From Sphaerisporangium sp. B11E5 (GTDB lineage: Bacteria > Actinomycetota > Actinomycetes > Streptosporangiales > Streptosporangiaceae), in NCBI RefSeq assembly GCF_039871875.1, contig NZ_JBDPMD010000008.1, positions 108,422-172,421 on the forward strand: a stretch of DNA of 64,000 bases. Reading direction: 5' to 3'. The notes beneath the pieces were generated by a model that was not told the DNA's origin, made no database searches, and saw only the letters and a list, made by a program, of their open reading frames with translations. Positions 1 to 64,000 of the stretch are shown here, piece by piece. How positions within the stretch are numbered: position 1 is the stretch's first letter; each line of letters opens with the position of its first letter. Both the position numbers and the translations under genes were made by a program.

Positions 1-463
1 ACCGAGGCGACGGCGTCGATGCGTACTCGCGAAGGCTTTTCCTCGGCCGCCAGCAGATGCAGCAGGATGCTCTCGGTCGCGAGCACGCCGAAGCCCGCCC
101 CGGAGACCAGGGTGCGACCGGTCGCCGCCGCCTCCCGGTCCATGCCGTGGAGCAGCTCGAACGCGCTCAGCTCGGCGGCGACGTCGACGTAGTGGGTGCC
201 TGGCGGGCAGGCCCGCGCGACCTGCGGCGCCGTGACCGCGAACGGGCCCACCGTGTTGATCACGACGGACGGCGCCTCGGTGGCCAGCCGCGCGCAGACC
301 TCGCCGAGCGAGCCGGTCACCGCCCTGCAGTCCGGACTCACCTGAGTCAGCCGCTCCCGATCGCGGCCGGCCACCACCACCGCGGTCCCCGCCCGCCGCA
401 GACGTTCCACCGCCTCCCGGCCGACCCGTCCGGTCGCGCCGAGCACCCAGATCTCACCCGTCA
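1..463 (-). CDS. NAD(P)-binding Rossmann protein (saccharopine dehydrogenase/NmrA-like), 3' end truncated by window edge
   Basis: Reverse translation begins MTGEIWVLGATGRVGREAVERL (GATGxxG dinucleotide-binding motif). ATG at complement 463. Divergent from the TetR gene. Confidence 0.6.
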
Positions 464-480
464 TGTTCGCCTCCAACAGT

Positions 481-540
481 CATGGCACGTCGTGTCATCA
501 CTATGGCATGGCATGACATGGCGTGTCATCACTAGAATCA
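481..540. promoter_or_regulatory. Candidate TetR operator: two 13-bp direct repeats CGTGTCATCACTA (491-503 and 522-534) in the divergent intergenic region
   Basis: Exact 13-mer repeated 31 bp apart, each preceded by CATGGCA-like half sites, between divergently transcribed genes. Confidence 0.35.
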
Positions 541-545
541 GCCGC

Positions 546-1124
546 ATGGGTCGATGGCAGCCGGGTGCGCGAGAACGGCTCGAACAGGCCGCGCTCGATC
601 TCTTCCTCGAACAGGGCTTCACCGAGACCACCGTGCCCCAGATCACGGCGAGGGCCGGGCTCACGACCCGGACGTTCTTCCGGCACTTCGCCGACAAGCG
701 TGAGGTGCTGTTCGCCGGCGAGGAGTCGGTGCCCGAGCGGGTGGCCCGTTTCATGGCCGAGGCCCCGCCGTCCCTCGGCCCGATGGAACTGATCACCAAG
801 GGCCTGGCCCCCGCCGCGGCCGAGATCTTCGAGGGCCGCAGCCTCGACTACCTGCTACGCCGACGAGCCGTGATCGACGCCGAACCCGCCCTGCGTGAGC
901 GCGAACTGCGCAAGTTCTCGCTGATGTCGGAAGCCCTGGAGCAGGGCTTCCGCGACCGCGGCGTCGACCACCTGACCGCCCGGCTGGCGGCCGAGATCGC
1001 CGTGACCACGTTGCGGATAGCGGTGACCCGCTGGCTCGACCAGCACGGCGACCCCGACCTCCCGGCCACCATCAACCAGACCCTGGCGGCGATGAGGCAC
1101 CTGACGAACACGCCGTCGCCGTGA
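546..1124 (+). CDS. TetR/AcrR family transcriptional regulator
   Basis: N-terminal HTH (ERLEQAALDLFLEQGFTETTVPQITARAGLTTRTFFRHFADKREVL) is typical of the TetR family. About 190 aa. Confidence 0.8.
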   Translation: MGRWQPGARERLEQAALDLFLEQGFTETTVPQITARAGLTTRTFFRHFADKREVLFAGEESVPERVARFMAEAPPSLGPMELITKGLAPAAAEIFEGRSLDYLLRRRAVIDAEPALRERELRKFSLMSEALEQGFRDRGVDHLTARLAAEIAVTTLRIAVTRWLDQHGDPDLPATINQTLAAMRHLTNTPSP

Positions 1125-1346
1125 ATGGCGTTGCCGTCCGCTACCAGCCGATGAGCCGAGAGATGTCCGCGTTCCCGCTGGACATCGCGAAGGCCGGGCA
1201 CCCGATATCCCTCGGTGGTCCCGGCCTCACTTCCCCACCCCAGAGGATGCGGCAAGACCAAGTATGCCTCACCGGCCGTGTCCAGTTAAGCGCACTCCGC
1301 CACCGGCCGGTCGTAGCCCACGCCACAGGCCCGGGGGACGCGGCCG

Positions 1347-1919
1347 TTAGCGGAGGCGGAAGCGTAGATGTGTGACGTACGGGGATTCGGTGACTGACGT
1401 CCGCTCCAGCTCGATGTGCTCGCTGCCGAGGTGTTCGAAGAGGCGGCGGCCGGTGCCGAGGAGGACCGGGGCGAGTTGTAGGTGGATCTCGTCGAGCAGG
1501 CCTGCGCGGATCGCCTGCTGGGCCACGTCGGCTCCCATCAGGGTGACGTGCTTGGTGCCTGCTGCTGCCTTGGCCTGGTGGATGGCGGTTTCGACACCTT
1601 CTGTGACGAACGTGAACGTGCTGCTGTTCATCGGCAGGTCGTCGCGGCCCCGGTGCGTGACGACGAAGGACGGGGCCGGGTAGGGGGTGTCCTTCCAGAT
1701 GTCGATCCCGACGTCGAAGGTCCGGCGGCCCAGTACCACCGCTCCTACGGCGGCGAAGTGGTGCTTGACGATCGTGGAGTCGGTCTCGTTCGTGTCGGCG
1801 TTGAACAGCCATTCGTGCAGACGCAGGCCACCCACCCCCATCGGGTGGTCGACGCCGACGTCGGGGCCCGCGATGAAACCGTCCAACGACATCGTGACGT
1901 GCAAGATGACCGCACCCAT
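1347..1919 (-). CDS. RibD C-terminal domain / dihydrofolate-reductase-like family protein (YwjB-like)
   Basis: MGAVILHVTMSLDGFIAGPDV...TFDVGIDIW...VVTHRGRDDLP...GADVAQQAIRAGLLDEIHLQLAPVLLGTGRRLF is the characteristic RibD_C/DHFR-like motif set. Good GC3. Confidence 0.7.
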   Translation of the reverse strand: MGAVILHVTMSLDGFIAGPDVGVDHPMGVGGLRLHEWLFNADTNETDSTIVKHHFAAVGAVVLGRRTFDVGIDIWKDTPYPAPSFVVTHRGRDDLPMNSSTFTFVTEGVETAIHQAKAAAGTKHVTLMGADVAQQAIRAGLLDEIHLQLAPVLLGTGRRLFEHLGSEHIELERTSVTESPYVTHLRFRLR

Positions 1920-2070
1920 ACGTCCTCCTGTGTTCGGGCTCGTCCGTGAGGCCGCGTGCGGTCCTCGGCAAGAAACGGCCGGCTGCCGGCGGAGCCTGCT
2001 TCCTTGGAAGACGATAGAGAGCCCCACCGACAGAACCGGCAGGTCTCCGAGGTGATGGGCACGGCGCCGG

Positions 2071-2108
2071 AAAGGGGAGAGCCCTCGCCGAGGGGCGAGG
2101 GCTCTCCT
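2071..2108 (-). terminator. Stable GC-rich hairpin immediately after the RHS gene stop
   Basis: GGAGAGCCCTCGCC-GAGG-GGCGAGGGCTCTCC is a perfect 14-bp inverted repeat with a 4-nt loop, 6 nt downstream of the RHS stop codon (2114-2116). Confidence 0.5.
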
Positions 2109-2113
2109 GGTTG

Positions 2114-5100
2114 TCAGGAATACTTGGTCTTGGCGGAGCAGCGGACGTTTCTGGCGTAGCCGTAGATGAAGCCGCCTATCCATCCGAGGACTCTGGCGGC
2201 GCCTGGGTAGCCCTTGGCGCTCGACCAGTGGCCGAGGGCGTTGGAGAACATCGTGCCGAAGGCTTCGCCGCAGTTGAGGCCGTTCTTGACCCGCTGGTAC
2301 TGGGAGAGGCGGGACAGGACGCCGATGATCCAGGCGATGGCTCGGCCGATGTACTTGACGACTTTCTGGCCGACCCATTTCAGGGCGCGAAGACACCAGT
2401 TCTTGCTGACGCGGCAGGCCGTCCACGCGAGCCGGGCGGCGCCGATGATCGCGAGGATGATGGCGGGGATCGCCCGGCCGTCCAGGTCCATCTTGTTGAC
2501 CGGGTCGGCGCAGGTGTACTCGTAGGCGTTGCAGCTGCCGTCCATCATCGGGTCGGACTGCAGGAACCGGCCGAGGTCCGGTGAGTACACGCGGACGCCC
2601 ATCAGGAGGTGGCCGCCCATGGCCTCACCGGATCGTTGCTTGCCGCCGAGCCAGCCGTACCGCTGGCCGGTCTGCTCGCCCGCCGGTTCGCCGAACTCCT
2701 CGTAGTCGTAGAGTTCCGGCTCGCTCAGGTCGCCGTCGATGGTGGCGGCGATGTCGCCGTGCAGGTTCGTCAGTTGCAGCCGTACGCCGCCGTCGGTGGA
2801 CGCGGTCGCCACCAGGTCGTCGTCGGGGCCGTTGACGAGCCGGGTGCGGGCGCCGGAGCCGTCCTCGCTGATCCAGTTCGGTTCGTCGGTGTCGTCACCG
2901 TAGTGGTGGACCTTCCTCGACGAGTCGGTCCAGGTGCCGTCCACCTGTGTCTGCACCTGGGACGACCGGAACCGGTGCAGCGGGTCCAGCGTCCAGGTCT
3001 GCCGGGCGTCGCCGGACTCCTGGCTCTGGATGACGTCGTTGACGTGGTAGCCGTTGGACAGCCCGTCCGGGGTCCGGGTCGTGCGGCCGAACGCGTCGTA
3101 GACGTATCCCTCGCCGGTCAGCCGGTCGGCGGAGTCGTACTCGTAGGTCTGCGACGCGTCGGCGTCCGCCGTGTCGCAGGAACCGTCCTCGGCCGGGTCG
3201 AAGACGGACCTGGCGGTCCGGTTGGACCGCGTGTCGTAGGTGTAGGTCCGGGTGACGCAGCCGGCGGTGGCGGCGCTGCTGTGCGCCACGCCGGTCAGCC
3301 GGCCGAGCCCGTCGTAGGTGTATCCCTTGCCGCCACCGGTGTACTCGTGCGAGATCCACTGGCCGGCGCTGTTCCTGACCACCGACTCGGCGAAGATCAC
3401 CGCTCCGTCGCTGTCCCGGGTGTAGGTGCGCGACACCGGCTGGAGGTTGGCGTCGAGCTGGTCGGTGCGGGTCAGGCCACCCGGGTAGGTGAGCTTGACC
3501 AGTTGCCCGTCCGGCGAGTACCCGGCGGTGAACGTCCCGGCGACGCTGTCGGTGTAGCCGGTCACCATGCCGCGCGGCTCGGCCGCCCGGTCGTAGGTGA
3601 AGGTGCCGGAGCCGGTCGGGTCGGTCACCTTGACCTTCTTGCCGAACCGGTCGTACTCGGTCACCGTGCCCGCGCCGTCGGCGTCGGCGTAGCTCACCAG
3701 CCGGCCCAGCGCGTCGTACTCCCGGATGACGGACACGCCGTCCGCGGTGCTGCGCGCGACCCGGCCGCTGGCGGCGTCGTAGGTCGTGCTGGTCGCGGGG
3801 ACGGCCGCCCCGACATCGGACGTGACGGCCCTGCCGGTGACCCGCGCGGCGGCGTCGAACGTCGTGGTCGTCGTCCTGGTCTTGCCGTCGGCGGTCTCGG
3901 TGACCTCCGCCTCGTCCAGGTAGCGGTTGTAGGAGGTGACCCGGCGGACCGGCAGGTCACCGGTCATCCGGGCGGGATCGTGACCGGTGACGGCCCCCGC
4001 GGCCCTGGTCAGGCAGACCTGACCGGCCCATTCCGGCGCGTTCCCGCAGGCGGCGTCCGCGGAGTTGGCGCCGGCCGTGTAGTAGACCACCGCGAGGGTG
4101 CGGGCGTCCGCGCCGTCGGCGCCGACGCCGAGCGCCTTCACCAGCCGGCCGGCGTTGTCGTACACCCGGTAGGACGTGAGGTTCTTCCCGCCGGCGTCGT
4201 TGACGGTCTTGGTGGGCCTGCGCAGTGTCCAGCCCGATGCCCCGCCGTGCTCGGCGGCGTATCCCGTCGTGGAGACCCGCAGGTCCACCGCCGGGTAGCC
4301 GTCGATCCTGGCGCCCTGGGTCTGTTTCGTGACCAGGTGGTACCGGGCTCCGTCGGGTTTGTCCTCGTCGTAGGCCATGGCCATGCTCGGCCGCCCGATC
4401 GCGGTGGACCCGGTCGCGATCGCGCTCAGCGGCCCGGTGCCGTCCGGGTCGGGGACCTCGCGTTCCATCACCATCGTCACCGTCGGCCCGACCGCCTCCA
4501 GCAGGTCCACCCCGTCGCTGCTGTAGGTGTTCGCCGTGGACAACGCGTACGCGCGGCTGGCGGTGTCGGAGTCCAGCAGGCCGAGTGCGGCGAGGTAGGT
4601 GTTCGCCTCGGGCAGCTGGCCGAGCGCCAGCGACCGGTCGGTGGCCTCCAGGGTGCGGACCACGTTGCCGAACCTGTCGTACTCCTGGGTGTCGATGTGG
4701 CCGCCCGGGCTGGCCACGTTGACCGCCTGGCCGTGCGGGTTCAGGTAGTAGACGGTCGCGAACCGGTACCCGGCGGTGCCGGGCACGGCGCCGGTGGCGC
4801 TGTTGCGGGCCGGTGTGTCCTCCGGCCCGAAGACCGCGACGGCCTCGGTCGGCACGTCGGACTGGGCCCAGGTGGCCGCGGCGGCGGCGTTCAGGTCGTA
4901 CGGACCACCCGCGGCCTTGGTCAGTGGCGTGTTGTAGACCAGGTTGGTGGCGACCTCCCCGTCGGTGGCGGTCCTGGAGCCGGGCTGCAGCGCGGCCCGG
5001 CGGATCCGCAGCAGCCTGCCGGGGTGCTCGTCGCCGGCCAGGTCGGCGATCTGGTCCGGGGTGAGCGCACGACCGTAGACCCGGGCGTCGTCGATGCCGC

Positions 5101-8100
5101 CGTGCCAGAGGTTCGCGGCGGCGCCGGCCCACTTGGCCCGGCCGACGACGTAACCGCCGGAGGCGTTCCAGCCACCGGTCGCCGCGGTGGTGGACTGGGC
5201 CACCCCGTTGACGTAGAGGGTCATCCTGCCGGTGGCCGTGTCGTACACGCCGGCGAGATGGGTCCACTGCCCCAGCGTGGGCGCGACGTTCGAGACGGCC
5301 CGCACCGGGGTCGAGCTCTCGCTGTCGGAGGTGACCCGGGAGAACGACCACCGGTCGTTCGCGGCCACGTAGTTCAGGAAGAACCCGCTGGTGGACGACC
5401 CGTCCTTGGAGACGATCGTCCGGTTGACCGACTTGTCGGTCAGCCTGGCCCAGGCCGAGACGGTGTAGGACGAGGTGTTGGACAGCGGCGTGCCGGCCAC
5501 CCGCACCTCGGCGCCGGACGCGCCGGTGAAGGTGAGGGCCCGGTCGTCGGGCCGGTCCGGGTCGTTGCCCTGGCCCCATCCGACGCCCGCGGCGAGCGTG
5601 CCGGTGCGGCCGCTGCCGGACGAGTCCGCCGCCGAGGTGCCCGAGCCGGCGTCGAGGTCGAAGCGCAGTGCGGCCGCGTCGACGTCCGGGTTGCCGTAGT
5701 CGAACATCCACGGCAGCTCACCCGCCGGCGTCACCTTGCGGACCCGGCCAGCCGCGTCGTACTCGTAGCCCGTCTTCAGTGCCGGGCTGACGCGCGGGTC
5801 CCAGACCTCGCGCAGGCGGCCCAGGTGGTCGTACGCGTACCTGGCCACCTCCACGGCGGTGGTGGCGGACGCCGCGGGGTCCCAGGTCCACAACTTCACC
5901 GCGCCGACCCGGTCGATGTGGTCGCCGAACACGGTGTCGCTCAGGCCCGGCGTGGTGGACGTGGCGTAGACGTACTCCAGCACCTGGCAGCCGCGCGGCA
6001 GGGTGGTCCCGGAGCACTTGCCGGCGTCGTCCACGCCTGGCTGGGCCGGGTTGACCACCCGTTTGAGCAGCATCCTCCCGCCGGAGGTGTCGTAGCCGTA
6101 GCGGGTGGTGGTACTCCCCGCCGCCGCCCAGGTGGAGGCGAGGGCCCAGACGCCGGCCTGCTGGGTGAACTCCGACACCGTGCCGTCGGTGTCGGACAGC
6201 CGGTACGTGCCGGCGTCGACCCGCGTGAGCGACAACTCCTCCACACCCGGTTCCGGGGTGAACGTCGAGCCGTCCGCGTTCCGGGAGAACGTGATCCAGC
6301 CGCCGTCGATGGTGTTCACCTGCGCGACCGACGGCTCAGGGAAGGCCAGCGTCGTGTACGTGGCCGCGGCCGGGCCGCCGGCGATCCCGGTGGACCACGC
6401 CGGGCCGAACGGCGCGACGATCTCGGTGAACGACAGGTTGTCCCAGTAGACCTTCTTCCCCGAGCCGCCCTGCGCGCCGTTGTACAGGCGGAAGAACGCC
6501 TCGGTCGCGCCGGCGGGCACGGTCATGTCGACCGACAGCTCCTGCCAGCCCTCGGTGAACCCCGCCATCGGCGAGGCCACCTCGTGGTAAGTGGTGCCCA
6601 CCCGGTGGAAACCCACGACGCGCAGGCCGCGCGAGGCGAACGCCGGTGCCAGTCCGGTGCTCGCCGGCACGTAGATCCAGCCGGTCATCCGGTACGTCCG
6701 GCCGGGCTGCATGCCGAGCCGCAGGCCGCCGCTGTCGCCGCCCACCGCGACGAAGGTGTCGTTGCTGGTCGTGGTCACCGGCGTGATCTCCAGCGAGTCG
6801 ACCGGGGTCTCCTCGCCCTGGCCGTACGCGGTGGACCGGGCCGCCGAGGACATGGACGGCACGGTGAACCCGGTCAGGTCGGAGATCTGCTGCTGGCCGG
6901 CGGTCAGCCGTTCCGGCATCGTCACGTAGCCGGTGGACGCGCCCCGCGAGGAGGCCGTCCGCGTCACCGTCAACCCCATCTCGTCCACGTCGGTGGCGGA
7001 CAGGCCGTGATCACCGGTGAGCAGGTTGACCATCCCGGGGCCGATCTCCTCGTCGGCGCCGTGCGCTCCGCTGGTGTCCACGGTGATCCGCACCCAGGGC
7101 GTGTCGTAGACCGGCGTGGTGGAGGACGCGGTGAAGATGCGGGCGCGGACCTCGACGACACCGCCGATCTGCCCGAGGGTGGCGGCGGCGTTCCAGACGG
7201 CATGCCCGCCGAGCGCGGTGAAGGGCACCGGGGCGGCGGCCGTGGCGGTGATCGGCGCGCCACCGGCCGAGGTGAGGTTCGCCGAGGGAATCGGCCGTGC
7301 GGGGGCGCCGGGCCCGCGCCGGTATTCGAAGTACGCCCGGGTGTAGCCGGCGACCGGTGTGGTGATCTGCAGCTTGGTGCGCCTGACGACGTTCGCGCCC
7401 GGCAACGGCTGGGCGAGCGCCGCGTTGCCCGCGGAGAAGGTGTAGAGGTTCGGCTCCGACAGGTTGCCGGCCCGGTCCTTCGCCTGCACCGTCAGGACGC
7501 GCTGCCCGTCCCGGGGCTTGAGCGACACGCCGACGGGGCCGGTGGCGGCCACGGTCGTCGTGTCGCTGTCGGTGTCGAGGCGGTAGATGAACCCGGCCAG
7601 ATCGGTCGTGTCCGCGGCGGGGGTGAAGGTGAACGTGTCCGCCTGGCCGGCGCCGCCATGCGGCTGGCCGTCGTCCTTGTAGATGAGCGCGGACACGAAC
7701 GGCACGCCCGGCTGGCCGGTGTCGACCCTCAGGTCGGCCCATCCGGTCCATGGGCCGTAGCCGTGCGGGTCCTTCGCCCTGACCCGCCACTGGTACGTGT
7801 TCGCGCCGTTCAGATCGGTGGTCAGTTGCCAGGACGCCGGCGATCCGTTGGTCCACGCCGGACTGCCGGACCGCAGGCCGGAGACGGCCACCGCGGCGCC
7901 GGTCATCTTGTCGCGGACCTCGAACTCGGCCTGCAGGGTCTGGCCCGCGTTGCCGTCGTTCAGCTTGGCCGACAGCGTCGGCCGGGTCGCCGAGGTCCAC
8001 GCGTCCGCCTCACAGGCGGCGTAGCACGGGGCCACCGACATCGCCGACGGCGTGGTCGGCGCGGCGTTGTAGGTGATGGAGACCGACGGCGGGTTGGCTC

Positions 8101-9535
8101 CCTCGGAGGAGTGGAACCGCTTCCAGGACAGGTGGTTGGTCTCGCTGGTGCCGCGCAGCATCAGGCTCACGTCGTTCCACCGCGAGCTCGCCGCGGACTG
8201 CAGCGCCTTGCCCACGTCGACGGACACCCAGCCGTCACCGCAGGAGGAGCTGTACCCCTTGGTCTGCGTCGACGTACCGACCTTCTCCCGGGCCACGGGC
8301 TGGGAGCCGATCCGGACGGAGGCGTCCACCCGGTCCGTGCGCCACGCTTCCCAGCTCGCGGCGGAACAGGACCACGAGTGGTAGTTGTACAGCCGTAACT
8401 GGGCTCCGATGACCTGCGTGTTCCAGATGCCCGTCGTGTCGAACCGCAGGAACGACCGCGCCACCCACGAGCCGCCGTCGTCGGAGTACCCGAGCTTCAG
8501 ATCGCCCGTTCCCGACTGGTCGGAGGTGTACCCGGTCTGCACGAAGGTGTCGAACGCCACCGGAAGCGACGACGGCGGGTCGATGGTGACCGGGAACTGG
8601 AGGTCCGCGCGGTCCAGGAAGGCGGCGTCCGGGGTCAGCGTCATCGTCGCGCGCCCCGCTCCCCGGGTCTCGGTGGCCAGGCCGACCTCGCCCCGCTTGC
8701 GGTGTTCCAGCGTCTGCGGCGAGACCTCGGCGTCCCACATCGCCGGTGTCTGAGCGCGGGACACCGTCTGCCCCGACTTGTCCTTGAAGACCATCCCGCC
8801 CATGCCGTCCGGAGCCGCGGTCAACCGTCCGGTCCGCATCGGCAGCGAGAGCCGGCGCACCTGGGACAGCGCGGCCCGGTCCTTCACCACGAAGAACTGC
8901 TGGTAACCGGTGGCGTGGGCTTCCAGCACCAGGTCCACGCCCGGCAGCACGCCGGGGTAGGTGGCGACCCGCCCGGACAGCACCGGGTCGGGAAGCGGGC
9001 CCGTCCACGACACGCTGGTCCGCGTGTCCCCCTCACCGAGCCAGACCACCTCGTGCTCGCCGGGGGCGGTCGTCGCCCCGGAGAAACGCAGGCCACGCGG
9101 GTGCGCCTTCGGAGCCACCGACCCGTCGGCCTGCCGCTGCAGGGTCAGGTCGACGGGCACCCACGCGTCGCCGCGCTTGACCCGTACCGGCGCCAGCGAC
9201 TGCTCCCGGGTCAGGGTGCCGTCCGGGTTGGCGAACACCTGGGTGGTCTCGGTGCGCAGGTCGGCGACCTCCACCCGGCCGCCACACAGCCGCGCGGCCA
9301 CCGCGGCGGAAACCGCGTCGGCCCGCTCAGGCGCGCACTGCGGCTTCCGCGCCGCCTGTTCCCGCGCGGCCTGGGCCGCCTTCGCCGTCGCGGCTGAGGC
9401 GGCCTCCGCCGGGGGTACCGCGACCGCGGCCAACGTGACGGCCATGACCACCGCCATGGCCGAACAAGTGATACGGATCCACCACGATCGCCATCCGTGG
9501 CTGGTGGTGGACATGCGAAACAGAAGCCCTGGCAT
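2114..9535 (-). CDS. Secreted RHS/YD-repeat polymorphic toxin (2473 aa) with N-terminal signal peptide, LamG-like domain, YD repeats, RHS core (…YSPDLGRFLQSDP…DPVNKMDLDGR) and ~125-aa C-terminal toxin module
   Basis: Signal peptide MSTTSHGWRSWWIRITCSAMAVVMAVTLAAVAVPPAEAASA. Dozens of YD repeats (YTYDGLGRLT, YEYDSADRLT, YVYDAFGRTT…). Canonical RHS core ending in the PxxxxDPxGL-type motif. RBS ACGGGGA is 7 nt upstream of the ATG at complement 9535. Confidence 0.85.
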   Translation of the reverse strand: MPGLLFRMSTTSHGWRSWWIRITCSAMAVVMAVTLAAVAVPPAEAASAATAKAAQAAREQAARKPQCAPERADAVSAAVAARLCGGRVEVADLRTETTQVFANPDGTLTREQSLAPVRVKRGDAWVPVDLTLQRQADGSVAPKAHPRGLRFSGATTAPGEHEVVWLGEGDTRTSVSWTGPLPDPVLSGRVATYPGVLPGVDLVLEAHATGYQQFFVVKDRAALSQVRRLSLPMRTGRLTAAPDGMGGMVFKDKSGQTVSRAQTPAMWDAEVSPQTLEHRKRGEVGLATETRGAGRATMTLTPDAAFLDRADLQFPVTIDPPSSLPVAFDTFVQTGYTSDQSGTGDLKLGYSDDGGSWVARSFLRFDTTGIWNTQVIGAQLRLYNYHSWSCSAASWEAWRTDRVDASVRIGSQPVAREKVGTSTQTKGYSSSCGDGWVSVDVGKALQSAASSRWNDVSLMLRGTSETNHLSWKRFHSSEGANPPSVSITYNAAPTTPSAMSVAPCYAACEADAWTSATRPTLSAKLNDGNAGQTLQAEFEVRDKMTGAAVAVSGLRSGSPAWTNGSPASWQLTTDLNGANTYQWRVRAKDPHGYGPWTGWADLRVDTGQPGVPFVSALIYKDDGQPHGGAGQADTFTFTPAADTTDLAGFIYRLDTDSDTTTVAATGPVGVSLKPRDGQRVLTVQAKDRAGNLSEPNLYTFSAGNAALAQPLPGANVVRRTKLQITTPVAGYTRAYFEYRRGPGAPARPIPSANLTSAGGAPITATAAAPVPFTALGGHAVWNAAATLGQIGGVVEVRARIFTASSTTPVYDTPWVRITVDTSGAHGADEEIGPGMVNLLTGDHGLSATDVDEMGLTVTRTASSRGASTGYVTMPERLTAGQQQISDLTGFTVPSMSSAARSTAYGQGEETPVDSLEITPVTTTSNDTFVAVGGDSGGLRLGMQPGRTYRMTGWIYVPASTGLAPAFASRGLRVVGFHRVGTTYHEVASPMAGFTEGWQELSVDMTVPAGATEAFFRLYNGAQGGSGKKVYWDNLSFTEIVAPFGPAWSTGIAGGPAAATYTTLAFPEPSVAQVNTIDGGWITFSRNADGSTFTPEPGVEELSLTRVDAGTYRLSDTDGTVSEFTQQAGVWALASTWAAAGSTTTRYGYDTSGGRMLLKRVVNPAQPGVDDAGKCSGTTLPRGCQVLEYVYATSTTPGLSDTVFGDHIDRVGAVKLWTWDPAASATTAVEVARYAYDHLGRLREVWDPRVSPALKTGYEYDAAGRVRKVTPAGELPWMFDYGNPDVDAAALRFDLDAGSGTSAADSSGSGRTGTLAAGVGWGQGNDPDRPDDRALTFTGASGAEVRVAGTPLSNTSSYTVSAWARLTDKSVNRTIVSKDGSSTSGFFLNYVAANDRWSFSRVTSDSESSTPVRAVSNVAPTLGQWTHLAGVYDTATGRMTLYVNGVAQSTTAATGGWNASGGYVVGRAKWAGAAANLWHGGIDDARVYGRALTPDQIADLAGDEHPGRLLRIRRAALQPGSRTATDGEVATNLVYNTPLTKAAGGPYDLNAAAAATWAQSDVPTEAVAVFGPEDTPARNSATGAVPGTAGYRFATVYYLNPHGQAVNVASPGGHIDTQEYDRFGNVVRTLEATDRSLALGQLPEANTYLAALGLLDSDTASRAYALSTANTYSSDGVDLLEAVGPTVTMVMEREVPDPDGTGPLSAIATGSTAIGRPSMAMAYDEDKPDGARYHLVTKQTQGARIDGYPAVDLRVSTTGYAAEHGGASGWTLRRPTKTVNDAGGKNLTSYRVYDNAGRLVKALGVGADGADARTLAVVYYTAGANSADAACGNAPEWAGQVCLTRAAGAVTGHDPARMTGDLPVRRVTSYNRYLDEAEVTETADGKTRTTTTTFDAAARVTGRAVTSDVGAAVPATSTTYDAASGRVARSTADGVSVIREYDALGRLVSYADADGAGTVTEYDRFGKKVKVTDPTGSGTFTYDRAAEPRGMVTGYTDSVAGTFTAGYSPDGQLVKLTYPGGLTRTDQLDANLQPVSRTYTRDSDGAVIFAESVVRNSAGQWISHEYTGGGKGYTYDGLGRLTGVAHSSAATAGCVTRTYTYDTRSNRTARSVFDPAEDGSCDTADADASQTYEYDSADRLTGEGYVYDAFGRTTRTPDGLSNGYHVNDVIQSQESGDARQTWTLDPLHRFRSSQVQTQVDGTWTDSSRKVHHYGDDTDEPNWISEDGSGARTRLVNGPDDDLVATASTDGGVRLQLTNLHGDIAATIDGDLSEPELYDYEEFGEPAGEQTGQRYGWLGGKQRSGEAMGGHLLMGVRVYSPDLGRFLQSDPMMDGSCNAYEYTCADPVNKMDLDGRAIPAIILAIIGAARLAWTACRVSKNWCLRALKWVGQKVVKYIGRAIAWIIGVLSRLSQYQRVKNGLNCGEAFGTMFSNALGHWSSAKGYPGAARVLGWIGGFIYGYARNVRCSAKTKYS

Positions 9536-10102
9536 CAGAATTCCCCGTTTGATCGACCGGCAGGCGCCGTGATGGCTCGAACTGATGGCCGGTGCGGTCC
9601 CGAGACTCCGGGCACCGCGACGGCACTCGTGTGGTCAGTTGTGGATCATGTGGACGAGCAGGTCGCCTGGGAAGACCGCCTCTCGATCAGCGCTCGCGAG
9701 CGCTGCCTACAGCATCGGGAGATATCCGAGGGATGTCATTGACCGTGAGTGCTCCGCGCTTGACGATGCGTGCTGACATCACGCGTCGCGGTCTCGCGTT
9801 CAGGCCGCGCGGAGGGTCGGAGGGTGCTGGTCGAGATGGTGGCGTCTGCTGGGTGGACGGGACACACGAAGGGCCAGACGGCAGGGGCGAGGTCATCGGC
9901 GGTGTGGCGAACGCGTCCGCCGCCGGGGAACTCGATCTCCCATTGCTCTAGATCTTGACCGTTACGGCACCAAGTTGCAAGACCTCACGTGAGCGATCAC
10001 TGCCGTGGGGGGGCCAGCCGTACGCCGGATACACCAGGTGGCCTCATTGAGCTGGGGATCTGTCCTCACGAGACTGATCAGCATCCCTCCAGAGAGGTCG
10101 CC

Positions 10103-12160
10103 ATGGACGCCAAGCCGTACGCACGAGGCTTCACCGGTGCCAGGATCACGGCTCTGGCGATCATCGTGATCATGGTGGTCGCCCTCGGGTACGTGAGCGT
10201 GCGAGGCGAGGCGAGGCCGGTGGTGCCCGCGGGTGCCAGGGCGGGGACGCTGACCCTGAAGGGCTGCACGTACGACACCGAGGCCGGAGCCCTCCCGGCC
10301 GACTGCGGCACGCTGGTGGTTCCGGAGAACCCCCGGGTCCCCGGTTCGCGCCTGATCGCGTTGCCGGTGACCCGCGTCCGGGCCACGGGGCCGAATCCGG
10401 CCGAGCCGATCTTCCGGCTCGCGGGTGGGCCCGGCCAGTCGAACATGTCCTTCCCGGAGGCGAGCCGTCTGACCGAGCGGCACGACGTCGTCCTGGTCGG
10501 GTACCGGGGCGTCGACGGGTCGGTGGTCCTCGACTGCCCCGAGGTGACCTCGGCGCTGCGGCACTCGGCCGACCTGGTCGGGGCGGAGTCGTCGCGTCGC
10601 GTGTCACAGGCGTTCACCGAGTGCTCGGGGCGGCTGACCAGGGGCGGCGTCGACCTCGACGGGTACTCGCTGCCTCAGCGTGCCGACGACCTGGAGGCGG
10701 CGCGCACGGCCCTCGGCTACCGGCGGGTCAACCTGCTCAGCCAGAGCGCGGGAACCCGCACCGCGATGATCTACGCCTGGCGGCATCCCGAGTCGATCCG
10801 CCGGTCGGTGATGTTCGGTGTCAACCCGCCGGGCCACTTCCTGTGGGATCCCGCGATCACCGACGACCAGCTCGCCCACTACGCCGAGCTGTGTGCCGCG
10901 GACGACGGGTGCGCCGCGCGTACCGACGACCTCACGGCCTCCCTCAGGGCCACCGCGGCCCGCCTGCCGGACCGCTGGGGCCTGCTGCCCGTCAAGGACG
11001 GCAACGTCCGCGCCGCGACACTGTTCGGGCTGGTCAACTCCACGAAAGCCGCCGCGCCGCTCAACGCGCCGACGGTGCTCGACGCCTGGCTGGCGGCGGC
11101 CGACGGCGACCCGAGCGGGTTGTGGGCCCTCTCGGTGCTGGCCGACCTGTCGTTCCCGGCGTCCTTCGTCTGGGGGGAGTCGGCCTCGGCCGGCATGATC
11201 GACGCCGGGCCGGTCGACCGCTACTACGCCGCGGGCGGCGACCCGGGCTCGATCCTCGGCAACGCCGGCGCGGACCTGCTGTGGGCCGGAGGCGGTCTCA
11301 CCAAGGCGTGGCCGATCAGCCCCGGCAACCGGGAGTACCAGACGGTCCGGCCGACCGGCGTGGAGACCCTCCTGATCAGCGGTAGCGTCGACTTCACGAC
11401 CCCGGCGCAGCCGGCCACCGACGAGCTGTTGCCCGCCCTGTCGAACGGCCGTCAGGTGATCCTCACCGAGCTCGGGCACGGCACCGACTTCTGGCGCTAC
11501 CAGCCTGAGGCGAACCGGCGGCTGCTGACCGCGTTCTTCGACGACGGCCAGGTCGACACCTCCCGGTACGAGACCCACAGGGTCGAGTTCGAGGTCGGGC
11601 CCCTCAGTCTGCCCACCGTCGCGAAGGTCCTCGTGGGCGTCCTGGCCGGCTTCGCGCTGATCGCCGTCGCCCTGCTCGGCGCGATGGCGTACCGGGTGCG
11701 CCGCCGGGGCGGCTTCGGCCCGAGGGCCGGCGTCTGGCTGCGTGTCCTGACCCCGATGTTCCTCGGCCTCGGCGGCTGGTCCACGGCCGTGCTGATCGTG
11801 TCGATCCTGTGGCCGGCGGCGTTCCCCGGCGACCTGCTCGTGACCGTGCCCCCCATCGGCGCCGCCATCGGGCTCGGCGCCTACCTGGCCTGGGTGCGGC
11901 GCGACCGGCCCCCCCGGATCCGGCATCGAGGCCTCGCAGCGGCACTGGCCGGTTCGTTCGCCGGCGCGTGGCTCGGTTCCTCCGCCGCCGAGGGCCTCGC
12001 CGGGACGATGACCACGATCGTCGGCGCGGCCGCCATCGCCAACCTCGCCCTTCTCGTCCTGGACGTCTTCTTCGCCCCCGGCCGATCGGCCCTCCCGGTC
12101 CCGGCCGCACCCTCCCCGACGGCCACCGCCACGAAGCCCGCTGGAGTCCCACCCAAATAG
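10103..12160 (+). CDS. Membrane-anchored alpha/beta hydrolase (TAP-like/tripeptidyl-aminopeptidase-type) with C-terminal multi-TM domain
   Basis: N-terminal TM helix, oxyanion-like GGPGQS, nucleophile elbow LLSQSAGT. C-terminal ~180 aa has four hydrophobic helices. RBS AGAGAGG before the ATG at 10103. Confidence 0.7.
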   Translation: MDAKPYARGFTGARITALAIIVIMVVALGYVSVRGEARPVVPAGARAGTLTLKGCTYDTEAGALPADCGTLVVPENPRVPGSRLIALPVTRVRATGPNPAEPIFRLAGGPGQSNMSFPEASRLTERHDVVLVGYRGVDGSVVLDCPEVTSALRHSADLVGAESSRRVSQAFTECSGRLTRGGVDLDGYSLPQRADDLEAARTALGYRRVNLLSQSAGTRTAMIYAWRHPESIRRSVMFGVNPPGHFLWDPAITDDQLAHYAELCAADDGCAARTDDLTASLRATAARLPDRWGLLPVKDGNVRAATLFGLVNSTKAAAPLNAPTVLDAWLAAADGDPSGLWALSVLADLSFPASFVWGESASAGMIDAGPVDRYYAAGGDPGSILGNAGADLLWAGGGLTKAWPISPGNREYQTVRPTGVETLLISGSVDFTTPAQPATDELLPALSNGRQVILTELGHGTDFWRYQPEANRRLLTAFFDDGQVDTSRYETHRVEFEVGPLSLPTVAKVLVGVLAGFALIAVALLGAMAYRVRRRGGFGPRAGVWLRVLTPMFLGLGGWSTAVLIVSILWPAAFPGDLLVTVPPIGAAIGLGAYLAWVRRDRPPRIRHRGLAAALAGSFAGAWLGSSAAEGLAGTMTTIVGAAAIANLALLVLDVFFAPGRSALPVPAAPSPTATATKPAGVPPK

Positions 12161-12249
12161 CAGGCCCGACTCGAACGTGTCACCACCGGCGCCGCTCGGT
12201 CTGTCCGTCCGCGAACTGGCGCGCCTCGACGACCCCGTCTCAGTCCGTA

Positions 12250-12589
12250 CCGTCAGCAGAAAAGGCGGGAAAGCGACCACTTGAGGATGCGCTTGAACCC
12301 AGTCTCTCAATTCAGGCCCGAGCGCACCGTAAAGCTCGGCCTCCACCATCGTCGAGCACTGTCCCACCCGCGCCAGCAAATCCGCCACCCGCGCGTTGTG
12401 CGCCAGAGCCGCCGCCGTGTCGGCGTACTCCTCCAGGACCAGGTAGCTGCCGTCATCCGACGTGAAGAACCGGTAGGTGAGAGTGCCGGGCTCATCTTTC
12501 GTACGTTCGCGTAATTCCTGCACCAAGCCTTCGAATTCCGCTCGTCGCTGGTCCTGGACGTTGAACCGCGCTCGGGCAAAGATGCTCAT
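12250..12589 (-). CDS. Antibiotic-biosynthesis-monooxygenase (ABM/Dabb) domain protein; 3' end uncertain (no in-frame stop nearby)
   Basis: MSIFARARFNVQDQRRAEFEGLVQELRERTKDEPGTLTYRFFTSDDGSYLVLEEYADTAAALAHNARVADLLARV… is typical of ~100-aa ABM proteins. The reading frame runs on for 661 codons antisense to the hydrolase gene, so the true stop is unclear. Confidence 0.4.
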
Positions 12590-12665
12590 ATCCGTATTCG
12601 ACCAGATCGTCAGCCGATCTGGTCACGCCGGCTGGGCGGCGCCCACGACACCCAAGGCTCGTGAC

Positions 12666-13115
12666 TCACTCTTCGCTGAAGTAGGAGAACGGCGCGACTG
12701 ACACACCTTCGGACACGGCTCTCTCGTCGTCCTCTCCGGCGTCCGGATCGAGGTCCAGGGCCCACAGCGAGTGCATGGACCACACGGAGAAACCGGCGTG
12801 GAAGTGGAACCCGATGTCGGACGGGACGCTCGTGTACCCCTTGGCCGCCAGGTCGGCGACGACGTCGTCAAGGAACCGGAAGGTCAACTGGACCCCGTCG
12901 AAGAAGACCTCCCCACCCCCGCGGCCGCCGTACCCGAGCTCGACCAGCTCAACGGTGTCGTCCCGGTCGTAGTGGACGACCAGGGCCGGCGTGGTGGGGT
13001 AGACGGCACGCGCACGGCCTGGCCCGTGCGCCGGTTCCCCGACGCGCTCCTCGACGTCCGCCCGGGTCTCCCCGATCTTCGCCAGAGCCACGCCCCGCCC
13101 AGGAATGATCTCCAT
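12666..13115 (-). CDS. Hypothetical protein (~149 aa)
   Basis: ORF starting MEIIPGRGVALAKIGETRADVEERV with good GC3. No recognisable motif. Confidence 0.4.
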   Translation of the reverse strand: MEIIPGRGVALAKIGETRADVEERVGEPAHGPGRARAVYPTTPALVVHYDRDDTVELVELGYGGRGGGEVFFDGVQLTFRFLDDVVADLAAKGYTSVPSDIGFHFHAGFSVWSMHSLWALDLDPDAGEDDERAVSEGVSVAPFSYFSEE

Positions 13116-13387
13116 GGACCGACATGCTGCCAGAGGCTCGCCGAGCTCACACAGGCGACGCCACCTCGAACCAGACGACCCGCGCCGCACCGTCCCGCTC
13201 CCGTCCCCAAGCTGTGGACAACTCCCGCACCAGCCCGGCCGGATCTCATGCGGCCCATATTCGTGATGCCCTGTGTGAGATGGCAGAAAGCCCATCGCCG
13301 AGAGCTATGAGAATGGGGGTCACGTGAACACATGCAGGCGATGCTCGCTCCGGCCGGCTGACTTACAGGATTTGATTTGGGGGACTG

Positions 13388-13933
13388 ATGGAGGGCTTGT
13401 CCATCAGGGATATGACGATGCGCGATGTCCGCCAGGTGTCGACGGTTCGTATCACAGGGTGGAAAGCGGCTTACGTTGGCATGGTTCCTCAGGAGTATCT
13501 GGACGGGCTCAGCGTCGAGGCCGACATGGAGCAGCGGAGGAAGCTGTTCGGGAGGGATGCTCGGGTTCACGATGTCGTGGCGGAGCACGGTGGTGCGGTG
13601 GTGGGCTGGGCGGTCCTGGGGCCCTGCCGGGATGAGTGGGGTACCGGGCGGGACGGTGAGATCTATGCGCTGTACGTCGCTCCGGAGCTGATCGGGAGAG
13701 GTGTCGGACGCGGGCTCGTGCGTGAACTGGTGTCTCGTGCCCGGCGAGCGAACCAGGAGTTCCTTCACGTGTGGGTCATCGAGGAGAACCACCGGGCCCG
13801 GCGCTTCTACGAACGTGCGGGCTTCACGCCGGACGGCGAACGGGAGCTGTGGGATGTGGGCGGGGCGTCCGTGCCGGAACTGCGGTACGTCCGGGCACTG
13901 AGCGAGGCCGGACAGAGAGCCCGGCGGGACTGA
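13388..13933 (+). CDS. GNAT family N-acetyltransferase
   Basis: Acetyl-CoA binding motif region …IGRGVGRGLVRELVSRAR… and FYERAGF. RBS GGGGGA precedes the start. Confidence 0.8.
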   Translation: MEGLSIRDMTMRDVRQVSTVRITGWKAAYVGMVPQEYLDGLSVEADMEQRRKLFGRDARVHDVVAEHGGAVVGWAVLGPCRDEWGTGRDGEIYALYVAPELIGRGVGRGLVRELVSRARRANQEFLHVWVIEENHRARRFYERAGFTPDGERELWDVGGASVPELRYVRALSEAGQRARRD

Positions 13934-14019
13934 CGGCGGCGTACGCGTCGACCGCGCCACCCCTCTCCGCGCGACCTGGCCCCTTGACGGGAGGCCGGGT
14001 GTGCGCAGAAACTCATCAC

Positions 14020-14754
14020 ATGTTGAATTCAGTGGCCGTGGCCGTGGCCGTGGAAGGACTGCGGGTGCGGCGAGGGGGACGGGAAGTCCTCCATGGAATC
14101 GGGCTGTCGGTGCCTCGGGGAAGTGTCACGGGGCTCATCGGGCCGAGTGGGTGCGGGAAGACCACGCTCATGCGGGCGGTCGTGGGGGCGCAGGTCGTGC
14201 AGGGGGGGACGGTCACGGTGCTGGGGGAGGCGGCGGGCAGTTCGTCGTTGCGGCGGCGGGTGGGGTACGCGACCCAGCATCCGTCTGTCTACTCGGACCT
14301 CACCGTCGTGGAGAACCTCCGGTACTTCGCGGCGGTGCTCCGGGCGCCTCGGGGGGACGTCGAGAGGGTGATGGCCGAGGTCGGGCTGGAGGGGCACGGG
14401 AACCAGGCGGCGGGGCGGCTCTCCGGAGGGCAACTGTCGCGGACGAGTCTCGCGGTGGCGTTGCTCGGCGAGCCGGAGCTGCTGGTGCTCGACGAGCCCA
14501 CGGTCGGGCTGGATCCGCTGCTCCGGGATGAGTTGTGGGGCCTGTTCCGGGGGCTCGCGGGGCGGGGGGTCACGCTGATCGTGTCCAGTCACGTGATGGA
14601 CGAGGCGGCGCGGTGTGAGCGGCTGGTGCTCATGCGGGAGGGCCGGGTGCTCGCGGACGACACACCTGAGGCGTTGCGGGCGGGGACCGGGGCCGACGAT
14701 CTGGAGCAGGCGTTCCTGCGGCTGGTGCGGGAGCGGGAGGCGATGGCGTCATGA
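14020..14754 (+). CDS. ABC transporter ATP-binding protein
   Basis: Walker A GPSGCGKTT, signature LSGGQLSR, Walker B LLVLDEPT. The stop overlaps the permease start (ATGA). Confidence 0.8.
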   Translation: MLNSVAVAVAVEGLRVRRGGREVLHGIGLSVPRGSVTGLIGPSGCGKTTLMRAVVGAQVVQGGTVTVLGEAAGSSSLRRRVGYATQHPSVYSDLTVVENLRYFAAVLRAPRGDVERVMAEVGLEGHGNQAAGRLSGGQLSRTSLAVALLGEPELLVLDEPTVGLDPLLRDELWGLFRGLAGRGVTLIVSSHVMDEAARCERLVLMREGRVLADDTPEALRAGTGADDLEQAFLRLVREREAMAS

Positions 14755-15485
14755 GCGTTTCGCTGACTCTCGCGACGGCGCGGCGGATCCTCAGCCAGTT
14801 CCGGCACGATCCGCGGACGGTGGGGCTGATGGTGCTGATGCCGTCGGTGCTGCTCGTGCTGCTGCGGTACATGCTGAACTCCGAGCAGGCGTTCAGCCGG
14901 GCCGCGCCGGCGCTGCTTGCCGTGTTCCCGTTCGCGATCATGTTCATCGTCACGTCGATCACGACGCTGCGTGAGCGGACGTCGGCGACGCTGGAGCGCC
15001 TGATGACGCTGCCCATCGGGAAGCTCGACCTGCTGACCGGGTACGCCATCGCGTTCGGGCTGGTCGCGGTGGCGCAGGTATGCGTGGCGGCGGCGGTGTC
15101 GCTGGCCTGGCTGGGGCTGGACATCCAGGGCTCGGTGGGGCTGCTGCTGGCGATCGCGGTGCTGGACGCGCTGCTCGGGACGGCGCTCGGGTTGTTCGCC
15201 AGCGCGTTCGCGCGCACCGAGTTCCAGGCCGTGCAGTTCATGCCGGCGTTCGTGATGCCGCAGGTGCTGCTGTGCGGGCTGTTCATCCCCCGGGACGCGA
15301 TGACGCCGGTGCTGGAGTGGATCTCGGCGGCGCTGCCCCTGTCGTACGCCGTGGACGCGCTCACGCAGGTCACGACGTCGAGCGAGGTGAGCGGCACCCT
15401 GCTGCGCAACCTGCTCATCGTGGCCGTGTGCGCGTTGCTGGGGCTCATCCTCGGCGCGGCGACGCTGCGGCGGCGGACCGCCTGA
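14751..15485 (+). CDS. ABC-2 type transporter permease
   Basis: Six hydrophobic helices. Start is translationally coupled (ATGA) to the upstream ATPase. Confidence 0.8.
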   Translation: MSVSLTLATARRILSQFRHDPRTVGLMVLMPSVLLVLLRYMLNSEQAFSRAAPALLAVFPFAIMFIVTSITTLRERTSATLERLMTLPIGKLDLLTGYAIAFGLVAVAQVCVAAAVSLAWLGLDIQGSVGLLLAIAVLDALLGTALGLFASAFARTEFQAVQFMPAFVMPQVLLCGLFIPRDAMTPVLEWISAALPLSYAVDALTQVTTSSEVSGTLLRNLLIVAVCALLGLILGAATLRRRTA

Positions 15486-15610
15486 GCCGACGGAAGTCGT
15501 CCTGGCCGCCTACTTCGGTCGGCCGGGACGGCTTTTTCCGCTACCGGCGTCGGGTGGTCCGGTGCCGACGGCCGATTTCCGGGGGGACGGCGGGGGCCTA
15601 GCGTTCCCGT

Positions 15611-16591
15611 ATGGACGAGACCGTGGTCGCGGCACGGCCGAGAGGCCTGGCGCGGGTGGCGCCCGCTGTGGGGTTGTTCTTCCTGGCGCCGCTGGTGGGG
15701 GAGTACCTGCTGGGCAACGTGCCGACATCGGAGATCCTCGCGATCCCCTTCCTGGCGCCCATGTACGGAGGCGGGGCCCTGCTGGTCCGGGAGGTCGCGC
15801 GGCGGGCCGGGCGGGGGTGGCCGACCATGCTGCTGCTCGCCGCCGCCTACGGGGTGTTCCAGGCGGGCATCCTCGACCAGTCGCTGTTCAACTCCGACTA
15901 CGACGGCCGGTACGACTTCACGAGCATCGCGGCGGTGCCCTGGCTGGGCGTCAGCGCCTACCACGCCGAGGCCTTCGTGGCAGGGCACGTGATCTGGAGC
16001 ATCGGGATCCCGATCGCGCTGGTCGAGGCGCTGGTGCCGCGGCGGCGGACGGCGCCGTGGCTGGGGTGGGGCGGGCTGGCGGTGACCGTCGTGCTCTTCG
16101 CGTTCGGCTGCAAGATCATCTTTGACGACCACACGCGGACCTTCATGGCGTCCGCGCCGCAGTTGGCCGGGGCGGCGGTGGTGACGGCCGGCCTGGTCGC
16201 CGCCGCGTTCGCCGTGCGGAAGGTCCCGGTCAGCGGACGGCGGACGCCCCGGCCCGTGGCGGTCGCGTTGATCATGTGTGTGCTGAGCGGGGTGTTCGCG
16301 GCCCGGTCGGAGAGCTGGGGAGGCGCGGTGCTCGGCGCCGTGCTGCTCGCGGCGATGGCGGTGCTGCTGGTCCGCTGGTCGGGGCGGGAGAAATGGAGCC
16401 CGCTCCATGTGGTCGGGGCGGCGGGGGGCGCGCTGGTGACGTACATGTGGCTCGGGTACCTGCTGCTGTACCTGACCGGGGTCGCGACGCCGGCCAACCT
16501 GGTGGGGCAGACCGTGCTGGTGGTGGCCGTGGCCGGCCTCGTGGTGCTCGCCGCCCGTCAGTCGTGGCGGGGGCGGCCGGAGAGTTCGTGA
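15611..16591 (+). CDS. Integral membrane protein, hypothetical (~8 TM)
   Basis: Highly hydrophobic 326-aa ORF with good GC3. No recognisable catalytic motif. Confidence 0.5.
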   Translation: MDETVVAARPRGLARVAPAVGLFFLAPLVGEYLLGNVPTSEILAIPFLAPMYGGGALLVREVARRAGRGWPTMLLLAAAYGVFQAGILDQSLFNSDYDGRYDFTSIAAVPWLGVSAYHAEAFVAGHVIWSIGIPIALVEALVPRRRTAPWLGWGGLAVTVVLFAFGCKIIFDDHTRTFMASAPQLAGAAVVTAGLVAAAFAVRKVPVSGRRTPRPVAVALIMCVLSGVFAARSESWGGAVLGAVLLAAMAVLLVRWSGREKWSPLHVVGAAGGALVTYMWLGYLLLYLTGVATPANLVGQTVLVVAVAGLVVLAARQSWRGRPESS

Positions 16592-16935
16592 TCGGCGTGG
16601 GAGAGGGCCTCGGCGATGAGGGCGCGGACGTGGGAGTCCCTCGCGCGGTAGCGGACGTGCCGCCCTTCTCTGCGGGTGTCGACCAAGCCGGCGAGGCGCA
16701 GCTTGGCGAGGTGCTGGGAGACGGAGGGGCGGGGCGCGCCGAGAGCCTCGGCGAGGGAGCCGACGTCGTACTCGCCGGAGGAGAGGAGCCACATCAGGCG
16801 CAGGCGGGTGGGGTCGCTGAGCATGCGGAACGCCTCTACGGCGGTGGTGACCTGGGCGGGAGTGGGTTGCTCCTGCGAGTGACTGGCACCTGATAGATTG
16901 TCGCGTGCGCACATGAATACATATAGTGGAGGCAC
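16558..16935 (-). CDS. ArsR/SmtB family metalloregulatory transcription factor
   Basis: HTH region FRMLSDPTRLRLMWLL…SVSQHLAKLRLAGLV. Divergent from the CDF transporter gene. Exact start uncertain (16935 or 16914). Confidence 0.75.
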   Translation of the reverse strand: MPPLYVFMCARDNLSGASHSQEQPTPAQVTTAVEAFRMLSDPTRLRLMWLLSSGEYDVGSLAEALGAPRPSVSQHLAKLRLAGLVDTRREGRHVRYRARDSHVRALIAEALSHADHELSGRPRHD

Positions 16936-16967
16936 TGGGACGTCGTTGGCAAATCGAGGGGCCTCTC

Positions 16968-17018
16968 ATGCATGGTCACGGGCACGGTCACGGTCACGGG
17001 CACGGTCATGGGCACGGA
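16968..17018. repeat. Hexanucleotide microsatellite (CAYGGN)8 encoding (HG)8
   Basis: CATGGTCACGGGCACGGTCACGGTCACGGGCACGGTCATGGGCAC. Confidence 0.7.
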
Positions 17019-17996
17019 CGGGGAGTCCTGGGGAGGGTGCGGCGGGTGTTGGTGCCGCACAGCCATGACAGCGCGGACAGGACGGACGCGGCCCTGGAGG
17101 GCAGCGAGCGGGGGATGCGCGTGCTGGCCGTGTCGTTCGCGGTGCTGGTGGGCACGGCGGCGGTCCAGGCGGTGGTCGTCGGGGTGTCCGGGTCGGTGGC
17201 GTTGCTCGGCGACACGTTGCACAACTTCGCGGACGCGTTGACGGCGGTGCCGCTCGCCATCGCGTTCTCGCTGGGACGCCGGGCCGCCACACGGCGGTTC
17301 ACCTACGGGTACGGGCGGGCGGAGGACCTGGCGGGCATCGTCATCGTGCTGGTCATCGCGGCGTCGGCGGCCCTGGCCGGGTTCGAGGCGGTCAGGCGGC
17401 TGCTTCATCCACAAGATGTGCACGCCCTGGGCTGGGTGGCGGCGGCGGCCCTGATCGGCTTCGCGGGCAACGAGTGGGTGGCCCGGTACCGGATCAGGGT
17501 GGGACGCGAGATCGGGTCGGCGGCGCTGGTCGCGGACGGCCTGCACGCCCGTGCGGACGGCTTCACGTCGCTGGCCGTGCTGCTCGGCGCCGGAGGCGCG
17601 GCACTGGGCTTCCCCCTCGCCGACCCTCTCGTCGGGCTGCTCATCACCGGCGCCATCTGCTTCGTGCTGCGGGACGCCGCGCGGGAGATCTACCACCGCC
17701 TGATGGACGCGGTGGACCCCTCCCTGATCGACGCCGCCGAGCGCATCCTGCTGGCGGTCCCCGGTGTACGCGGCGCCGGCGCGGTCCGGCTGCGCTGGAT
17801 CGGCCACGCCCTGCACGCCGAGGTCGAGATCCTCGTCGACCACGACCTCACCCTGGTCGAGGCCCACGCGGTCGCCGTCGAGACCGAACACCGCCTCATC
17901 CACCACCTCCCCCGCCTGCGCGCCGCCACCGTCCACACCGACCCCCACGACCCCACCGGCGCCGACCACCACGCGGCCCTCTCCACCCACCGCTAG
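16968..17996 (+). CDS. Cation diffusion facilitator (CzcD-like) metal efflux transporter with N-terminal (HG)8 His-rich tract
   Basis: MHGHGHGHGHGHGHGHG…; CDF signature regions and 6 TM helices; C-terminal cytoplasmic domain. RBS GAGGGG lies 10 nt upstream of the ATG at 16968. Confidence 0.85.
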   Translation: MHGHGHGHGHGHGHGHGRGVLGRVRRVLVPHSHDSADRTDAALEGSERGMRVLAVSFAVLVGTAAVQAVVVGVSGSVALLGDTLHNFADALTAVPLAIAFSLGRRAATRRFTYGYGRAEDLAGIVIVLVIAASAALAGFEAVRRLLHPQDVHALGWVAAAALIGFAGNEWVARYRIRVGREIGSAALVADGLHARADGFTSLAVLLGAGGAALGFPLADPLVGLLITGAICFVLRDAAREIYHRLMDAVDPSLIDAAERILLAVPGVRGAGAVRLRWIGHALHAEVEILVDHDLTLVEAHAVAVETEHRLIHHLPRLRAATVHTDPHDPTGADHHAALSTHR

Positions 17997-18005
17997 GTTC
18001 GGGGC

Positions 18006-18995
18006 ATGCGCGTGTTGTTCGTGAGTCTTTCTTCGGCGGGACACACCTACCCGCTGGTTCCGCTGGCCGTGGCGGCGCGGGACGCGGGGCACGAGGTGCG
18101 GTTCGCGGTGGGGGAGGGCATGCACCCGGCGCTGGAAGGGCTGGGGGTGAGGCCCTTCCGGGTGGCGGACTCGTTCTACGAGGTCTACGCGGAGGACATG
18201 GAGCCGGAGCTGCGGCGGTGGCGGCCCGATCTCGTGGTGCACGGGTGGGGGGTGCCGGGCGCGGCCGTGGCGGCCGTCAGGGCGGGGGTGCCCGGGCTCT
18301 GGCACGGGTTCGGGCGCATGTTCCCCGACGGCATCGGGCTGGAGCCGCCGGCGCGGAACGCCGAGACACGCGGGCGGCCGCACATCGACATCTGCCCGGC
18401 GTCGCTGCAGGACAAGGAGTTCCTGGAGACAGAGGAGCGCGTCCCGCTGCGGCCGGTGCCGTTCTCGGGGACACACGGGCCGAAGGGATGGGACGTATCA
18501 CCGGGGCCGGTCGTCTACGTGACGCTCGGGACGGCGTTCGGGACGCCGGAGCTGCTGCGCATGCTGATCGACGGGCTGGCGGTCACGGCCGCGCGGGTCG
18601 TGGTGGCGGCGGGCCGGGTAGCGGTGGAGGAGGTCGGGGCCGTGCCGGGGAACGTCACGGTGCGCACGTGGGTGGACCAGGCGGAGTTGTGGCCCCATGT
18701 GGACGTGGTGGTGCACCACGGGGGGAGCGGGACGACGCTCGGGGCGCTCGGCGCGGGGGTGCCGCAGGTGATGCTGCCGCAGGGGGCCGACCAGTTCGCC
18801 AACGCCGAGGCGGTCGCGGCGGCGGGGGCGGGGCTGCGGCTGCTCCCGGGGGAGGTGACCGCCGGCGCCGTCGCCGGGTGTGTCGCCGAGGCGCGGCACG
18901 GCGGGTACCGGGACGCGGCACGGGCGATCGCCGAGGAGATCGCCCGTATGCCCTCACCGCGGGAAGTGGCCCGCCGCCTGCCGGAGTTCGTCTAG
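18006..18995 (+). CDS. GT1-family UDP-glycosyltransferase (macrolide glycosyltransferase-like)
   Basis: C-terminal donor-binding motif VDVVVHHGGSGTTLGALGAGVPQVMLPQGADQ. 329 aa, which is short for the family. Confidence 0.75.
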   Translation: MRVLFVSLSSAGHTYPLVPLAVAARDAGHEVRFAVGEGMHPALEGLGVRPFRVADSFYEVYAEDMEPELRRWRPDLVVHGWGVPGAAVAAVRAGVPGLWHGFGRMFPDGIGLEPPARNAETRGRPHIDICPASLQDKEFLETEERVPLRPVPFSGTHGPKGWDVSPGPVVYVTLGTAFGTPELLRMLIDGLAVTAARVVVAAGRVAVEEVGAVPGNVTVRTWVDQAELWPHVDVVVHHGGSGTTLGALGAGVPQVMLPQGADQFANAEAVAAAGAGLRLLPGEVTAGAVAGCVAEARHGGYRDAARAIAEEIARMPSPREVARRLPEFV

Positions 18996-19216
18996 AGCGT
19001 CACCAGGCGAAGGTGGTCTCCAGGTCGAGCACGCGGCCGGTGCGGGCCCTCGTCCTGAAGCGTCCACCACCGGGGCACGAGCAGATGCCGAGGAGTGACC
19101 GTCATGGGCCCCCGCCACCGGGACGCCGGCCGCGTCACCTGGCCGGCGAGCCGTGCGGCGTACTCCCGCCGGGCCGTGTGTGCCTATCCATGGGTCACCG
19201 GCTTCTCCGTCCCGGT

Positions 19217-20005
19217 TCAGTCCGCGCGCAGCGCCTCGTCGAAGACGTGGCGGTGGTCGCGGAGGTAGGTGATGTCGTTCAGGTACAACGAGTCGTGGCC
19301 CTCCGCGATGTGGTTCTGGAAGGCGGTCACGCCCGCGTCCGCCTGGGCGCGCATGAACGTCACCAGGGCGTCGAGGCGGCGGATCACGGTGTCCACGAGA
19401 TCGCGGCGGGCGTCCGGGCGCAGGCCGTAGTGGTCGCAGAAGGCACGGGTCCGTGTGGCCTGTTGTTCCGGGGTGCCGAAGCCGGAGGGGTTGGCGGGGG
19501 CGGTGATGGGGGCCCAGCGGTAGGTGGCGTAGGCGACGTCCCAGAGGCGGGGACCGGGGGTGGCGGTGTCGAAGTCGATGACGCCGACCACTTCTGTGCC
19601 GTCGAGGACGCAGTTGTAGGGGGCGTAGTCGTTGTGCAGGACGACTTCGGCGGGCGACATCGCGGGGAACATCCACCCCGTCTCGTGGCCGGGGACGTAG
19701 GCCGCGGTGACGTCGTGGTAGGCGCGGAGGAGTTCGGCGGCTGATCTCAGGGCTTCGGTGGAGGTGACGGCCTCGGTCAGGGGGTACTCACCGACCTCGC
19801 CGGGGAGGTGGTCGAGAATCTCCAGGCCGTCGGGGGTCGTTCCGTGGACGCGGGGGGAGGCGGTGAAGCCCTCGTGCTCCAGGTGGCGAAGCAGGCCGTG
19901 AACGGCGGGGGTCCAGGGGCCGGTGGGGCGGTGGACGGTGAGGCCGACGCGCAGGACCTGGTTGACGCCGCCTCGCAGAGGGATTGGCTCCGTCATGTCG
20001 TCCAT
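19217..20005 (-). CDS. Aminoglycoside/antibiotic phosphotransferase (APH) family protein
   Basis: Brenner motif VLHNDYAPYNCVLD and GVIDFDTA. Confidence 0.75.
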   Translation of the reverse strand: MDDMTEPIPLRGGVNQVLRVGLTVHRPTGPWTPAVHGLLRHLEHEGFTASPRVHGTTPDGLEILDHLPGEVGEYPLTEAVTSTEALRSAAELLRAYHDVTAAYVPGHETGWMFPAMSPAEVVLHNDYAPYNCVLDGTEVVGVIDFDTATPGPRLWDVAYATYRWAPITAPANPSGFGTPEQQATRTRAFCDHYGLRPDARRDLVDTVIRRLDALVTFMRAQADAGVTAFQNHIAEGHDSLYLNDITYLRDHRHVFDEALRAD

Positions 20006-20095
20006 TCTCGGGAGTGAAAGCGCGGGAGCGCGGGGTTGACCTTGACGTCGGTGTCAGGGGTTACGTTCGGGGTGGCCACGGATCAGGGAGGGTCT

Positions 20096-20590
20096 GTGCG
20101 GATCGGGGAACTGGCGGCGCTCGCCGGGACCAGTGCGCGGGCGGTGCGGTACTACGAGCAGCAAGGGTTGCTCGCGGCGCGGCGGTCGGCGAACGGGTAC
20201 CGGGAGTACGACGAGAGCGACCTTCGGGTGGTGCGGGAGATCCGGTCGCTGATGGCGGCGGGGTTCTCGCTGGAGGACGCGCGGCCGTTCGTGGAGTGCC
20301 TGCGGGACGGGCACGCCACGGGCGACGCGTGCCCCGAGTCGGTCGCGGTGTACCGGCGGCGGCTCGCGGTGCTCGACGCGGAGATCCACGCCCTGGTCCG
20401 CCGGCGGGCCGAGGTGGCCGAGCAACTGGCGCGGGCCTGCCCGGGCTGTGCCGTGGACCCGGAGGGAAACAATGATCACGTTGACGAGCGAGAACTTCGA
20501 CGAGCAGGTGCTGCGCGCAGGCAAGCCGGTACTGGTCGACTTCTGGGCGGAGTGGTGCCCACCGTGCCGGATGATCGCCCCCGTCCTTGA
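20096..20590 (+). CDS. MerR family transcriptional regulator, Cys-containing
   Basis: HTH RIGELAALAGTSARAVRYYEQQGLL, then a coiled-coil region, then Cys-rich C-terminus (VECL…DACPES…ACPGC). GTG at 20096 is preceded by GGGAGGG. The 3' end overlaps the trx start. Confidence 0.65.
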   Translation: MRIGELAALAGTSARAVRYYEQQGLLAARRSANGYREYDESDLRVVREIRSLMAAGFSLEDARPFVECLRDGHATGDACPESVAVYRRRLAVLDAEIHALVRRRAEVAEQLARACPGCAVDPEGNNDHVDERELRRAGAARRQAGTGRLLGGVVPTVPDDRPRP

Positions 20591-20786
20591 GGAGATCGAG
20601 AAGGAGTACGGCGACCGCCTCACCATCGCCAAGCTCAACGGCGACGACCACCCGGACATCGCGGCGCGGTACGGCGTGATGGGGCTGCCGACGCTGAACC
20701 TCTACCGGGACGGCGAGGTCGTGCGGCAGGTCGTCGGGGCGCGGACCAAGCGGATGCTGCTCGCCGAGCTGGACGGCTGCTTCTAG
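20472..20786 (+). CDS. trxA: Thioredoxin
   Basis: LVDFWAEWCPPCRMIAP active site. Aligns end to end with canonical TrxA. RBS GGAGGG is 6 nt upstream. Confidence 0.8.
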   Translation: MITLTSENFDEQVLRAGKPVLVDFWAEWCPPCRMIAPVLEEIEKEYGDRLTIAKLNGDDHPDIAARYGVMGLPTLNLYRDGEVVRQVVGARTKRMLLAELDGCF

Positions 20787-21406
20787 ATCAACCCGTGGTC
20801 GCGGGCGTAGACCGCGGCCTGGGTGCGGTCGCGGAGGCCGAGGCGGGTGAGGATGCGGGAGATGTGGTTCTTCACTGTGCCTTCGCTCAGGTAGAGGGTG
20901 GTCGCGATCTCGCGGTTGGTGGAGCCGGTGGCGATCAGGCGGAGGACCTCGGTCTCGCGGGGGGTGAGGACGGGGTCGAGGTCGGGTGGGCGGGAACCGG
21001 TGAGGTGGTGGGCGACGGTGGAGTCGATCTGGGTGACTCCGGCGTGGGCCAGTCTCACGGCTTCCGCGAGGTGGCCGGCGGGGAGGTCCTTCAGCAGGTA
21101 GCCGGCGGCGCCGGACCGGAGGGCCTGGAGGACGTACTCCTCGTCGTCGAAGGTCGTGAGCATGATGACGCGGCAGGCGGGGACCTGGCGGCGGAGGGCG
21201 GCGGTGGCTTCGACGCCGTTCATCACGGGCATGCGGACGTCCATCAGCACGACGTCGGGACGCAGGGTCAGCGCGGCTTCCAGCGCCGCCGCGCCGTCGG
21301 GGGCCGTGCCGACGACGGCGATGCCGGGCTGGATGGCGAGGAGGGACGCGATGCCTTCCCTGACGAGCTCCTGGTCGTCCACCACCAGGACCCGCACAGC
21401 GGTCAC
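20783..21406 (-). CDS. NarL/LuxR family response regulator
   Basis: Receiver domain VRVLVVDDQELVREG…DVVLMDVRMP plus LuxR HTH LTPRETEVLRLIATGSTNREIA. GTG start at complement 21406 after GGGAG. Confidence 0.8.
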   Translation of the reverse strand: MTAVRVLVVDDQELVREGIASLLAIQPGIAVVGTAPDGAAALEAALTLRPDVVLMDVRMPVMNGVEATAALRRQVPACRVIMLTTFDDEEYVLQALRSGAAGYLLKDLPAGHLAEAVRLAHAGVTQIDSTVAHHLTGSRPPDLDPVLTPRETEVLRLIATGSTNREIATTLYLSEGTVKNHISRILTRLGLRDRTQAAVYARDHGLI

Positions 21407-21447
21407 GCTCCCGTGTCCTGGCCGTCCCTCGCCGGGACGTGCGCCGG

Positions 21448-22641
21448 TCACGCGCGGGCTCCCGCGTCCCGGCCGTCCGCCGTCAGGGCGGGGACGCCGG
21501 TCGCGCGGGGGATCGTGACGGTGACGGTGGTGCCGGTGCCGGGGGCGCCGGTGACCGTGACGTCGCCGCCGAGGGGACGGACGCGTTCGCGCATGCCGCG
21601 CAGGCCGTAGCCGTCGGGGGGCGACGGGGGCAGGCCGCGGCCGTCGTCGGCGACGACGAGGCGGGCCTCGGATTCGCCGCAGGTGAGCGACAGGGTGACA
21701 CGGGTCGCGGCGGCGTGCCTGCGGGCGTTGGTGAGGGCTTCCTGGGCGGCGCGGTACAGGACGGTGAGCACGGCGGGGGTGTACCGCGACTCCTCGCCGC
21801 TGATGTCCACGGTGACGCTCGGGTCGTGGCGGACCAGATCGGTGAGGGCGGCGCCCAGGGAGAACGGCTCGCCGTCCTCGCGCAGGGTCCGCACGGACTG
21901 CCGGACCTCCGCGAGGGCCCGTGCGGCCGACCAGCGGGCGTCGGCGAGCGCCCGCTCGGCCGCGGCCCGGTCGCGGTCCAGGAACGCCGACGACTTCTCC
22001 AACTGGATGCCGATCGCCGTGAGGTGGTGCCCCAGGCTGTCGTGGATCTCCCGGGCGAGCCGGTTGCGTTCCGTGGCCGCGGTCAGCTCCGCCACCCGGC
22101 CCGCGTACGCCGCCAGCCGCGCGTGGGACTCCTCCAGCCGCGCCTGGGCCCGCCGCGCGCTCACCGCGACCGCGGCCATGGAGAGCGCGAGCACCACCCC
22201 GAGGGTGAACATCAGCAGGTCGGAGAGGTACGCCGGCTCCAGCCACCACCCCGGCGCCGAGACCGTGAACCACACCCCGAGCAGCACGGCGGACGCGGCC
22301 CCGAGCGCCACCCCGGCCACCGGGCCGAACGCGAAGTACGCCGTGAACGGCACCAGCACGAACAGCACCCGCGACAATCCCGCGGCGTCGAACGCCGTGA
22401 CCCCCACGTACAGCGCCAGGCGTACGCAGAGCAGCACCGCGGCCGCTCCGGCCCGGACGGGGTGGCGCCGCCGCTCCCACGCGTCCACCGCGAACAGTGC
22501 CGCCAGCGCGGCGGCGAACCCGGCGAGCCGCCCCGCCTGTGGCCCGTCCGCGCCGAACAGCTCGTAGTACACCCCGGCGGCCAGCACCGCCCCGTACAAC
22601 ACCGACGGCACCCACGGCACCGGCGGCCCGGGCCGCGTCAT
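21448..22641 (-). CDS. NarL-type sensor histidine kinase (HisKA_3 + HATPase_c) with 5-6 TM sensor region
   Basis: H-box RLAREIHDSLGHHLTAIGIQL; ATPase G-boxes DDGRGLPP…GYGLRGMRERV. Lies 41 nt upstream of the response regulator gene. Confidence 0.75.
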   Translation of the reverse strand: MTRPGPPVPWVPSVLYGAVLAAGVYYELFGADGPQAGRLAGFAAALAALFAVDAWERRRHPVRAGAAAVLLCVRLALYVGVTAFDAAGLSRVLFVLVPFTAYFAFGPVAGVALGAASAVLLGVWFTVSAPGWWLEPAYLSDLLMFTLGVVLALSMAAVAVSARRAQARLEESHARLAAYAGRVAELTAATERNRLAREIHDSLGHHLTAIGIQLEKSSAFLDRDRAAAERALADARWSAARALAEVRQSVRTLREDGEPFSLGAALTDLVRHDPSVTVDISGEESRYTPAVLTVLYRAAQEALTNARRHAAATRVTLSLTCGESEARLVVADDGRGLPPSPPDGYGLRGMRERVRPLGGDVTVTGAPGTGTTVTVTIPRATGVPALTADGRDAGARA

Positions 22642-22845
22642 GACGGGTGCCACTCCCGCACCTCCGTGATAGCGGTTCGTGTGCAGGCTACGCCGAACCT
22701 GCCGCCATCTGGAGTGCGCACGGCAGACTCCGGCCATACGGCACGTGCCGGACGGCCAAGCACATGAGGCGGCCCGGCACTTACCGCCCGCCTCCGCCGC
22801 TCCCTACGTTCGAAGGCGTTCCCCCCTTCGTCGAATGGAGGCGCC

Positions 22846-23463
22846 ATGCCTTCGTGGTTGCTGCGTTTCGGTGTGGTCTGCGGAGTCCTGACCGGTCTCA
22901 CGCTCGGCCCACCCGCCCTGGTCGAGGTCTTCACCGGCGAGACCACCGCGACGAGCTTCGTCATCGGCCTCGGCACCGTCTTCGGCCCCCCGGCCCTGAC
23001 CGCCCTCTACCTGCACCACGGCCTCGCGGCGGACCGGTTCTCCGCCGTCGCGTACGCGATGAACATCCTCGGCCTCACCTTGTTCGGCGCCGTCGCGTTC
23101 AGCCTGAACATCGTGCTCTTCCACCTCGACCAGCCCACCGTCGCCCGCCTGCTCGCCGGCCCGGCGCGGCTCGCCCTGCTCACCGCCGCCGTGGTCTTCG
23201 TCGCAGGCACCGTGCTGTTCGCCGCCTCGATGCTCCGTTCCCGCAGGTTCCCCCGCGTCCCCGTCTACGCCTACGCCGTCTCCCTCCCCCTGCTGGCCCT
23301 CCTCGCCCGCCTCCCCGACACCCCGCTGACCAGCGCCGTGCACGTCACGGCCGCCGCCGCCCTGATCTGGCTCTCCCTGTCCGCCTGGCCGGGGACGGGG
23401 GGCATTGCGGTGGCCCGGCGCGGCGGGACAGAATCAGGTCACGTCACTCGGGGGAGAGGCTGA
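22846..23463 (+). CDS. Hypothetical membrane protein (5-6 TM)
   Basis: Hydrophobic ORF with RBS GGAGG before the ATG at 22846. Confidence 0.5.
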   Translation: MPSWLLRFGVVCGVLTGLTLGPPALVEVFTGETTATSFVIGLGTVFGPPALTALYLHHGLAADRFSAVAYAMNILGLTLFGAVAFSLNIVLFHLDQPTVARLLAGPARLALLTAAVVFVAGTVLFAASMLRSRRFPRVPVYAYAVSLPLLALLARLPDTPLTSAVHVTAAAALIWLSLSAWPGTGGIAVARRGGTESGHVTRGRG

Positions 23464-23521
23464 GGCGTCACGAGCGGGGCGGGTTCCGGGTCGTGTCGGC
23501 CGGTGCGCGAAAGGCTTCACA

Positions 23522-26500
23522 GTGGTGTTCCAGCGGCGGGGGCGGCGCGTCGCCGAGGCGGTGCGCCGCATCACGGCCGCACAGGACTGGGACGAGTACG
23601 CCGCCGCCGTCCGGGAGTGCCCGCCTGAGCTGTTGCGGCCGGTGGAGGAGGTGCTCGTCGAGGGGTTGCGGCGGGCCAGGGAGGCCGAGGGGGACTCCGC
23701 GGACGTCCGCGCCTTCGAGCGGCTCACCTGGGCCCTCAACGCCTACCGCACCGGGCGTGCCACCGGCGGGTGGCCGTTCGGTGAGCCGTACCCCGGCGCC
23801 GTGGACCTCGCCGGCCCGCTGCGGGTCGTCGTCGACTCGGCCGACGCGGACGAGGTGCGCCGGGCCGTCGCCGAGCACCCTGAGCTGCTCACCCCGGAGA
23901 CCGACGCCCTGCTGGCCGGGCTGCAGGGCGACCTGGAGGGCGCGTTCGAGCAGGAGTCCGCACATCAGGTGGCCCGGCGCCGGCGCATGCTGGCCGGGCT
24001 GCGGCGCACCGGCGAACTGGAGGACGGCGAGTTCGTCCCCGCCGAGGAGTCCGAGCGGGAGATGCTCGGCCTGCTGTCCGGCACGCAGGGGGCGCTCGCG
24101 ACATACCGGTGGACCGGCGACGACACCGCGCTCGACCGGGCGGCGGGGCTCGCCCGGCGCATGACGGGGCACCGCATGTGGCACTCGCTCGACCGGGTGG
24201 CCCGGGCGTCCCTGGTGCACCAGGTCGCGATCGCCCTGCAGGACCGGTACGAGCGACAGGGCGAGGCCGCCGACATCGAGGCGGCCGCGCACCTGCTCGG
24301 GGTCAACGCCGCCACGTTCCCCGTGGACCACGTCGACCGGCCCGGCGCCGTCGGCAACTTCGGCAACGCCCTGCGGCTGCGGTTCCGCGAGTCCGCCGAC
24401 CCCTCCGACCTCGACGCCGCGGTGCGGGAGCTGGAGGACGCGACCGTGACGTTCGGCCGTGACGACCCGTTCGGCCCGCTGTCGCTGAACAACCTCGGCA
24501 ACGCGCTGCTCGACCGGTACCTGATCCGCGCCGACGGCGCCGACCTCGACCGGGCGATCGCCGCGTTCACCCTGGCCACCCGAGCCCACGCGGACGAGGA
24601 GTACCCCGTCTACCTGAACAACCTCAGCCGCGGCGCCCTGCACCGGTACCTGCGTGACGGAGCCGCCGGTGACCTGCGTCTGGCACAGGAGACCGCGGAA
24701 CGCGCACTCGCGGCGGAAAGCGCGTCGCAGCGGCACTACCACCTGGCTCACGCGGCCGAGGTGCTGCGCGCACGGTTCCACCAGGACCGTGACGTGGCCC
24801 TGCTGCGCCGGGCCCGCGCCCTCGTGACGGAGGCGCTCGAACTGGTCCCGCACGGCCCGGGCACTCCCCGGCACACCTTGGTCCGCGAGCTGATCGACGA
24901 CGACCTCGCCGCCGTCGCCGCCGGAACCGAGCCGCGTCCCCTGCGGGAGAGCCTCAGCGGCCTCACCCCCGGCCCGCCCGGCCCGTACGACGCCCTGCGC
25001 GAGCAGGTGAACTCGCTGGTGCTGCGGGAGGACCACCTCGGCGACCCCGCCGACCTGGAGCGCCTGATCGCCCTGCTGGAACGGGCCGTGGACACCGTGC
25101 CGCCCGACCGGCCCGAGCACGCGGGGTTCCTCAACAGCCTCGGGGCGTCCCTGCACGACCGTTACGCGCGCGACGGCGACCCCGCCGACCTGGAGCGGGC
25201 CGTCGCCGTGCTGGGGCGGGCCGCGCGCCTCGGCCCCGGCAGCGCGCCGGCGTCGTCCAACCTGGGTCTCGCCCTGCTGAAGCGCCACCTGCGCACCGGG
25301 GAGCCCGCCGACCTGGACCTGGCGGTGGGGCACATGGAGGAAGCCGTACGGCGTGCCCCCGGCGACGCGACGTACCTGTCCAACCTGAGCGAGGTGCTGC
25401 GCAGCCGGGCCGAGCACACCGGGAGCGTCGCCGACCTGGACCGCGCGGTCACCCTGGCAGGGGACGCGGTGCGCGCCGGGACCACCGGGCGCGGGCGGAC
25501 GGCGACGCACCTCGCCAACCTCGGCAGCGCCCACCAGTTGCGTGCCGAGCGCACCGGCGCCGAGGCCGACCTGGACGAGGCGGTCACCTACCTGGACCGG
25601 GCCGCGCGTACCGTCCCCGCCGGCCACACCGCCGAGGTGGGCATCTGGTCGAACCTGGGCAACGCCCTGCGGATCCGCTACGAACGCACCGGCGAGGCCG
25701 CCGACCTGGACCGGGCGATCGAGGCGGGCCGCCACGCCGTCGGCGCCACCGCGCGCGACCACATCGACGGCGCGATGGCCAGGTCCAACCTGGCGAACGC
25801 CCTCCAGCACCGCCACCTGAGGAACGGAGCCCCTGCGCAGGCCGGCCGGGATGACGGTGTCCCATCGGACGGTGTCCCATCGGACGGTGTCCGGGAGGGT
25901 GTCCTTGACGCGGCGGCCGGCCATGGCACGTCCGACCTCGACGAAGCCATCGGGCATCTGTACGCCGCCGTGCGCGGGCTGCCCGCCGGGCACCCCTTTC
26001 TCGCCAAGTGCCTGTCCAACCTGGCACTGGCACTGGAGGACAGGTTCGAGCGCGGCGGCGACCCCGCCGACCTGGACGAGGCGCTGGCCCGCCTGGAGGA
26101 GGCCGTGCGGATCAGCCCGGCGGGCTCGGCGGGCCGGTGGATGTATCTGTCCAACCTCGCCAACGCGCTGCGCTCCAGGTTCACCCATGCCGGGGACCTC
26201 GCCGCCCTGCGGCAGGCGATACGCCACCTCGACGACATCCTCGCCGCGGCGCCGACCGACCACCCGAACCGTGCCGCCTACCTGACCAACCTCGGCAGCG
26301 CCCTGTCCGCCCTGCACGACCACGACGGCGACCCCTCACACCTGGACCGCGCGGTCGCCTCGTGGCGCGCCGCCGCCGAGCTGCCCGCCGCGGCCACCGA
26401 GCAGCGCATGCGGGCCGCCGTCCTGTGGGGTGCGCGGGCCCGGACCCCGGAGGCCGCCGCGGACGGCCGCGCCGCCGCCGTACGGCTGCTGCCCCGGCTG

Positions 26501-27922
26501 GCCTGGCACGGCCTGACCCCGGCGACCCGGCGCCGGCACCTGACGCAGTGGCCGGGTATGGCGCGGGCCGCCGCCGAGGCCGCGATCACGGCGGGCCGCG
26601 TCACCGAGGCGGTGGAGCTGCTGGAGCTCGGCCGGTCCATCCTGTGGTCCCAGACCCTGCGGCTGCGCACCGACCTCACCGCGCTGGAGCGGGCCGCTCC
26701 CGAGCTCGCCGCCCGCCTCGCGGAGATCCGGCACGTCCTGGACGCCCCCGCCGAGGACCCCGACGGCACCGCCGGGCGCAGGACCCGGCTGGCCCGCGAG
26801 TGGGACGACCTGGTGGAGCGGGTCCGGGGGCTGGACGGCTTCGCCAACTTCCTGCGCGCCGTCCCGTACGCCGAGCTGCGCCGCGCGGCGGACGGCGGCC
26901 CCGTCGTGATCGTCAACGTCGGCACCGGCCGGTGCGACGCCCTGATCGTCACGTCCGGCGCGGAGGACCCCCTGCTGGTGCCCCTGCCCGGCCTGCGGGC
27001 CGGGGACGCCGACGCGCGGACCCTCGCCTGGCTGACCGCCCTGCTCCGCGTGGACGAGGGCGACCGCTCACGGACGGCCCTGGTCAACCTGCGCCAGACC
27101 CTCGCCGCCACCCTGGAATGGCTCTGGGAGACGGTCGCGTCCCCCGTCCTCACGGCCCTCGGCGCCGAGCCGGGGACCCGGTTGTGGTGGTGCCCCACCG
27201 GCCCTCTCGTGCTGCTCCCGCTGCACGCCGCGGGGGCCCGCGACGGCGCGTCGGCGCTCGACCGGGTGGTCTCCTCCTACACCCCCACCCTGGACGCCCT
27301 CATCCGCGCCCGCCGCAGACCCCCGCGGGGCGACCCGCGCCTGCTGGCCGTCGGCATGTCCCGCACCCCGGGGCAGCCGCCGCTGCCCGCCGTGGCCGGC
27401 GAGCTCGCCGAGATCGCCCGGCGCCGCGCCGTCACCACCCGCCTGGTGGACGGCGACGCCACCCGCCGCCGGGTGCTCGAGGCGCTCGCCGAGCACGAGT
27501 GGGCGCACCTGGCCTGCCACGGCACCCAGAACCTGCTCGACCCGATGACCGCCGCCGTCCACCTGCACGACGGCCCGCTCACGGTGGCCGACATCGCGGC
27601 GAGACCGCTGGAGCACGCCGAGCTGGTCTGCCTGTCGGCCTGCCAGACCGCCGTCGGCGGCGTCGGCCTGCTGGACGAGGCCGTGCACCTCGCCGCCGCC
27701 CTGCACGTCGCCGGGTACCGGCACGTCGTCGCCACCCAGTGGTCGATTCCCGACGACGACGCGCCCCGCCTGGCGGCCCACCTGTACGAGACGCTCACCG
27801 CGGACGGCCGCCCCGACGCCGCCCGCGCAGCCGCGGCCCTCCACCAGGCCACCCTCGCCCTGCGCGCCGCCCACCGCAGCCGCCCCGACCTGTGGGCACC
27901 GTACCTGCACATCGGCCCGTAG
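23522..27922 (+). CDS. TPR-repeat protein with C-terminal CHAT (caspase-like HetF-associated) protease domain, ~1466 aa
   Basis: At least 10 degenerate ~45-aa repeats centred on ADLDRAV/I…NLG/SNL. C-terminal CHAT dyad candidates are His in EWAHLACHGTQ and Cys in LVCLSACQTAVGG. No Walker A motif seen. Start codon uncertain (GTG 23522). Confidence 0.75.
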   Translation: MVFQRRGRRVAEAVRRITAAQDWDEYAAAVRECPPELLRPVEEVLVEGLRRAREAEGDSADVRAFERLTWALNAYRTGRATGGWPFGEPYPGAVDLAGPLRVVVDSADADEVRRAVAEHPELLTPETDALLAGLQGDLEGAFEQESAHQVARRRRMLAGLRRTGELEDGEFVPAEESEREMLGLLSGTQGALATYRWTGDDTALDRAAGLARRMTGHRMWHSLDRVARASLVHQVAIALQDRYERQGEAADIEAAAHLLGVNAATFPVDHVDRPGAVGNFGNALRLRFRESADPSDLDAAVRELEDATVTFGRDDPFGPLSLNNLGNALLDRYLIRADGADLDRAIAAFTLATRAHADEEYPVYLNNLSRGALHRYLRDGAAGDLRLAQETAERALAAESASQRHYHLAHAAEVLRARFHQDRDVALLRRARALVTEALELVPHGPGTPRHTLVRELIDDDLAAVAAGTEPRPLRESLSGLTPGPPGPYDALREQVNSLVLREDHLGDPADLERLIALLERAVDTVPPDRPEHAGFLNSLGASLHDRYARDGDPADLERAVAVLGRAARLGPGSAPASSNLGLALLKRHLRTGEPADLDLAVGHMEEAVRRAPGDATYLSNLSEVLRSRAEHTGSVADLDRAVTLAGDAVRAGTTGRGRTATHLANLGSAHQLRAERTGAEADLDEAVTYLDRAARTVPAGHTAEVGIWSNLGNALRIRYERTGEAADLDRAIEAGRHAVGATARDHIDGAMARSNLANALQHRHLRNGAPAQAGRDDGVPSDGVPSDGVREGVLDAAAGHGTSDLDEAIGHLYAAVRGLPAGHPFLAKCLSNLALALEDRFERGGDPADLDEALARLEEAVRISPAGSAGRWMYLSNLANALRSRFTHAGDLAALRQAIRHLDDILAAAPTDHPNRAAYLTNLGSALSALHDHDGDPSHLDRAVASWRAAAELPAAATEQRMRAAVLWGARARTPEAAADGRAAAVRLLPRLAWHGLTPATRRRHLTQWPGMARAAAEAAITAGRVTEAVELLELGRSILWSQTLRLRTDLTALERAAPELAARLAEIRHVLDAPAEDPDGTAGRRTRLAREWDDLVERVRGLDGFANFLRAVPYAELRRAADGGPVVIVNVGTGRCDALIVTSGAEDPLLVPLPGLRAGDADARTLAWLTALLRVDEGDRSRTALVNLRQTLAATLEWLWETVASPVLTALGAEPGTRLWWCPTGPLVLLPLHAAGARDGASALDRVVSSYTPTLDALIRARRRPPRGDPRLLAVGMSRTPGQPPLPAVAGELAEIARRRAVTTRLVDGDATRRRVLEALAEHEWAHLACHGTQNLLDPMTAAVHLHDGPLTVADIAARPLEHAELVCLSACQTAVGGVGLLDEAVHLAAALHVAGYRHVVATQWSIPDDDAPRLAAHLYETLTADGRPDAARAAAALHQATLALRAAHRSRPDLWAPYLHIGP
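25853..25895. repeat. 15-bp tandem repeat GACGGTGTCCCATCG x2.8 inside the CHAT gene (encodes GVPSDGVPSDGV)
   Basis: Exact adjacent copies are visible in the sequence. Confidence 0.7.
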
Positions 27923-27940
27923 GCCGCCGGAAGGAGGCGC

Positions 27941-28333
27941 ATGACGCCCGAGGAACGCAGCGAGCCGCTCACCGAGGGGTGGGCGCTGGCGTTGTGGTGC
28001 GAGGAACTGCCCCGCCTGCGCGCCGACGCCGAGGCGGGCGGCTGGACGGTGCCTCTGGAACGGCAGGCCGCCGCGGTGGCCGAGGGCGGCTCCGCGGCGA
28101 CCGCGTGGGAGGAGCTCGGCGTCTCCATGGCGGGCGGCCACATCGTGCCCGACCCCGCGATCCGCACCCGGGGCGCGGTGGTCGTCGTGCCCGGGCAGGA
28201 CCCGGTCCGCCTCACCGGCGACTACGCTTGCCCCCACCGCCGCTGCCCCCGCCGCGCCACCCGCGACCACCACGGCCGCCCCCCGGCATGCGCCCTCGAC
28301 GGCGCCCCGATGCGCTTCGTCCCCACCTCCTGA
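27941..28333 (+). CDS. Small Cys/His/Arg-rich protein (130 aa), hypothetical
   Basis: Strong [12 protein letters not shown] 6 nt upstream and very high GC3. C-terminus is YACPHRRCPRRATRDHHGRPPAC. Lies 18 nt after the CHAT stop. Confidence 0.55.
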   Translation: MTPEERSEPLTEGWALALWCEELPRLRADAEAGGWTVPLERQAAAVAEGGSAATAWEELGVSMAGGHIVPDPAIRTRGAVVVVPGQDPVRLTGDYACPHRRCPRRATRDHHGRPPACALDGAPMRFVPTS

Positions 28334-29163
28334 TGGAGGCCCTCCTCGGCGAGCTCGGCCGCAGGATCGCCGACCGCTGGCTCGTGCAGCTCGTGCTGCC
28401 CGGCCTGTTGTGGCTGGCCGCGGCCGTCACCGCGCTGACCCTCGGCCACGCCCACGCCCTGGACGGCGGACGCCTGCTGCGCCGGGCCGACCTCGCCGCC
28501 ATGGCCGTCCCCGCCCGTCCCGTCCCGATCGCGGTGACCATCGCCGCCGCCCTGGCCCTGGCCGCCCTCGCGGGGCTGGCCGCGCAGGCCGCGGCCCGCG
28601 CGCTGCAGTCGATCTGGGTCGGCCAGTGGAGACCGCCCGCCGCCGCTCTTGGCGCGCGGCTCACCGCCCGCCGCGCCGGGGACGCCCGCGCGAGGTACGC
28701 CCGCCCGCCCTTCCCCGAGCGTTACCTCCCGGCCCGTCCCACCTGGATCGGCGACCGCCTGCGCCTGGCCGGTGAGCGCGTCGACGCCCAGTACGGCCTG
28801 CGTCTCCCTGTCATCTGGACCGCCCTGTGGCAGGTCATGGACGACGCGGCCCGTGCCCCCGTGCGCGACGCCCGCGACGACTTCGACCAGGCACTGAGAC
28901 TCGCCGCCTGGGGTGTGCTCCACACCGCCGTGGGCCTCGCGTGGTGGCCGGGCCTGCTCGCCGGCGCCCTGACGTTCGCCGTCGCCTGGCGCAGGGGCCG
29001 CGACGCCGCCGCCACGCTGGCCGACGTCGTCGAGGCGACCGTCGACACCCATCACCGCGCCCTGGCCGAGGCCCTGGGCGTCGCGTTACCGCACGGCCGG
29101 CTTACGCCCGCGGAAAGCGCATCGATCAACGACCTTCTTCACAAAGGCCATTCCCGCCCCTGA
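28333..29163 (+). CDS. Hypothetical polytopic membrane protein (277 aa)
   Basis: Start ATG overlaps the upstream stop (TGATG). At least 3-4 TM helices. Confidence 0.55.
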   Translation: MEALLGELGRRIADRWLVQLVLPGLLWLAAAVTALTLGHAHALDGGRLLRRADLAAMAVPARPVPIAVTIAAALALAALAGLAAQAAARALQSIWVGQWRPPAAALGARLTARRAGDARARYARPPFPERYLPARPTWIGDRLRLAGERVDAQYGLRLPVIWTALWQVMDDAARAPVRDARDDFDQALRLAAWGVLHTAVGLAWWPGLLAGALTFAVAWRRGRDAAATLADVVEATVDTHHRALAEALGVALPHGRLTPAESASINDLLHKGHSRP

Positions 29164-29291
29164 GTAATAGATCATGTTTTTCGCCGTGACCGGCGCCGCT
29201 GTTCCCCTTTTTCCGGCAAATGCGCGACGTAGGATATTAGCCCGCCAGTTCAGCGCCAGAACGTGAACCGGCTCGGGGAAAACGTACGCCG

Positions 29292-31019
29292 GTGGGAGCC
29301 GTTCACGGAAGGTCGTACGACGTGGAGCCGAGGGCATGGGAGCCGTTGGGGGACGGCGATCCCCGGACACTGGGGTCGTACCGGCTGCTCGGGCGTCTCG
29401 GGGAGGGCGGCATGGGGATCGTCTACCTCGGTGAGGACGTCCACGGGCTGAAGGTCGCGATCAAGGTGGTGCGGAAGGAGTACGCCGCGTCGCCGGCCTT
29501 CCGGCGGAGGTTCCAGGCCGAGGTGGAGGCGGCGCGGCGCGTCCGGTCGTTCTGCACCGCGCCGGTGCTCGCATGGCGGCTGGACGACTCGCGGATCCAC
29601 CTGGTCACCGAGTACGTCGACGGTCCCGACCTCGGGCGCGCGGTGGACGAGCGGGGGCCGTTCGAGGGCTCCAACCTGGAGGCCCTCGCGGTGGGCACGG
29701 CCACGGCGCTCGCCGCCATCCACCAGGCCGGGCTGGTGCACCGCGACTTCAAGCCGGAGAACGTGCTGCTGTCCCCGGTCGCGCCCCGGGTCATCGACTT
29801 CGGGCTGGCCCGGCCCCTGGACATGACCAAGCGCCTCACCGAGCCGGGCAACATCGTGGGCACGCCGCGGTACATGGCGCCGGAGGTGCTGGACCCCGCG
29901 CGGGTGACCACGGCGTACGACGTCTTCGCCTGGGGCGGTGTCATGGTGTTCGCCGCCACGGGACGCCCGCCGTTCGACGGCGACAGCCTGCTGCACCTGC
30001 TGCACCGCATCACCCACGACCAGCCCGACCTGGACGGCCTGCCCGAGGGCCTCGCCAAGGTCGTGGCCGCCGCGATGGCCAAGGACCCCGCCGAGCGGCC
30101 CACCGCCTGGGACCTGCTCACCACGCTGGTCGGCCCCGGCGCCGACCCCGCGCGCACCGCCGAGATGGTCCGCATGGACCTGACCCGCGCCGAGATCGTC
30201 CTCTGCGGCCCGCAGGCCCGCGCCGAGTACGCCGACCGGCTGACGCGGTCGCTGCGCGAGGACGGCCTGCCCGTGCGCTCGGCCTACGAGGCGCCGGACG
30301 GCGACCAGCGGCTGGACGGCGCGCCGGCCCTCGTCGCCCTGATGACGCCGGACGAGCCGGAACCCGTGGCCCGCGCGCTGAGCGACGCCCGGCGCCTCGG
30401 CGTCCCGGTGCTGCGTGTGCTGCTCGCCGGGCACGAGCCCGGCCACGTGCGCTTCTACGACGCCAGGGACGGCTCGCTGCCCGGCGAGGCCGAGATCGCG
30501 TGGCTGCGGCGCCTGTGCGAGACGCCGCCAAGACCCGCGCGTGCCGTCCCCGCCGCGGGCCTGGAGAGGTTGCGCCGTCTCACCGCCGCCGGGGACCTGG
30601 TGGCCGCCGACACCCTGACCACGGCGCTCCTGCTCGACGCCGCGGGGCGCACCGAGGAGGGCTGGATGGCGCAGTCGGACGGCGCACGCCTGACCACCCC
30701 GTTCCTGCGCGACATCGAGGCCGCCTGGGCGGACGGCACGGCGGGGCGGCACGGGTTCGCCGCGCAGCTCGGCCGGTACTGGGGCCACCAGCGCGCCGGC
30801 ACGCGGACCGATTTCACCGAACTGGCACGGGCGCTCGGCTGGACTGTGAACTTATCCGCAAAAAATGGGACATATCCCCAATGGGCTACCCGCTCGGATT
30901 ATCGGCCGGGTTTCTTTCCCACGCTCCGCAATCCATCCCGAGAGTTGCAAAATGGATGGTACGACCGGTGGACGCTGACGGTCATGGCGGTTCACCATCA
31001 GCTTCGGAGACGCCTGTGA
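29292..31019 (+). CDS. Ser/Thr protein kinase (Hanks-type) with ~300-aa C-terminal non-kinase domain
   Basis: GRLGEGGMGIVY…AIKVV…HRDFKPENVLL…DFGLA…GTPRYMAPE. Start uncertain (GTG 29292). Confidence 0.8.
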   Translation: MGAVHGRSYDVEPRAWEPLGDGDPRTLGSYRLLGRLGEGGMGIVYLGEDVHGLKVAIKVVRKEYAASPAFRRRFQAEVEAARRVRSFCTAPVLAWRLDDSRIHLVTEYVDGPDLGRAVDERGPFEGSNLEALAVGTATALAAIHQAGLVHRDFKPENVLLSPVAPRVIDFGLARPLDMTKRLTEPGNIVGTPRYMAPEVLDPARVTTAYDVFAWGGVMVFAATGRPPFDGDSLLHLLHRITHDQPDLDGLPEGLAKVVAAAMAKDPAERPTAWDLLTTLVGPGADPARTAEMVRMDLTRAEIVLCGPQARAEYADRLTRSLREDGLPVRSAYEAPDGDQRLDGAPALVALMTPDEPEPVARALSDARRLGVPVLRVLLAGHEPGHVRFYDARDGSLPGEAEIAWLRRLCETPPRPARAVPAAGLERLRRLTAAGDLVAADTLTTALLLDAAGRTEEGWMAQSDGARLTTPFLRDIEAAWADGTAGRHGFAAQLGRYWGHQRAGTRTDFTELARALGWTVNLSAKNGTYPQWATRSDYRPGFFPTLRNPSRELQNGWYDRWTLTVMAVHHQLRRRL

Positions 31020-32986
31020 AGTTGTTCGAGGACCTACGAGTGATCATCACACTCGTCGGCCTGATTTTACTCACGTTGGTATGGATCATCACCGGCCACG
31101 AATTCAGCACCCTGGTCATCGTGCTGCTCACCCTCGCTGTCGTCTTCGGCGCCCCGATGCTCGCGTGGCGTCTCTACAACCGGTGGATGATCCATGTGCC
31201 GGGGGACAGCATCGGCGTCGTCCACCGCAGGCTCGGGCGGCTGCACCCCGGGGACATCTACGGGGTGAGCCTCTACGGCTCGCCGGGTCCCCAGGCCACG
31301 GTGCTCGGCCCGAACGCGGTCGTCTGGCTTCCGCCGTTCGTCTACTCGGTGGAGTTCGTCCCGCTGGTCGTCATCCCGATCGACTCGATCGGCGTGGTCA
31401 GCGCCAAGGTCGGCGCGCTCCTGCCCGCGGGCAGGGTGCTCGGACGCCACGTCGAGTGCGACTACTTCCAGAAGGGCCACAACTTCCTCGCCGGGGGCGG
31501 CGAGCAGGGGCCCCAGCTCGCGGTCCTCCAAGGCGGAGGCCGTTACGCCATCAACCCGTACATGTTCGACGTGCTGGTGAAGCCGGTGACCTACATCCGC
31601 CCCGGCAACATCGGGGTGGTCGTCGCGCGGGTCGGGGAGAACCTCCCGCACGGCCGGCCGTTCGGCCGCCACGTCGAGTGCGACTACTTCCAGGACGGGC
31701 CGGGCTTCCTCGCCCGCGGCGGGCAGCAGGGCCCGCAGCTCGCCGTCCTGCAGGGCGGCAACCGGTACAACATCAACCCGTACATCTTCGACGTGATCAC
31801 CGAGGACAACGTCGAGTCCAGCCGCACGGGGCTGACCAAGGAGGACCTGAAGCTCATCTCGCTGCTGGACGGCAACACGGGCGTCGTCGTGGTCCGCGAG
31901 GGCGCCCCCGTCCCCGACGGGACCGAGCTCGCCCCGCGGATCCCCGGCCACAACCGGTTCCAGCTCCCCTGGGTCTTCCTGGAGCGGGGCGGCCGGCAGG
32001 GCACCCAGACCGAGACCCTGCCCGGCGGCGCCGACTACGCCATCAACCCCTGGTTCGCCCGCGTCGTGCGCATCCCGACAAGGGAGCTGATCCTGGAGTG
32101 GGCGGACAAGGACGGTCCCGACGACCGGTACGACTCGGCGTTGCAGCCGATCCCCGTGACCATCGAAGGGCACACCTTGCGCGTGCACCTCACCCAGACC
32201 CTGCGCATCCCCGCGGAGTCGGCGCCGTTGCTGGTCAGGAGGTTCGGCGAGCAGGAGACCGCGGACGCCGACCAGTTCGGCTTCGTGGCCAGGCCCGCGC
32301 CGGTCAAGCGGTTCGTGGAGCGGGTCCTCGGCTCGGTGGTGATCGGATACTTCTCCTCCATCTCCGCCGAGTACCGCATCACCGACTTCGTGGACAGCCC
32401 GCAGCGTGTGCAGGCGGACCTGCAGACCAGCATCGAGCGCAAGCTGGAGGAGTGGTCGGTCGTCGCCACCAACACCACCATCGGGCGTATCGAGTTCGAG
32501 GACTCCAAGTTCAACGACATGCGCCAGACCCGGGTCGTCGCGCGGGAACAGCACCCGCTGCTCGAACAGGAGGAGCGCAACGCGCGGATCCGGCGCCGCA
32601 TAGAACTGGACGACCTGGAGGTGGACCGGGCCCGCCGCGAGGTGGAGGTCGGCACCGAGGTGCGGGTGCTCATCCAGATGCTCGGCCGCGAACAGGTCGC
32701 CAAGGAGCGCTTCATCGCCCTGCTCACCAAGATGGGCGTCCCGTCGGTGATCGCGTCCGGCGGCGACGCGGACTCCATCACCCAGTGGATCACCCCGACG
32801 GCGCTGGTGGAGGCCATCAACAGGGCGATGAGCGAAGGCAGGGGGGCGATCGCCGGCGGCACGGCGAACGGCGCCCCGCCGGCGCACCCGGACGGCACCC
32901 AGGAGGACGTCCCTGAGCGGCGCCCTCATTCGTCCACGGGCTCGGCCGACCCCTCGGGGGAGACCTTCCAGGCGCCGGGGGTGTAG
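31016..32986 (+). CDS. Flotillin/SPFH-like membrane protein with triplicated N-terminal module and C-terminal coiled coil
   Basis: GTG start overlaps the kinase stop (GTGA), with GGAG 8 nt upstream. Short N-terminus then a TM helix. IGVV…G…LP…GR…GPQLAVLQGG.RY.INPY.FDV module is repeated 3 times. Charged coiled-coil EQEERNARIRRRIELDDLEVDRARREVEV. Family assignment is tentative. Confidence 0.55.
   Translation: MKLFEDLRVIITLVGLILLTLVWIITGHEFSTLVIVLLTLAVVFGAPMLAWRLYNRWMIHVPGDSIGVVHRRLGRLHPGDIYGVSLYGSPGPQATVLGPNAVVWLPPFVYSVEFVPLVVIPIDSIGVVSAKVGALLPAGRVLGRHVECDYFQKGHNFLAGGGEQGPQLAVLQGGGRYAINPYMFDVLVKPVTYIRPGNIGVVVARVGENLPHGRPFGRHVECDYFQDGPGFLARGGQQGPQLAVLQGGNRYNINPYIFDVITEDNVESSRTGLTKEDLKLISLLDGNTGVVVVREGAPVPDGTELAPRIPGHNRFQLPWVFLERGGRQGTQTETLPGGADYAINPWFARVVRIPTRELILEWADKDGPDDRYDSALQPIPVTIEGHTLRVHLTQTLRIPAESAPLLVRRFGEQETADADQFGFVARPAPVKRFVERVLGSVVIGYFSSISAEYRITDFVDSPQRVQADLQTSIERKLEEWSVVATNTTIGRIEFEDSKFNDMRQTRVVAREQHPLLEQEERNARIRRRIELDDLEVDRARREVEVGTEVRVLIQMLGREQVAKERFIALLTKMGVPSVIASGGDADSITQWITPTALVEAINRAMSEGRGAIAGGTANGAPPAHPDGTQEDVPERRPHSSTGSADPSGETFQAPGV
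31380..32050. repeat. Intragenic ~222-bp tandem triplication (e.g. CACGTCGAGTGCGACTACTTCCAG at 31448 and 31670)
   Basis: 24-nt exact DNA repeat at 222-bp spacing. Protein repeats are ~74 aa. Confidence 0.7.
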
Positions 32987-35079
32987 GGGTACGGCGACGT
33001 GGGCCGTTCCCGCTCGCGGTCCCAGACGTACGAGGCGTACTGGTCGAGCGCGAAGTACGGGGCGTCCAGCCGGGTGGCCCAGTGGGCCACCCAGGCGTGG
33101 GCGGTCAGCGTGCGGGGGTGCCGCTTCCCGTGGCGGTGCCGCAGCAGGAGTCTGAGCATGTCGGTCAGGCGGAAGGCATCCATGGCCTGGCCGGCTTCGC
33201 CCGTCCACCGGGCGAGCTGGGAGAACAGGGCGACCCCGGTGTCGTCGTCGAGGAGGCCCTGGGCGACCCGCAGGGAGAGCAGCTCCTTGGCGAGGTCCCT
33301 GGCGTCCCCTGGGCGGCCGGCCTCCCCGGTCCAGCGGATGAGCTGCACGGCGACGGCCATGGTGTCCGGATCCGTCATGTCCGGCGGGACGCGCGCCTCC
33401 AGGATCCGGGCGCACAGGTCGCTCGCCCGCGCCGGGTCGCCCGCCTCGCCGGTCCAGTACGCCTCCTCGGCTCGCATGCGCAGCACCCAGGCATCAAGCT
33501 CGTCGCCGTGCGCGTCGGCGAGCCGCCGGTACTGGTCGCGGGCGGCCTCGGGGTCGCCGGCCTCGCCGGTCCAGTGGGCGAGCTCGGAGCGCGCGTCCAG
33601 GGTGTCGGGGTGCCGGGGACCGGCGGCCCGCTCCCACGCGGCGGCGATGTCCGCGAACAGATCGCGTGCCCGGGCCGCGTCCCCCGACTTCCCGGTCCAG
33701 TGCGCGAGCTTGGCGCGCACGGCGAGGGTCGCCGGGGCGTCGCGGCCGGCGTCCCGTTCCCGCACCCAGGCGAGCACGGTGTACAGGTCGCGCGCCCCGG
33801 CCGCGTCACCGGTCGCGCCCCTCCAGTAGGCCAGGTTGCCCCGGGTGATCAGCGTCTCCGGGTCCTCGTACCCCGTGACCCGCTCCCGGACCGGCAGCAG
33901 CGCCTCGTACATGGCGAGCGCCTCCTCCCCGCGGCCGGACCTGCCGGTCCAGTAGGCGAGGTTGGCCCGCGTGGTCAGCGTCTCCGGGTGCTCCTCCCCG
34001 AGCACGACCTCACGCACGGGCAGCAGCTCGGCGTACCGCGCCCGCGCCCCCTCGGGATCCCCCGCCTCGCCCGTCCAGCGCGCCAGGTTGGCCCACACCG
34101 TCAGCGTCTCGACGTGCTCCTCCCCGAGCACCCGATTGCATACGGGCAGCAGCTCCGCGTACAACTCCCGTGCTCCGGCCGCGTCCCCCGCCCGTCCCGT
34201 CCAGTACGCGAGGTTGGCCCGCGTGGTCAACGTCTCCGGATGCTCCACCCCGAGCACCCGCCCACTCGCCCCCACCAGCGCCGCGTACTGCTCCCGCGCC
34301 CCCGCCGCGTCCCCCGTCTCCCCGGCCCAGTACGCCAGCCACCCCCGGTTCCGCAGCGTCACCGCGTCCTCGGCCTCCCCGGTCACCGGGGTTCCCCCGT
34401 CCCCGGCCGGCCCGCGTCCGCTCCCGGCGGGAGATTCCTTGTCCCCGGCCGGCCCGCGTCCACTCCTGGCGGGAGATTCCTTGTCCCCGGCCGGCCCGCG
34501 TCCGCTCCTGGCCGGAGTGTCCTCGTCCCCGGCCGGCCCGGCCTCGTCCACCCCAGGCATGCCTTCGGCCACCGCGGGCCCCGCCTCGGACACCTCCTCG
34601 GCCACCTCGGCCACCGGCGCGGCCAGCGGCATCGCCGCGGCCGGCCTATCGGCCGGAGGTGGCCCGGCGGTCCGCGCCGGGGGCGGTCCGGGCGGGGCAT
34701 CCGCCGGGGGCCGTCCGGCCGCCTCCTCCGCCGGGGCCCTCTCCGGAGGCGTCCCCGGCTCGCCCCGCTCGAGGTCGGCCACGATCGCCGCGAGCTCGCG
34801 CGCGTACGGCGGGCCGGCGTCCGCGGCGGCCTCCAGCGTGAGACGCGCCGCGCGCATGGTGTCCAGGCCGGGCAGCCCGCCGGCGGCCTCCTGCTCCAGC
34901 CGGACGAGGGCCGTGGTGTCGCCCCCCGCCGAGGCCACCAGGTCGCGCAGCCGTCCCGCCGCCGGGCCGCCCGCGGCCCCGGCACTCAGGCCCCACACCA
35001 GATGGGCCACGGCCCGCCCGGCGAGCTCCTCGAACTCGGTCACCCTCTCGATGTAGCGCACCCTCGCCCGCGCCGCCAC
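32926..35079 (-). CDS. Tetratricopeptide-repeat protein (~11 TPR_10/12-like units with LAYWTGEAGD core) with Pro/Gly-rich N-terminal region
   Basis: Repeated motif EHPETLTTRANLAYWTGRAGDAAGAREL… GTG start at complement 35079. 3' end overlaps the convergent flotillin-like gene by 61 nt. Confidence 0.7.
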   Translation of the reverse strand: MAARARVRYIERVTEFEELAGRAVAHLVWGLSAGAAGGPAAGRLRDLVASAGGDTTALVRLEQEAAGGLPGLDTMRAARLTLEAAADAGPPYARELAAIVADLERGEPGTPPERAPAEEAAGRPPADAPPGPPPARTAGPPPADRPAAAMPLAAPVAEVAEEVSEAGPAVAEGMPGVDEAGPAGDEDTPARSGRGPAGDKESPARSGRGPAGDKESPAGSGRGPAGDGGTPVTGEAEDAVTLRNRGWLAYWAGETGDAAGAREQYAALVGASGRVLGVEHPETLTTRANLAYWTGRAGDAAGARELYAELLPVCNRVLGEEHVETLTVWANLARWTGEAGDPEGARARYAELLPVREVVLGEEHPETLTTRANLAYWTGRSGRGEEALAMYEALLPVRERVTGYEDPETLITRGNLAYWRGATGDAAGARDLYTVLAWVRERDAGRDAPATLAVRAKLAHWTGKSGDAARARDLFADIAAAWERAAGPRHPDTLDARSELAHWTGEAGDPEAARDQYRRLADAHGDELDAWVLRMRAEEAYWTGEAGDPARASDLCARILEARVPPDMTDPDTMAVAVQLIRWTGEAGRPGDARDLAKELLSLRVAQGLLDDDTGVALFSQLARWTGEAGQAMDAFRLTDMLRLLLRHRHGKRHPRTLTAHAWVAHWATRLDAPYFALDQYASYVWDRERERPTSPYPYTPGAWKVSPEGSAEPVDE
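34399..34545. repeat. 42-bp tandem repeat (~3.5 copies) GTCCCCGGCCGGCCCGCGTCCGCTCCCGGCGGGAGATTCCTT encoding PARSGRGPAGDKES
   Basis: Near-identical adjacent copies are visible. Confidence 0.75.
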
Positions 35080-35104
35080 CCATTCACCCAGGGAAGTCCA
35101 GCGA

Positions 35105-35185
35105 AATGGCGATATCTCATGACTGCTGGAAATTCTCCCTACCGATATCGCCCTGGATATCGAGGCCGCACGATATATCCGTCAT
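35105..35185. promoter_or_regulatory. Divergent promoter region with clustered GATATC-containing inverted repeats (GGCGATATC…GATATCGCC, GGATATCG, GATATATC)
   Basis: Four GATATC/GATATATC cores within 80 bp of locally AT-richer DNA, between the divergent TPR gene and the membrane-protein locus. Confidence 0.4.
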
Positions 35186-35455
35186 ATGCTGCCCATCGTG
35201 CAGTGGGTGGATGATTTACTCGGCCTCGTCCAGGAGCTCCTGGCGGCCTTCGGCGCCGACGTGAGCCTCCTCACGCTCCGCAGGATCTTATGGCTGCTCG
35301 TGGGCGTTCTCCTGCTGTACTGGACCGCCAAATTGATCAAATCACTTCTGTCGTTCGGCGAAAGTGCGTACGGCTTCGCCCGCCGCCAGATCAGGAGAAG
35401 TTCTGGCGCGAGACGGACAAGATGGCGCCCTTCATCAGCTTCGTTCTCCTGGTGA
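35186..35455 (+). CDS. Small hydrophobic ORF (strong coding signal 35186-35395); possibly the frameshifted N-terminus of the downstream membrane protein
   Basis: GC3 is above 85% in this frame up to ~35395. After that, coding signal switches to the +1 frame that contains the ATG at 35422. Confidence 0.3.
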   Translation: MLPIVQWVDDLLGLVQELLAAFGADVSLLTLRRILWLLVGVLLLYWTAKLIKSLLSFGESAYGFARRQIRRSSGARRTRWRPSSASFSW

Positions 35456-36471
35456 TCGCTTACGCCTTCTACGGCCAGGAACAGAAACGCACGCTGCCCG
35501 ACGCCCTTCTCCACCTCGGAAAGGAGCAACTGGCGGAGGTGCTGCCGGCGGCGATCGTGACGCAGTGGGTGTTGCTGATCGGGTTCTGGCTGCTGTTCGG
35601 CCTGCTCCTCGGAACGCCGTTCGGGAAGCTTGCCTCGCCGCTCACCACGATGGCCTTCCTGCTGGTGCTCACGGGCTACCTGGCGGTGTTCACCCCGGCG
35701 CTGATGGCGTTGTTCTCGGGCGGCGCCGGGCGGGCGGAGATGGGCGTGTTCGCGCTGGCCGTACCGCTGATGTACGCCGGCTACGTCCTGGAGGGCCCGG
35801 AGCGGCGGCTGGAGGTGGCCCGGCTGCGTCGCGAGATGCGGGCCCAGCAGGGGCTCCCCGAGGTGCGGCGCGGGCCGGTGCGCCGGCTGCTGTGGGGGAG
35901 CGAGGAGGGGCCGCGTTCGCGCTGGCTGCCGCCGCCGGGGTATGTCGCGGCCGGGGTCTTCGCCGTGTTCCTGCTGTTCTCGCTCCTGGTGGGGGTCGTC
36001 TACGGCGTCAAGGCGTTCGGTGAGCCGCGTCCGCCGTCACCGGACGAGGTCGTGCGCGGCGTGCTGGTCCTGATGACGTTCCTGTTCCTGCTGTCGTGCT
36101 TCTCCTTCAGGACCACCGCGCTGACAGATCTGAACCCGCCACCGGCGCTGTTCCACTTCGTGGACCTCAGCCTGGCGCTGTCCGCCTGCGTGGTGGCCGT
36201 GGTGGGCCTGCCGGACTCGCCGGTGACGCTCGGCCCCGTGCCGCCGTGGATGATCGCGGTGGGGCCGCCGCTGGTGGTCGCGGCGCTGATCCTCGGCATC
36301 CATCTGCGGGAGCAGCGCGCGGACACGCCGCGCTGGGGTGTCTGCCTGGCGGTCAGCGTGGGGGTGGCCCTGCTGGTGTGGCCGCTGAAGATCCTGCTCA
36401 TCGAGGTGTTGCCGCCGTACCTGCGCCTGTTGCCGCTGCCGGGCTGGGTGCCGCTCGCCGGGGGGTGGTGA
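35422..36471 (+). CDS. Hypothetical polytopic membrane protein (~349 aa)
   Basis: MAPFISFVLLVIAYAFYG… with about 9 TM helices and good GC3. Confidence 0.6.
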   Translation: MAPFISFVLLVIAYAFYGQEQKRTLPDALLHLGKEQLAEVLPAAIVTQWVLLIGFWLLFGLLLGTPFGKLASPLTTMAFLLVLTGYLAVFTPALMALFSGGAGRAEMGVFALAVPLMYAGYVLEGPERRLEVARLRREMRAQQGLPEVRRGPVRRLLWGSEEGPRSRWLPPPGYVAAGVFAVFLLFSLLVGVVYGVKAFGEPRPPSPDEVVRGVLVLMTFLFLLSCFSFRTTALTDLNPPPALFHFVDLSLALSACVVAVVGLPDSPVTLGPVPPWMIAVGPPLVVAALILGIHLREQRADTPRWGVCLAVSVGVALLVWPLKILLIEVLPPYLRLLPLPGWVPLAGGW

Positions 36472-36564
36472 GGCGCGTGAGCGTGTTGCCGGCTGCCGTA
36501 GGGTAACGCCATTGTTCGTGCGCCGCACGCGCCCGAATGGTACGCACGGGGTGAGGAGAGGCCG

Positions 36565-38547
36565 ATGAGCGGCACGGGAGAGCTGGCCGTACCCGAGGTG
36601 ATGGACAGCCCGGTGCCGCCGAGGGCGCCCGGGAGCCGGTTCGGGCGGTGGATGCTGGAGCATCGGGTGCAGCCGGTGGGGCCGGAGGCGGACGAGAGCC
36701 ACGCCCGCCCGCAGGCCTGGTGGAAGATCATGTGCCTGACCGGCGTGGACTACTTCTCGACGCTGGCCTACCTCCCCGCCATCGCCGCGCTCGCCGCGGG
36801 GGCGCTGTCACCGCTCGCCACGCTGCTCATCGTGGCGCTCACCCTGCTCGGCATGCTCCCCATGTACCGGCGGGTGGCCAGGGAGAGCCCGAACGGCCAG
36901 GGCTCGGTGGCGATGCTGGAGAACCTGCTGCCGTTCTGGTGGGGCAAGCTGTTCGTGCTGGTCCTGCTGGGTTTCGTGGTCACCTCGTGGATCGTCACGA
37001 TCACCCTGTCCGCCGCGGACGCCTCGGTGCACGTCCTGGAGAACCCCTATGCCCCTGGCTTCCTGCACGGCCAGGCGGTGCCGCTGACGATCGTGCTGCT
37101 GCTGGTGCTCGGCGGGGTGTTCCTGCTCGGCTTCAGCGAGGCGGTCGGCGTCGCGATCCCGCTGGTGGCGCTGTTCCTCGGGCTGAACGCCGTGGTCGTG
37201 GCCGTCGGTCTCGGGGACGTGCTGACCCACCCGGAGACCTGGTCGCGGTGGACCGACGCCCTCACCCACAGCGGGGGCGGACTCGGCGGCGTGCTCGGCC
37301 CCGCGGTGCTGGCGTTCCCGCTGCTGGTGCTCGGCCTGTCGGGCTTCGAGACGGGTGTCAGCATGATGCCCCTGGTGGCGGCCGAGGGAAAGGACGCGGC
37401 GGAGCGCAAGGAGGCGCGCATCCGCAACACCCGCAAGCTGCTGACCGTCGCGGCGCTGATCATGAGCGTCTACCTGATCGCCACGAGCTTCGTGACCACC
37501 CTGCTCATCCCGCCGGAGCGGTTCCAGCCGGGCGGCGAGGCCAACGGCCGCGCGCTGGCGTACCTGGCGCACGAGCGTCTCGGTGAGGTGTTCGGCACCG
37601 CGTACGACATCAGCACCATCCTCATCCTGTGGTTCGCGGGCGCCTCCGCCATGGCCGGCCTGATCAACATCGTGCCGCGGTACCTGCCGTCGTACGGCAT
37701 GGCGCCGGAGTGGGGCCGCGCGGTACGGCCGGTGGTGATCGTCTACACGGTGATCTCCGTCGTCATCACCGTCGTCTTCGGCGCCGACGTCAACGCCCAG
37801 GCCGGCGCGTACGCCACCGGCATCCTCGCGATGATGGTGTCCGGCGCGGTCGCGGTGACCATCTCGGCCCTGCGCCGCCGGCGGCGCGCCGCCGCCGCGG
37901 GCTTCTGCGTGCTCACCCTGGTCCTGCTGTACGCGCTGGTGGAGAACATCAGGGAGAAGCCGGACGGCATCGCGATCTCCGCGATGTTCATCCTCGGCAT
38001 CGTGGTGGTGTCGCTCGTCTCCCGGGTGTCACGCACCACCGAGCTGCGCGCCGACCGCATCGAGTTCGACGGGAACGCCCGCCGCTTCGTCGCCGGCTCC
38101 CTGGCCCACGACGGCGCGCTGAACATCATCGCCAACCGCAGGCAGGACGGCGACGCGGCCGAGTACGACGCCAAGGAGGCCGAGCAGCGGGGCATGAACC
38201 CGGTGCCGAACCCCGCCGACGTGCTGTTCCTCGAGATCGACGTGGTCGACCCGTCGGAGTTCAGCGGCGTGCTGCGCGTGCGGGGCATCGACGTCGGCGG
38301 CCACCGCGTGCTGCGCGCGGAAAGCCCGGCCGCCCCCAACGCCATCGCGGCGATCCTGCTCGCGCTGCGCGACGCGACCGGCGTCCGGCCCCACGCGTAC
38401 TTCGAATGGTCGGAGGGAGCTCCGCTCACCCACCTGTTCCGTTACCTCCTCCTCGGCCGCGGCGACACGCCCCCGGTCGTGCGCGAGATCATCCGGCAGA
38501 ACGAGCCGGAGCCGTCCCGCCGCCCGGGAATCCACGTGGGCGGCTGA
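36565..38547 (+). CDS. APC-superfamily amino-acid/polyamine permease with C-terminal cytoplasmic domain
   Basis: 12 predicted TM helices. ~200-aa soluble tail. RBS GAGGAGAGG. Confidence 0.7.
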
Positions 38548-38724
38548 GTTCGCCGGGGAGCCTCACCGTACGACGCCGTCGCGTCGGGAACTCGTCAACA
38601 AACGGCTGACCGGCGTATGAAAACCGTCAAGACCCGTCAAAAGCCCTAAATCCCGCGATTTCCTGGACATGGGCCGCCTCTCCGGGCGGCCTGAAGCGTG
38701 TTGTCCGGAATCTGAGGAGTGGGG

Positions 38725-38808
38725 ATGGCCGACGTCATCTTCGTCGTCCTGACGATCGCGATCTTCGTGATCTTCGGGTTCGTGGTCAAGGCGGTGGAAC
38801 GGCTGTGA
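38725..38808 (+). CDS. 27-aa hydrophobic micro-protein upstream of and coupled (GTGA) to kdpF
   Basis: [41 protein letters not shown]. Confidence 0.4.
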
Positions 38809-38894
38809 GTGCCGTCAACGCCATCGGCCTGGCCGGTGCGGTCCTGCTGGTGATCTTCATGGTCGCCGCCCTGCTCTTCGCGGAGCGCTTCTAG
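38805..38894 (+). CDS. kdpF: K+-transporting ATPase subunit F
   Basis: [29 protein letters not shown] matches the KdpF consensus (…LLF.E.F). Immediately precedes kdpA. Confidence 0.7.
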
Positions 38895-40556
38895 ATGAGC
38901 ACGACCACCGCCGGGGTCATCTTCGTCGCGTCGCTCGTCGCGGTGCTCGCCCTGGTGCACAAGCCGCTCGGCGACCACATGTACCGGGTGTACACCGGGG
39001 CGCGCCACCTCGCCGTCGAACGCGTCATCTACCGCCTTCTCGGGGTGCGCCCCGACGCCGAGCAGAGATGGGGCGTCTACGCCCGCAGCCTGCTGGCGTT
39101 CTCGATCGTCTCCATCGGGTTCGTCTACCTGACGCAACGCGTGCAGGACAAGCTGTTCCTGAGCCTCGGCCTCCCCGCCGTCCCCGACCACATCGCGTGG
39201 AACACGGCGATCAGCTTCGTCACCAACACCAACTGGCAGGCGTACTCCGGCGAGAACACCATGGGGCACCTGACCCAGATGGCCGCGCTCGCCGTGCAGA
39301 ACTTCGTCTCCGCCGCGGTCGGCATGGCCGTCGCCATCGCCCTGGTCCGCGGGTTCGCCCGCAGCCGCAGCGACACCATCGGCAACTTCTGGGTGGACCT
39401 GGTGCGCGGCATCGTCCGGGTCCTGCTGCCCGTGGCCTTCGTCGGCGCGCTGATCCTGGTGGCCGGCGGCGTGGTGCAGAACCTCACGGGCCCGCACGAC
39501 GTCACCACCCTCACCGGCGGCGTTCGGCACATGACCGGCGGCCCGGTGGCGAGCCAGGAGGTCATCAAGGAACTCGGCACCAACGGCGGCGGCTTCTACA
39601 ACACCAACTCCGCCCACCCGTTCGAGAACCCGACGACCTGGACCGACTGGTTCGAGATCTTCCTGCTCCTGGTCATCCCGTTCAGCCTGCCGCGCACCTT
39701 CGGCAGAATGGTCGGCCAGGTCCGCCAGGGCCACGCCATCCTCGCCGTGATGGCCGTCATCGCGCTCGGCAGCGTGGCGCTGACCAACGTGTTCGAGCTG
39801 AGCGGCGGGGCCACCGTGCCGCAGGCCGTCGGCGCGGCGCTGGAGGGCAAGGACGTCCGGTTCGGCGTGTCGAACTCCGCGACGTTCGCCGCGGCCACCA
39901 CGCTGACCTCCACCGGCGCGGTCAACTCGTTCCACGACTCGTTCACGCCGCTCGGCGGCATGATGACGCTGTTCAACATGATGCTGGGCGAGGTCGCGCC
40001 CGGCGGCGTCGGCGCGGGCCTGTACGGCATGCTCGTGCTCGCCGTGATCACGGTGTTCGTGGCGGGGCTCATGGTCGGCCGCACCCCCGAGTACCTGGGC
40101 AAGAGGATCGGTGCGCGCGAGATCAAGCTCGCCTCGATGTACTTCCTGGTCACGCCGGTCCTGGTGCTCGCCGGCACCGCGGTGGCGATGGCCAACGAGG
40201 CGGGCCTCGCGGCCATGCTGAACAGCGGCCCGCACGGCTTCTCCGAGATCCTCTACGCCTTCACCAGCGCGTCCAGCAACAACGGTTCGGCGTTCGGCGG
40301 CGTCACGGTCAACACCCCGTTCTACGACGTGGCGCTGGGTCTGTGCATGGTGCTCGGCCGGTTCCTGCCGATCATCTTCGTGCTCGCCCTCGCGGGTTCG
40401 CTCGCCCGGCAGGCCCCGGTACCGGAGTCGGCGGGCACCCTGCCCACGCACCGGCCGCAGTTCGTCGGCCTGGTCGTCGGGGTGACGATCGTGCTGGTCG
40501 CGCTGACCTTCCTCCCCGCCCTCGCGCTCGGACCGCTCGCAGAAGGAATCCACTGA
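38895..40556 (+). CDS. kdpA: Potassium-transporting ATPase subunit A
   Basis: Full-length KdpA-like sequence with selectivity-filter-like …[13 protein letters not shown]…. Confidence 0.9.
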
Positions 40557-42700
40557 TGTCCACCCCAGTCCCGCGGGACCGTACCGCCGAGGCGCGGAAG
40601 AACTCCCGCGTCGGCGGCGGGCTGCTCGACCCCCAGCAGTTGATCACCTCGTTGCCCGACGCGTTCCGCAAGCTCAACCCCCTCACGCTGTGGCGCAACC
40701 CCGTCATGCTGATCGTGGAGGCCGGCGCGCTCGCCACGACGGTGCTCGCCGCCACCGGCGAGGCGTCGTTCTTCGCGTGGGCCATCGCGGTGTGGTTGTG
40801 GCTCACCGTGGTGTTCGCCAACCTGGCCGAGGCGGTGGCCGAGGGCCGCGGCAAGGCCCAGGCCGCCACGCTGCGCGCCGCCAAGCGCGACACCACGGCC
40901 CGCAGGCTCACCGGCCGGCGTCCCGGCGCCGAGGCGTCCCGGTGGGACACCGTCGGCGCGTCCGAGCTCAAGCAGGGCGACTTCGTGGTCGTCGAGGCCG
41001 GGGAGATCATCCCCGGGGACGGCGACGTGGTGGAGGGCATCGCCAGCGTCGACGAGTCGGCCATCACCGGCGAGTCGGCCCCCGTGATCCGAGAGTCGGG
41101 CGGCGACCGCTCGGCGGTGACCGGCGGCACCAAGGTGCTGTCGGACCGCATCGTCGTGCAGATCACCCAGAAGCCCGGCGAGAGCTTCATCGACCGCATG
41201 ATCGCCCTGGTCGAGGGCGCCGGCCGGCAGAAGACGCCCAACGAGATCGCGCTGAACATCCTGCTCGCCGCGCTGACGATCATCTTCCTGGTCGCCACCG
41301 TGACCATGCAGCCGATGGCGATCCACGCCAGGAACATCAACCCCGGCGTGCCCGACTCCCTGGCGCTGAACGCCGACGGCGTGACCGGCGTCGTGCTGAT
41401 CTCGCTGCTGGTCTGCCTCATCCCCACCACCATCGGCGCCCTGTTGTCGGCCATCGGCATCGCGGGCATGGACCGCCTGGTGCAGCGCAACGTGCTCGCC
41501 ATGTCGGGCCGCGCGGTCGAGGCGGCGGGCGACGTCGGCACCCTGCTGCTCGACAAGACCGGCACCATCACGCTCGGCAACCGCCAGGCGTCGGAGTTCC
41601 TGCCCGTCGACGGGGTCGCCGCCATGGACCTCGCCGCGGCGGCCCAGCTCTCCAGCCTCGCCGACGAGACCCCCGAGGGCCGGTCCGTCGTGGTGTACGC
41701 CAAGCAGGCGTACGGCCTGCGTGAGCGTGGCCTGGGCGAGCTGGCGCACGCGCACTGGGTGCCGTTCACCGCGCAGACCCGCATGAGCGGCGTCGATCTC
41801 GACGGCCGGCAGGTCCGCAAGGGCGCGGCCACCGCCGTGATGAAATGGGTGCGCGACAACGGCGGGCACCCCACCGACGACGCCGGCCACCTGGTGGACG
41901 GCATCTCGTCCGGCGGCGGCACACCCCTGGTGGTGGGGGAGCACGTGGCGGGCCGGGCCCGGGTGCTCGGCGTGATCCACCTCAAGGACGTCGTCAAGCA
42001 GGGCATGCGCGAGCGTTTCGACGAGATGCGGCGCATGGGCATCCGCACCGTCATGATCACCGGCGACAACCCGCTGACCGCCAAGGCCATCGCGGACGAG
42101 GCCGGGGTGGACGACTTCCTCGCCGAGGCCACCCCCGAGGACAAGCTCGCCCTGATCCGCGAGGAACAGGAGGGCGGCCGCCTGGTCGCCATGACCGGCG
42201 ACGGCACCAACGACGCGCCGGCGCTCGCGCAGGCCGACGTCGGCGTGGCCATGAACACCGGCACGTCGGCCGCCAAGGAGGCCGGCAACATGGTCGATCT
42301 CGACTCCAACCCCACCAAGCTCATCGAGATCGTGGAGATCGGCAAGCAGCTCCTCATCACCCGGGGCGCGCTCACGACTTTCTCGATCGCCAACGACATC
42401 GCCAAGTACTTCGCGATCATTCCCGCGATGTTCGCCGCGGTGTACCCGGGCCTCGACGCGCTCAACATCATGCGCCTGGCCAGCCCCCAGTCGGCGATCC
42501 TCTCCGCGGTGATCTTCAACGCGGTCGTCATCGTCGCGCTGATCCCGCTCGCCCTGCGCGGTGTGCGCTACCGGCCGGCCGCGGCGTCGAAGCTGCTGTC
42601 GCGCAACCTGTACGTCTACGGGCTCGGCGGCGTCATCACCCCCTTCATCGGCATCAAGCTCATCGACCTGCTGGTCCAGTTCTTTCCCGGGATGTCGTGA
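40556..42700 (+). CDS. kdpB: Potassium-transporting ATPase subunit B (P-type ATPase)
   Basis: DKTGTIT phosphorylation motif and [10 protein letters not shown] hinge. TGATG coupling to kdpA. Confidence 0.9.
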
Positions 42701-43557
42701 TGGAACGTCTACCTGGCTGGCTCCGCCGGCACGTCGCCGCGATCCGCGCGGTCGTCGTCCTGACCCTGCTTCTCGGCGCGGTCTACCCGCTCGCGGTGAC
42801 CGGGGTCGCGCAGGCCCTGTTCAACGGCAGGGCCAACGGCTCGATGATCGAGCGGGACGGCAGGGCCGTCGGCAGCGCGCTCATCGGGCAGTCCTTCACC
42901 GACGCCGAGGGCAAGGCGGTCGGCACGTACTTCCAGAGTCGCCCGTCGGCCGCCGGCGACGGCTACGACATGCTCTCCACCGCGGCGAGCAACCTCGGCC
43001 CTGAGGACGTCGTGGACGTCCTGCCGGTGCCCGGGGCCGAGGAGGGCGGGCGGCAGAGCCTGCTCACGCAGGTGTGTGCCCGCTCCAAGGAGATCGGCGA
43101 GCGCGAGGGCGTGTCCGGCGCCCGGCCGTACTGCACCCCCGACGGCGTGGGCGCGGTGCTGAAGGTGTTCCCGGCGGTCGGCCTGCCCATCCGCGTGGTC
43201 AGCGTCAACCAGGCCTGCCCCGCCACGCCGTTCGTCGCCGAGTACGGCGGCGTTAAGGTGGAGTGCGGCAGGCCCGGCGAGGACTACTCCGCGGGCCGCA
43301 CCGTCCCGGTGCGCGGCGACGTCACCCACATCAGGGTCCCCGGCGACGCGGTCACCGCCAGCGGCTCCGGTCTCGACCCGCACATCTCGGTGGCCTACGC
43401 CGAGCTGCAGGCGCCCCGGGTCGCCAAGGCGCGGGGCATGGACGAGGGCAGGGTGCGCGCCCTGATCGCCGCGCACACCGACGGCCGCGGCCTCGGCTTC
43501 ATGGGCGAGCCCGCGGTGAACGTCCTGGAACTCAACCTGGCCCTCGACCAGGGATGA
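42700..43557 (+). CDS. kdpC: Potassium-transporting ATPase subunit C
   Basis: N-terminal TM then KdpC-like GSGLDPHIS motif. ATGA coupling to kdpB. Confidence 0.85.
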   Translation: MERLPGWLRRHVAAIRAVVVLTLLLGAVYPLAVTGVAQALFNGRANGSMIERDGRAVGSALIGQSFTDAEGKAVGTYFQSRPSAAGDGYDMLSTAASNLGPEDVVDVLPVPGAEEGGRQSLLTQVCARSKEIGEREGVSGARPYCTPDGVGAVLKVFPAVGLPIRVVSVNQACPATPFVAEYGGVKVECGRPGEDYSAGRTVPVRGDVTHIRVPGDAVTASGSGLDPHISVAYAELQAPRVAKARGMDEGRVRALIAAHTDGRGLGFMGEPAVNVLELNLALDQG

Positions 43558-43579
43558 ACGAGGGGAGGGCCGGCAGCGG

Positions 43580-46144
43580 ATGAGCACAGCGCGCGGGCGG
43601 CTGCGGGTGTACCTCGGCGCCGCCCCCGGCGTCGGCAAGACCTACGCGATGCTCTGCGAGGGCCGCCGCGCGAGGGAACGCGGGCGTGACGTGGTGGTCG
43701 GTTTCGTCGAGACGCACGGCCGCGCCCGCACCGCCGCCCTGCTGGAGGACATGGAGGTCGTCCCGCGCCGGAAAGTGGTCTACCGGGGCGCGACCTTCAC
43801 CGAGCTCGACACCGCCGCGGTCATCGCCCGCCGCCCGAGGGCCGTCCTGGTCGACGAACTGGCCCACACCAACGTGCCGGGCTCGGCGAACGTCAAGCGC
43901 TGGGAGGACATCGAGGACATCCTGGATGCCGGCATCGACGTGATCTCGACCGTCAACATCCAGCACCTGGAGTCGGTCAACGACGTGGTGCGCGAGATCA
44001 CCGGCGTGCCTCAGCGGGAGACCGTGCCGGACGAGGTGGTGCGCCGGGCCGACCAGGTCGAACTGGTCGACATGTCCCCCGACGCGCTGCGCCGCAGGAT
44101 GGCGCACGGCAACGTCTACCCGCCGGAGAAGATCGACGCGGCGCTGTCCAACTACTTCCGGGTCGGCAACCTCACCGCGCTGCGGGAACTGGCCCTGCTG
44201 TGGGTCGCGGGGAAGGTCGACGACCAGCTCGACCGCTACCGCGCGGCCCACGGCATCGCCGGCACCTGGGAGACCCGCGAACGGGTCGTCGTCGCGCTCA
44301 CCGGCGGCCCCGAGGGCGACACCCTGGTGCGGCGGGCCGCCCGCATCGCCGACCGCAGCAAGGGCGCCGACCTGCTGGCCGTGCACGTCACCCGCGCCGA
44401 CGACCTCACCGGCGCCGACCCCGCCGCCCTCGCCAGGCAGCGGGCCCTGGTGGAGAGCATGGGCGGCAGCTACCACCAGGTGGTGGGCGACGACGTGCCC
44501 CGGGCACTGCTGGAGTTCGCCCGCGGGGTGAACGCCACCCAGCTCGTGCTCGGCGCCTCGCGGCGGGGACGGCTGGCGCAGATCTTCTCCCGGGGCGTCG
44601 GCGTCGAGGTCACCGCCCTGTCCGGGAGCATCGACGTCCACATGATCACGCACGCGGAGGCGCGGCGTGGACGCCGGCGCGTCGCCCGGTCCAGGGCCGC
44701 GCTGACCCGCACGCGGCGGCGCACCGGGTGGGCCATGGCGGTGGCGGGCATGCCTGTGCTCGCCGCCGGATTGGTGCCGTTCCGCGAGATCGTTTCCCTG
44801 CCCAGCGAGATCCTGCTGTTCCTCAGCATGGTGGTGGGCGTCGCGCTCGTCGGCGGCATGTGGCCCGCGATCACGGCGGCCGTCGCGGGGTCGCTGCTGC
44901 TCAACTACTTCTTCACCCCGCCCACCGGCACCTTCACCATCGCCGCGCCGGAAAACCTGCTGGCGCTCGCCGTGTTCGTCGTGGTCGCCGCCGCCGTCGC
45001 CGCGGTCGTGGACCTCGCGGCGCGCCGCACCAGGGAGGCGGCACTCGCGGGCGCGGACGCCGAGGTGTTGTCCACGCTGGCCGGGCACGTGCTGCGCGGC
45101 GACGCGGCGTTGCCGTCCCTGCTGGCCCGGCTGCGTGAGATCTACGGCCTCACCTCGGTCACCCTGCTGGAACGCACCACCGCACCCAGTCCCGACGACC
45201 GCGCCGACTCCGGGGTGTGGCGCATCGTCGCGAACGCCGGAGGTGTGCCCTGCACCAGCCCGGCGTCCTCCGACAGCGACGTGGTCATCGACGAGGACCT
45301 GGTGCTGGCGCTGCGGGGCAGGCTGCTCGGCGCGTCCGACCGGCGCGTGCTCGAGGCGTTCGCCGCCGAGGCGGCCGTCGCGCTGCGCCAGGAACGGCTG
45401 AGCGAGCAGGCCGAAAAGGCCAAGCCGCTCGCCGAGGCCGACCGCATGCGCACCGCGCTGCTCGCCGCGGTCAGCCATGACCTGCGTACCCCGCTGGCGT
45501 CGGCGAAGGCCGCCGTGGACAGCCTGCGCACCACCGAGATCGAGTGGAGCGAGACGGACCGGCGCGAGCTGCTCGCCACGGCCGACGAATCGCTCGTCAA
45601 GCTCCAGCGCCTGGTCGAGAACCTGCTCGACATGAGCCGCCTGCAGGCCGGGGTGCTCGGGCTGGCGCTGCGGCCGGTGCCGCTGGAGGAGATCGTCCCG
45701 CGGTCCGTCGACGACCTCGGGCCGCTCAGCGAGCGGATCGAGGGGGACGTCTCGCCCGAACTCCCCGAGATCGTGGCGGACCCGGCGTTGCTGGAACGCA
45801 TCCTCGTCAACCTGATGGCCAACGCCGTCCGCCACAGCCCGCCGGACCAGAAGGTGCTGATCACCGCGAGCCGGCTCGGCGACCACGTCGAGATCCGCGT
45901 CGTGGATCGCGGCCCCGGCATCCCGCCCGGCGACTACGAGCGCGTCTTCCTGCCGTTCCAGCGCCTCGGCGACCGCGACAACGAGACCGGCGTCGGCCTC
46001 GGCCTCGCGCTCTCCCGCGGCCTCGCCGACGCCATGGGCGGCACACTCCTGCCCGACGAGACCCCAGGAGGAGGCCTCACCATGATCCTCACCATGCCCA
46101 TCTCCTCACGCGCCGGCGCCGTCCCCCTGGAGGAAACAGCATGA
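43580..46144 (+). CDS. kdpD: Sensor histidine kinase KdpD
   Basis: N-terminal KdpD domain GAAPGVGKTYAML, Usp domain, 4 TM, HisKA/HATPase. Confidence 0.9.
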   Translation: MSTARGRLRVYLGAAPGVGKTYAMLCEGRRARERGRDVVVGFVETHGRARTAALLEDMEVVPRRKVVYRGATFTELDTAAVIARRPRAVLVDELAHTNVPGSANVKRWEDIEDILDAGIDVISTVNIQHLESVNDVVREITGVPQRETVPDEVVRRADQVELVDMSPDALRRRMAHGNVYPPEKIDAALSNYFRVGNLTALRELALLWVAGKVDDQLDRYRAAHGIAGTWETRERVVVALTGGPEGDTLVRRAARIADRSKGADLLAVHVTRADDLTGADPAALARQRALVESMGGSYHQVVGDDVPRALLEFARGVNATQLVLGASRRGRLAQIFSRGVGVEVTALSGSIDVHMITHAEARRGRRRVARSRAALTRTRRRTGWAMAVAGMPVLAAGLVPFREIVSLPSEILLFLSMVVGVALVGGMWPAITAAVAGSLLLNYFFTPPTGTFTIAAPENLLALAVFVVVAAAVAAVVDLAARRTREAALAGADAEVLSTLAGHVLRGDAALPSLLARLREIYGLTSVTLLERTTAPSPDDRADSGVWRIVANAGGVPCTSPASSDSDVVIDEDLVLALRGRLLGASDRRVLEAFAAEAAVALRQERLSEQAEKAKPLAEADRMRTALLAAVSHDLRTPLASAKAAVDSLRTTEIEWSETDRRELLATADESLVKLQRLVENLLDMSRLQAGVLGLALRPVPLEEIVPRSVDDLGPLSERIEGDVSPELPEIVADPALLERILVNLMANAVRHSPPDQKVLITASRLGDHVEIRVVDRGPGIPPGDYERVFLPFQRLGDRDNETGVGLGLALSRGLADAMGGTLLPDETPGGGLTMILTMPISSRAGAVPLEETA

Positions 46145-46809
46145 CCCGCGTCCTGGTCGTCGACGACGAACCCCAGATCCTCCGCGCCCTGCGCATCAAC
46201 CTCGCCGCACGCCACTACGAGGTCGCCGTGGCCCCCGACGGCGGCTCCGCCCTGCGGGAAGCCGCCGACTTCCGCCCCGACGTCGTCCTGCTGGACCTCG
46301 GCCTCCCCGACATCGACGGCGTGGACGTCATCCACGGCCTACGCGGCTGGACCACCGTCCCGATCCTCGTCCTCTCCGGCCGGGCAGGCAACGACGACAA
46401 GGTGGAAGCCCTGGACGCCGGCGCCGACGACTACGTCACCAAGCCGTTCCACATAGAGGAACTCCTGGCCCGCGTCCGCGCCGTCACCCGCCGCGCCGGC
46501 GCCCACGAGCCCGAACAAGCCAAGATCCTCATAGGGCCGTACGAGATAGACCTCTCCGCCCACACCGTCTCAGGCGACCTCCACCTCACCCCCACCGAAT
46601 GGCACATCCTCCAGATCCTCGTCCGCAACCCCGGCAAGTTGATCACCCAACGCCGCCTCCTCACCGAGGTCTGGGGCCCCCAATACGTCAAAGAAACCCA
46701 CTACCTCCGCCAATACATGGCCCAACTCCGCCGCAAACTCGAACAAGACCCCACCCACCCCACCCACCTGATCACCGAACCAGGCATGGGCTACCGCTTC
46801 ACCCCGTAA
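46141..46809 (+). CDS. kdpE: OmpR-family response regulator KdpE
   Basis: Receiver domain plus winged helix. ATGA overlap with kdpD. TAA stop at 46807-46809. Confidence 0.9.
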   Translation: MTRVLVVDDEPQILRALRINLAARHYEVAVAPDGGSALREAADFRPDVVLLDLGLPDIDGVDVIHGLRGWTTVPILVLSGRAGNDDKVEALDAGADDYVTKPFHIEELLARVRAVTRRAGAHEPEQAKILIGPYEIDLSAHTVSGDLHLTPTEWHILQILVRNPGKLITQRRLLTEVWGPQYVKETHYLRQYMAQLRRKLEQDPTHPTHLITEPGMGYRFTP

Positions 46810-46815
46810 GAGCTC

Positions 46816-47403
46816 CTAACGCAATGAGGTGAGGCGTCGCCAGCAGATGAGGGCGCAGCCGAGGCTGAGGAAGGCTCGGTGGATGTCCTCGCGGATCTCC
46901 CAGCGGATGCGCAGCCGTCGGAAGTGGTGCAGCAGGGCGAAGGTCTGTTCGACGACCCAGCGTTGTTTGCCCAGGCCGGAGCCGTGCTCGGTTCCTCGGC
47001 GGGCGATGAGCGGTCGGATGCCCAGGGCTCGGACCTGCTTGCGGTACTTGTCGTGGTCGTAGCCGCGATCGGCCAGGACGACATCGGGACGCCTGCGAGG
47101 CCGGCCACGCTTGCCGCGTACGTTTGGGACGGCCTCCAGCAACGGCACCAGCTGGGTGACATCGTTGCGGTTGCCGCCGGTCAGGATGACTGCCAGCGGG
47201 ACGCCGGTCGCTTCGGTGATCAGGTGATGCTTGCTGCCCAACCGGCCTCTGTCGACGGGGCTCGGACCGGTCTGCGCCCCCCTTTTAGCGCTCTGATGTG
47301 GGAAGAATCCACCGCGGCGCGAGAGAAGTCCAGGGCGTCGGCGGCGCGGAGCCGATCGAGCAGCACTTCGTGCAGGCGCTGCCAGACCCCGGCCTTGTTC
47401 CAC
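46816..47403 (-). CDS. IS5-family transposase OrfB (DDE domain); probably expressed as an OrfAB fusion by -1 frameshift
   Basis: …ADRGYDHDKYRKQVRALGIRPLIARRG…QRWVVEQTFALLHHFRRLRIRWE. Overlaps orfA by ~180 nt. A4G6 slippery run at ~47283. Confidence 0.75.
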   Translation of the reverse strand: MEQGRGLAAPARSAARSAPRRRRPGLLSRRGGFFPHQSAKRGAQTGPSPVDRGRLGSKHHLITEATGVPLAVILTGGNRNDVTQLVPLLEAVPNVRGKRGRPRRRPDVVLADRGYDHDKYRKQVRALGIRPLIARRGTEHGSGLGKQRWVVEQTFALLHHFRRLRIRWEIREDIHRAFLSLGCALICWRRLTSLR

Positions 47404-47630
47404 TCGGCCAGCCGCCGCCAGCAGGTCATACCCGAGCCGTACCCCAGCTCCTGCGGCAGATGCTCCCAGGCGATCCCGGTGTGCAGGACGAACAGGATGC
47501 CCTGCAAGGCCAGGCGGTCATCCAGCCGCTTGCGTCCCGGATGGCGGACCCGCCGCTGATGCTTGGGCAGCAACGGCTCGATGACCGCCCATAACTCGTC
47601 ACTGACCTCCCACGGCTTCAGCCGCGCCAC
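47220..47630 (-). CDS. IS5-family transposase OrfA (DUF4096/HTH N-terminal part)
   Basis: MARLKPWEVSDELWAVIEPLLP…GRKRLDDRLALQGILFVLHTGIAWEHLP. Confidence 0.75.
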   Translation of the reverse strand: MARLKPWEVSDELWAVIEPLLPKHQRRVRHPGRKRLDDRLALQGILFVLHTGIAWEHLPQELGYGSGMTCWRRLAEWNKAGVWQRLHEVLLDRLRAADALDFSRAAVDSSHIRALKGGRRPVRAPSTEAGWAASIT

Positions 47631-47771
47631 GACCCACCCCTCTCGCCACCGCTACAGCGAGAGATCAAAGCACAACAGAGATCATTCTGTTAGGAGCTCT
47701 AAGCCCCTCGCCCCGGCTCCCTGGAATCGTGCCCGCGGCCCTTGAACGGCGCCTTCGGCGCTGTTCTTTTC

Positions 47772-48256
47772 TCAGGCGACCCTCGCCCCACGGAGTGCCC
47801 GCCGCGTCGCGGTTTCGTGAGTGTCCGCTGTATTCGCTGGGATGTGGGTGAGGTCGCGTGTCACCAGCACATGGTGAACCAGAAGACCTTGCCGTCGTGC
47901 CGGAGGGCGGCTGAGGTGGGAGGACGAAGGGTGGGCCATGGCCGGCGACCTCCCCGGACAGGCATCGGCCCGCAAGGCCCAGGCGGAGGGTGATGGGTGG
48001 GTGCCGTATTGGATCGCGTTCGTGCACAGCTCGCTGACGACCACCAGGACGTCGCTGATCATGTCAGAGGGGACCACGCCGGGGAGACCCATGCGGTCAG
48101 CGTGTCCTGGACCATGTCACGTGCTCTCCCGGCTGCCTCGGCGTCGACCGGGAGATCCCAGAGGATCTCACGAGGGGTGCGGGAGAAGGCCAGGTCGCGC
48201 GGGAGCGTGCCCGGGCCGTTACCGTCGGGTGGAACGGCCGGGCGGTGGAGATCCAT
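47772..48256 (-). pseudogene. Frameshifted/truncated HATPase_c anti-sigma-factor-like ATP-binding protein gene
   Basis: N-terminal part …REILWDLPVDAEAAGRARDMVQDTLTAW in one frame. The SELCTNAIQYG ATP-lid motif is in another frame (47772-48092) and then degenerates. Adjacent to the IS. Confidence 0.4.
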
Positions 48257-48299
48257 CGTCACGACATCGAGTACACGCTTTCGTCCCTCGGCAAGGGAG

Positions 48300-48788
48300 A
48301 TGACATCCGATGACGTTGTGGCGGCGGCTGTGCCTGACACGATAACGATCAGTGGCACCAGGTCGACCAGTCACCGGCCGCTCGGCGAGTACCGGCGGAT
48401 GTTCGCTGAGTACCTCGCTCCCTTCGCCGGGCCGGGCAGGCGGTTCTACATCGGTGGAGCCAGTGGAGTGGACTCGTTGACACTGCTGTGGCTGGCGTCC
48501 GAGACACGGGCCGAACTCGTCGTGGTCGTCCCCGGCGCAATGGACGGTCAGCCTGCCGACGCTCGTGACGCGGTGGCCGTGGCCCGCGGCCGCCTCCGCG
48601 AGCTCGTCGAGCTCGCCCACCCTGCGCATCCCTCGGCGGAGGCTTACCACCACCGCAACCGATGGATGGTCGATCGCAGTGAGTTCGTCATCGGTTTTCC
48701 GCGTGCCGATGTTGCCGGAGGAGGCACCTGGTACACCCTCGACTACGCCGCCGAGCACGGCAAACCTCGCCTTGTCCTGCCCGTATAG
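48300..48788 (+). CDS. Stand-alone DprA/Smf-like Rossmann (SLOG-superfamily) protein, 162 aa
   Basis: …GGASGVDSLTLLWLA…VVVVPG…HHRNRWMVDRSEFVIGF…GGGTWYTLDYAAEHGKPRL resembles the DprA Rossmann core. RBS AAGGGAGA abuts the ATG. Confidence 0.5.
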   Translation: MTSDDVVAAAVPDTITISGTRSTSHRPLGEYRRMFAEYLAPFAGPGRRFYIGGASGVDSLTLLWLASETRAELVVVVPGAMDGQPADARDAVAVARGRLRELVELAHPAHPSAEAYHHRNRWMVDRSEFVIGFPRADVAGGGTWYTLDYAAEHGKPRLVLPV

Positions 48789-48804
48789 GCCGTCGCGTGC
48801 TGTA

Positions 48805-49374
48805 ATGACCATGACGCAGAGGGATCGTTGTGCCACCCCGCGTGCCCTGCGGGCGCTGCGGGAGCGGCGCGGCTGGTCCTGGGCGGATCAGGCGCGGGCA
48901 CTCAAGGACGCCGCCCGTGTCCTGGCCGTCCCGGGAGTGGCCGGCATGAGCGTGGCCAGTTTGGTGCGCACGATCGCGCGCTGGGAGAGCGAGGGCGCCG
49001 CCGTGATCCCAGGAGAGCGGTACCGGCTTCTGCTCGCCTACGCCTATGCGCGCGTGGCGATGACGGAGCGGTCGCTGCGGGCTCGGATGTCGAGCGGTTG
49101 TTGTCGTTGATGGCCGAGTGGGGCACGTCAGCCGGACGGATCGCCGAGTTGCGGGCCCAGGTGGTCCAGGTGGCCACACGAGGCCACAGCATTCTGGCCT
49201 TCCTCGCCCCAGGGGACGACGGCGCGATCGGCGCCGCCCTGGCGGCTCCCGAGACGCTCGACGCCGAGGTCGTGGACGCGCTCGGCAAGATCGTCGATGC
49301 CGTGGACGCTCAAGTGGGCAGCGTGCCTTTCGCGCGGCTTCAGGTGGCGCTGGCCCCGGCCGTCGAGGCGTGAT
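48805..49374 (+). pseudogene. XRE-family HTH regulator (Streptomyces DUF5753-type) with internal frameshift near 49050-49090
   Basis: N-terminus LRALRERRGWSWADQARALK…SLVRTIARWESEG…YRLLLAYAYA is in frame 1. It continues …SDVERLLSLMAEWGTSAGRIAELRAQV… in a different frame. Confidence 0.5.
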
Positions 49375-49594
49375 GAGGCCGTTCGTATCGCCCGGCGCGG
49401 TGACAGCCGGGTCATGCGAGCGTGCGCACATGCGTTGCGGGCGGAGATGGCGGCCCGGGCGGGACGGGAGTTGCAGGCCTTCGCGGCGCTGCATCAGGCC
49501 TGGCGTGACGTGGACGGCTCAGACCCAGGTGCCCCAGCCGACCTCATCGCGACAGCCGGGCGCGCCTGGGGATACCGCGTCGACCGCTGACGGG

Positions 49595-50941
49595 TCAGAG
49601 GCCTACTTCGCGGGAAAGGAGGTCGGTGGGGGCCTCGCGGCGGACTACCAGGCGGGCGGTGCCTTCGGAGATGGCGATTACCGGAGGGCGGGTGGTGAGG
49701 TTGTAGGTGGAGGCCATCGAGTGGTTGTAGGCGCCGGTGGCGGCTACGGCTATCAGGTCGCCGGGGTGGATGTCGGCGGGCATGGGGACGTTCTCGGCGA
49801 TGACGTCGCCTGATTCGCAGTGGCGGCCTACCACGGTGACACGGCGTTTGATGGGTGTGGTGCGGCGGCCGATCAGGGACATCGTGTAGGGGGCGCCGTA
49901 CAGGGAGGGGCGGGGGTTGTCGCTCATGCCGCCGTCCACGGCGACGAACGTCGTGGAGCCTTGGCGTTTGACGACGATCACGCGGTACAGGGTGATGCCG
50001 GCGGGGCCGGAGACGGCGCGGCCTGGTTCGATGGTCAGGCGGGGCGCCGGGAGGCCCAGGGCGGTGCAGTGGTCGTGGATGGTCGAGGTGACGGCGGCGG
50101 CGTAGTGGCGGGGGTCCAGGGGGTGGTCGCCGGGGAGATAGGCGATGCCGTGGCCGCCGCCGAGGTCGAGTTCGGGGAGGACGACGCCGTGGGTGTCGCG
50201 GATGTGGGCCAGTTGGCGGACCATGACGCGGGCCGCTTCCTGGAAGGGCTCCACGGTGGTGATCTGGGAGCCGATGTGGCAGTGCAGGCCCGCCAGTTCC
50301 AGGCCGGGCTGGCCGAGTACCTGGTGGACGGCGGTGGCGGCGTCGCCGGAGACCAGGGACAGGCCGAACTTCTGGCCTTCGCCGCCGGTGCGGATCGCGG
50401 CGTGGGCGCCTGCCAGGACGTCGGGGACGATGCGCAGCAGTACCTTCTGCCGTTTGCCCAGAGGCACAAGGACGGCGAGGCGGGCGATCTCGGGGAGGTT
50501 GTCCAGCACGACGCGGCCGACGCCGTACTCGACCGCCTCGTGCAGTTCGTGCGGGGTCTTGGCGTTGCCGTGGAAGATGATCCGCTCGCCGGGGAAGCCG
50601 ACCGAGCGGGCGAGGGCGAGTTCGCCGCCGGAGCACACGTCCAGGCTGAGGCCCTCGGTGCGGATCCAGTCGGCCATCGCGCGGCACAGGAACGCCTTGG
50701 CCGCGTACGCGATGGTCGCGTCCGGCAGCGCCGCCTTGTACGCGCGGGCGCGCCGACGGACGTCGGTCTCGTCCATGACGTAGGACGGGGTGCCGAACCG
50801 CCCGGCGATGGCGCACAGCGACACGCCGCCGAGGGTGGCGTCGCCGTCGGGGGTGCGCAGGAACGTGGACGGCCAGGGGCCCGCGTCGAGCCGTCCCGGC
50901 TGGTCCCGCTCGGTGCGGGACTCCCGGCCGACGAGGCGCAT
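49595..50941 (-). CDS. lysA: Diaminopimelate decarboxylase
   Basis: PLP fold-III decarboxylase: FGTPSYVMDE…AYAAKAF…HCHIGSQ…GGGHGIAY…CESGD. RBS GGGGAGGG precedes the start. Confidence 0.85.
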   Translation of the reverse strand: MRLVGRESRTERDQPGRLDAGPWPSTFLRTPDGDATLGGVSLCAIAGRFGTPSYVMDETDVRRRARAYKAALPDATIAYAAKAFLCRAMADWIRTEGLSLDVCSGGELALARSVGFPGERIIFHGNAKTPHELHEAVEYGVGRVVLDNLPEIARLAVLVPLGKRQKVLLRIVPDVLAGAHAAIRTGGEGQKFGLSLVSGDAATAVHQVLGQPGLELAGLHCHIGSQITTVEPFQEAARVMVRQLAHIRDTHGVVLPELDLGGGHGIAYLPGDHPLDPRHYAAAVTSTIHDHCTALGLPAPRLTIEPGRAVSGPAGITLYRVIVVKRQGSTTFVAVDGGMSDNPRPSLYGAPYTMSLIGRRTTPIKRRVTVVGRHCESGDVIAENVPMPADIHPGDLIAVAATGAYNHSMASTYNLTTRPPVIAISEGTARLVVRREAPTDLLSREVGL

Positions 50942-51201
50942 CACGCGACCCTCCCCGTGGGACGGCGCGTGGTGCCGGCGGGGTCGATGACGATGCCGGT
51001 CACATCGAGGCCGGCGATCATCTGCCGGACGGCGGGCTCGCTGAGCCGGACCCAGCGCTGGCCGGGGCCGAGCACCTTGGCCAGCTTGACCGGTGAGGAG
51101 AACGCCACCGCCGTCCGCTTGCCGGACGCCGTGCGGAACAGGCACAAAGTATCGCTGCAACCCGTCCCGCGGATCGGGACGAACAGGGGAACGCTCGACA
51201 T
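50941..51201 (-). CDS. Small conserved actinobacterial protein (SseB-like/SAV_915-like), 86 aa, translationally coupled to lysA
   Basis: MSSVPLFVPIRGTGCSDTLCLFRTASGKRTAVAFSSPVKLAKVLGPGQRWVRL… Strong RBS AAGGAGAG. TGATG overlap with the lysA start. Confidence 0.5.
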   Translation of the reverse strand: MSSVPLFVPIRGTGCSDTLCLFRTASGKRTAVAFSSPVKLAKVLGPGQRWVRLSEPAVRQMIAGLDVTGIVIDPAGTTRRPTGRVA

Positions 51202-51753
51202 CTTTCTCTCCTTGGAGAAGTCGGACGTTCGTGACGCTAGGCCAGGTGAAGCGGGGTGACGCCTGATCGCTACGACATTCCGACGGCAGGGGCGCCAATG
51301 CCTACGCGACGTTGACGCCCTTCGCCGTGATCTGCTTCGTCCATCCCGCCGATCACCGCCGACGGGTCGAAACCGCCGCCTGGACGATGCCGGCCCTCGG
51401 ACGGCCGCCGTGCCGCGGGCCCATCGGTGGCTGTTCGACTCTGGTGAAAGATTCAACGATCAAGGAATAGTATGAACCGGTCAAGTTTGTGGAATTGACC
51501 TATTGTCGAAGTGGATTCGACGAGATCTCGCGGCAGTCAGGTGCGGTGTAAAGCGTGACGGTCAGGGCTGGTGGAGCGGGGTTTCACTCGTTCCATCGAA
51601 CACGTCTGCGGGGGAGGGCATGACCATGGGGAACGCCATTTGTTGATCTTTTTGACGGCCTACCATTGATCGGCTTCATGACCTCTGAAACTTTCAGGTT
51701 TTCTCAGTCATGTTCTGCAACTAGATGGCGTCAGGTAATATCCCCTTAACACA

Positions 51754-51771
51754 GATGGGAGCGCTCCCATC
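51754..51771. promoter_or_regulatory. Perfect 18-bp palindrome GATGGGAGCGCTCCCATC 46 nt upstream of the LPMO start
   Basis: Exact self-complementarity is visible in the sequence. Lies in a 615-bp AT-richer divergent intergenic region. Confidence 0.35.
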
Positions 51772-51816
51772 CCTCCTGCCCCCCGGAATCCCCCCGACGG
51801 AAGACGAGGACCGCAC

Positions 51817-52491
51817 ATGGATCGTCGCGATCAAGCGCACCCCCGCCGCAGGGCACTGCGCCCCCTCGCCGCCCTGCTGACCACGATGGTGCTCTTCATG
51901 GTCCCGTGGGTGGACAGCGCGTCCGCGCACGGCTCGGTCATCAACCCGGCGTCCCGCGTCTACGGGTGCCACCAGCGCTGGGGCAACGACCACCTCAACC
52001 CCGCCATGCAGCAGCAGGACCCGATGTGCTGGCAGGCATGGCGCACCGAACCCAACGCCATGTGGAACTGGAACGGGCTCTACCGCAACGGCGTCGGCGG
52101 CAACCACCAGGGCGCGGTGCGCGACGGCCAGCTCTGCAGCGGCGGCCTCGCCGAGGGCGGTCGTTACCGCGCCATGGACACCGTGGGTGACTGGAAGTAC
52201 ACCACCATCCGCAACCAGTTCACCATCCAGCTCTACGACCAGGCCAGCCACGGTGCGGACTACTTCCGCGTCTACATCACCCGTCCGGGCTTCAACCCCG
52301 TGACGACCCCGCTGACCTGGGGCAGCCTGGAGCTCGTGACCACCACCGGCCGCTACCCCCAGACCCAGAACTACTCGATCAACGTCAACACCTCCGGCCG
52401 CTCCGGCCGTGCGGTCGTGTTCACGATCTGGCAGGCCTCGCACATGGACCAGGCGTACTACATCTGCAGCGATGTGAACTTCACCTCCTGA
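51817..52491 (+). CDS. Lytic polysaccharide monooxygenase, auxiliary activity family 10 (chitin-binding CBP21-like)
   Basis: Signal peptide ending ASA then HGSVINPASRVYGC. The N-terminal His of the histidine brace and conserved WNW and Y/F regions are present. Single-domain, 224 aa. Confidence 0.8.
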   Translation: MDRRDQAHPRRRALRPLAALLTTMVLFMVPWVDSASAHGSVINPASRVYGCHQRWGNDHLNPAMQQQDPMCWQAWRTEPNAMWNWNGLYRNGVGGNHQGAVRDGQLCSGGLAEGGRYRAMDTVGDWKYTTIRNQFTIQLYDQASHGADYFRVYITRPGFNPVTTPLTWGSLELVTTTGRYPQTQNYSINVNTSGRSGRAVVFTIWQASHMDQAYYICSDVNFTS

Positions 52492-52648
52492 TCCCGCCAG
52501 TAGTGACAGGCCCCGCCCGGACCCCGGCGGGGCCTGTCCCCTTTTCGGGGGACATGACGGATGTCATGCCGTTCCGGCGCGAGATCCACATCGCCCCGGT
52601 GATAACGGCGACTGCCGCCGGCGGGGCCCCGGCGGCGACGATCGGCGC

Positions 52649-53599
52649 ATGCGAACACCACATGACCGGCCCGCCGTCGAAGTGGACGGCCTGCGCCAGG
52701 CGTACGGGGACTTCGAGGCGGTGCGCGGCATCTCGTTCACGGTGCGTCCGGGTGAGCTGTTCGCCCTGCTCGGCACGAACGGGGCGGGCAAGACCACGAC
52801 CATGGACGTGCTCGAGGGCCTGCGCCCGGCCCGGCAGGGTGACGTCCGGGTACTCGGCCTCGACCCGCACCGGCAGCGGCGGCGGCTGCGGCCCCGTGTC
52901 GGGGTCATGCTGCAGGAGGGCGGGTTCGTCGGCGACCTGACGGTGGCGGAGACCGTGCGGGTCTGGGGTGGTCTGTCGGCCGACGTCGGGCGGCCGCCCG
53001 ACGGGGACGTCCTGGAGACGGTCGGCCTGGCGGGCAAGGCGCGGACCCGGGTGCGGCAGTTGTCCGGCGGGCAGAAGCGCCGCCTCGACCTGGCGCTCGC
53101 CGTGTTGTCCCGCCCCGAGTTGCTGTTCCTCGACGAGCCCACCACCGGCATGGACCCCGAGGCGCGCCGCGACACCTGGGACGTCATCAAGGGCCTGCGC
53201 GCCGCGGGCACCACGGTGCTGCTGACCACGCACTACCTGGAGGAGGCGGAACGCCTCGCCGACCACCTGGCGATCATGCACGAGGGCACCGTCCACGTCC
53301 GCGGCACCGTCGACGAGGTGGTGGCCGAGGCCGGCGACCGCATCGTCTTCCGGCTGCCGCGCCTGCCCCGCGGCGGGCCGCCGTCCCTGCTGGACACCAC
53401 CGCCGAGATCGCCCGCTCCGGCGACGGCGCCGCCGTCACCTACACCCTCACCGGCACCTCGCCCGCCGGCCGCGCCCACGCCGCCCTGCGTCCCCTCCTC
53501 GCCTGGGCCGACGAGCACCGCCTGACCCTGCACGGCCTCGAAATACGCAAGGGAACTCTGGAGGACGTGTTCCTGCGCGTGGTGGGGGACGCCCGATGA
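52649..53599 (+). CDS. ABC transporter ATP-binding protein
   Basis: Walker A GTNGAGKTT, signature LSGGQKRR, Walker B LLFLDEPT. Confidence 0.75.
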   Translation: MRTPHDRPAVEVDGLRQAYGDFEAVRGISFTVRPGELFALLGTNGAGKTTTMDVLEGLRPARQGDVRVLGLDPHRQRRRLRPRVGVMLQEGGFVGDLTVAETVRVWGGLSADVGRPPDGDVLETVGLAGKARTRVRQLSGGQKRRLDLALAVLSRPELLFLDEPTTGMDPEARRDTWDVIKGLRAAGTTVLLTTHYLEEAERLADHLAIMHEGTVHVRGTVDEVVAEAGDRIVFRLPRLPRGGPPSLLDTTAEIARSGDGAAVTYTLTGTSPAGRAHAALRPLLAWADEHRLTLHGLEIRKGTLEDVFLRVVGDAR

Positions 53600-54513
53600 G
53601 CACATCCACCGGCGAAGGCGAGCGGGGCCCGATGACCACGTCCACGATCGGCCACGACGGCGAGGGAAGCCCGATGACCACGTCCACCGTCGGCACGCGG
53701 GCCCATGGATCGGCGATGCTCACCGATGTGAGGCACTCCGTGCGGCTCGCGCGGCTGGAACTGACGGTACTCGGCCGCAACCAGACGGCCCTGTTCACCG
53801 TGCTCTTCCTGCCGCTGCTGTTCGGCTGGATGTTCAGCGCGCTCGCGGGGGAGGCCGTGATCGCCGGCCTGCCCGCCGAGGTGTTCGTGCTCACCGGCCT
53901 GCCGGGGCTGCTGCCGTTGTTCGCCGTCTTCGTCAACCTCGTCAACACCTTCACCGCGCGGCGCGAGGAGCTGGTGCTGCGGCGGCTCAGGGGCGGGCAG
54001 GTCTCCGCGGTGGGCATCCTCGGCGGCGCGGCCCTCGGCGGCCTGGCCGTGCAGCTCGTCCAGACGGGGCTGGTCCTGGCGTGGCTCCGGGCCGTGGACG
54101 GCCCGGTTCCCGCGAACATCCCGCTGCTGCTGGTCGCCGCGGTGCTCGGCGCCGCCGTCTTCACGCTGCTCGCCGCCGCGTGCTCCGGTCTCACCCGCAC
54201 CACCGAGCACGCCCAGGTCACCGTGCTGCCCGTGCTCTTCGTCGTCATGATCGGCGCGCCGCTGTTCACGCCGCTGTCCGCGCAGCCCCCGCAACTGGCG
54301 GTGCCCGCCGAGTTCGTCCCCGCCACCCCGATCGTCGAGATCACCCGCACCGCCATTCTCGGCGCGGACTTCATCGGCGGCGCGGGAGGGAAGCTGACCG
54401 TCGCCGGGCAGTGGCTGGCCGCGCTGCCGTCCCTCGGTGTGCTGGCCGCGTGGCTGCTGATCGCCGCGATCGCGGCGAAAGTCCTGTTCCGCTGGGACCC
54501 CAAGCGCGGCTAG
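53596..54513 (+). CDS. ABC-2 type transporter permease with repetitive N-terminal extension
   Basis: ATGA coupling. MTTSTxG repeat at the N-terminus, then 6 TM helices. Confidence 0.7.
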   Translation: MSTSTGEGERGPMTTSTIGHDGEGSPMTTSTVGTRAHGSAMLTDVRHSVRLARLELTVLGRNQTALFTVLFLPLLFGWMFSALAGEAVIAGLPAEVFVLTGLPGLLPLFAVFVNLVNTFTARREELVLRRLRGGQVSAVGILGGAALGGLAVQLVQTGLVLAWLRAVDGPVPANIPLLLVAAVLGAAVFTLLAAACSGLTRTTEHAQVTVLPVLFVVMIGAPLFTPLSAQPPQLAVPAEFVPATPIVEITRTAILGADFIGGAGGKLTVAGQWLAALPSLGVLAAWLLIAAIAAKVLFRWDPKRG

Positions 54514-54602
54514 CCCTGTTTTCCGCACGAGCCCGAATGTCCCTGGTCAGGTGTTCTGTGTTATTCGGTACGGTGAGTGATCCGTCCAGGTCGTCGAGGG
54601 CG

Positions 54603-55811
54603 ATGTGCGGAAAATGGGGCTGGCGTGGCGGCAGCATGAACATGGACCAGCGGTTGCGGGCGATCGGGCTGTGGCCGTCCGGCCGGCACAAGCGTTCCCG
54701 CTCGGAGCGGGTGCGCCGGGTCACTCTCTGGACGCTGACCGGCACCGTGATGGCCGCCTGGGGCGGCCCGCTGGCGGGCCTCGGGGACATCGGCCGGCAG
54801 AACGGCGGGACCCTGACCCCCGTCATGATCGCCGGGGTGGCGGGCCTGGCGTTGTTCAGCGTCCTGTACGTCCGGGCCATGCTCGCCGCCGTGGCCGGGC
54901 GCCGCGCGCGGTGGGACATCGTGCTCGCCGGGGTGGTCACCGTCGTGTTGATCCTCACCCAGGACGGCGAGGAATGGACCTGGGGGCTGCTCGGGCCGGC
55001 GTGGGCGGCCGTGGCGGTGCTCGGCGTCAGCACGTCGGCCGCCGTCCTCATCTGCGTGGTCTCGACCGTGGCGTCCGCGGTGCTCGTCTCCCGCGGCTTC
55101 CCCGAGCCCGGCCTGCTGGTCACCCTGGGTTTCCTCGCCACGGCGATCTCCTGGGCCAACCGGTTCCAGCTGTGGCTCTGGGAGGTCGTCCGGGCCGCAG
55201 AGGAGGGCGAGGAGGCCCGCGCCCGGCTCGCCGTCACCGAGGAACGGCTCCGCTTCGCCCGTGACCTGCACGACCTCGTGGGGCACAGCTTGTCCGCGAT
55301 CGCCGTCAAGAGTGAGGTCGCAACCAGGCTGGCCGCCACCGACGGCGGGCGGGCCGCCGCCGAGATGGCCGAGGTGCGCGTCCTCGCCCGGCAGTCGCTG
55401 CACGAGCTGCGCGGCGCGGTGCGCGGGTATCGTACGGTCGACCTCGCCGCGGAGCTGCGCAGCGTGCGGGCCGTCCTCGAGGCGGGCGGCATCCGGTGCG
55501 CCCTCGACCCGGTGCCGGACGGCCTGCCGCAGGACGTCGCCACCGTGCTGGCCTGGGTGGTGCGGGAGGGCACGACCAACGTGCTGCGGCACAGCAAGGC
55601 CGGCGAGTGCCGCATCGGGCTCGCCGTACGGGACGGGAAGGCGGTGCTGGAGATGGCCAACGACGGAGCGGACGGCCCGTCCGCCGGGAGCGGCAGCGGC
55701 CTCGCCGGCCTGACCGAGCGTGTCGCGTCACTCGGCGGCGTGCTCACCGCCCGTGGCGACGGCGGCCGTTTCCTGCTGTCGGCGGTCGTCCCCCTCCGAG
55801 GGGCGCCGTGA
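54603..55811 (+). CDS. NarL-type sensor histidine kinase
   Basis: H-box RFARDLHDLVGHSLSAI; HATPase_c REGTTNVLRHS…GSGLAGLTERV. Start uncertain. Confidence 0.7.
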   Translation: MCGKWGWRGGSMNMDQRLRAIGLWPSGRHKRSRSERVRRVTLWTLTGTVMAAWGGPLAGLGDIGRQNGGTLTPVMIAGVAGLALFSVLYVRAMLAAVAGRRARWDIVLAGVVTVVLILTQDGEEWTWGLLGPAWAAVAVLGVSTSAAVLICVVSTVASAVLVSRGFPEPGLLVTLGFLATAISWANRFQLWLWEVVRAAEEGEEARARLAVTEERLRFARDLHDLVGHSLSAIAVKSEVATRLAATDGGRAAAEMAEVRVLARQSLHELRGAVRGYRTVDLAAELRSVRAVLEAGGIRCALDPVPDGLPQDVATVLAWVVREGTTNVLRHSKAGECRIGLAVRDGKAVLEMANDGADGPSAGSGSGLAGLTERVASLGGVLTARGDGGRFLLSAVVPLRGAP

Positions 55812-56401
55812 TCCGGGTCCTGCTGGCCGACGACGAGCACCTCGTGCGCGCCGCCATCGCCACGCTCCTCGCCCTGGAACCCGACCTGGAGGTGGTGGCC
55901 CAGGTGGCCCGCGGCGACGAGGTGGCCGGCGCCGTCGCCGAGCACGACCCCGACGTGGTGGTGCTCGACATCGAGATGCCCGGCATGGACGGCCTCACCG
56001 TCGCCGACGCACTGCCGGGCCGCGCCGTCGTCATCCTCACCAGCTTCGGCCGCCCCGGCTACCTGCGCAGAGCCCTCGCCGCCGGCGTACGCGGCTTCCT
56101 CCCCAAGGACGCCCCCGCCGACGAACTCGCCACCGCCATCCGCAAGGTCCACACCGGCGGCCGCTACCTCGACCCCGAACTGACCGCCACAGCCATGATG
56201 GCCGGCGACAACCCCCTGACCGACCGGGAACGCGCCGCCCTCCGCTCCGCCGCCACCGGCGCCTCCGTCACCGAGATCGCCCAATCCCTGCACCTCACCG
56301 AAGGCACCGTCCGCAACTATCTCTCCAGCGCCATCACCAAACTCGGCGCCGCCAACCGCATCACGGCCATCCGCACCGCCCAGGAGAAGGGCTGGCTGTG
56401 A
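55808..56401 (+). CDS. NarL/LuxR family response regulator
   Basis: GTGA overlap with the kinase stop. Receiver domain plus LuxR HTH. Confidence 0.8.
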   Translation: MIRVLLADDEHLVRAAIATLLALEPDLEVVAQVARGDEVAGAVAEHDPDVVVLDIEMPGMDGLTVADALPGRAVVILTSFGRPGYLRRALAAGVRGFLPKDAPADELATAIRKVHTGGRYLDPELTATAMMAGDNPLTDRERAALRSAATGASVTEIAQSLHLTEGTVRNYLSSAITKLGAANRITAIRTAQEKGWL

Positions 56402-56409
56402 GCCGGCGT

Positions 56410-57033
56410 TCACCGCAGATCCCTGTTGGCGACGGCCAGCCAGATGACGGGCAGCGGCGACACGGCGAGCCAGACCCGATGGACCTCCTCCCAGCCCGGC
56501 TCTCCCGGCATGATCCATGGGGAGGCGTCTCCGCGCAGGAACAGCGTGGCCGCGAGGACACCGGACAGGACCACCGCCCCCACCAGCGCCGCCGGCCGGT
56601 CGGGATACCGGCGCAGGGTGGACGCCGTGCAGGCGAGCGCGAGGGCCAGGCACACCCCCGCCTCGGCGGCGAGCCCCGCCAAGGGCAGCGGCACGCCGGG
56701 GAGCCGCGACCGCACCACCGTGAAGACGCAGGCCCAGATCAGGGTCCCGGCGGCGACGCCGAGAAGCGCGCGCACCCCCTGGCGTAACCAGCGGGGCACC
56801 GGCACCGGCCCCGTACCGGCTGCCAGGGGATCCACCAGCACGAATCCCGCGGCGGCGCCGATCAGTATCGCGGAGAGCCTGAGCAGGACGACCGCGTAGT
56901 ACAGGGCCGGCCCGGGGTCCGCGCCGGCGCCGGCGAACAAGGCGAGGGGAACGGTGAGCAGCGCCGAGACCGCCAGCGGGGTCCAATCGATCGTTCGTGC
57001 CAGCGGCCGGAGCATCAGTCTGGCGACACGCAT
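56410..57033 (-). CDS. Hypothetical membrane protein (last gene of the ECF-sigma/ABC operon)
   Basis: RBS GAGGAGGCG is 8 nt upstream. TGATG coupling to the upstream permease. About 6 TM helices. Confidence 0.5.
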   Translation of the reverse strand: MRVARLMLRPLARTIDWTPLAVSALLTVPLALFAGAGADPGPALYYAVVLLRLSAILIGAAAGFVLVDPLAAGTGPVPVPRWLRQGVRALLGVAAGTLIWACVFTVVRSRLPGVPLPLAGLAAEAGVCLALALACTASTLRRYPDRPAALVGAVVLSGVLAATLFLRGDASPWIMPGEPGWEEVHRVWLAVSPLPVIWLAVANRDLR

Positions 57034-58469
57034 CAGGGGCACGCCTCCTCGCGCATCCGGTCGGCGGGCAGTGCCGAGTACGTGGCGGGGAGAGGCCGGA
57101 GGCCGAGCAGCGGCAGAGCCTGCCGGACGGTCGTCCGCGGGTCGAGGAGCCGGTCCCAGTGCTCCCAGACGGCTTGACGCGCGCCGGGCCGGGCCAGCAG
57201 GTGGCGGGAGTACTCCAGTTCGGCCGCGCTGTAGTCCACCCAGCCCATGTCGGACCTGCCCATGGTCCCGACGCGCCGGTTGCCGAACTTCCTGATGATC
57301 TCGACGTCGACGGGGAGTCGCTGCGCGGCGGTGTGACCGGCCAGCCAGAGCGCGACGACGGTCCGGGCCTGGTCGCGGGCGTCGCAGGACAGACTGTCGA
57401 CCTGCGAGTTCCTGCCGCCCCACGGCAGCCCGGTGATCGCCGCGGCCGTCCGCGCCGCGAGGGTCCTGCGGTAGGCGGTCTCCCCGCCGTTGCGTCCCCA
57501 CGTCTGCCCCGGCCGTACCGAACGGTCGGCGTCGGCCTGCGGCAGGTAGAACTCCATGTCCCCGCCGGCGCGCTGCCTGATCTGCGGCAGGTGAGCCCGC
57601 GCCGCCGGAGGGAGGGCCCTCGCCACCGGTTCCACCGCACCGGCCCACAGCGCGATCCACGGCTCGTAGCCGGGGAAGGCGCAATAGGTGAGATCGCCGC
57701 GGCGCTCGCAGTGCTGGGTGGCCGCCGGGACGTCCTGGGCCTCTCCCGCCGTGGCCGTCGTCACGCCGGCCGCCACGGCCAGGGCCGTGACGGCGGCCGT
57801 GACGCGCGCCGGCCGGGGCCCGTACCGCAGGAGGGCGGCGGCGCCGGCGAGCACGACCAGGGCGCAGACGTACACCACGTGCAGGCCGGAGGGCCGGGAC
57901 AGGTGGACCGGCATGTCCCACACGAACACCACCGGGAGCAGCCGGCCGCCCGCTCCTACGATCATGGCCATGCCGAGCAGGAAGATCGCCACCAGAGGTG
58001 CCATGGGGTGCGGGATCCAGCGCCCGAGGGCGACCCCGAGGGCCGCCGCGAGCGCCACCGCGGCGACACCGCCGCACAGTTCGTAGACGTCGAGGCGGCC
58101 GGCGGGCACGGCATCGACCGACAGGGTGGCCAGCAGGAGAAGGGTCGCCGCGGTCGCGCCGAGGACGGCGACCGCGCAGGTGGCGACGACCGCCGCCGAG
58201 GTACGGGCCGGCGCGCGCACCGGCAGTGCGGCCAGTGCCTCCCGTATGCCGTCGCGGCGGTCGCGCGTGGTGACCAGGTTGGCGGCCACGAGGGCCGCGG
58301 CGCCGACGATGAGGGTCGCCGTGGCGGTGTGCACCGCCTCCAGCGACCAGTTCGGCATCATCTGCCATGTCATCGTGGCCCGCCACGTCACCGCGAGCGC
58401 CGCCGCGGCCCACAGCAGGGGAGAGCGCAGCAGGCGTCTGACCTCGAAGAGGGCGAGGGCCGTCCTCAT
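57033..58469 (-). CDS. Putative ABC transporter permease with large C-terminal soluble domain
   Basis: ATGA overlap with the ATPase stop. About 7 N-terminal TM helices. Confidence 0.55.
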   Translation of the reverse strand: MRTALALFEVRRLLRSPLLWAAAALAVTWRATMTWQMMPNWSLEAVHTATATLIVGAAALVAANLVTTRDRRDGIREALAALPVRAPARTSAAVVATCAVAVLGATAATLLLLATLSVDAVPAGRLDVYELCGGVAAVALAAALGVALGRWIPHPMAPLVAIFLLGMAMIVGAGGRLLPVVFVWDMPVHLSRPSGLHVVYVCALVVLAGAAALLRYGPRPARVTAAVTALAVAAGVTTATAGEAQDVPAATQHCERRGDLTYCAFPGYEPWIALWAGAVEPVARALPPAARAHLPQIRQRAGGDMEFYLPQADADRSVRPGQTWGRNGGETAYRRTLAARTAAAITGLPWGGRNSQVDSLSCDARDQARTVVALWLAGHTAAQRLPVDVEIIRKFGNRRVGTMGRSDMGWVDYSAAELEYSRHLLARPGARQAVWEHWDRLLDPRTTVRQALPLLGLRPLPATYSALPADRMREEACP

Positions 58470-59323
58470 GCGGCGGTCGCCGTGGAGGAGGTGTCGAGGG
58501 CGAGCAGGTAGCCGTCCTCGATCGTGGGGTCGGCGGGTTCCGCTCCCGCCGGCCGCTGCCCGAGGGTGCGGTACATCCCCTCGGACGTCCGCCAGAACAG
58601 CCCCGCGTGCGGCCGCTCGGCCGACTGCCAGACCAGCCCCGCGGCGCCGGCGGTGAGGCCGGCCGGAGTGCCGTCGAACACCACCTGGCCGTCCTTCATC
58701 GTGATGACCCGCTCGCACAGGGCGGCCACGTCCTCGGTCTGGTGGGTGGACAGCAGCACTGTGCGGCTCTCGCCCAGCCGGGAGATCAACGCGCGGAAGC
58801 GCATCCGCTGCTCGGGGTCCAGGCCGACGGTGGGCTCGTCGAGCACGAGGAGCTCCGGCTCGCCGAGCAGAGCCTGAGCCAGGGCGAGCCGTTGCCGCAT
58901 GCCGCCGGACAGCTTGCGGATCCGGGTCGTGGCGCGGTCGGCCAGGTCCACCTCCGCCAGCACGCGCCGCACCTCGCCGTGCCGGTGGCGCCGGTCGGTC
59001 ATCTCTTTGAGAATCGCGATGTAGTCCAGCAGCTCGAACGCCGTGAAGCGGGTGAAGAATCCCGGCTCCTGCGGCAGGTAGCCGAGACGGCGGCGCGCCT
59101 CGGTGCGCTGCTCACGGTCGGCGATGTCCAGGCCGAGGACACGGATGTCTCCGCGGTCGGGGGCGAGGGTGGTGGCCAGGCAGCGCAGCAGTGTCGTCTT
59201 CCCGGCGCCGTTCGGGCCGAGCAGCCCGGTGACTCCCGGTCCGAAGTCCAAGCTGAGCCCGTCGAGCGGCTTGACCCGGCCGAAGGTCTTGGTCAGCTCG
59301 TGAACGCTGACGGTTGTGGTCAA
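58466..59323 (-). CDS. ABC transporter ATP-binding protein (TTG start)
   Basis: Walker A GPNGAGKTT, LSGGMRQR, LLVLDEPT. GGGAGGG lies 6 nt before TTG. Confidence 0.75.
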   Translation of the reverse strand: MTTTVSVHELTKTFGRVKPLDGLSLDFGPGVTGLLGPNGAGKTTLLRCLATTLAPDRGDIRVLGLDIADREQRTEARRRLGYLPQEPGFFTRFTAFELLDYIAILKEMTDRRHRHGEVRRVLAEVDLADRATTRIRKLSGGMRQRLALAQALLGEPELLVLDEPTVGLDPEQRMRFRALISRLGESRTVLLSTHQTEDVAALCERVITMKDGQVVFDGTPAGLTAGAAGLVWQSAERPHAGLFWRTSEGMYRTLGQRPAGAEPADPTIEDGYLLALDTSSTATAA

Positions 59324-60144
59324 CGGGTCCCTCCCGCGTCGAGGCGGCTGCGCCGCAGGTAGACGAAGACGGCGAGTACCGCGGCCGTGGTGCCGTACAC
59401 CATCTGCGCCGGCGGCTGGAACGGCAGCAGACGGTCGCCGGTGAACTGGCCGGCGGCGAACACCCCGATGAGCCATGCCACCACGAGCAGCGGCGCGGCG
59501 GTCCGCACCGGAACGCGGACGGACAGCGCGAGGCAGGCCGTGACGAGCGCCAGCCCCGGGCACAACCAGGCGACCGTCACCACCGGTGGGGCCGGGAGGA
59601 ACGGCATCGTCGCCGCGGCCAGGGGCGTCGCGGTGACCAGCACGGCGCCGGTGCGCACCAGCAGGAGCCGGCTCCCCGCCATGGGGGTGGCGGCGAGCAT
59701 CTCGTGGGCCGCGTCGATCCGGGGGGCGTAGGCGATCGCCACCCCGACCAGGGGCGACACCGGAGCCGCCACGAGGAAGGGCAGCAGCGCCGCGGGATGG
59801 GCGGGTGCCCAGTGCGCGGCCGCGACGGCGAACGTCAGCACCGCGGCGACCCCCAAGAGCCACGCCCGGCTGAGCATCGGGGTGGCCGCCAGCAGCCGTG
59901 CCATGTGCTCGGGGACGCCGAGCCGGCGCAGCGTGCGCTCGATGACGGTGAGCCGCGGCCTGCCGATCGTGTCCTCGATGGCGGCCCAGGAACGTGACAG
60001 CCACGCGTCCTCACGGGGCAGGGTGTTCCGGCATCGTTCACACCGGGTCAGGTGCGTCTCGATGGACATCGAGGTCACCGGGTCGAGCCGGCTCGACACG
60101 TAGCGTTCCAGCAGATCGGTGTCGACGTGCCAGGTTCCGCTCAT
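59320..60144 (-). CDS. Membrane-spanning anti-sigma factor with N-terminal zinc-binding (ZAS-like HxxxCxxC) domain
   Basis: IETHLTRCERCRN motif, then 6 TM helices. ATGA overlap with the sigma factor stop. Confidence 0.65.
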   Translation of the reverse strand: MSGTWHVDTDLLERYVSSRLDPVTSMSIETHLTRCERCRNTLPREDAWLSRSWAAIEDTIGRPRLTVIERTLRRLGVPEHMARLLAATPMLSRAWLLGVAAVLTFAVAAAHWAPAHPAALLPFLVAAPVSPLVGVAIAYAPRIDAAHEMLAATPMAGSRLLLVRTGAVLVTATPLAAATMPFLPAPPVVTVAWLCPGLALVTACLALSVRVPVRTAAPLLVVAWLIGVFAAGQFTGDRLLPFQPPAQMVYGTTAAVLAVFVYLRRSRLDAGGTR

Positions 60145-60722
60145 GCGAGATGCTCCCGAAGTCGCGCTTTGGCCCTCATCACACGGGTCTTCACGGTGCC
60201 CTGAGGGATACCGAGGAGGATCGCGGCCTCGCGCACGGTCAGCCCGTCGAGGACGGTCGCCTGGAGTGCCGCCCGCAGTTCGGGCGAGAGGCGCTGGAGC
60301 GCGGTGGCGAGGTCACCGTGCCCCAGTTTGAGCATGACGACGTCCTCCACCGAGCCCTCAGGCACCTGGACGTCCTCAAGCGGCACACCGGAGCCGATCC
60401 AGCGGTTCCCGCGTCCGCGCAGCAGCGAGACCAGCCGGCGGACCGCGATCGTCCACATCCAGGCCGCCGGCTCTCCCCGCGACGGCGCGTAGCGGCCGGC
60501 GCTGTTCCAGATCGCCAGGAAGGTGTCCTGGATCGCCTCGTCGACGATGTCGTCGTCGGGGCACCTGCGGGACAGCCGCATCCGCAGCCACGGCGCGTGC
60601 CGTGTGTGGAGGGTTCGCAGGGCCTCGACCCTGCCCTCGGCCGCGGCGGCCAGCAGGGCGACGTCGTCCTCCACGTCCGGCGGAGGGGAATGCGCTTGCC
60701 GGCTGCGAAATAATCGCTTCAC
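60141..60722 (-). CDS. ECF (group IV) RNA polymerase sigma-70 factor
   Basis: Region 2 DDIVDEAIQDTFLAIW and region 4 LTVREAAILLGIPQGTVKTRVMRAKARLR. Confidence 0.8.
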   Translation of the reverse strand: MKRLFRSRQAHSPPPDVEDDVALLAAAAEGRVEALRTLHTRHAPWLRMRLSRRCPDDDIVDEAIQDTFLAIWNSAGRYAPSRGEPAAWMWTIAVRRLVSLLRGRGNRWIGSGVPLEDVQVPEGSVEDVVMLKLGHGDLATALQRLSPELRAALQATVLDGLTVREAAILLGIPQGTVKTRVMRAKARLREHLA

Positions 60723-60788
60723 ACCATGTCTATCGCAGCGTGGCGTGTGCCAGGTTCGTCATATGCGGCAGAATCCGAATATCCCGCC

Positions 60789-61617
60789 ATGGACGAGTCC
60801 TTCCTCTTGGCGGTGGAGAAGGTGGACGAACGTATCGACAGGCTGACGGTGGGGTCGCCGGCCACAGGGGCGCGGCGTTCGGTGTGGGTGATGAGGCCGG
60901 TGACGTGGACGCGCGGGTCCACGGGCTGGCGTGCGTTGTCCATGCTTCACAGTTGTTGTGCCGGTGGTGGGTGGGACTGGCTGAGGACGGGGGAGGTGGC
61001 GGCACTCACCGCCTCGCTGGATGTCGTCGTGATCGTTCCCGAGGCCGGGCCGATGGGGTGGTACACCGATTGGCGGGAGGGGCCCGCGTGGGAGACCTTT
61101 CACATGACTGAGGTGCGAGGTCTCGTGGAGCCCCGTTACGGGGTGGGTGACCGGCGTTCTGTCGTCGGGTACTCCATGGGGGGGGCACGGCGCTTTCATG
61201 TACGCCGCCCGCCATCCGGGCGTCTTCGAAGCCGCCGCCTCGCTTTCCGGTGTGCTGGACATTCGCGCCGACGTGGGTGGGTACCAGTCCTTCTTCCAGA
61301 GCAAGGGTGAATCCACCGACGCCGTCTGGGGACCGCCTTCGGACTGGCCGCCGCACAATCCCGCCGACCAGGTCTCCCGGCTGGGAGGGATCCGTCTGTA
61401 CGCCTCCACCGGCGACGGCGACCCCGGTCTCCTGGACGGGGGTGACGCGACGTACGACTGGGTGGAGGCCGGTATCCACCGGCAGAACACGAACTTCGCC
61501 GAAGCCGCGGAGAAGGCCGGTGTTCCCCTGACCAAGGACTTCTACGGGCCCGGCACCCACACCTGGCCCTACTGGATCGCCTCGTTGGAGAAGGCCCTTC
61601 CTCTGCTTCTTCCTTGA
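60789..61617 (+). pseudogene. Esterase-family (PF00756-like, Ag85/esterase D-type) gene interrupted by +1 frameshift in a G8 homopolymer (~61173-61180)
   Basis: GYSMGG in one frame continues as HGAFMYAARHPGVFEAAASLSG in the next frame after a run of 8 G. Removing one G restores GYSMGGHGAF. Confidence 0.6.
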
Positions 61618-61740
61618 GCTCGGGGGCTCGCGGGACGGTGGGACCGGTGACGCTGAACGTACTCGCGCAATCCGGGGCCCGGAACTTCGGCGCGCCTGGG
61701 GCGGTAAGTGACAGGAGAGGCCGCACCTTAGGGAGACCCC

Positions 61741-62922
61741 ATGCGTGACCACGCGAGGCCACCCGTCATCGCTCTAGCCGTCGCCGCGGTCCTCGCCGCG
61801 TGCGCCCCGGCGCCGGAAGCCGCGCCGAAGGCGGTGCCGGTCGTCACGCCGGCGGCGACGGCCCCGGCGCCGCCCCGTGTGCCGTCCGGCGACGGCCTGC
61901 CCGGGCAGGCCGTCTTCGTGACCTTCGCCGGCGCGGACAGCGCCTTCGTGCTGCTCGCCGAGTGTGAGGGCGAGCAGGGCACCGCCGGGCAGCGCTGCCG
62001 CCAGCACATCGGGGTGCTGGAGGACGGGCGCTGGCACCTGCGCCGCTCGCCCCTGCCTGACATCACCGGCGACGACGGCATCACCGCGGACATCCGGGCC
62101 CTCGCCCCGGGTCAGGCGCTCGTGACGGTGGGCACCGGCAGGGACCCCGACCGCACCTGGGTCACCGCCGACGGCGCGCGGACGTGGACCCGCGGCACCA
62201 CCGAGGTGAAGGGCACCGTGGACGCCGTCCCGCCCGGTGCTCTCCTCGTCACGGACTGCCGGGGCATCGAGGACGGTGGCTGCGTCGAGTCCCGCCTCGC
62301 GCTCGTCATGCCGGGCACCGGCGAGCACCGTGCCCTGGCCACCCAGCCCGCCCTCACCGGTGTCCTCGTCCCCGCAGGCACCAGCCGGGACGGCGCCCGC
62401 TGGGTGTCCGGTGTGGACCCCGCCACCCGCCTGCCCGCCCTGGCCGTCACCCACGACGCCGGGCGCACCTGGCAGACCCGCGCTCTCCAGGGCCCGGGCC
62501 GCGAGGACACCTGGGGCCTGCGCGTCGTGGACTCCGGCACCGTCCTCTACGCGGTGGAGCGCGGCCAGCTCCCCCCGGAGGAGGTGGTCAAGAACGGCCT
62601 GCGCGCCATTCACCGCAGCACCGACAACGGCCGAACCTGGGAGCGCGTCTGGTCGTTCCGCCCCGGCAGGGACCCCCGTTCGGTCCTCGCCGACGTGGTC
62701 GTCACCCCGGCCGGCACCCTCATCCTGCACGCCGAGGACGGCGTCTACCGCAGCGAGGACGGTGGCCGGACGTTCAGCAAGACCGCCGGCGGCCCCACGC
62801 CCGGCACGGTGACCTGGACACCGATCGGCTACGTGTGGTCCCACGACGGGGGGCCGGGCGAGTACAAGGTCTCCCTGGACGGCCTCACCTGGCACACCTT
62901 CGTCCTCGGCGGCTCCGGCTGA
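61741..62922 (+). CDS. Lipoprotein with BNR/Asp-box repeats (Ycf48/sialidase-like beta-propeller)
   Basis: Signal peptide plus lipobox LAAC. Repeated SxDxGxTW motifs (ADGARTWT, HDAGRTWQ, TDNGRTWE, EDGGRTFS). RBS GGGAGA. Confidence 0.65.
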   Translation: MRDHARPPVIALAVAAVLAACAPAPEAAPKAVPVVTPAATAPAPPRVPSGDGLPGQAVFVTFAGADSAFVLLAECEGEQGTAGQRCRQHIGVLEDGRWHLRRSPLPDITGDDGITADIRALAPGQALVTVGTGRDPDRTWVTADGARTWTRGTTEVKGTVDAVPPGALLVTDCRGIEDGGCVESRLALVMPGTGEHRALATQPALTGVLVPAGTSRDGARWVSGVDPATRLPALAVTHDAGRTWQTRALQGPGREDTWGLRVVDSGTVLYAVERGQLPPEEVVKNGLRAIHRSTDNGRTWERVWSFRPGRDPRSVLADVVVTPAGTLILHAEDGVYRSEDGGRTFSKTAGGPTPGTVTWTPIGYVWSHDGGPGEYKVSLDGLTWHTFVLGGSG

Positions 62923-62955
62923 CGCTCTTCTCCAACCGATCATCCGACGCCTAAT

Positions 62956-63870
62956 ATGTGGCGAATGTCCCCTCATGACGTAATAGACGCCGTCCCGCGA
63001 TGGCCCGCCGCGGTCGCCTCCGCCGAGGTCTTCGGCCTCGGTGAGGGCCCCGTCTGGGACCCGGCACGCGACCGCGTGCTGTGGGTGGACATCGACGCGG
63101 GCACCGTCCACGAGGGCCGCCTCGACGGCGACCGCATCGTGTGCACCGGCTCCCACCACGTGGACCGGACGGCCGGCGCGGTCGCCGTCGCACCGTCCGG
63201 GGACCTGCTCGTCGCCGGCACGCACGCCCTGGTCACCGTGACCACGGAGGGCGCCCGCGTCTCCGGCCCGGTGATCCTGCCGCCCGGCTCCGGCCGCCGC
63301 CTCAACGACGGCGCCTGCGACCCCGCGGGCGCCTTCCTCGTCGGCAGCATGACCCTGGACGAGGAGGCCGCCGGCACCACCGAGGTGCTCGTGCGTGTGG
63401 AAAGGGACGGACGCGTCACCGTGCTCGACGACGACCTCGCCCTGTCCAACGGCCTCGCGTGGAGCGCCGACGGCACTGTGCTGTACAGCGTCGACACCCT
63501 GCCCGGCCGTGTCTGGGCCCGCCCGTACGACGCCGCCACCGGCGCCGTCGGCCCCCGCCGCGAGTGGCTCCACCTCGCCGGCGGCCTGCCCGACGGCCTG
63601 TGCGTGGACGCCGAGGACCACGTCTGGGTCGCCGTCTGGGGCGGCGGCCAGGTCCGCAGGTACACCCCGGACGGCGTGCTCGCCGGGGTCGTGGACGTGC
63701 CCGCCCCCCACACCACCAGCATGGCGTTCGTCGGCGACCGGCTGCTCATCACCACCGCCGCCTTCGGCCTCACCGAGGAGCAACGGGCCGAGTACCCCGA
63801 CTCCGGCCGCCTCTTCCTCGCCGACCCCGGCACCACGGGCCTGCCGCCCCGCCAGTGGTCCGGCGGCTAG
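62956..63870 (+). CDS. SMP-30/gluconolactonase/LRE-like family protein
   Basis: GEGPVWD…LWVDI…NGLAWSADG…LYSVDT pattern of regucalcin-type six-bladed propellers. Confidence 0.7.
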   Translation: MWRMSPHDVIDAVPRWPAAVASAEVFGLGEGPVWDPARDRVLWVDIDAGTVHEGRLDGDRIVCTGSHHVDRTAGAVAVAPSGDLLVAGTHALVTVTTEGARVSGPVILPPGSGRRLNDGACDPAGAFLVGSMTLDEEAAGTTEVLVRVERDGRVTVLDDDLALSNGLAWSADGTVLYSVDTLPGRVWARPYDAATGAVGPRREWLHLAGGLPDGLCVDAEDHVWVAVWGGGQVRRYTPDGVLAGVVDVPAPHTTSMAFVGDRLLITTAAFGLTEEQRAEYPDSGRLFLADPGTTGLPPRQWSGG

Positions 63871-63871
63871 C

Positions 63872-64000
63872 GTGCGCGCCTTCGTCGTCACCGCGCCCCG
63901 CCGGGGTGCCGTCATGGACGTGCCGGCGCCCGTCCCGCCGCGCGGGGAGGTGGTGGTGGACGTCGAGCGGGTGGGGTTGTGCGGCACGGACGCCGAGTTC
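63872..64000 (+). CDS. Zn-dependent alcohol dehydrogenase (MDR family), N-terminal fragment (window edge)
   Basis: VRAFVVTAPRRGAVMDVPAPVPPRGEVVVDVERVGLCGTD matches the GxCGxD zinc-ligand region. Confidence 0.55.
   Translation, partial: MRAFVVTAPRRGAVMDVPAPVPPRGEVVVDVERVGLCGTDAEF

Follow-up and report, generated by a model that had tools for sequence, protein, structure and literature searches.

The RHS gene and its surroundings

The window, by which is meant the whole 64-kb stretch of DNA that was analysed, carries on its reverse strand a gene for an RHS/YD-repeat protein (GC3 = 0.95) whose stop codon (2114-2116) lies directly 3' of the C-terminal tail considered here (Table 1). The YD/RHS shell repeats of this protein are recognised by PF05593 (E=1e-20 over three stretches) and by TIGR01643. 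Its putative signal peptide is made up of a basic n-region, the hydrophobic ITCSAMAVVMAVTLAAVAV and then PPAEA-A, and is kept in the Sphaerisporangium ortholog of the protein (S. aureirubrum, 91% identical); no T6SS or T7SS genes were found among the neighbours of the RHS gene. The Laminin_G_3 insertion is missing from the Micromonospora homologs, which have just 4 aligned columns within residues 1301-1500. The RHS-associated core ends at residue 2354 with the sequence …DPVNKMDLDGR, and this protease-motif core (TIGR03696) stands directly before the tail, as in RHS polymorphic toxins. From what is known of the family, autoproteolysis would be expected at the core-terminal PVNKMDLDGR, by analogy with Tse5 (PMC10684867).

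Downstream of the stop codon lies a terminator-like hairpin with a predicted RNA folding energy of -32.7 kcal/mol (z = -4.65, 0/200 shuffles equally stable), which a consensus terminator scan passed over, the T residues behind it being too few. No immunity gene lies directly downstream of the tip: the hairpin is followed by a RibD_C gene, which occupies the slot where relatives have a partner gene encoding Clp_N repeats. The RibD_C protein, dihydrofolate-reductase-like by its Pfam family, is not an immunity candidate.

Table 1. Positions of the features discussed, in window coordinates
Feature	Position	Strand	Residues	Basis or remark
RHS/YD-repeat protein gene	2114..9535	(-)	2473 aa	ORF; Pfam RHS_repeat, Laminin_G_3, CBM96; NCBIfam DNRLRE, Rhs_assc_core, YD_repeat
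Putative Sec signal peptide	9401..9535	(-)	1-45	read from translation; inferred
CBM96/DNRLRE carbohydrate-binding-type domain	8072..8569	(-)	323-488	Pfam PF24517 E=2e-11; NCBIfam NF033679 E=9e-19
Laminin_G_3 (ConA-like lectin) insertion	5045..5515	(-)	1341-1497	Pfam PF13385 E=9e-27
RHS-associated core domain	2477..2704	(-)	2278-2353	TIGR03696 (Rhs_assc_core) E=1.8e-12, model positions 1-75 of 76
C-terminal tail	2117..2473	(-)	2355-2473 (119 aa)	starts right after TIGR03696 core
Tail helix 1, TM-grade hydrophobic	2414..2473	(-)	tail 1-20	ends at invariant C20
Tail helix 2, long cationic amphipathic	2300..2413	(-)	tail 21-58	carries C27, K32, W48
Tail helices 3-4	2138..2296	(-)	tail 60-112	R61-x3-GL-x-C68 motif and zipper, closed by R111-C112
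Perfect 14-bp GC-rich hairpin	2076..2107	(-)		7 nt past RHS stop codon; terminator-like; weak T tract (CCUUUCC)
RibD_C (dihydrofolate-reductase-like) gene	1347..1919	(-)		next downstream of RHS gene; Pfam PF01872 E=3e-17

Anatomy, rarity and history of the tail

The initial annotation placed a ~125-aa tail after the RHS core, within the span 2114-2520. The core does end where a tail begins, but this tail is 119 aa long, and the span, which contains it, also takes in the last 16 codons of the core; the tail sequence that was quoted is exact. The tail is strongly basic (pI 10.5, with 17 Lys and Arg against a single Asp or Glu), and its GRAVY of +0.26, its four Cys, its amphipathic helices and its TM-grade helix 1 agree with the earlier description of it as amphipathic or hydrophobic with several Cys. 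Just one segment, AIPAIILAIIGAARLAWTAC in helix 1, is TM-grade in hydrophobicity, with a Kyte-Doolittle 19-residue mean of 1.86 in the window copy and 1.9-2.5 in three homologs, and this segment has an invariant Arg. Helix 2 has a hydrophobic moment of 0.64-0.67. AF2 models of the tail, which are of low confidence (pLDDT 61 from the single sequence and 58 from a 5-sequence MSA), predict helices at tail residues 2-22 (helix 1), 24-58 (helix 2), and 60-82 and 90-108 (helices 3-4); fold searches with these models returned generic helical-hairpin matches only, and Foldseek against the PDB returned 0 matches.

The tail contains the (G/A/S)xxxGxxxG glycine zipper that is characteristic of EsxX/Tse4-type toxins, in the form A93xxxG97xxxG101xxxG105, in which G101 and G105, like the neighbouring F102, are nearly invariant. 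Equivalent zippers are present in the other full-length members of the tail family (L008, L009, L010, L013, L001, L007, L011). Across eight full-length members the invariant residues are P3, R14, A19, C20, R21, K24, C27, A30, K32, W48, R61, G65, L66, C68, G101, F102, G105, R111, C112 and S119; no Asp, Glu or His is invariant, and Ser is invariant only as the terminal residue. Judged from the sequences, a TM-grade helix, cationic amphipathic helices, a glycine zipper and the lack of an invariant Asp, Glu or His together make up an anatomy of the membrane-active type that had been suggested at the outset.

That the tail shows no recognised nuclease or deaminase motif is borne out by searches against Pfam, NCBIfam, PHROGs and PDB sequences, in which it had no match; with no invariant catalytic residues either, nothing identifies it as a nuclease, a deaminase or another enzymatic tip. 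All 10 tails of the family are likewise without a Pfam family match at E up to 5, and their sub-threshold Pfam matches (Romo1 at E=0.26, DUF3177, SpoIIM) were taken as noise. A word-indexed protein search with the tail found no relatives, while an exhaustive phmmer search over 1.84 billion representative proteins gave five matches, four of them real tail homologs and the fifth (P0004) discarded as a low-complexity repeat protein; the RHS protein of the window itself came up in neither search. Context searches enlarge the family to 10 members, which come from Micromonospora, from Sphaerisporangium and from metagenome or read-assembly contigs of unidentified origin. In 10/10 the tail directly follows the RHS core end (D[LV]xG[KR]), and the pI is 10.2-11.4 in 9/10, with 9.9 in the truncated L004. 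The alignment of the family is without any conserved stretch of 7-10 columns. A long two-motif DNA pattern had 0 matches in metagenome contigs, though it fits every known member, and a shorter DNA motif had 13, all by chance, none of which encodes a tail or a partner. The tail family is thus genuine and very rare, and represents a basic, helical domain that has not been described before; the word "novel" applied earlier to the tail is apt in that it belongs to no described toxin family, but the tail is not confined to the window.

The lower GC of the tail DNA, noted by eye in the initial annotation, is confirmed by precise computation (0.650 against 0.721 for the rest of the RHS gene). None of the 360-nt codon-aligned windows of the core is as low in GC as the tail, and across the whole 64 kb 4.9% of windows of the same size are as low or lower. 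When the amino acids of the tail are resampled with the codon usage of the core, the expected GC is 0.668, so about three quarters of the drop comes from amino-acid composition; what remains is a modest deficit in tail GC3 (0.899 observed, 0.948 expected, P about 0.02). Identity to the Micromonospora homologs is 38-45% in the tail and about 29-45%, by segment, in the RHS body, which indicates that the tail diverged in step with the body and that the window copy is not a recent swap. The interpretation of the GC dip as a recent foreign graft was therefore rejected, body and tail having diverged equally and the dip being mostly compositional. The proposal of a recombined polymorphic tip stands at the level of the family, where orphan cassettes and the array at L005, described below, show the tip to be exchangeable, but not as a recent graft in the window gene. 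Compared with the S. aureirubrum ortholog, dN/dS is 0.095 in the tail and 0.30 in the body; the window tail is under strong purifying selection.

The partner gene of relatives and the proposed action of the tail

In 8/10 members of the family the tail is followed by a gene for a ~390-aa tandem Clp_N protein, intact in seven and split in L005; the loci with a partner after the tail are L001-L007, L009-L011 and L013. The partner start overlaps the tail stop in L001, L002, L003, L004 and L010 by coordinates and as ATGA in the sequence of L009, an ATGA overlap being usual for the pair. The partner is an internal duplication in which each half has one recognisable Clp_N repeat, the rest being highly diverged; the final repeat of the partner can be aligned to repeat 2 in the NTD of actinobacterial ClpC1 (E about 1e-8 to 1e-12). 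Orphan cassettes consisting of a core stub, the tail and the partner occur beside transposases or IS elements, orphan stubs with the tail being present in L001, L007 and L011; the partner is kept without a tail in L012 and L029/30, and L027/28 retains a 17-aa scar of the C-terminal end of the tail. At L005 a full RHS gene with the same core end has a different 148-aa tail, followed by a 2-TM ORF and then by a displaced, decaying tail and partner. The family thus has the variable C-terminal tip and the orphan tips that distinguish RHS polymorphic toxins (L005, L001, L007, L011), and tail and partner identities covary (r = 0.95). The orphan cassettes, the orphan partners and the displaced-tip array are gene context that marks the Clp_N protein as the putative cognate immunity protein.

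This context does not extend to the window lineage. No Clp_N partner is found in the 64-kb window (best E 0.09 by tblastn and 0.2 by profile hmmsearch), nor in the 16 kb with the S. aureirubrum ortholog. A beta-lactamase-fold lipoprotein encoded downstream of that ortholog was weighed as another candidate for immunity and rejected, having no counterpart in the window.

The tail is read here as the tip of a Sec-exported protein of the RHS polymorphic-toxin type that would most likely attack the cytoplasmic membrane of a target, a reading for which the chances are put at about even. It would be a non-enzymatic toxin domain of a rare, undescribed family, with a mechanism that we infer as follows. 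The N-terminal signal peptide would export the RHS protein, the YD repeats of which, as in the wider family, would fold into a cocoon; the aspartyl-protease motif of the core would cut after …DLDGR and release the 119-aa tail within the cocoon. The target surface could be bound by the CBM96/DNRLRE and LamG modules. By analogy with Tse5-CT, EsxX and Tse4, the freed tail would insert by way of the hydrophobic helix at its N-terminus and the glycine-zipper helix at its C-terminus, while the amphipathic helices, with a charge of +16, would rest on anionic lipid, leading to depolarisation or leakage. The four invariant Cys would stand at helix ends, with C20 and C27 together at one end and C68 and C112 at the opposite end, and probably form two disulfides in the exported protein. 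In Micromonospora-type relatives the translationally coupled soluble tandem Clp_N protein would neutralise the tail in the cytoplasm, as ExiAB does EsxX; in the lineage of the window and S. aureirubrum, immunity may be encoded elsewhere, or the target may be non-kin and the producer insensitive. Both components of this scheme have precedent, since an Rhs cocoon can carry a pore-forming tip (PMC10684867, PMC9637101) and a soluble cytoplasmic partner neutralises a glycine-zipper depolarising toxin (PMC12744356).

Several observations weigh against a simple form of this membrane-attack reading. The partner of the relatives is not a membrane protein but a Clp_N-repeat protein that is predicted to be soluble and cytoplasmic and has no signal peptide, whereas the immunity proteins of known pore-forming tips are located in the membrane or the periplasm. 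A partner of this kind complicates a model of a pore formed from outside, and an intracellular site of action fits it at least as well. Purifying selection on a tail with no partner in the 64 kb of the window or the 16 kb with the ortholog would be unusual for a toxin that harms its own producer. A hydrophobic helix with a polybasic stretch directly behind it would also be prone to stall in the Sec translocon.

The last of these points leads to an unlikely alternative, albeit the most probable of the rivals, in which no toxin is delivered and the tail serves as a stop-transfer anchor in the membrane, its basic domain lying in the cytoplasm: the hydrophobic helix and polybasic stretch would halt Sec translocation so that ~95 basic residues stay in the producer cytoplasm, where the Clp_N protein would bind them as an adaptor, regulator or quality-control factor. 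The position of R21, K24, R29 and K32 directly after the hydrophobic helix and the net charge of +16 fit the positive-inside rule, the partner is cytoplasmic, a cytoplasmic Cys4 site could bind zinc, and the window lineage tolerates the loss of the partner. An anchor would not, however, be expected to follow the core cleavage motif with no linker before the helix; what follows the core is normally enclosed by the cocoon, and conservation of the protease motif is seen here. The orphan cassettes of stub, tail and partner, the retention of the partner after tail loss and the L005 array are moreover hallmarks of toxin and immunity.

A shade less probable again is an intracellular, non-enzymatic toxin that acts against a Clp unfoldase by binding the NTD of ClpC1-type unfoldases, having crossed the membrane with the aid of its hydrophobic helix and charge, with the tandem Clp_N partner as a target-mimicking "sponge". 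Such a binder would explain why the partner is soluble, cytoplasmic and built by internal duplication from Clp_N repeats, the last of which aligns with repeat 2 of the ClpC1 NTD, and it suits a tail that has no catalytic residues; the ClpC1 NTD is recurrently hit by antibiotics of actinomycetes, and sequestration is the means by which ClpC2, a Clp_N-only protein, protects (PMC10030653). With one recognisable Clp_N repeat in each half and the rest diverged, the partner would nevertheless be a poor mimic of the ClpC1 NTD, helical-repeat scaffolds often serve as generic immunity proteins, Clp binding by the tail is hypothetical, and literature searches found no protein toxin that targets the ClpC1 NTD. 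The specific form in which the tail is a protein toxin against the essential ClpC1 NTD and the partner its target-mimic sponge is judged quite improbable. If it were true, the tail would be a protein equivalent, delivered by contact or in particles, of cyclomarin, lassomycin and ecumicin, and the Sphaerisporangium lineage, including the window, would have the weapon without a linked sponge.

Very improbable, finally, is an enzymatic membrane-embedded toxin, such as a Lipocone-like enzyme acting on lipid head groups or a small helical enzyme of another kind, which a four-helix hydrophobic domain, the use of several Lipocone families as polymorphic-toxin tips (PMC12419801) and the potential of invariant R14, R21, K24, K32, R61 and R111 to bind phosphate head groups might suggest, but which is opposed by the absence of a Pfam match in any of the 10 members at E up to 5, of a match to any solved structure and of an invariant Asp, Glu, His, Ser or Thr nucleophile, the window tail having a single acidic residue.

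Significance and comparison with known systems

The tail family would add a new small cationic, cysteine-stapled glycine-zipper toxin domain, and its partner a new class of immunity protein made from Clp_N repeats, unlisted in the 2012 polymorphic-toxin catalogue. RHS tips have proved to be a source of new toxic activities, and to our knowledge the RHS systems of actinomycetes are almost unstudied. The occurrence of the toxin both with and without its partner is a natural pair of states with which the question why some polymorphic-type toxins do without linked immunity becomes directly testable; if the partner were a mimic of the ClpC1 NTD, the tail would suggest a protein-based way of reaching a validated anti-mycobacterial target.

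Among known tips, Zhang et al. 2012 (PMC3482391) catalogued a single pore-forming one, Tox-WTIP, which is likewise RHS-associated, non-catalytic and predicted to be a membrane-spanning helical domain. It differs in having two TM helices, the first carrying RxxR and the second Wx[ST]IP, and in occurring in proteobacteria; in a regex scan of the 10 tails for these signatures, Wx[ST]IP turned up in none and RxxR was not conserved. Tse5-CT (PMC9637101, PMC10684867), which is the pore-forming tip of Tse5, a T6SS Rhs effector of Pseudomonas aeruginosa, resembles the tail as a small, helical, hydrophobic or amphipathic, non-enzymatic domain after an Rhs aspartyl-protease site, held in an Rhs cocoon and with membrane depolarisation as the proposed outcome. 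Pfam, PDB sequence and Foldseek searches with the tail brought out no relationship between the two and no shared Pfam family, and the four invariant Cys are specific to the tail family. Tse5 is moreover delivered by a T6SS (PAAR/VgrG) in a Gram-negative bacterium and has a linked immunity gene, tsi5 (PMC10684867), whereas the tail belongs to an actinomycete protein with putative Sec-type export and no secretion-system genes nearby, its relatives having the soluble Clp_N partner and the window none.

For the partner family, the nearest functional precedent is the ClpC2-type, Clp_N-only "sponge" proteins of Actinobacteria (PMC10030653), which are, like it, stand-alone Clp_N-repeat proteins and which protect by binding a toxic ligand, as the partner would. 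The ligand of ClpC2 is a small cyclic peptide, cyclomarin A, and ClpC2 itself is very similar to the ClpC1 NTD. The partner is a ~390-aa internal duplication in which a single repeat is recognisable in each half; its gene is linked to that of a protein toxin and is absent from the window itself.

EsxX of Staphylococcus aureus (PMC12744356) is a C-terminal glycine-zipper toxin that is countered by ExiAB and ExiCD. Its carrier is of the LXG/T7SS type, in contrast to the RHS/Sec carrier of the tail; ExiAB is unrelated to Clp_N, no equivalent of the membrane immunity ExiCD was seen for the tail, and no shared family was found. Both are tips of a Gram-positive, membrane-depolarising type with a glycine zipper, and both have an adjacent gene (for the tail, in its relatives) for a soluble cytoplasmic protein that neutralises EsxX by sequestration and would do likewise to the tail. 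EsxX/ExiAB is the best analogy for the pair formed by the tail and its Clp_N partner.

Sequence and predicted structure of the tail

The sequence that the initial annotation set apart as a toxin module proves to be exactly the 119 residues beyond the RHS core end, …DPVNKMDLDGR (residue 2354), while the span given for it, 2114-2520, comprises the tail, its stop codon and the last 16 core codons. Membership of a known family, which the annotation had denied, is not supported by any search: neither the tail nor its family profile has a significant match in Pfam, NCBIfam, PHROGs or the PDB sequences, and a Foldseek search of the tail against the PDB gives none either. A word-indexed search of 5.8 billion proteins with the tail as query found no match, and an exhaustive phmmer search over 1.84 billion cluster representatives returned five matches, four of them real (E 1e-14 to 1e-6). 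Genome and context look-ups enlarged the family to ten members, found in the window, in Sphaerisporangium aureirubrum (tail 91% identical to that of the window), in Micromonospora phaseoli, M. marina and two Micromonospora sp., and on four metagenome or read-assembly contigs (L005, L007, L011 and L013; handles in L denote loci or contigs of relatives of the tail or of its partner); scanning the metagenome contig collection with two motifs yielded no further tail. All ten tails directly follow an RHS core whose end reads D[LV]xG[KR], the Tox-WTIP signatures (PMC3482391) are absent from them, and they constitute an undescribed tip family within the RHS polymorphic-type toxins.

Features of the RHS locus, in window or residue coordinates
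Feature	Position	Strand	Remark
RHS gene	2114..9535	-	single very long gene, 2473-aa product
Putative Sec-like signal sequence	RHS protein N-terminus	-	read from sequence
CBM96/DNRLRE domain	residues 323-488	-	domain search
Laminin_G_3 (ConA-like lectin) domain	residues 1341-1497; 5045-5515	-	domain search
RHS/YD repeats	RHS protein body	-	domain search
RHS-associated core domain TIGR03696	residues 2278-2353	-	model positions 1-75 of 76 matched
Tail	2117-2473; stop 2114-2116	-	119 residues after core end
Perfect 14-bp GC hairpin	2076-2107	-	7 nt past RHS stop; -32.7 kcal/mol, z = -4.65
RibD_C dihydrofolate-reductase-like gene	1347-1919	-	next after hairpin

The family tails are 111-126 aa long and are predicted by AF2 to form four helices, of which the first is a TM-grade hydrophobic segment (19-residue Kyte-Doolittle mean 1.9-2.5) with an invariant Arg inside it, and the others are strongly amphipathic (hydrophobic moment 0.55-0.67). 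The truncated L004 tail has a pI of 9.9 and the nine others 10.2-11.4, and the window tail carries 17 K/R against one D/E. Helix 4 has a conserved small-xxx-G zipper, which in the window reads A93xxxG97xxxG101xxxG105. The residues invariant across the eight intact tails (P3, R14, A19, C20, R21, K24, C27, A30, K32, W48, R61, G65, L66, C68, G101, F102, G105, R111, C112 and S119) include four Cys, each at the terminus of a helix, with C20/C27 at one end and C68/C112 at the opposite one; the family has no invariant acidic, His or nucleophilic residue. Such features typify a membrane-interacting module without enzymatic activity, in agreement with the membrane-active anatomy first proposed for it.

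In the window and Sphaerisporangium proteins the RHS body contains an inserted Laminin_G_3 domain that the Micromonospora homologs lack; the insertion may reflect a different target-surface specificity. Antisense to the RHS gene lies an open frame of 1929 codons (2609-8398, plus strand), which is the usual high-GC artefact; GC3 analysis backs the minus-strand frame only.

Base composition, selection and history

The tail is, as first stated, lower in GC than the rest of the RHS gene (0.650 vs 0.721; by codon position 0.52/0.53/0.90 vs 0.64/0.57/0.95). No core window of the tail's size has GC as low, and 4.9% of same-size windows across the entire 64 kb do. If the amino acids of the tail are recoded at the codon frequencies of the core, a GC of 0.668 ± 0.007 and a GC3 of 0.948 ± 0.020 are expected; about three quarters of the dip therefore derives from a composition rich in K, I, Y, N and F, which removes it as a signal of foreign origin. 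The rest of the dip comes from GC3, which is modestly short (12 codons end in A or T, P ~0.02), and a shortfall of this kind is present in all five full-length homologs examined, significantly in four and as a weak trend in the relative L009 (P = 0.12).

The proposal of recent recombination fares no better. Aligned with its Micromonospora counterparts, the window protein shares 38-45% of its tail residues, ~29-45% of those in every body segment and 55-60% of those in the core domain; this joint divergence of tail and body shows that the window gene did not acquire its tail by a recent graft. Comparison with S. aureirubrum gives a dN/dS of 0.095 for the tail and 0.30 for the body, stronger purifying selection on the tail, which is a maintained, functional domain. 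The tail's dS is high (0.61, vs 0.229 ± 0.055 in windows of 119 codons taken along the gene) and its dN low; either weaker codon bias speeding silent sites or an older allele recombined in would account for the high dS. Similarity between the two loci is confined to the RHS gene and ~60 nt upstream (window 2113-9598, L008 825-8322, 89.7% nucleotide identity) and ends at the stop codon, the flanks on both sides being unrelated, and it seems that the gene has travelled, or been re-embedded, on its own.

A Clp_N-repeat partner and its absence from the window

The gene following the tail encodes, in eight members out of ten, a protein of ~385-420 aa with Pfam Clp_N; in L005 this gene is broken into two decaying ORFs. 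The partner start overlaps the tail stop in L001, L002, L003, L004 and L010 (ATGA in L009), with a longer overlap in two gene calls and a short gap in two others. The protein is mildly acidic, has neither a signal peptide nor a clear TM segment, and is an internal duplication in which a Clp_N repeat ends each half (hhalign probability 96%), the last repeat resembling repeat 2 of actinobacterial ClpC1 N-terminal domains. The partner family comprises ~27 clusters at 90% identity; its named members are all Micromonospora, the others coming from metagenomes or read assemblies. In L010 (Micromonospora sp. NPDC050276) the partner is followed ~600 bp downstream by an oppositely oriented ClpP-family protease gene (10783-11382); M. 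phaseoli has no such arrangement, and the proximity is probably coincidental.

Several patterns argue that the partner is the cognate immunity or neutralising protein of the tail. Orphan cassettes of core stub, tail and partner adjoin transposases (L001, L006/7, L011); the partner is kept although the tail is truncated (L004) or lost (L012, L029/30); and in L027/28 a 17-residue scar of the tail C-end (VGFVYGAVRNQRCTVKE) stands immediately upstream of it. L005 is a classical displaced-tip array, in which a full-length RHS gene keeps the core end but has another tail, of 148 aa. This gene and a two-TM ORF of 74 aa are followed in order by a stub (EDLDGK), a frameshifted copy of the family tail and the split partner. 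Loci with more similar tails also have more similar partners (identities correlated at r = 0.95 over 15 pairs), which linked modules are expected to show. The transposase-linked cassettes and the L005 array also establish tip behaviour at the level of the family, so that of the original interpretation this and the membrane-active anatomy stand, and the recent recombination and foreign-origin GC signal do not.

The 148-aa tail of L005 (4465-5489, with the two-TM ORF next) is basic, rich in Cys and Trp, and unrecognised; the two likely form a second toxin-immunity pair, in which the tail may be decaying because its codon-position GC is atypical. The orphan partners of L027 (2307-3035) and L028 (1990-2718) lie between peptidase S9 and SpoIIE phosphatase genes.

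No Clp_N immunity protein appears among the families in the 2012 catalogue of polymorphic-toxin immunity families, and further literature searches found none; the partner would be an undescribed immunity type, present in relatives. The 64-kb window holds no partner homolog (best E 0.09 by tblastn, 0.2 by profile search) and is a naturally partner-less copy of the tail. Past the RHS stop stands the hairpin, whose U tract is weak and which the consensus terminator scan does not call; the unrelated window neighbours (TetR, α/β-hydrolase, GNAT, ABC-2 permease, CDF, glycosyltransferase, APH and thioredoxin) include no secretion-system genes. Nor is a partner found within 16 kb of the S. aureirubrum ortholog, where the downstream gene (L008 8260-9498), its frame overlapping the last ~15 tail codons, encodes a lipoprotein of β-lactamase fold with an LPGC lipobox and perhaps a twin-arginine signal; the window has no counterpart of this protein.

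Proposed mode of action and its precedents

For the steps past the domain assignments we infer a scheme to which we give an even chance of being correct. The RHS protein would be exported via Sec and form a cocoon, with autoproteolysis after …DLDGR; the CBM96 and LamG modules would bind the surface, and a cationic four-helix peptide, probably disulfide-stapled, would be set free to insert in the target's cytoplasmic membrane via helix 1 and the glycine-zipper helix, causing depolarisation. A stop-transfer anchor whose cytoplasmic basic tail is bound by the Clp_N protein would fit the positive-inside pattern, but it is unlikely, given a linker of zero length to the cleavage motif and orphan-cassette and scar patterns that do not fit. 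Attractive but quite unlikely, too, is an intracellular toxin that would bind ClpC1-type N-terminal domains, with the partner as a target-mimic sponge: the partner's Clp_N domain type is its sole basis, and ClpC2 acts as such a sponge for cyclomarin (PMC10030653), but the partner mimics ClpC1 poorly. A small membrane enzyme, for example Lipocone-like, is very improbable, having neither a profile match nor a candidate catalytic residue.

Each unusual element of the proposed scheme has a precedent. Tse5 is a pore-forming tip delivered by an Rhs cocoon (PMC10684867, PMC9637101), as proposed for the tail. [quoted passage not shown] Toxins of polymorphic-toxin architecture without a linked immunity gene, which typically serve in conflict between species and not among kin (PMC12419801), provide the precedent for the partner-less copy in the window.

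Follow-up and report, generated by a model that had tools for sequence, protein, structure and literature searches.

The cages built by SPFH proteins and the vault are abundant and structurally striking assemblies. The vault is a soluble particle with two half-shells joined at their N-terminal repeats, and GUN4, a further component relevant here, is a tetrapyrrole-binding (porphyrin-binding) regulator. According to the titles of PDB 9bw6 and PMC12280208, the vault holds an NAD+-using enzyme, PARP4, docked to its shell, and a membrane-associating motif is not described for MVP, according to a vault paper (PMC13100048). Bacterial proteins with MVP-like predicted folds, some of them annotated as band 7, were reported by Daly et al. 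(2013) and in a 2019 preprint by Sokolskyi; they come from gliding or filamentous bacteria (Myxococcales, Cytophagales, Oscillatoriales and Herpetosiphon) and were identified because their sequences resemble that of eukaryotic MVP. In the searched text of Kaur et al. 2020 (PMC7159879), Band7-like domains are superstructure-forming parts of VMAP conflict systems, and GUN4 occurs fused to kinases, caspases, trypsin and TIR; it is also proposed there that GUN4 allosterically regulates the fused enzymes according to tetrapyrrole level. Within the searched text of the 2020 and 2021 papers by Kaur et al., GUN4 is termed cyanobacteria-specific, and neither a GUN4-SPFH gene pair nor MVP-like repeats are described. 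We found no description of the GUN4-SPFH pairing in the literature searched, and neither GUN4 nor Band 7 comes up in a 2025 overview of TIR signalling systems.

The locus analysed here lies in a window (the whole stretch of DNA examined) of 64,000 nucleotides from Sphaerisporangium sp. B11E5, in which a Ser/Thr kinase gene (gene A) is followed by an SPFH gene (gene B) (Table 1). Our preferred reading is that the two products would form a half-vault-like cage seated on the membrane, with GUN4 as the docking element for exchangeable effectors, and would probably act as a conflict or abortive-infection module; we give this reading a probability of about one half.

Table 1. Position, strand and basis of the features of the gene pair and its neighbours (coordinates of the window).
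Feature	Coordinates	Strand	Basis
TPR-CHAT protease-like neighbour, 1505 aa, membership uncertain	23405..27922	+	Pfam CHAT, E 3.8e-48
Gene A, encoding the 575-aa partner: Ser/Thr kinase domain, then degenerate TIR-like and GUN4-like domains	29292..31019	+	ORF, Pfam
Hanks-type kinase domain, aa 30-277, catalytic motifs intact	29379..30122	+	Pfam, translation
Middle domain, aa 291-420, degenerate TIR homologue	30162..30551	+	tblastn, alignment
GUN4-like domain at the C-terminus, aa 425-575, the part of the pairing that is conserved	30564..31016	+	Pfam GUN4, aa 425-537
Coupling junction: GGAG 31006-31009, 6-nt spacer, GTG 31016-31018, TGA stop 31017-31019	31006..31019	+	Sequence
Gene B, 656-aa membrane-anchored SPFH protein with MVP-like repeats	31016..32986	+	Translation
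Two hydrophobic helices, aa ~7-25 and ~32-50, predicted membrane hairpin	31034..31165	+	Kyte-Doolittle, AF2
R1, aa 58-118, degenerate short copy without the HVECDYFQ...GGxQG insert	31187..31369	+	Four-copy alignment
R2 (aa 119-193) and R3 (aa 193-267)	31370..31816	+	DNA repeat, HMM
R4, aa 282-357, head of the SPFH domain	31859..32086	+	R2/R3 HMM, Band_7 overlap
SPFH/Band_7 core, aa 327-524	31994..32587	+	Pfam
Long charged helix, aa 497-572, counterpart of the wall/cap helix of SPFH cages and MVP	32504..32731	+	DSSP; Foldseek alignments to MVP over 608-650 columns
Convergent TPR neighbour, 717 aa, membership uncertain	32926..35079	-	Pfam TPR_12, TPR_10

The product of gene B is 100% identical to a protein of this strain annotated as 'SPFH domain-containing protein', and the first-pass annotation, which had called it SPFH-like, was right in this respect: it matches Band_7 (PF01145; 38.5 bits, the cut-off being 23.6; E 1.6e-9), as almost all its homologues are annotated to do, and by structure comparison it has the SPFH fold. 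No Pfam family besides Band_7 was found in it at E<=0.1. The AF2 model (mean pLDDT 85.3, above 95 across the repeats) predicts an N-terminal membrane anchor, an alpha/beta SPFH fold and, after it, a long helix, in agreement with the long charged coiled coil first described; DSSP places helices at residues 497-556 and 558-572, after which a short conserved segment leads into a disordered tail. The single transmembrane helix proposed at first does not stand, because the N-terminus has two hydrophobic helices (Kyte-Doolittle peaks 2.67 and 2.47; AF2 helices 2-27 and 30-57), and most homologues have one N-terminal hydrophobic segment.

Between anchor and core a beta module of ~74 aa is repeated in tandem. 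The triplication noticed earlier corresponds to three clear copies, but a degenerate copy, R1, which forms beta strands at high pLDDT in the AF2 model, precedes them, and the last, R4, already belongs to the SPFH domain, of which it forms the head. At the DNA level, the copies spanning 31361-31573 and 31583-31795 share 74% identity at a spacing of 222 nt, and a third copy, which is partial, follows 270 nt beyond the second; R2 and R3 share 64% amino-acid identity (HMM scores 158 and 160 bits), and an HMM made from these two only recovers R4 at E 3.5e-11, overlapping the start of the Band_7 match. By sequence comparison the modules are shown to be homologous to one another. Three modules are found in 79 of the 120 closest homologues and, among 271 representatives, in 107, with two modules in 114; the three-module state is one of the two commonest in a large family and is not peculiar to this gene.

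Structure comparison of the predicted model with Foldseek returned MVP as four of the top five matches (E 1e-11 to 1e-10, 608-683 aligned columns), followed by canonical SPFH cage proteins over ~310-350 columns, flotillin being a weaker structural match than prohibitin, erlin or HflC. The model thus shows a resemblance to MVP in fold-level architecture, and the arrangement that had seemed unfamiliar from flotillins fits the MVP plan by fold, here with a membrane anchor added. Membership in flotillin/YqiK was considered and rejected, the protein having no Pfam Flot match. Pfam matches to Vault, MVP-repeat or MVP_shoulder are likewise absent from the SPFH protein, isolated repeats gave none at E<=10, and profile searches of PDB sequences did not find MVP. 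The likeness of the modules to MVP repeats is structural only, and could reflect convergence of small beta domains.

Gene A (GC3 0.92) encodes a kinase (Pkinase, E 1.2e-40) that looks active by its motifs, since GEGGMG, VAIK, HRD (HRDFKPEN), DFG and APE (MAPE) can all be read from the translation. This domain matches the PADLOC models of PD-T4-6, a single-gene kinase defence, and of Mad6 (E 2e-57), over aa 24-280, a match that covers only the generic Hanks kinase region and is equalled in score by many unrelated kinase models; the SPFH protein has no PADLOC match. The middle domain matches, by tblastn, the TIR-bearing partner proteins of other loci, from which it differs in the alignment by a 7-residue deletion and the loss of a conserved Trp; where the 'REILEGQ' motif has its conserved Glu, the residue is Asp in gene A, Glu at locus L001 and Ala at locus L009. 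No Pfam TIR match was obtained for this protein, whereas 37 of 49 homologues match TIR_2. The C-terminal domain matches GUN4 (PF05419) at E 8.9e-10, with 39.3 bits against a cut-off of 29.2.

The two genes overlap by GTGA within the junction cggagacgcctGTGAag. The early call of a GTG start overlapping the kinase stop is retained, although the GGAG, which had been placed 8 nt upstream, is separated from it by 6 nt. In the NCBI annotation of the identical protein (P0001) the start lies 8 codons later, giving 648 aa. Sequence comparison supports the overlapping GTG well, because the closest orthologue, from S. aureirubrum, is annotated to begin at the homologous position, with an ATG that forms part of an ATGA overlap, and because the overlap is 4 nt long (ATGA or GTGA) at 28 of 48 related loci and TGATG at another 5 (33 of 48 with a 4-nt or 1-nt overlap). 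Our analysis corrects the local annotation in this start codon and in the domain content of the kinase protein.

The family comprises 1,443 representatives at E<=1e-3, with 2-13 modules per protein (7-13 in cyanobacterial relatives), and the pair is present across actinobacteria and cyanobacteria. A GUN4-like domain is encoded directly upstream on the same strand at 48 of 51 genomic loci, and 47 of 49 upstream partner proteins carry it at the C-terminus, while the enzyme at the N-terminus varies (domains matched: TIR_2 in 37, TIR in 24, ThsB_TIR in 12, Pkinase, Trypsin_2 and VMAP-M8 in 3 each, TCAD9 in 1). The GUN4 partner and the SPFH protein are the sole families common to most loci, called in 45 of 52; others reach at most 8. 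Cyanobacterial relatives have GUN4 or TIR-GUN4 genes directly upstream, vWA, caspase, PP2C and kinase-GUN4 genes nearby, a C-terminal vWA domain and HTH_VMAP-M9 neighbours. One protein, P0094, is a TIR-TIR-GUN4-SPFH fusion, and another family member, P0076, joins SPFH to CHAT. The domain anatomy of the proteins, the conserved pairing of the genes, their overlap, the swapping of effectors and the existence of a fusion protein are direct observations. The pairing of kinase and scaffold put forward by the first-pass annotation holds in that the genes are tightly coupled and form a conserved pair, but the constant partner is the GUN4-like domain rather than the kinase. The proposed 'dedicated phospho-signalling or effector pair' is accordingly too narrow in its first half, because fused kinases occur in only 3 of the 49 partners and a degenerate TIR-like domain remains here; the kinase is one among several interchangeable enzymatic heads on a GUN4 adaptor.

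In our proposed mechanism, the SPFH protein, with its membrane hairpin, four stacked beta modules of ~60-75 aa, SPFH core and long helix in that order, would oligomerise on the membrane's cytoplasmic side to form a ring or cage, by analogy with HflK/C, prohibitin, flotillin, stomatin and MVP; the cytoplasmic topology is suggested by the hairpin and the soluble partner only. The extra modules would lengthen the cage wall into a half-vault that the membrane closes off. Gene A, whose translation is coupled to that of gene B, would supply an enzyme tethered to a GUN4-like domain, which may act as the adaptor docking that enzyme to the cage. The enzymatic head is interchangeable across the family, most often a TIR, here a kinase beside a decayed TIR and elsewhere a trypsin-like protease. 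Because TIR, kinase and trypsin-like enzymes are typically activated by induced proximity or oligomerisation, the cage is most likely a platform for many effector copies, which it would most likely keep inactive or sequestered. A membrane or ligand cue could then lead the cage to concentrate or release the effectors, as in abortive-infection or conflict systems, both trigger and defence role being conjectural. Since GUN4 is a regulator that binds tetrapyrroles, a ligand-sensing role is also suggested, instead of or besides docking.

Three other readings of the pair have to be weighed. The first is housekeeping phospho-signalling, in which a flotillin-like microdomain scaffold, or its clients, would be phosphorylated by the coupled kinase. 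The complete catalytic motifs, the translational coupling of the kinase gene to the scaffold gene, and the kinase-like ORFs that immediately precede the TIR-GUN4 gene at about six loci of Streptomyces and Actinomadura (tblastn E 1e-7 to 2e-10) all agree with it, as does a module-bearing relative (P0127) in a housekeeping context without GUN4, from which we conclude that the repeat-SPFH scaffold is not limited to conflict systems. Most partners, however, carry TIR domains and others proteases, family members are fused to TIR and CHAT domains, and flanking genes are not conserved between genera, suggesting a patchy, cassette-like placement; we regard this reading as unlikely. The second would make the GUN4-like domain a sensor or carrier of haem or porphyrin, the SPFH cage an organiser or reporter of a membrane tetrapyrrole site, and the enzyme the output. 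The above-threshold GUN4 match, the established porphyrin binding of GUN4 and the allosteric control proposed by Kaur et al. speak for it, but no tetrapyrrole biosynthesis or transport genes were seen beside the pair in the window and no such family recurs across loci, the hosts are mostly non-photosynthetic actinobacteria, and strict adjacency and overlap with the SPFH gene suggest a protein partner. As a full account it seems improbable, although ligand sensing and docking by GUN4 are compatible and not mutually exclusive.

The third reading treats the pair as a sub-part of a larger CHAT/TPR system (CHAT-TPR, two small ORFs and the convergent TPR gene), with the SPFH protein as substrate or anchor of the CHAT protease. 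Both Sphaerisporangium genomes carry the CHAT-TPR gene, a 130-aa ORF and the kinase and SPFH genes in collinear order on a single strand, the fusion P0076 joins SPFH to CHAT, and the CHAT domain resembles Csx29 with a score below the cut-off. Yet the CHAT gene is kept beside the pair only in the close relative L001 and CHAT was not found within 10 kb at the other 50 loci, while the two Sphaerisporangium genomes are so closely related (~80% identity) that their shared synteny weighs little. The TPR gene, which shares 61 nt at its 3' end with the SPFH gene and whose product matches NCBIfam FxSxx_TPR at E 1.4e-49, below the cut-off, is not conserved at other loci of the pair. We consider this reading quite improbable. 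That the repeats are an assembly duplication, or the SPFH ORF not a real gene, has next to no likelihood and was rejected, because the DNA copies are merely 74% identical, the same array of modules is present in hundreds of genomes that were assembled independently, the GC3 of the ORF is 0.95, and positionally equivalent modules are 60% alike between species against 45% for different modules.

Beyond the preferred reading of an effector-docking cage, a wider and more tentative view is that these proteins are bacterial membrane-capped half-vaults, whose 2-13 modules would have arisen by tandem duplication of the SPFH N-terminal beta sub-domain, and that a vault-like shell with an effector enzyme, NAD+-consuming or other, docked through a dedicated adaptor (GUN4 here) could be an immune or conflict device of ancient origin in multicellular bacteria. 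If the half-vault reading were true, it would offer a direct view of MVP-type repeats originating from an SPFH ancestor. The family bridges SPFH cages and the vault, its repeats being homologous in sequence to its own SPFH head and yet MVP-like in predicted fold and stacking, and therefore provides testable models of how vault repeats arose and of the purpose of a lengthened SPFH wall. The near-obligate, translationally coupled pairing with GUN4-TIR, kinase or protease proteins points to a candidate defence or conflict system, and suggests a possible new role for the bacterial GUN4-like domain as a cage adaptor, beyond that of a tetrapyrrole sensor.

Among the conflict systems of multicellular bacteria, the VMAP-ternary systems and those related to them (Kaur, Burroughs, Iyer and Aravind 2020, 2021) are close in content and share TIR, Ser/Thr kinase, trypsin, caspase/CHAT, TPR, VMAP-M8, TCAD9, GUN4 and Band7-like scaffolds, and hosts among filamentous actinobacteria and cyanobacteria; no vWA, MoxR ATPase, VMAP component or STAND NTPase was detected in the scanned genes that surround the window's pair. 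The partner proteins resemble TIR defence systems (Thoeris and others) in matching TIR_2 and ThsB_TIR, but unlike in Thoeris a ThsA-type sensor-effector was not seen, and known defence genes are not consistently adjacent across loci. With the canonical SPFH systems (HflK/C-FtsH, QmcA-YbbJ (NfeD), archaeal stomatin PH1511-PH1510, prohibitin and flotillin/YqiK) the protein shares the N-terminal anchor, the Band_7 core, the long C-terminal helix and a dedicated adjoining partner gene, whose product would be expected at or in the cage. The family differs in having two to thirteen extra beta modules between anchor and core, and in a GUN4-like partner with TIR, kinase or protease heads in place of NfeD or FtsH. 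Unlike the proteins of Daly and Sokolskyi, the present family is undetectable by sequence similarity to MVP, is membrane-anchored and mainly actinobacterial and cyanobacterial, and has a GUN4-effector partner. With MVP itself it has in common the order of tandem small antiparallel-beta repeats, SPFH-like shoulder and long cap helix, and the 9 repeats of MVP are comparable with the 8-13 modules of cyanobacterial relatives. Minor vault components are not encoded nearby, only 3-4 modules are present in the window's protein, the modules here are of ~74 aa with a conserved HVECDxFQDG...GGEQG insert, and an N-terminal membrane anchor of two hydrophobic helices comes before the repeats. The vault would also be alike in having an enzyme, an NAD+-using one in its case, docked to its shell.

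The SPFH gene of the window (gene B) is one half of a conserved gene pair, the other half of which is marked by a GUN4-like domain and only rarely by a kinase. Among 51 genomic loci of relatives, fetched with the trimmed core alignment as query, 48 encode a GUN4-like domain directly upstream and on the same strand, usually preceded by a homologue of the middle region of the protein of gene A, the kinase gene of the window. When 49 of the upstream proteins, the partners, were compared with Pfam, matches were found to GUN4 (47), TIR_2 (37), TIR (24), ThsB_TIR (12), Trypsin_2 (3), VMAP-M8 (3) and TCAD9 (1). The SPFH-GUN4 pairing extends beyond actinobacteria. In the cyanobacterial giants P0121 and P0124 the gene directly upstream encodes GUN4 only, in another large relative, P0126, it encodes TIR_2-GUN4, and one of these neighbourhoods also contains HTH_VMAP-M9, vWA, caspase, PP2C and kinase-GUN4 genes. 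Both halves are joined in the fusion protein P0094 (TIR-TIR-GUN4-SPFH, 948 aa), and a further fusion, P0076 (1134 aa), combines SPFH with CHAT. Word-indexed searches with the GUN4 domain retrieved two proteins from a single sequence and six from a 38-sequence profile, and in the literature on GUN4 with SPFH, Band 7 or TIR we found no account of a GUN4-SPFH gene pair. It is possible that GUN4 takes part in tetrapyrrole sensing, which would be compatible with a docking role.

Clustering of genes over the loci left only the SPFH and partner families common to most (both called in 45 of 52); flanking genes vary between genera, and no third family occurs in more than eight of the clustered loci. 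What speaks for the pair being part of a larger CHAT/TPR system is confined to local synteny shared by two close relatives, together with a single fusion. The window has a TPR-CHAT gene upstream of the pair and a convergent TPR gene whose 3' end shares 61 nt with that of the SPFH gene (see table). The CHAT domain weakly resembles CRISPR-associated Csx29; PADLOC found no match for the SPFH, CHAT and TPR proteins of the window, and the two small ORFs preceding gene A matched nothing in Pfam or NCBIfam. Further out, the 2473-aa protein looks like a polymorphic toxin or cell-surface protein, and two predicted membrane proteins sit between the TPR gene and kdpA/kdpB (38895-42700). Elsewhere, many Streptomyces loci carry a stand-alone TIR_2 protein of ~190 aa right after the SPFH gene, and in a Lentzea/Streptosporangium subset an Hsp70-like ATPase gene (~527 aa) comes next after the SPFH gene, in the same orientation, and then one for a protein of ~850 aa with no Pfam match; these two may be third and fourth components in that subgroup.

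Pkinase was found in only three of the 49 partners: the gene A product, its orthologue and a Lentzea protein. The first-pass annotation had taken the kinase-SPFH pairing to suggest a dedicated phospho-signalling or effector pair; the conserved, coupled gene pair agrees with this, and the rarity of the kinase does not. The same rarity disfavours a housekeeping pair of kinase and scaffold. At six loci (L026, L028, L029, L030, L036 and L044) a separate kinase-like ORF matching the kinase domain of the window (tblastn, E 1e-7 to 2e-10) lies ~0.3-1 kb upstream of the TIR-GUN4 gene, so that kinases recur with the SPFH-GUN4 module as separate genes besides fusions. The gene A product itself looks catalytically competent, since GEGGMG, VAIK, HRDFKPEN, DFG and MAPE are all readable in its translation, and it ends in a GUN4-like domain (Pfam, E 8.9e-10, above threshold). 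Its middle region aligns with the TIR domains of partners, with a deletion of seven residues and loss of a conserved Trp. At the position of the conserved Glu in 'REILEGQ', the orthologue retains Glu, the window protein has Asp and the kinase variant of Lentzea has Ala. Judged by sequence, this TIR-like region is decayed.

Sequence features of the window and of related loci (amino acid positions refer to the gene B protein; L-numbers are fetched loci of relatives)
Feature	Position	Strand	Remarks
Giant protein	2114-9535	-	2473 aa; CBM96, Laminin_G_3, RHS repeats
TPR-CHAT protein	23405-27922	+	1505 aa; upstream of pair, same strand
130-aa ORF	27941-28333	+	follows TPR-CHAT gene
~277-aa ORF	~28330-29163	+	follows 130-aa ORF
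Kinase gene (gene A)	29292-31019	+	ORF, 575 aa; Hanks kinase domain at aa 30-277 of the gene A protein, Pfam Pkinase E 1.2e-40
Junction elements	GGAG 31006-31009; GTG 31016; stop TGA 31017-31019	+	from sequence
SPFH gene (gene B)	31016-32986	+	656 aa
Module R1	aa 58-118	+	protein alignment; short, degenerate
Module R2	aa 119-193	+	protein alignment
Module R3	aa 193-267	+	protein alignment
Module R4	aa 282-357	+	protein alignment
Convergent TPR protein	32926-35079	-	717 aa; resembles FxSxx-system TPR proteins, below cut-off
Multi-pass membrane protein (predicted)	35422-36471	+	349 aa; no Pfam match
Multi-pass membrane protein (predicted)	36565-38547	+	660 aa; no Pfam match
TIR_2 gene after SPFH gene	L011 11072-11641; L016 11072-11656	-	also L012, L015, L017, L018, L034, L037, L050
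TIR_2 gene next to fusion P0094	L053 5792-6340	+	~190 aa
Hsp70-like ATPase and ~850-aa protein	L009 11271-15285; L033 11764-15909	ATPase: same as SPFH gene	also L007, L043, L046
Cyanobacterial relatives, 8-13 modules	L052 8001-13382; L056 6001-9996		annotated merely 'VWA domain-containing protein'

The two genes of the pair meet in a GTGA overlap (...cGGAGacgcctGTGAag; window G+C ~72%), as had been noticed at the outset. In the closest orthologue (S. aureirubrum, 80% identity) the annotated ATG lies in an ATGA overlap at the exactly homologous position, with GGAG conserved, and at 48 related loci stop and start overlap as ATGA or GTGA in 28 and as TGATG in five, the other 15 having a candidate start no more than about 40 nt from the stop. 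An overlapping GTG start and translational coupling are thus well supported by comparison of sequences. The gene B protein is 100% identical to a protein of the actinomycete Sphaerisporangium sp. B11E5 named 'SPFH domain-containing protein', whose NCBI entry of 648 aa starts eight codons downstream of the overlapping GTG (31016-31042); the orthologue and the family-wide overlap suggest that this public start was called too late.

Repeats in gene B were traced by DNA repeat search and protein HMMs. Two DNA copies (31361-31573 and 31583-31795) are 74% identical with a period of 222 nt, and a third, partial copy lies another 270 nt along. Tandem Repeats Finder reported nothing relevant in the gene, as the copies are too diverged. 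An HMM built from R2 and R3 alone detects R4 (E 3.5e-11). The Pfam Band_7 match (aa 327-524) scores 38.5 bits, the cut-off being 23.6, and its first residues fall within R4. The repeated unit is therefore a duplicate of the beta element with which the SPFH domain begins, as the first-pass annotation had proposed. Its observations stand with minor corrections, and its interpretation in part: the triplication holds for three clear copies, R2-R4, with R1 as a fourth, degenerate one, and the single transmembrane helix gives way to two N-terminal hydrophobic helices. Neither the repeats nor the gene can be an artefact, such as an assembly duplication, given that the copies have diverged, GC3 is 0.95 and the same arrays occur in hundreds of independent assemblies.

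With an R1-R3 profile, an exhaustive HMMER search yielded 796 cluster representatives at E ≤ 1e-10 and 1,443 at the looser threshold of E ≤ 1e-3. Among 271 representatives, and leaving out the degenerate first copy, the number of detectable modules is two (114), three (107), four (19), five (13), six (10) or seven to thirteen (7), which puts the window's count among the two most frequent. The greatest length (1.3-1.8 kaa) and module number (8-13) are found in members from filamentous cyanobacteria (Symploca, Iningainema), which have a C-terminal vWA; caspase, PP2C, ParA/TPR and kinase-GUN4 genes lie near these giants at L052 and L056. One six-module relative with a flotillin-like tail stands without GUN4 among housekeeping genes. 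Modules at equivalent positions in different species resemble each other more closely (60%) than do different modules (45%), which indicates that the array is old. R2 and R3 of the window protein (31370-31816) are unusually similar, with 64% identity where the family averages 48% at these two positions, and its nearest relatives (P0003-P0005) have five modules; this suggests recent duplication or gene conversion in the window's lineage.

The AlphaFold2 model of the gene B protein (120 homologues) has a mean pLDDT of 85.3, and above 95 in the modules. Major vault protein (MVP) accounts for four of the top five Foldseek matches in the PDB (9r86, 9z4w and 9mxj, also 4v60; E 1e-11 to 1e-10), with alignments of 608-683 columns that cover essentially the entire chain. 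Next come prohibitin, erlin, stomatin, HflK/C, QmcA and flotillin, whose alignments of 310-350 columns are limited to the SPFH domain and helix. Together with the Band_7 match these results bear out the SPFH-like nature of the protein, and the predicted fold is that of a canonical membrane-anchored SPFH protein in which inserted MVP-like beta domains, stacked one on another, separate the anchor from the SPFH core. By sequence the isolated modules match no Pfam family at E ≤ 10, and profile searches of PDB sequences never found MVP, the sole match being a weak one to Pyrococcus stomatin (E 0.014). The protein belongs to the SPFH superfamily; it is not a flotillin by Pfam, and its sole NCBIfam match, a sub-threshold one to cyanophycinase, is spurious. 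We found no literature account of a membrane-anchored repeat-SPFH family or of homology between module and SPFH head.

We infer the function and assembly of the pair as follows. Lateral contacts of SPFH domains and helices assemble every solved SPFH protein, and MVP as well, into a large ring or cage (PDB entries; PMC13100048). The gene B protein would be expected to do likewise, as a cage standing on its N-terminal hairpin anchor; the modules would add height to its wall, and the result would in effect be a half-vault with the membrane in place of the second half. The soluble partner and the hairpin anchor point to a cytoplasmic location. The GUN4-like domain would be the piece that binds the cage, since it is the invariant domain, its adjacency is near-obligate, stop and start overlap and a fusion protein exists; the overlap also favours stoichiometric co-synthesis of partner and SPFH protein. 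The N-terminal enzyme of the partner would be the exchangeable output. Induced proximity is what typically activates TIR NADases, Hanks kinases and proteases of the trypsin or caspase type, which makes a multivalent cage a plausible platform on which effectors are sequestered and then activated by a trigger, in the manner of abortive-infection systems. Membrane perturbation or a GUN4 ligand could serve as that trigger.

From other phyla there are reports of bona fide bacterial MVP homologues and of 'band 7 proteins that fold as MVP'. Neither sequence nor solubility places the gene B protein in the MVP family and the likeness is at fold level only, although its modelled order of repeats, shoulder and cap helix follows the MVP plan and the architecture works like that of MVP. 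Kaur et al. (2020; PMC7159879), writing on conflict systems, treat GUN4 as cyanobacteria-specific, count Band7-like domains among superstructure-forming parts and describe GUN4 fused to kinases, caspases, trypsin and TIR. These systems match the pair in domain vocabulary and in their hosts, which are filamentous, multicellular bacteria, and this match lends context in favour of the proposed mechanism.
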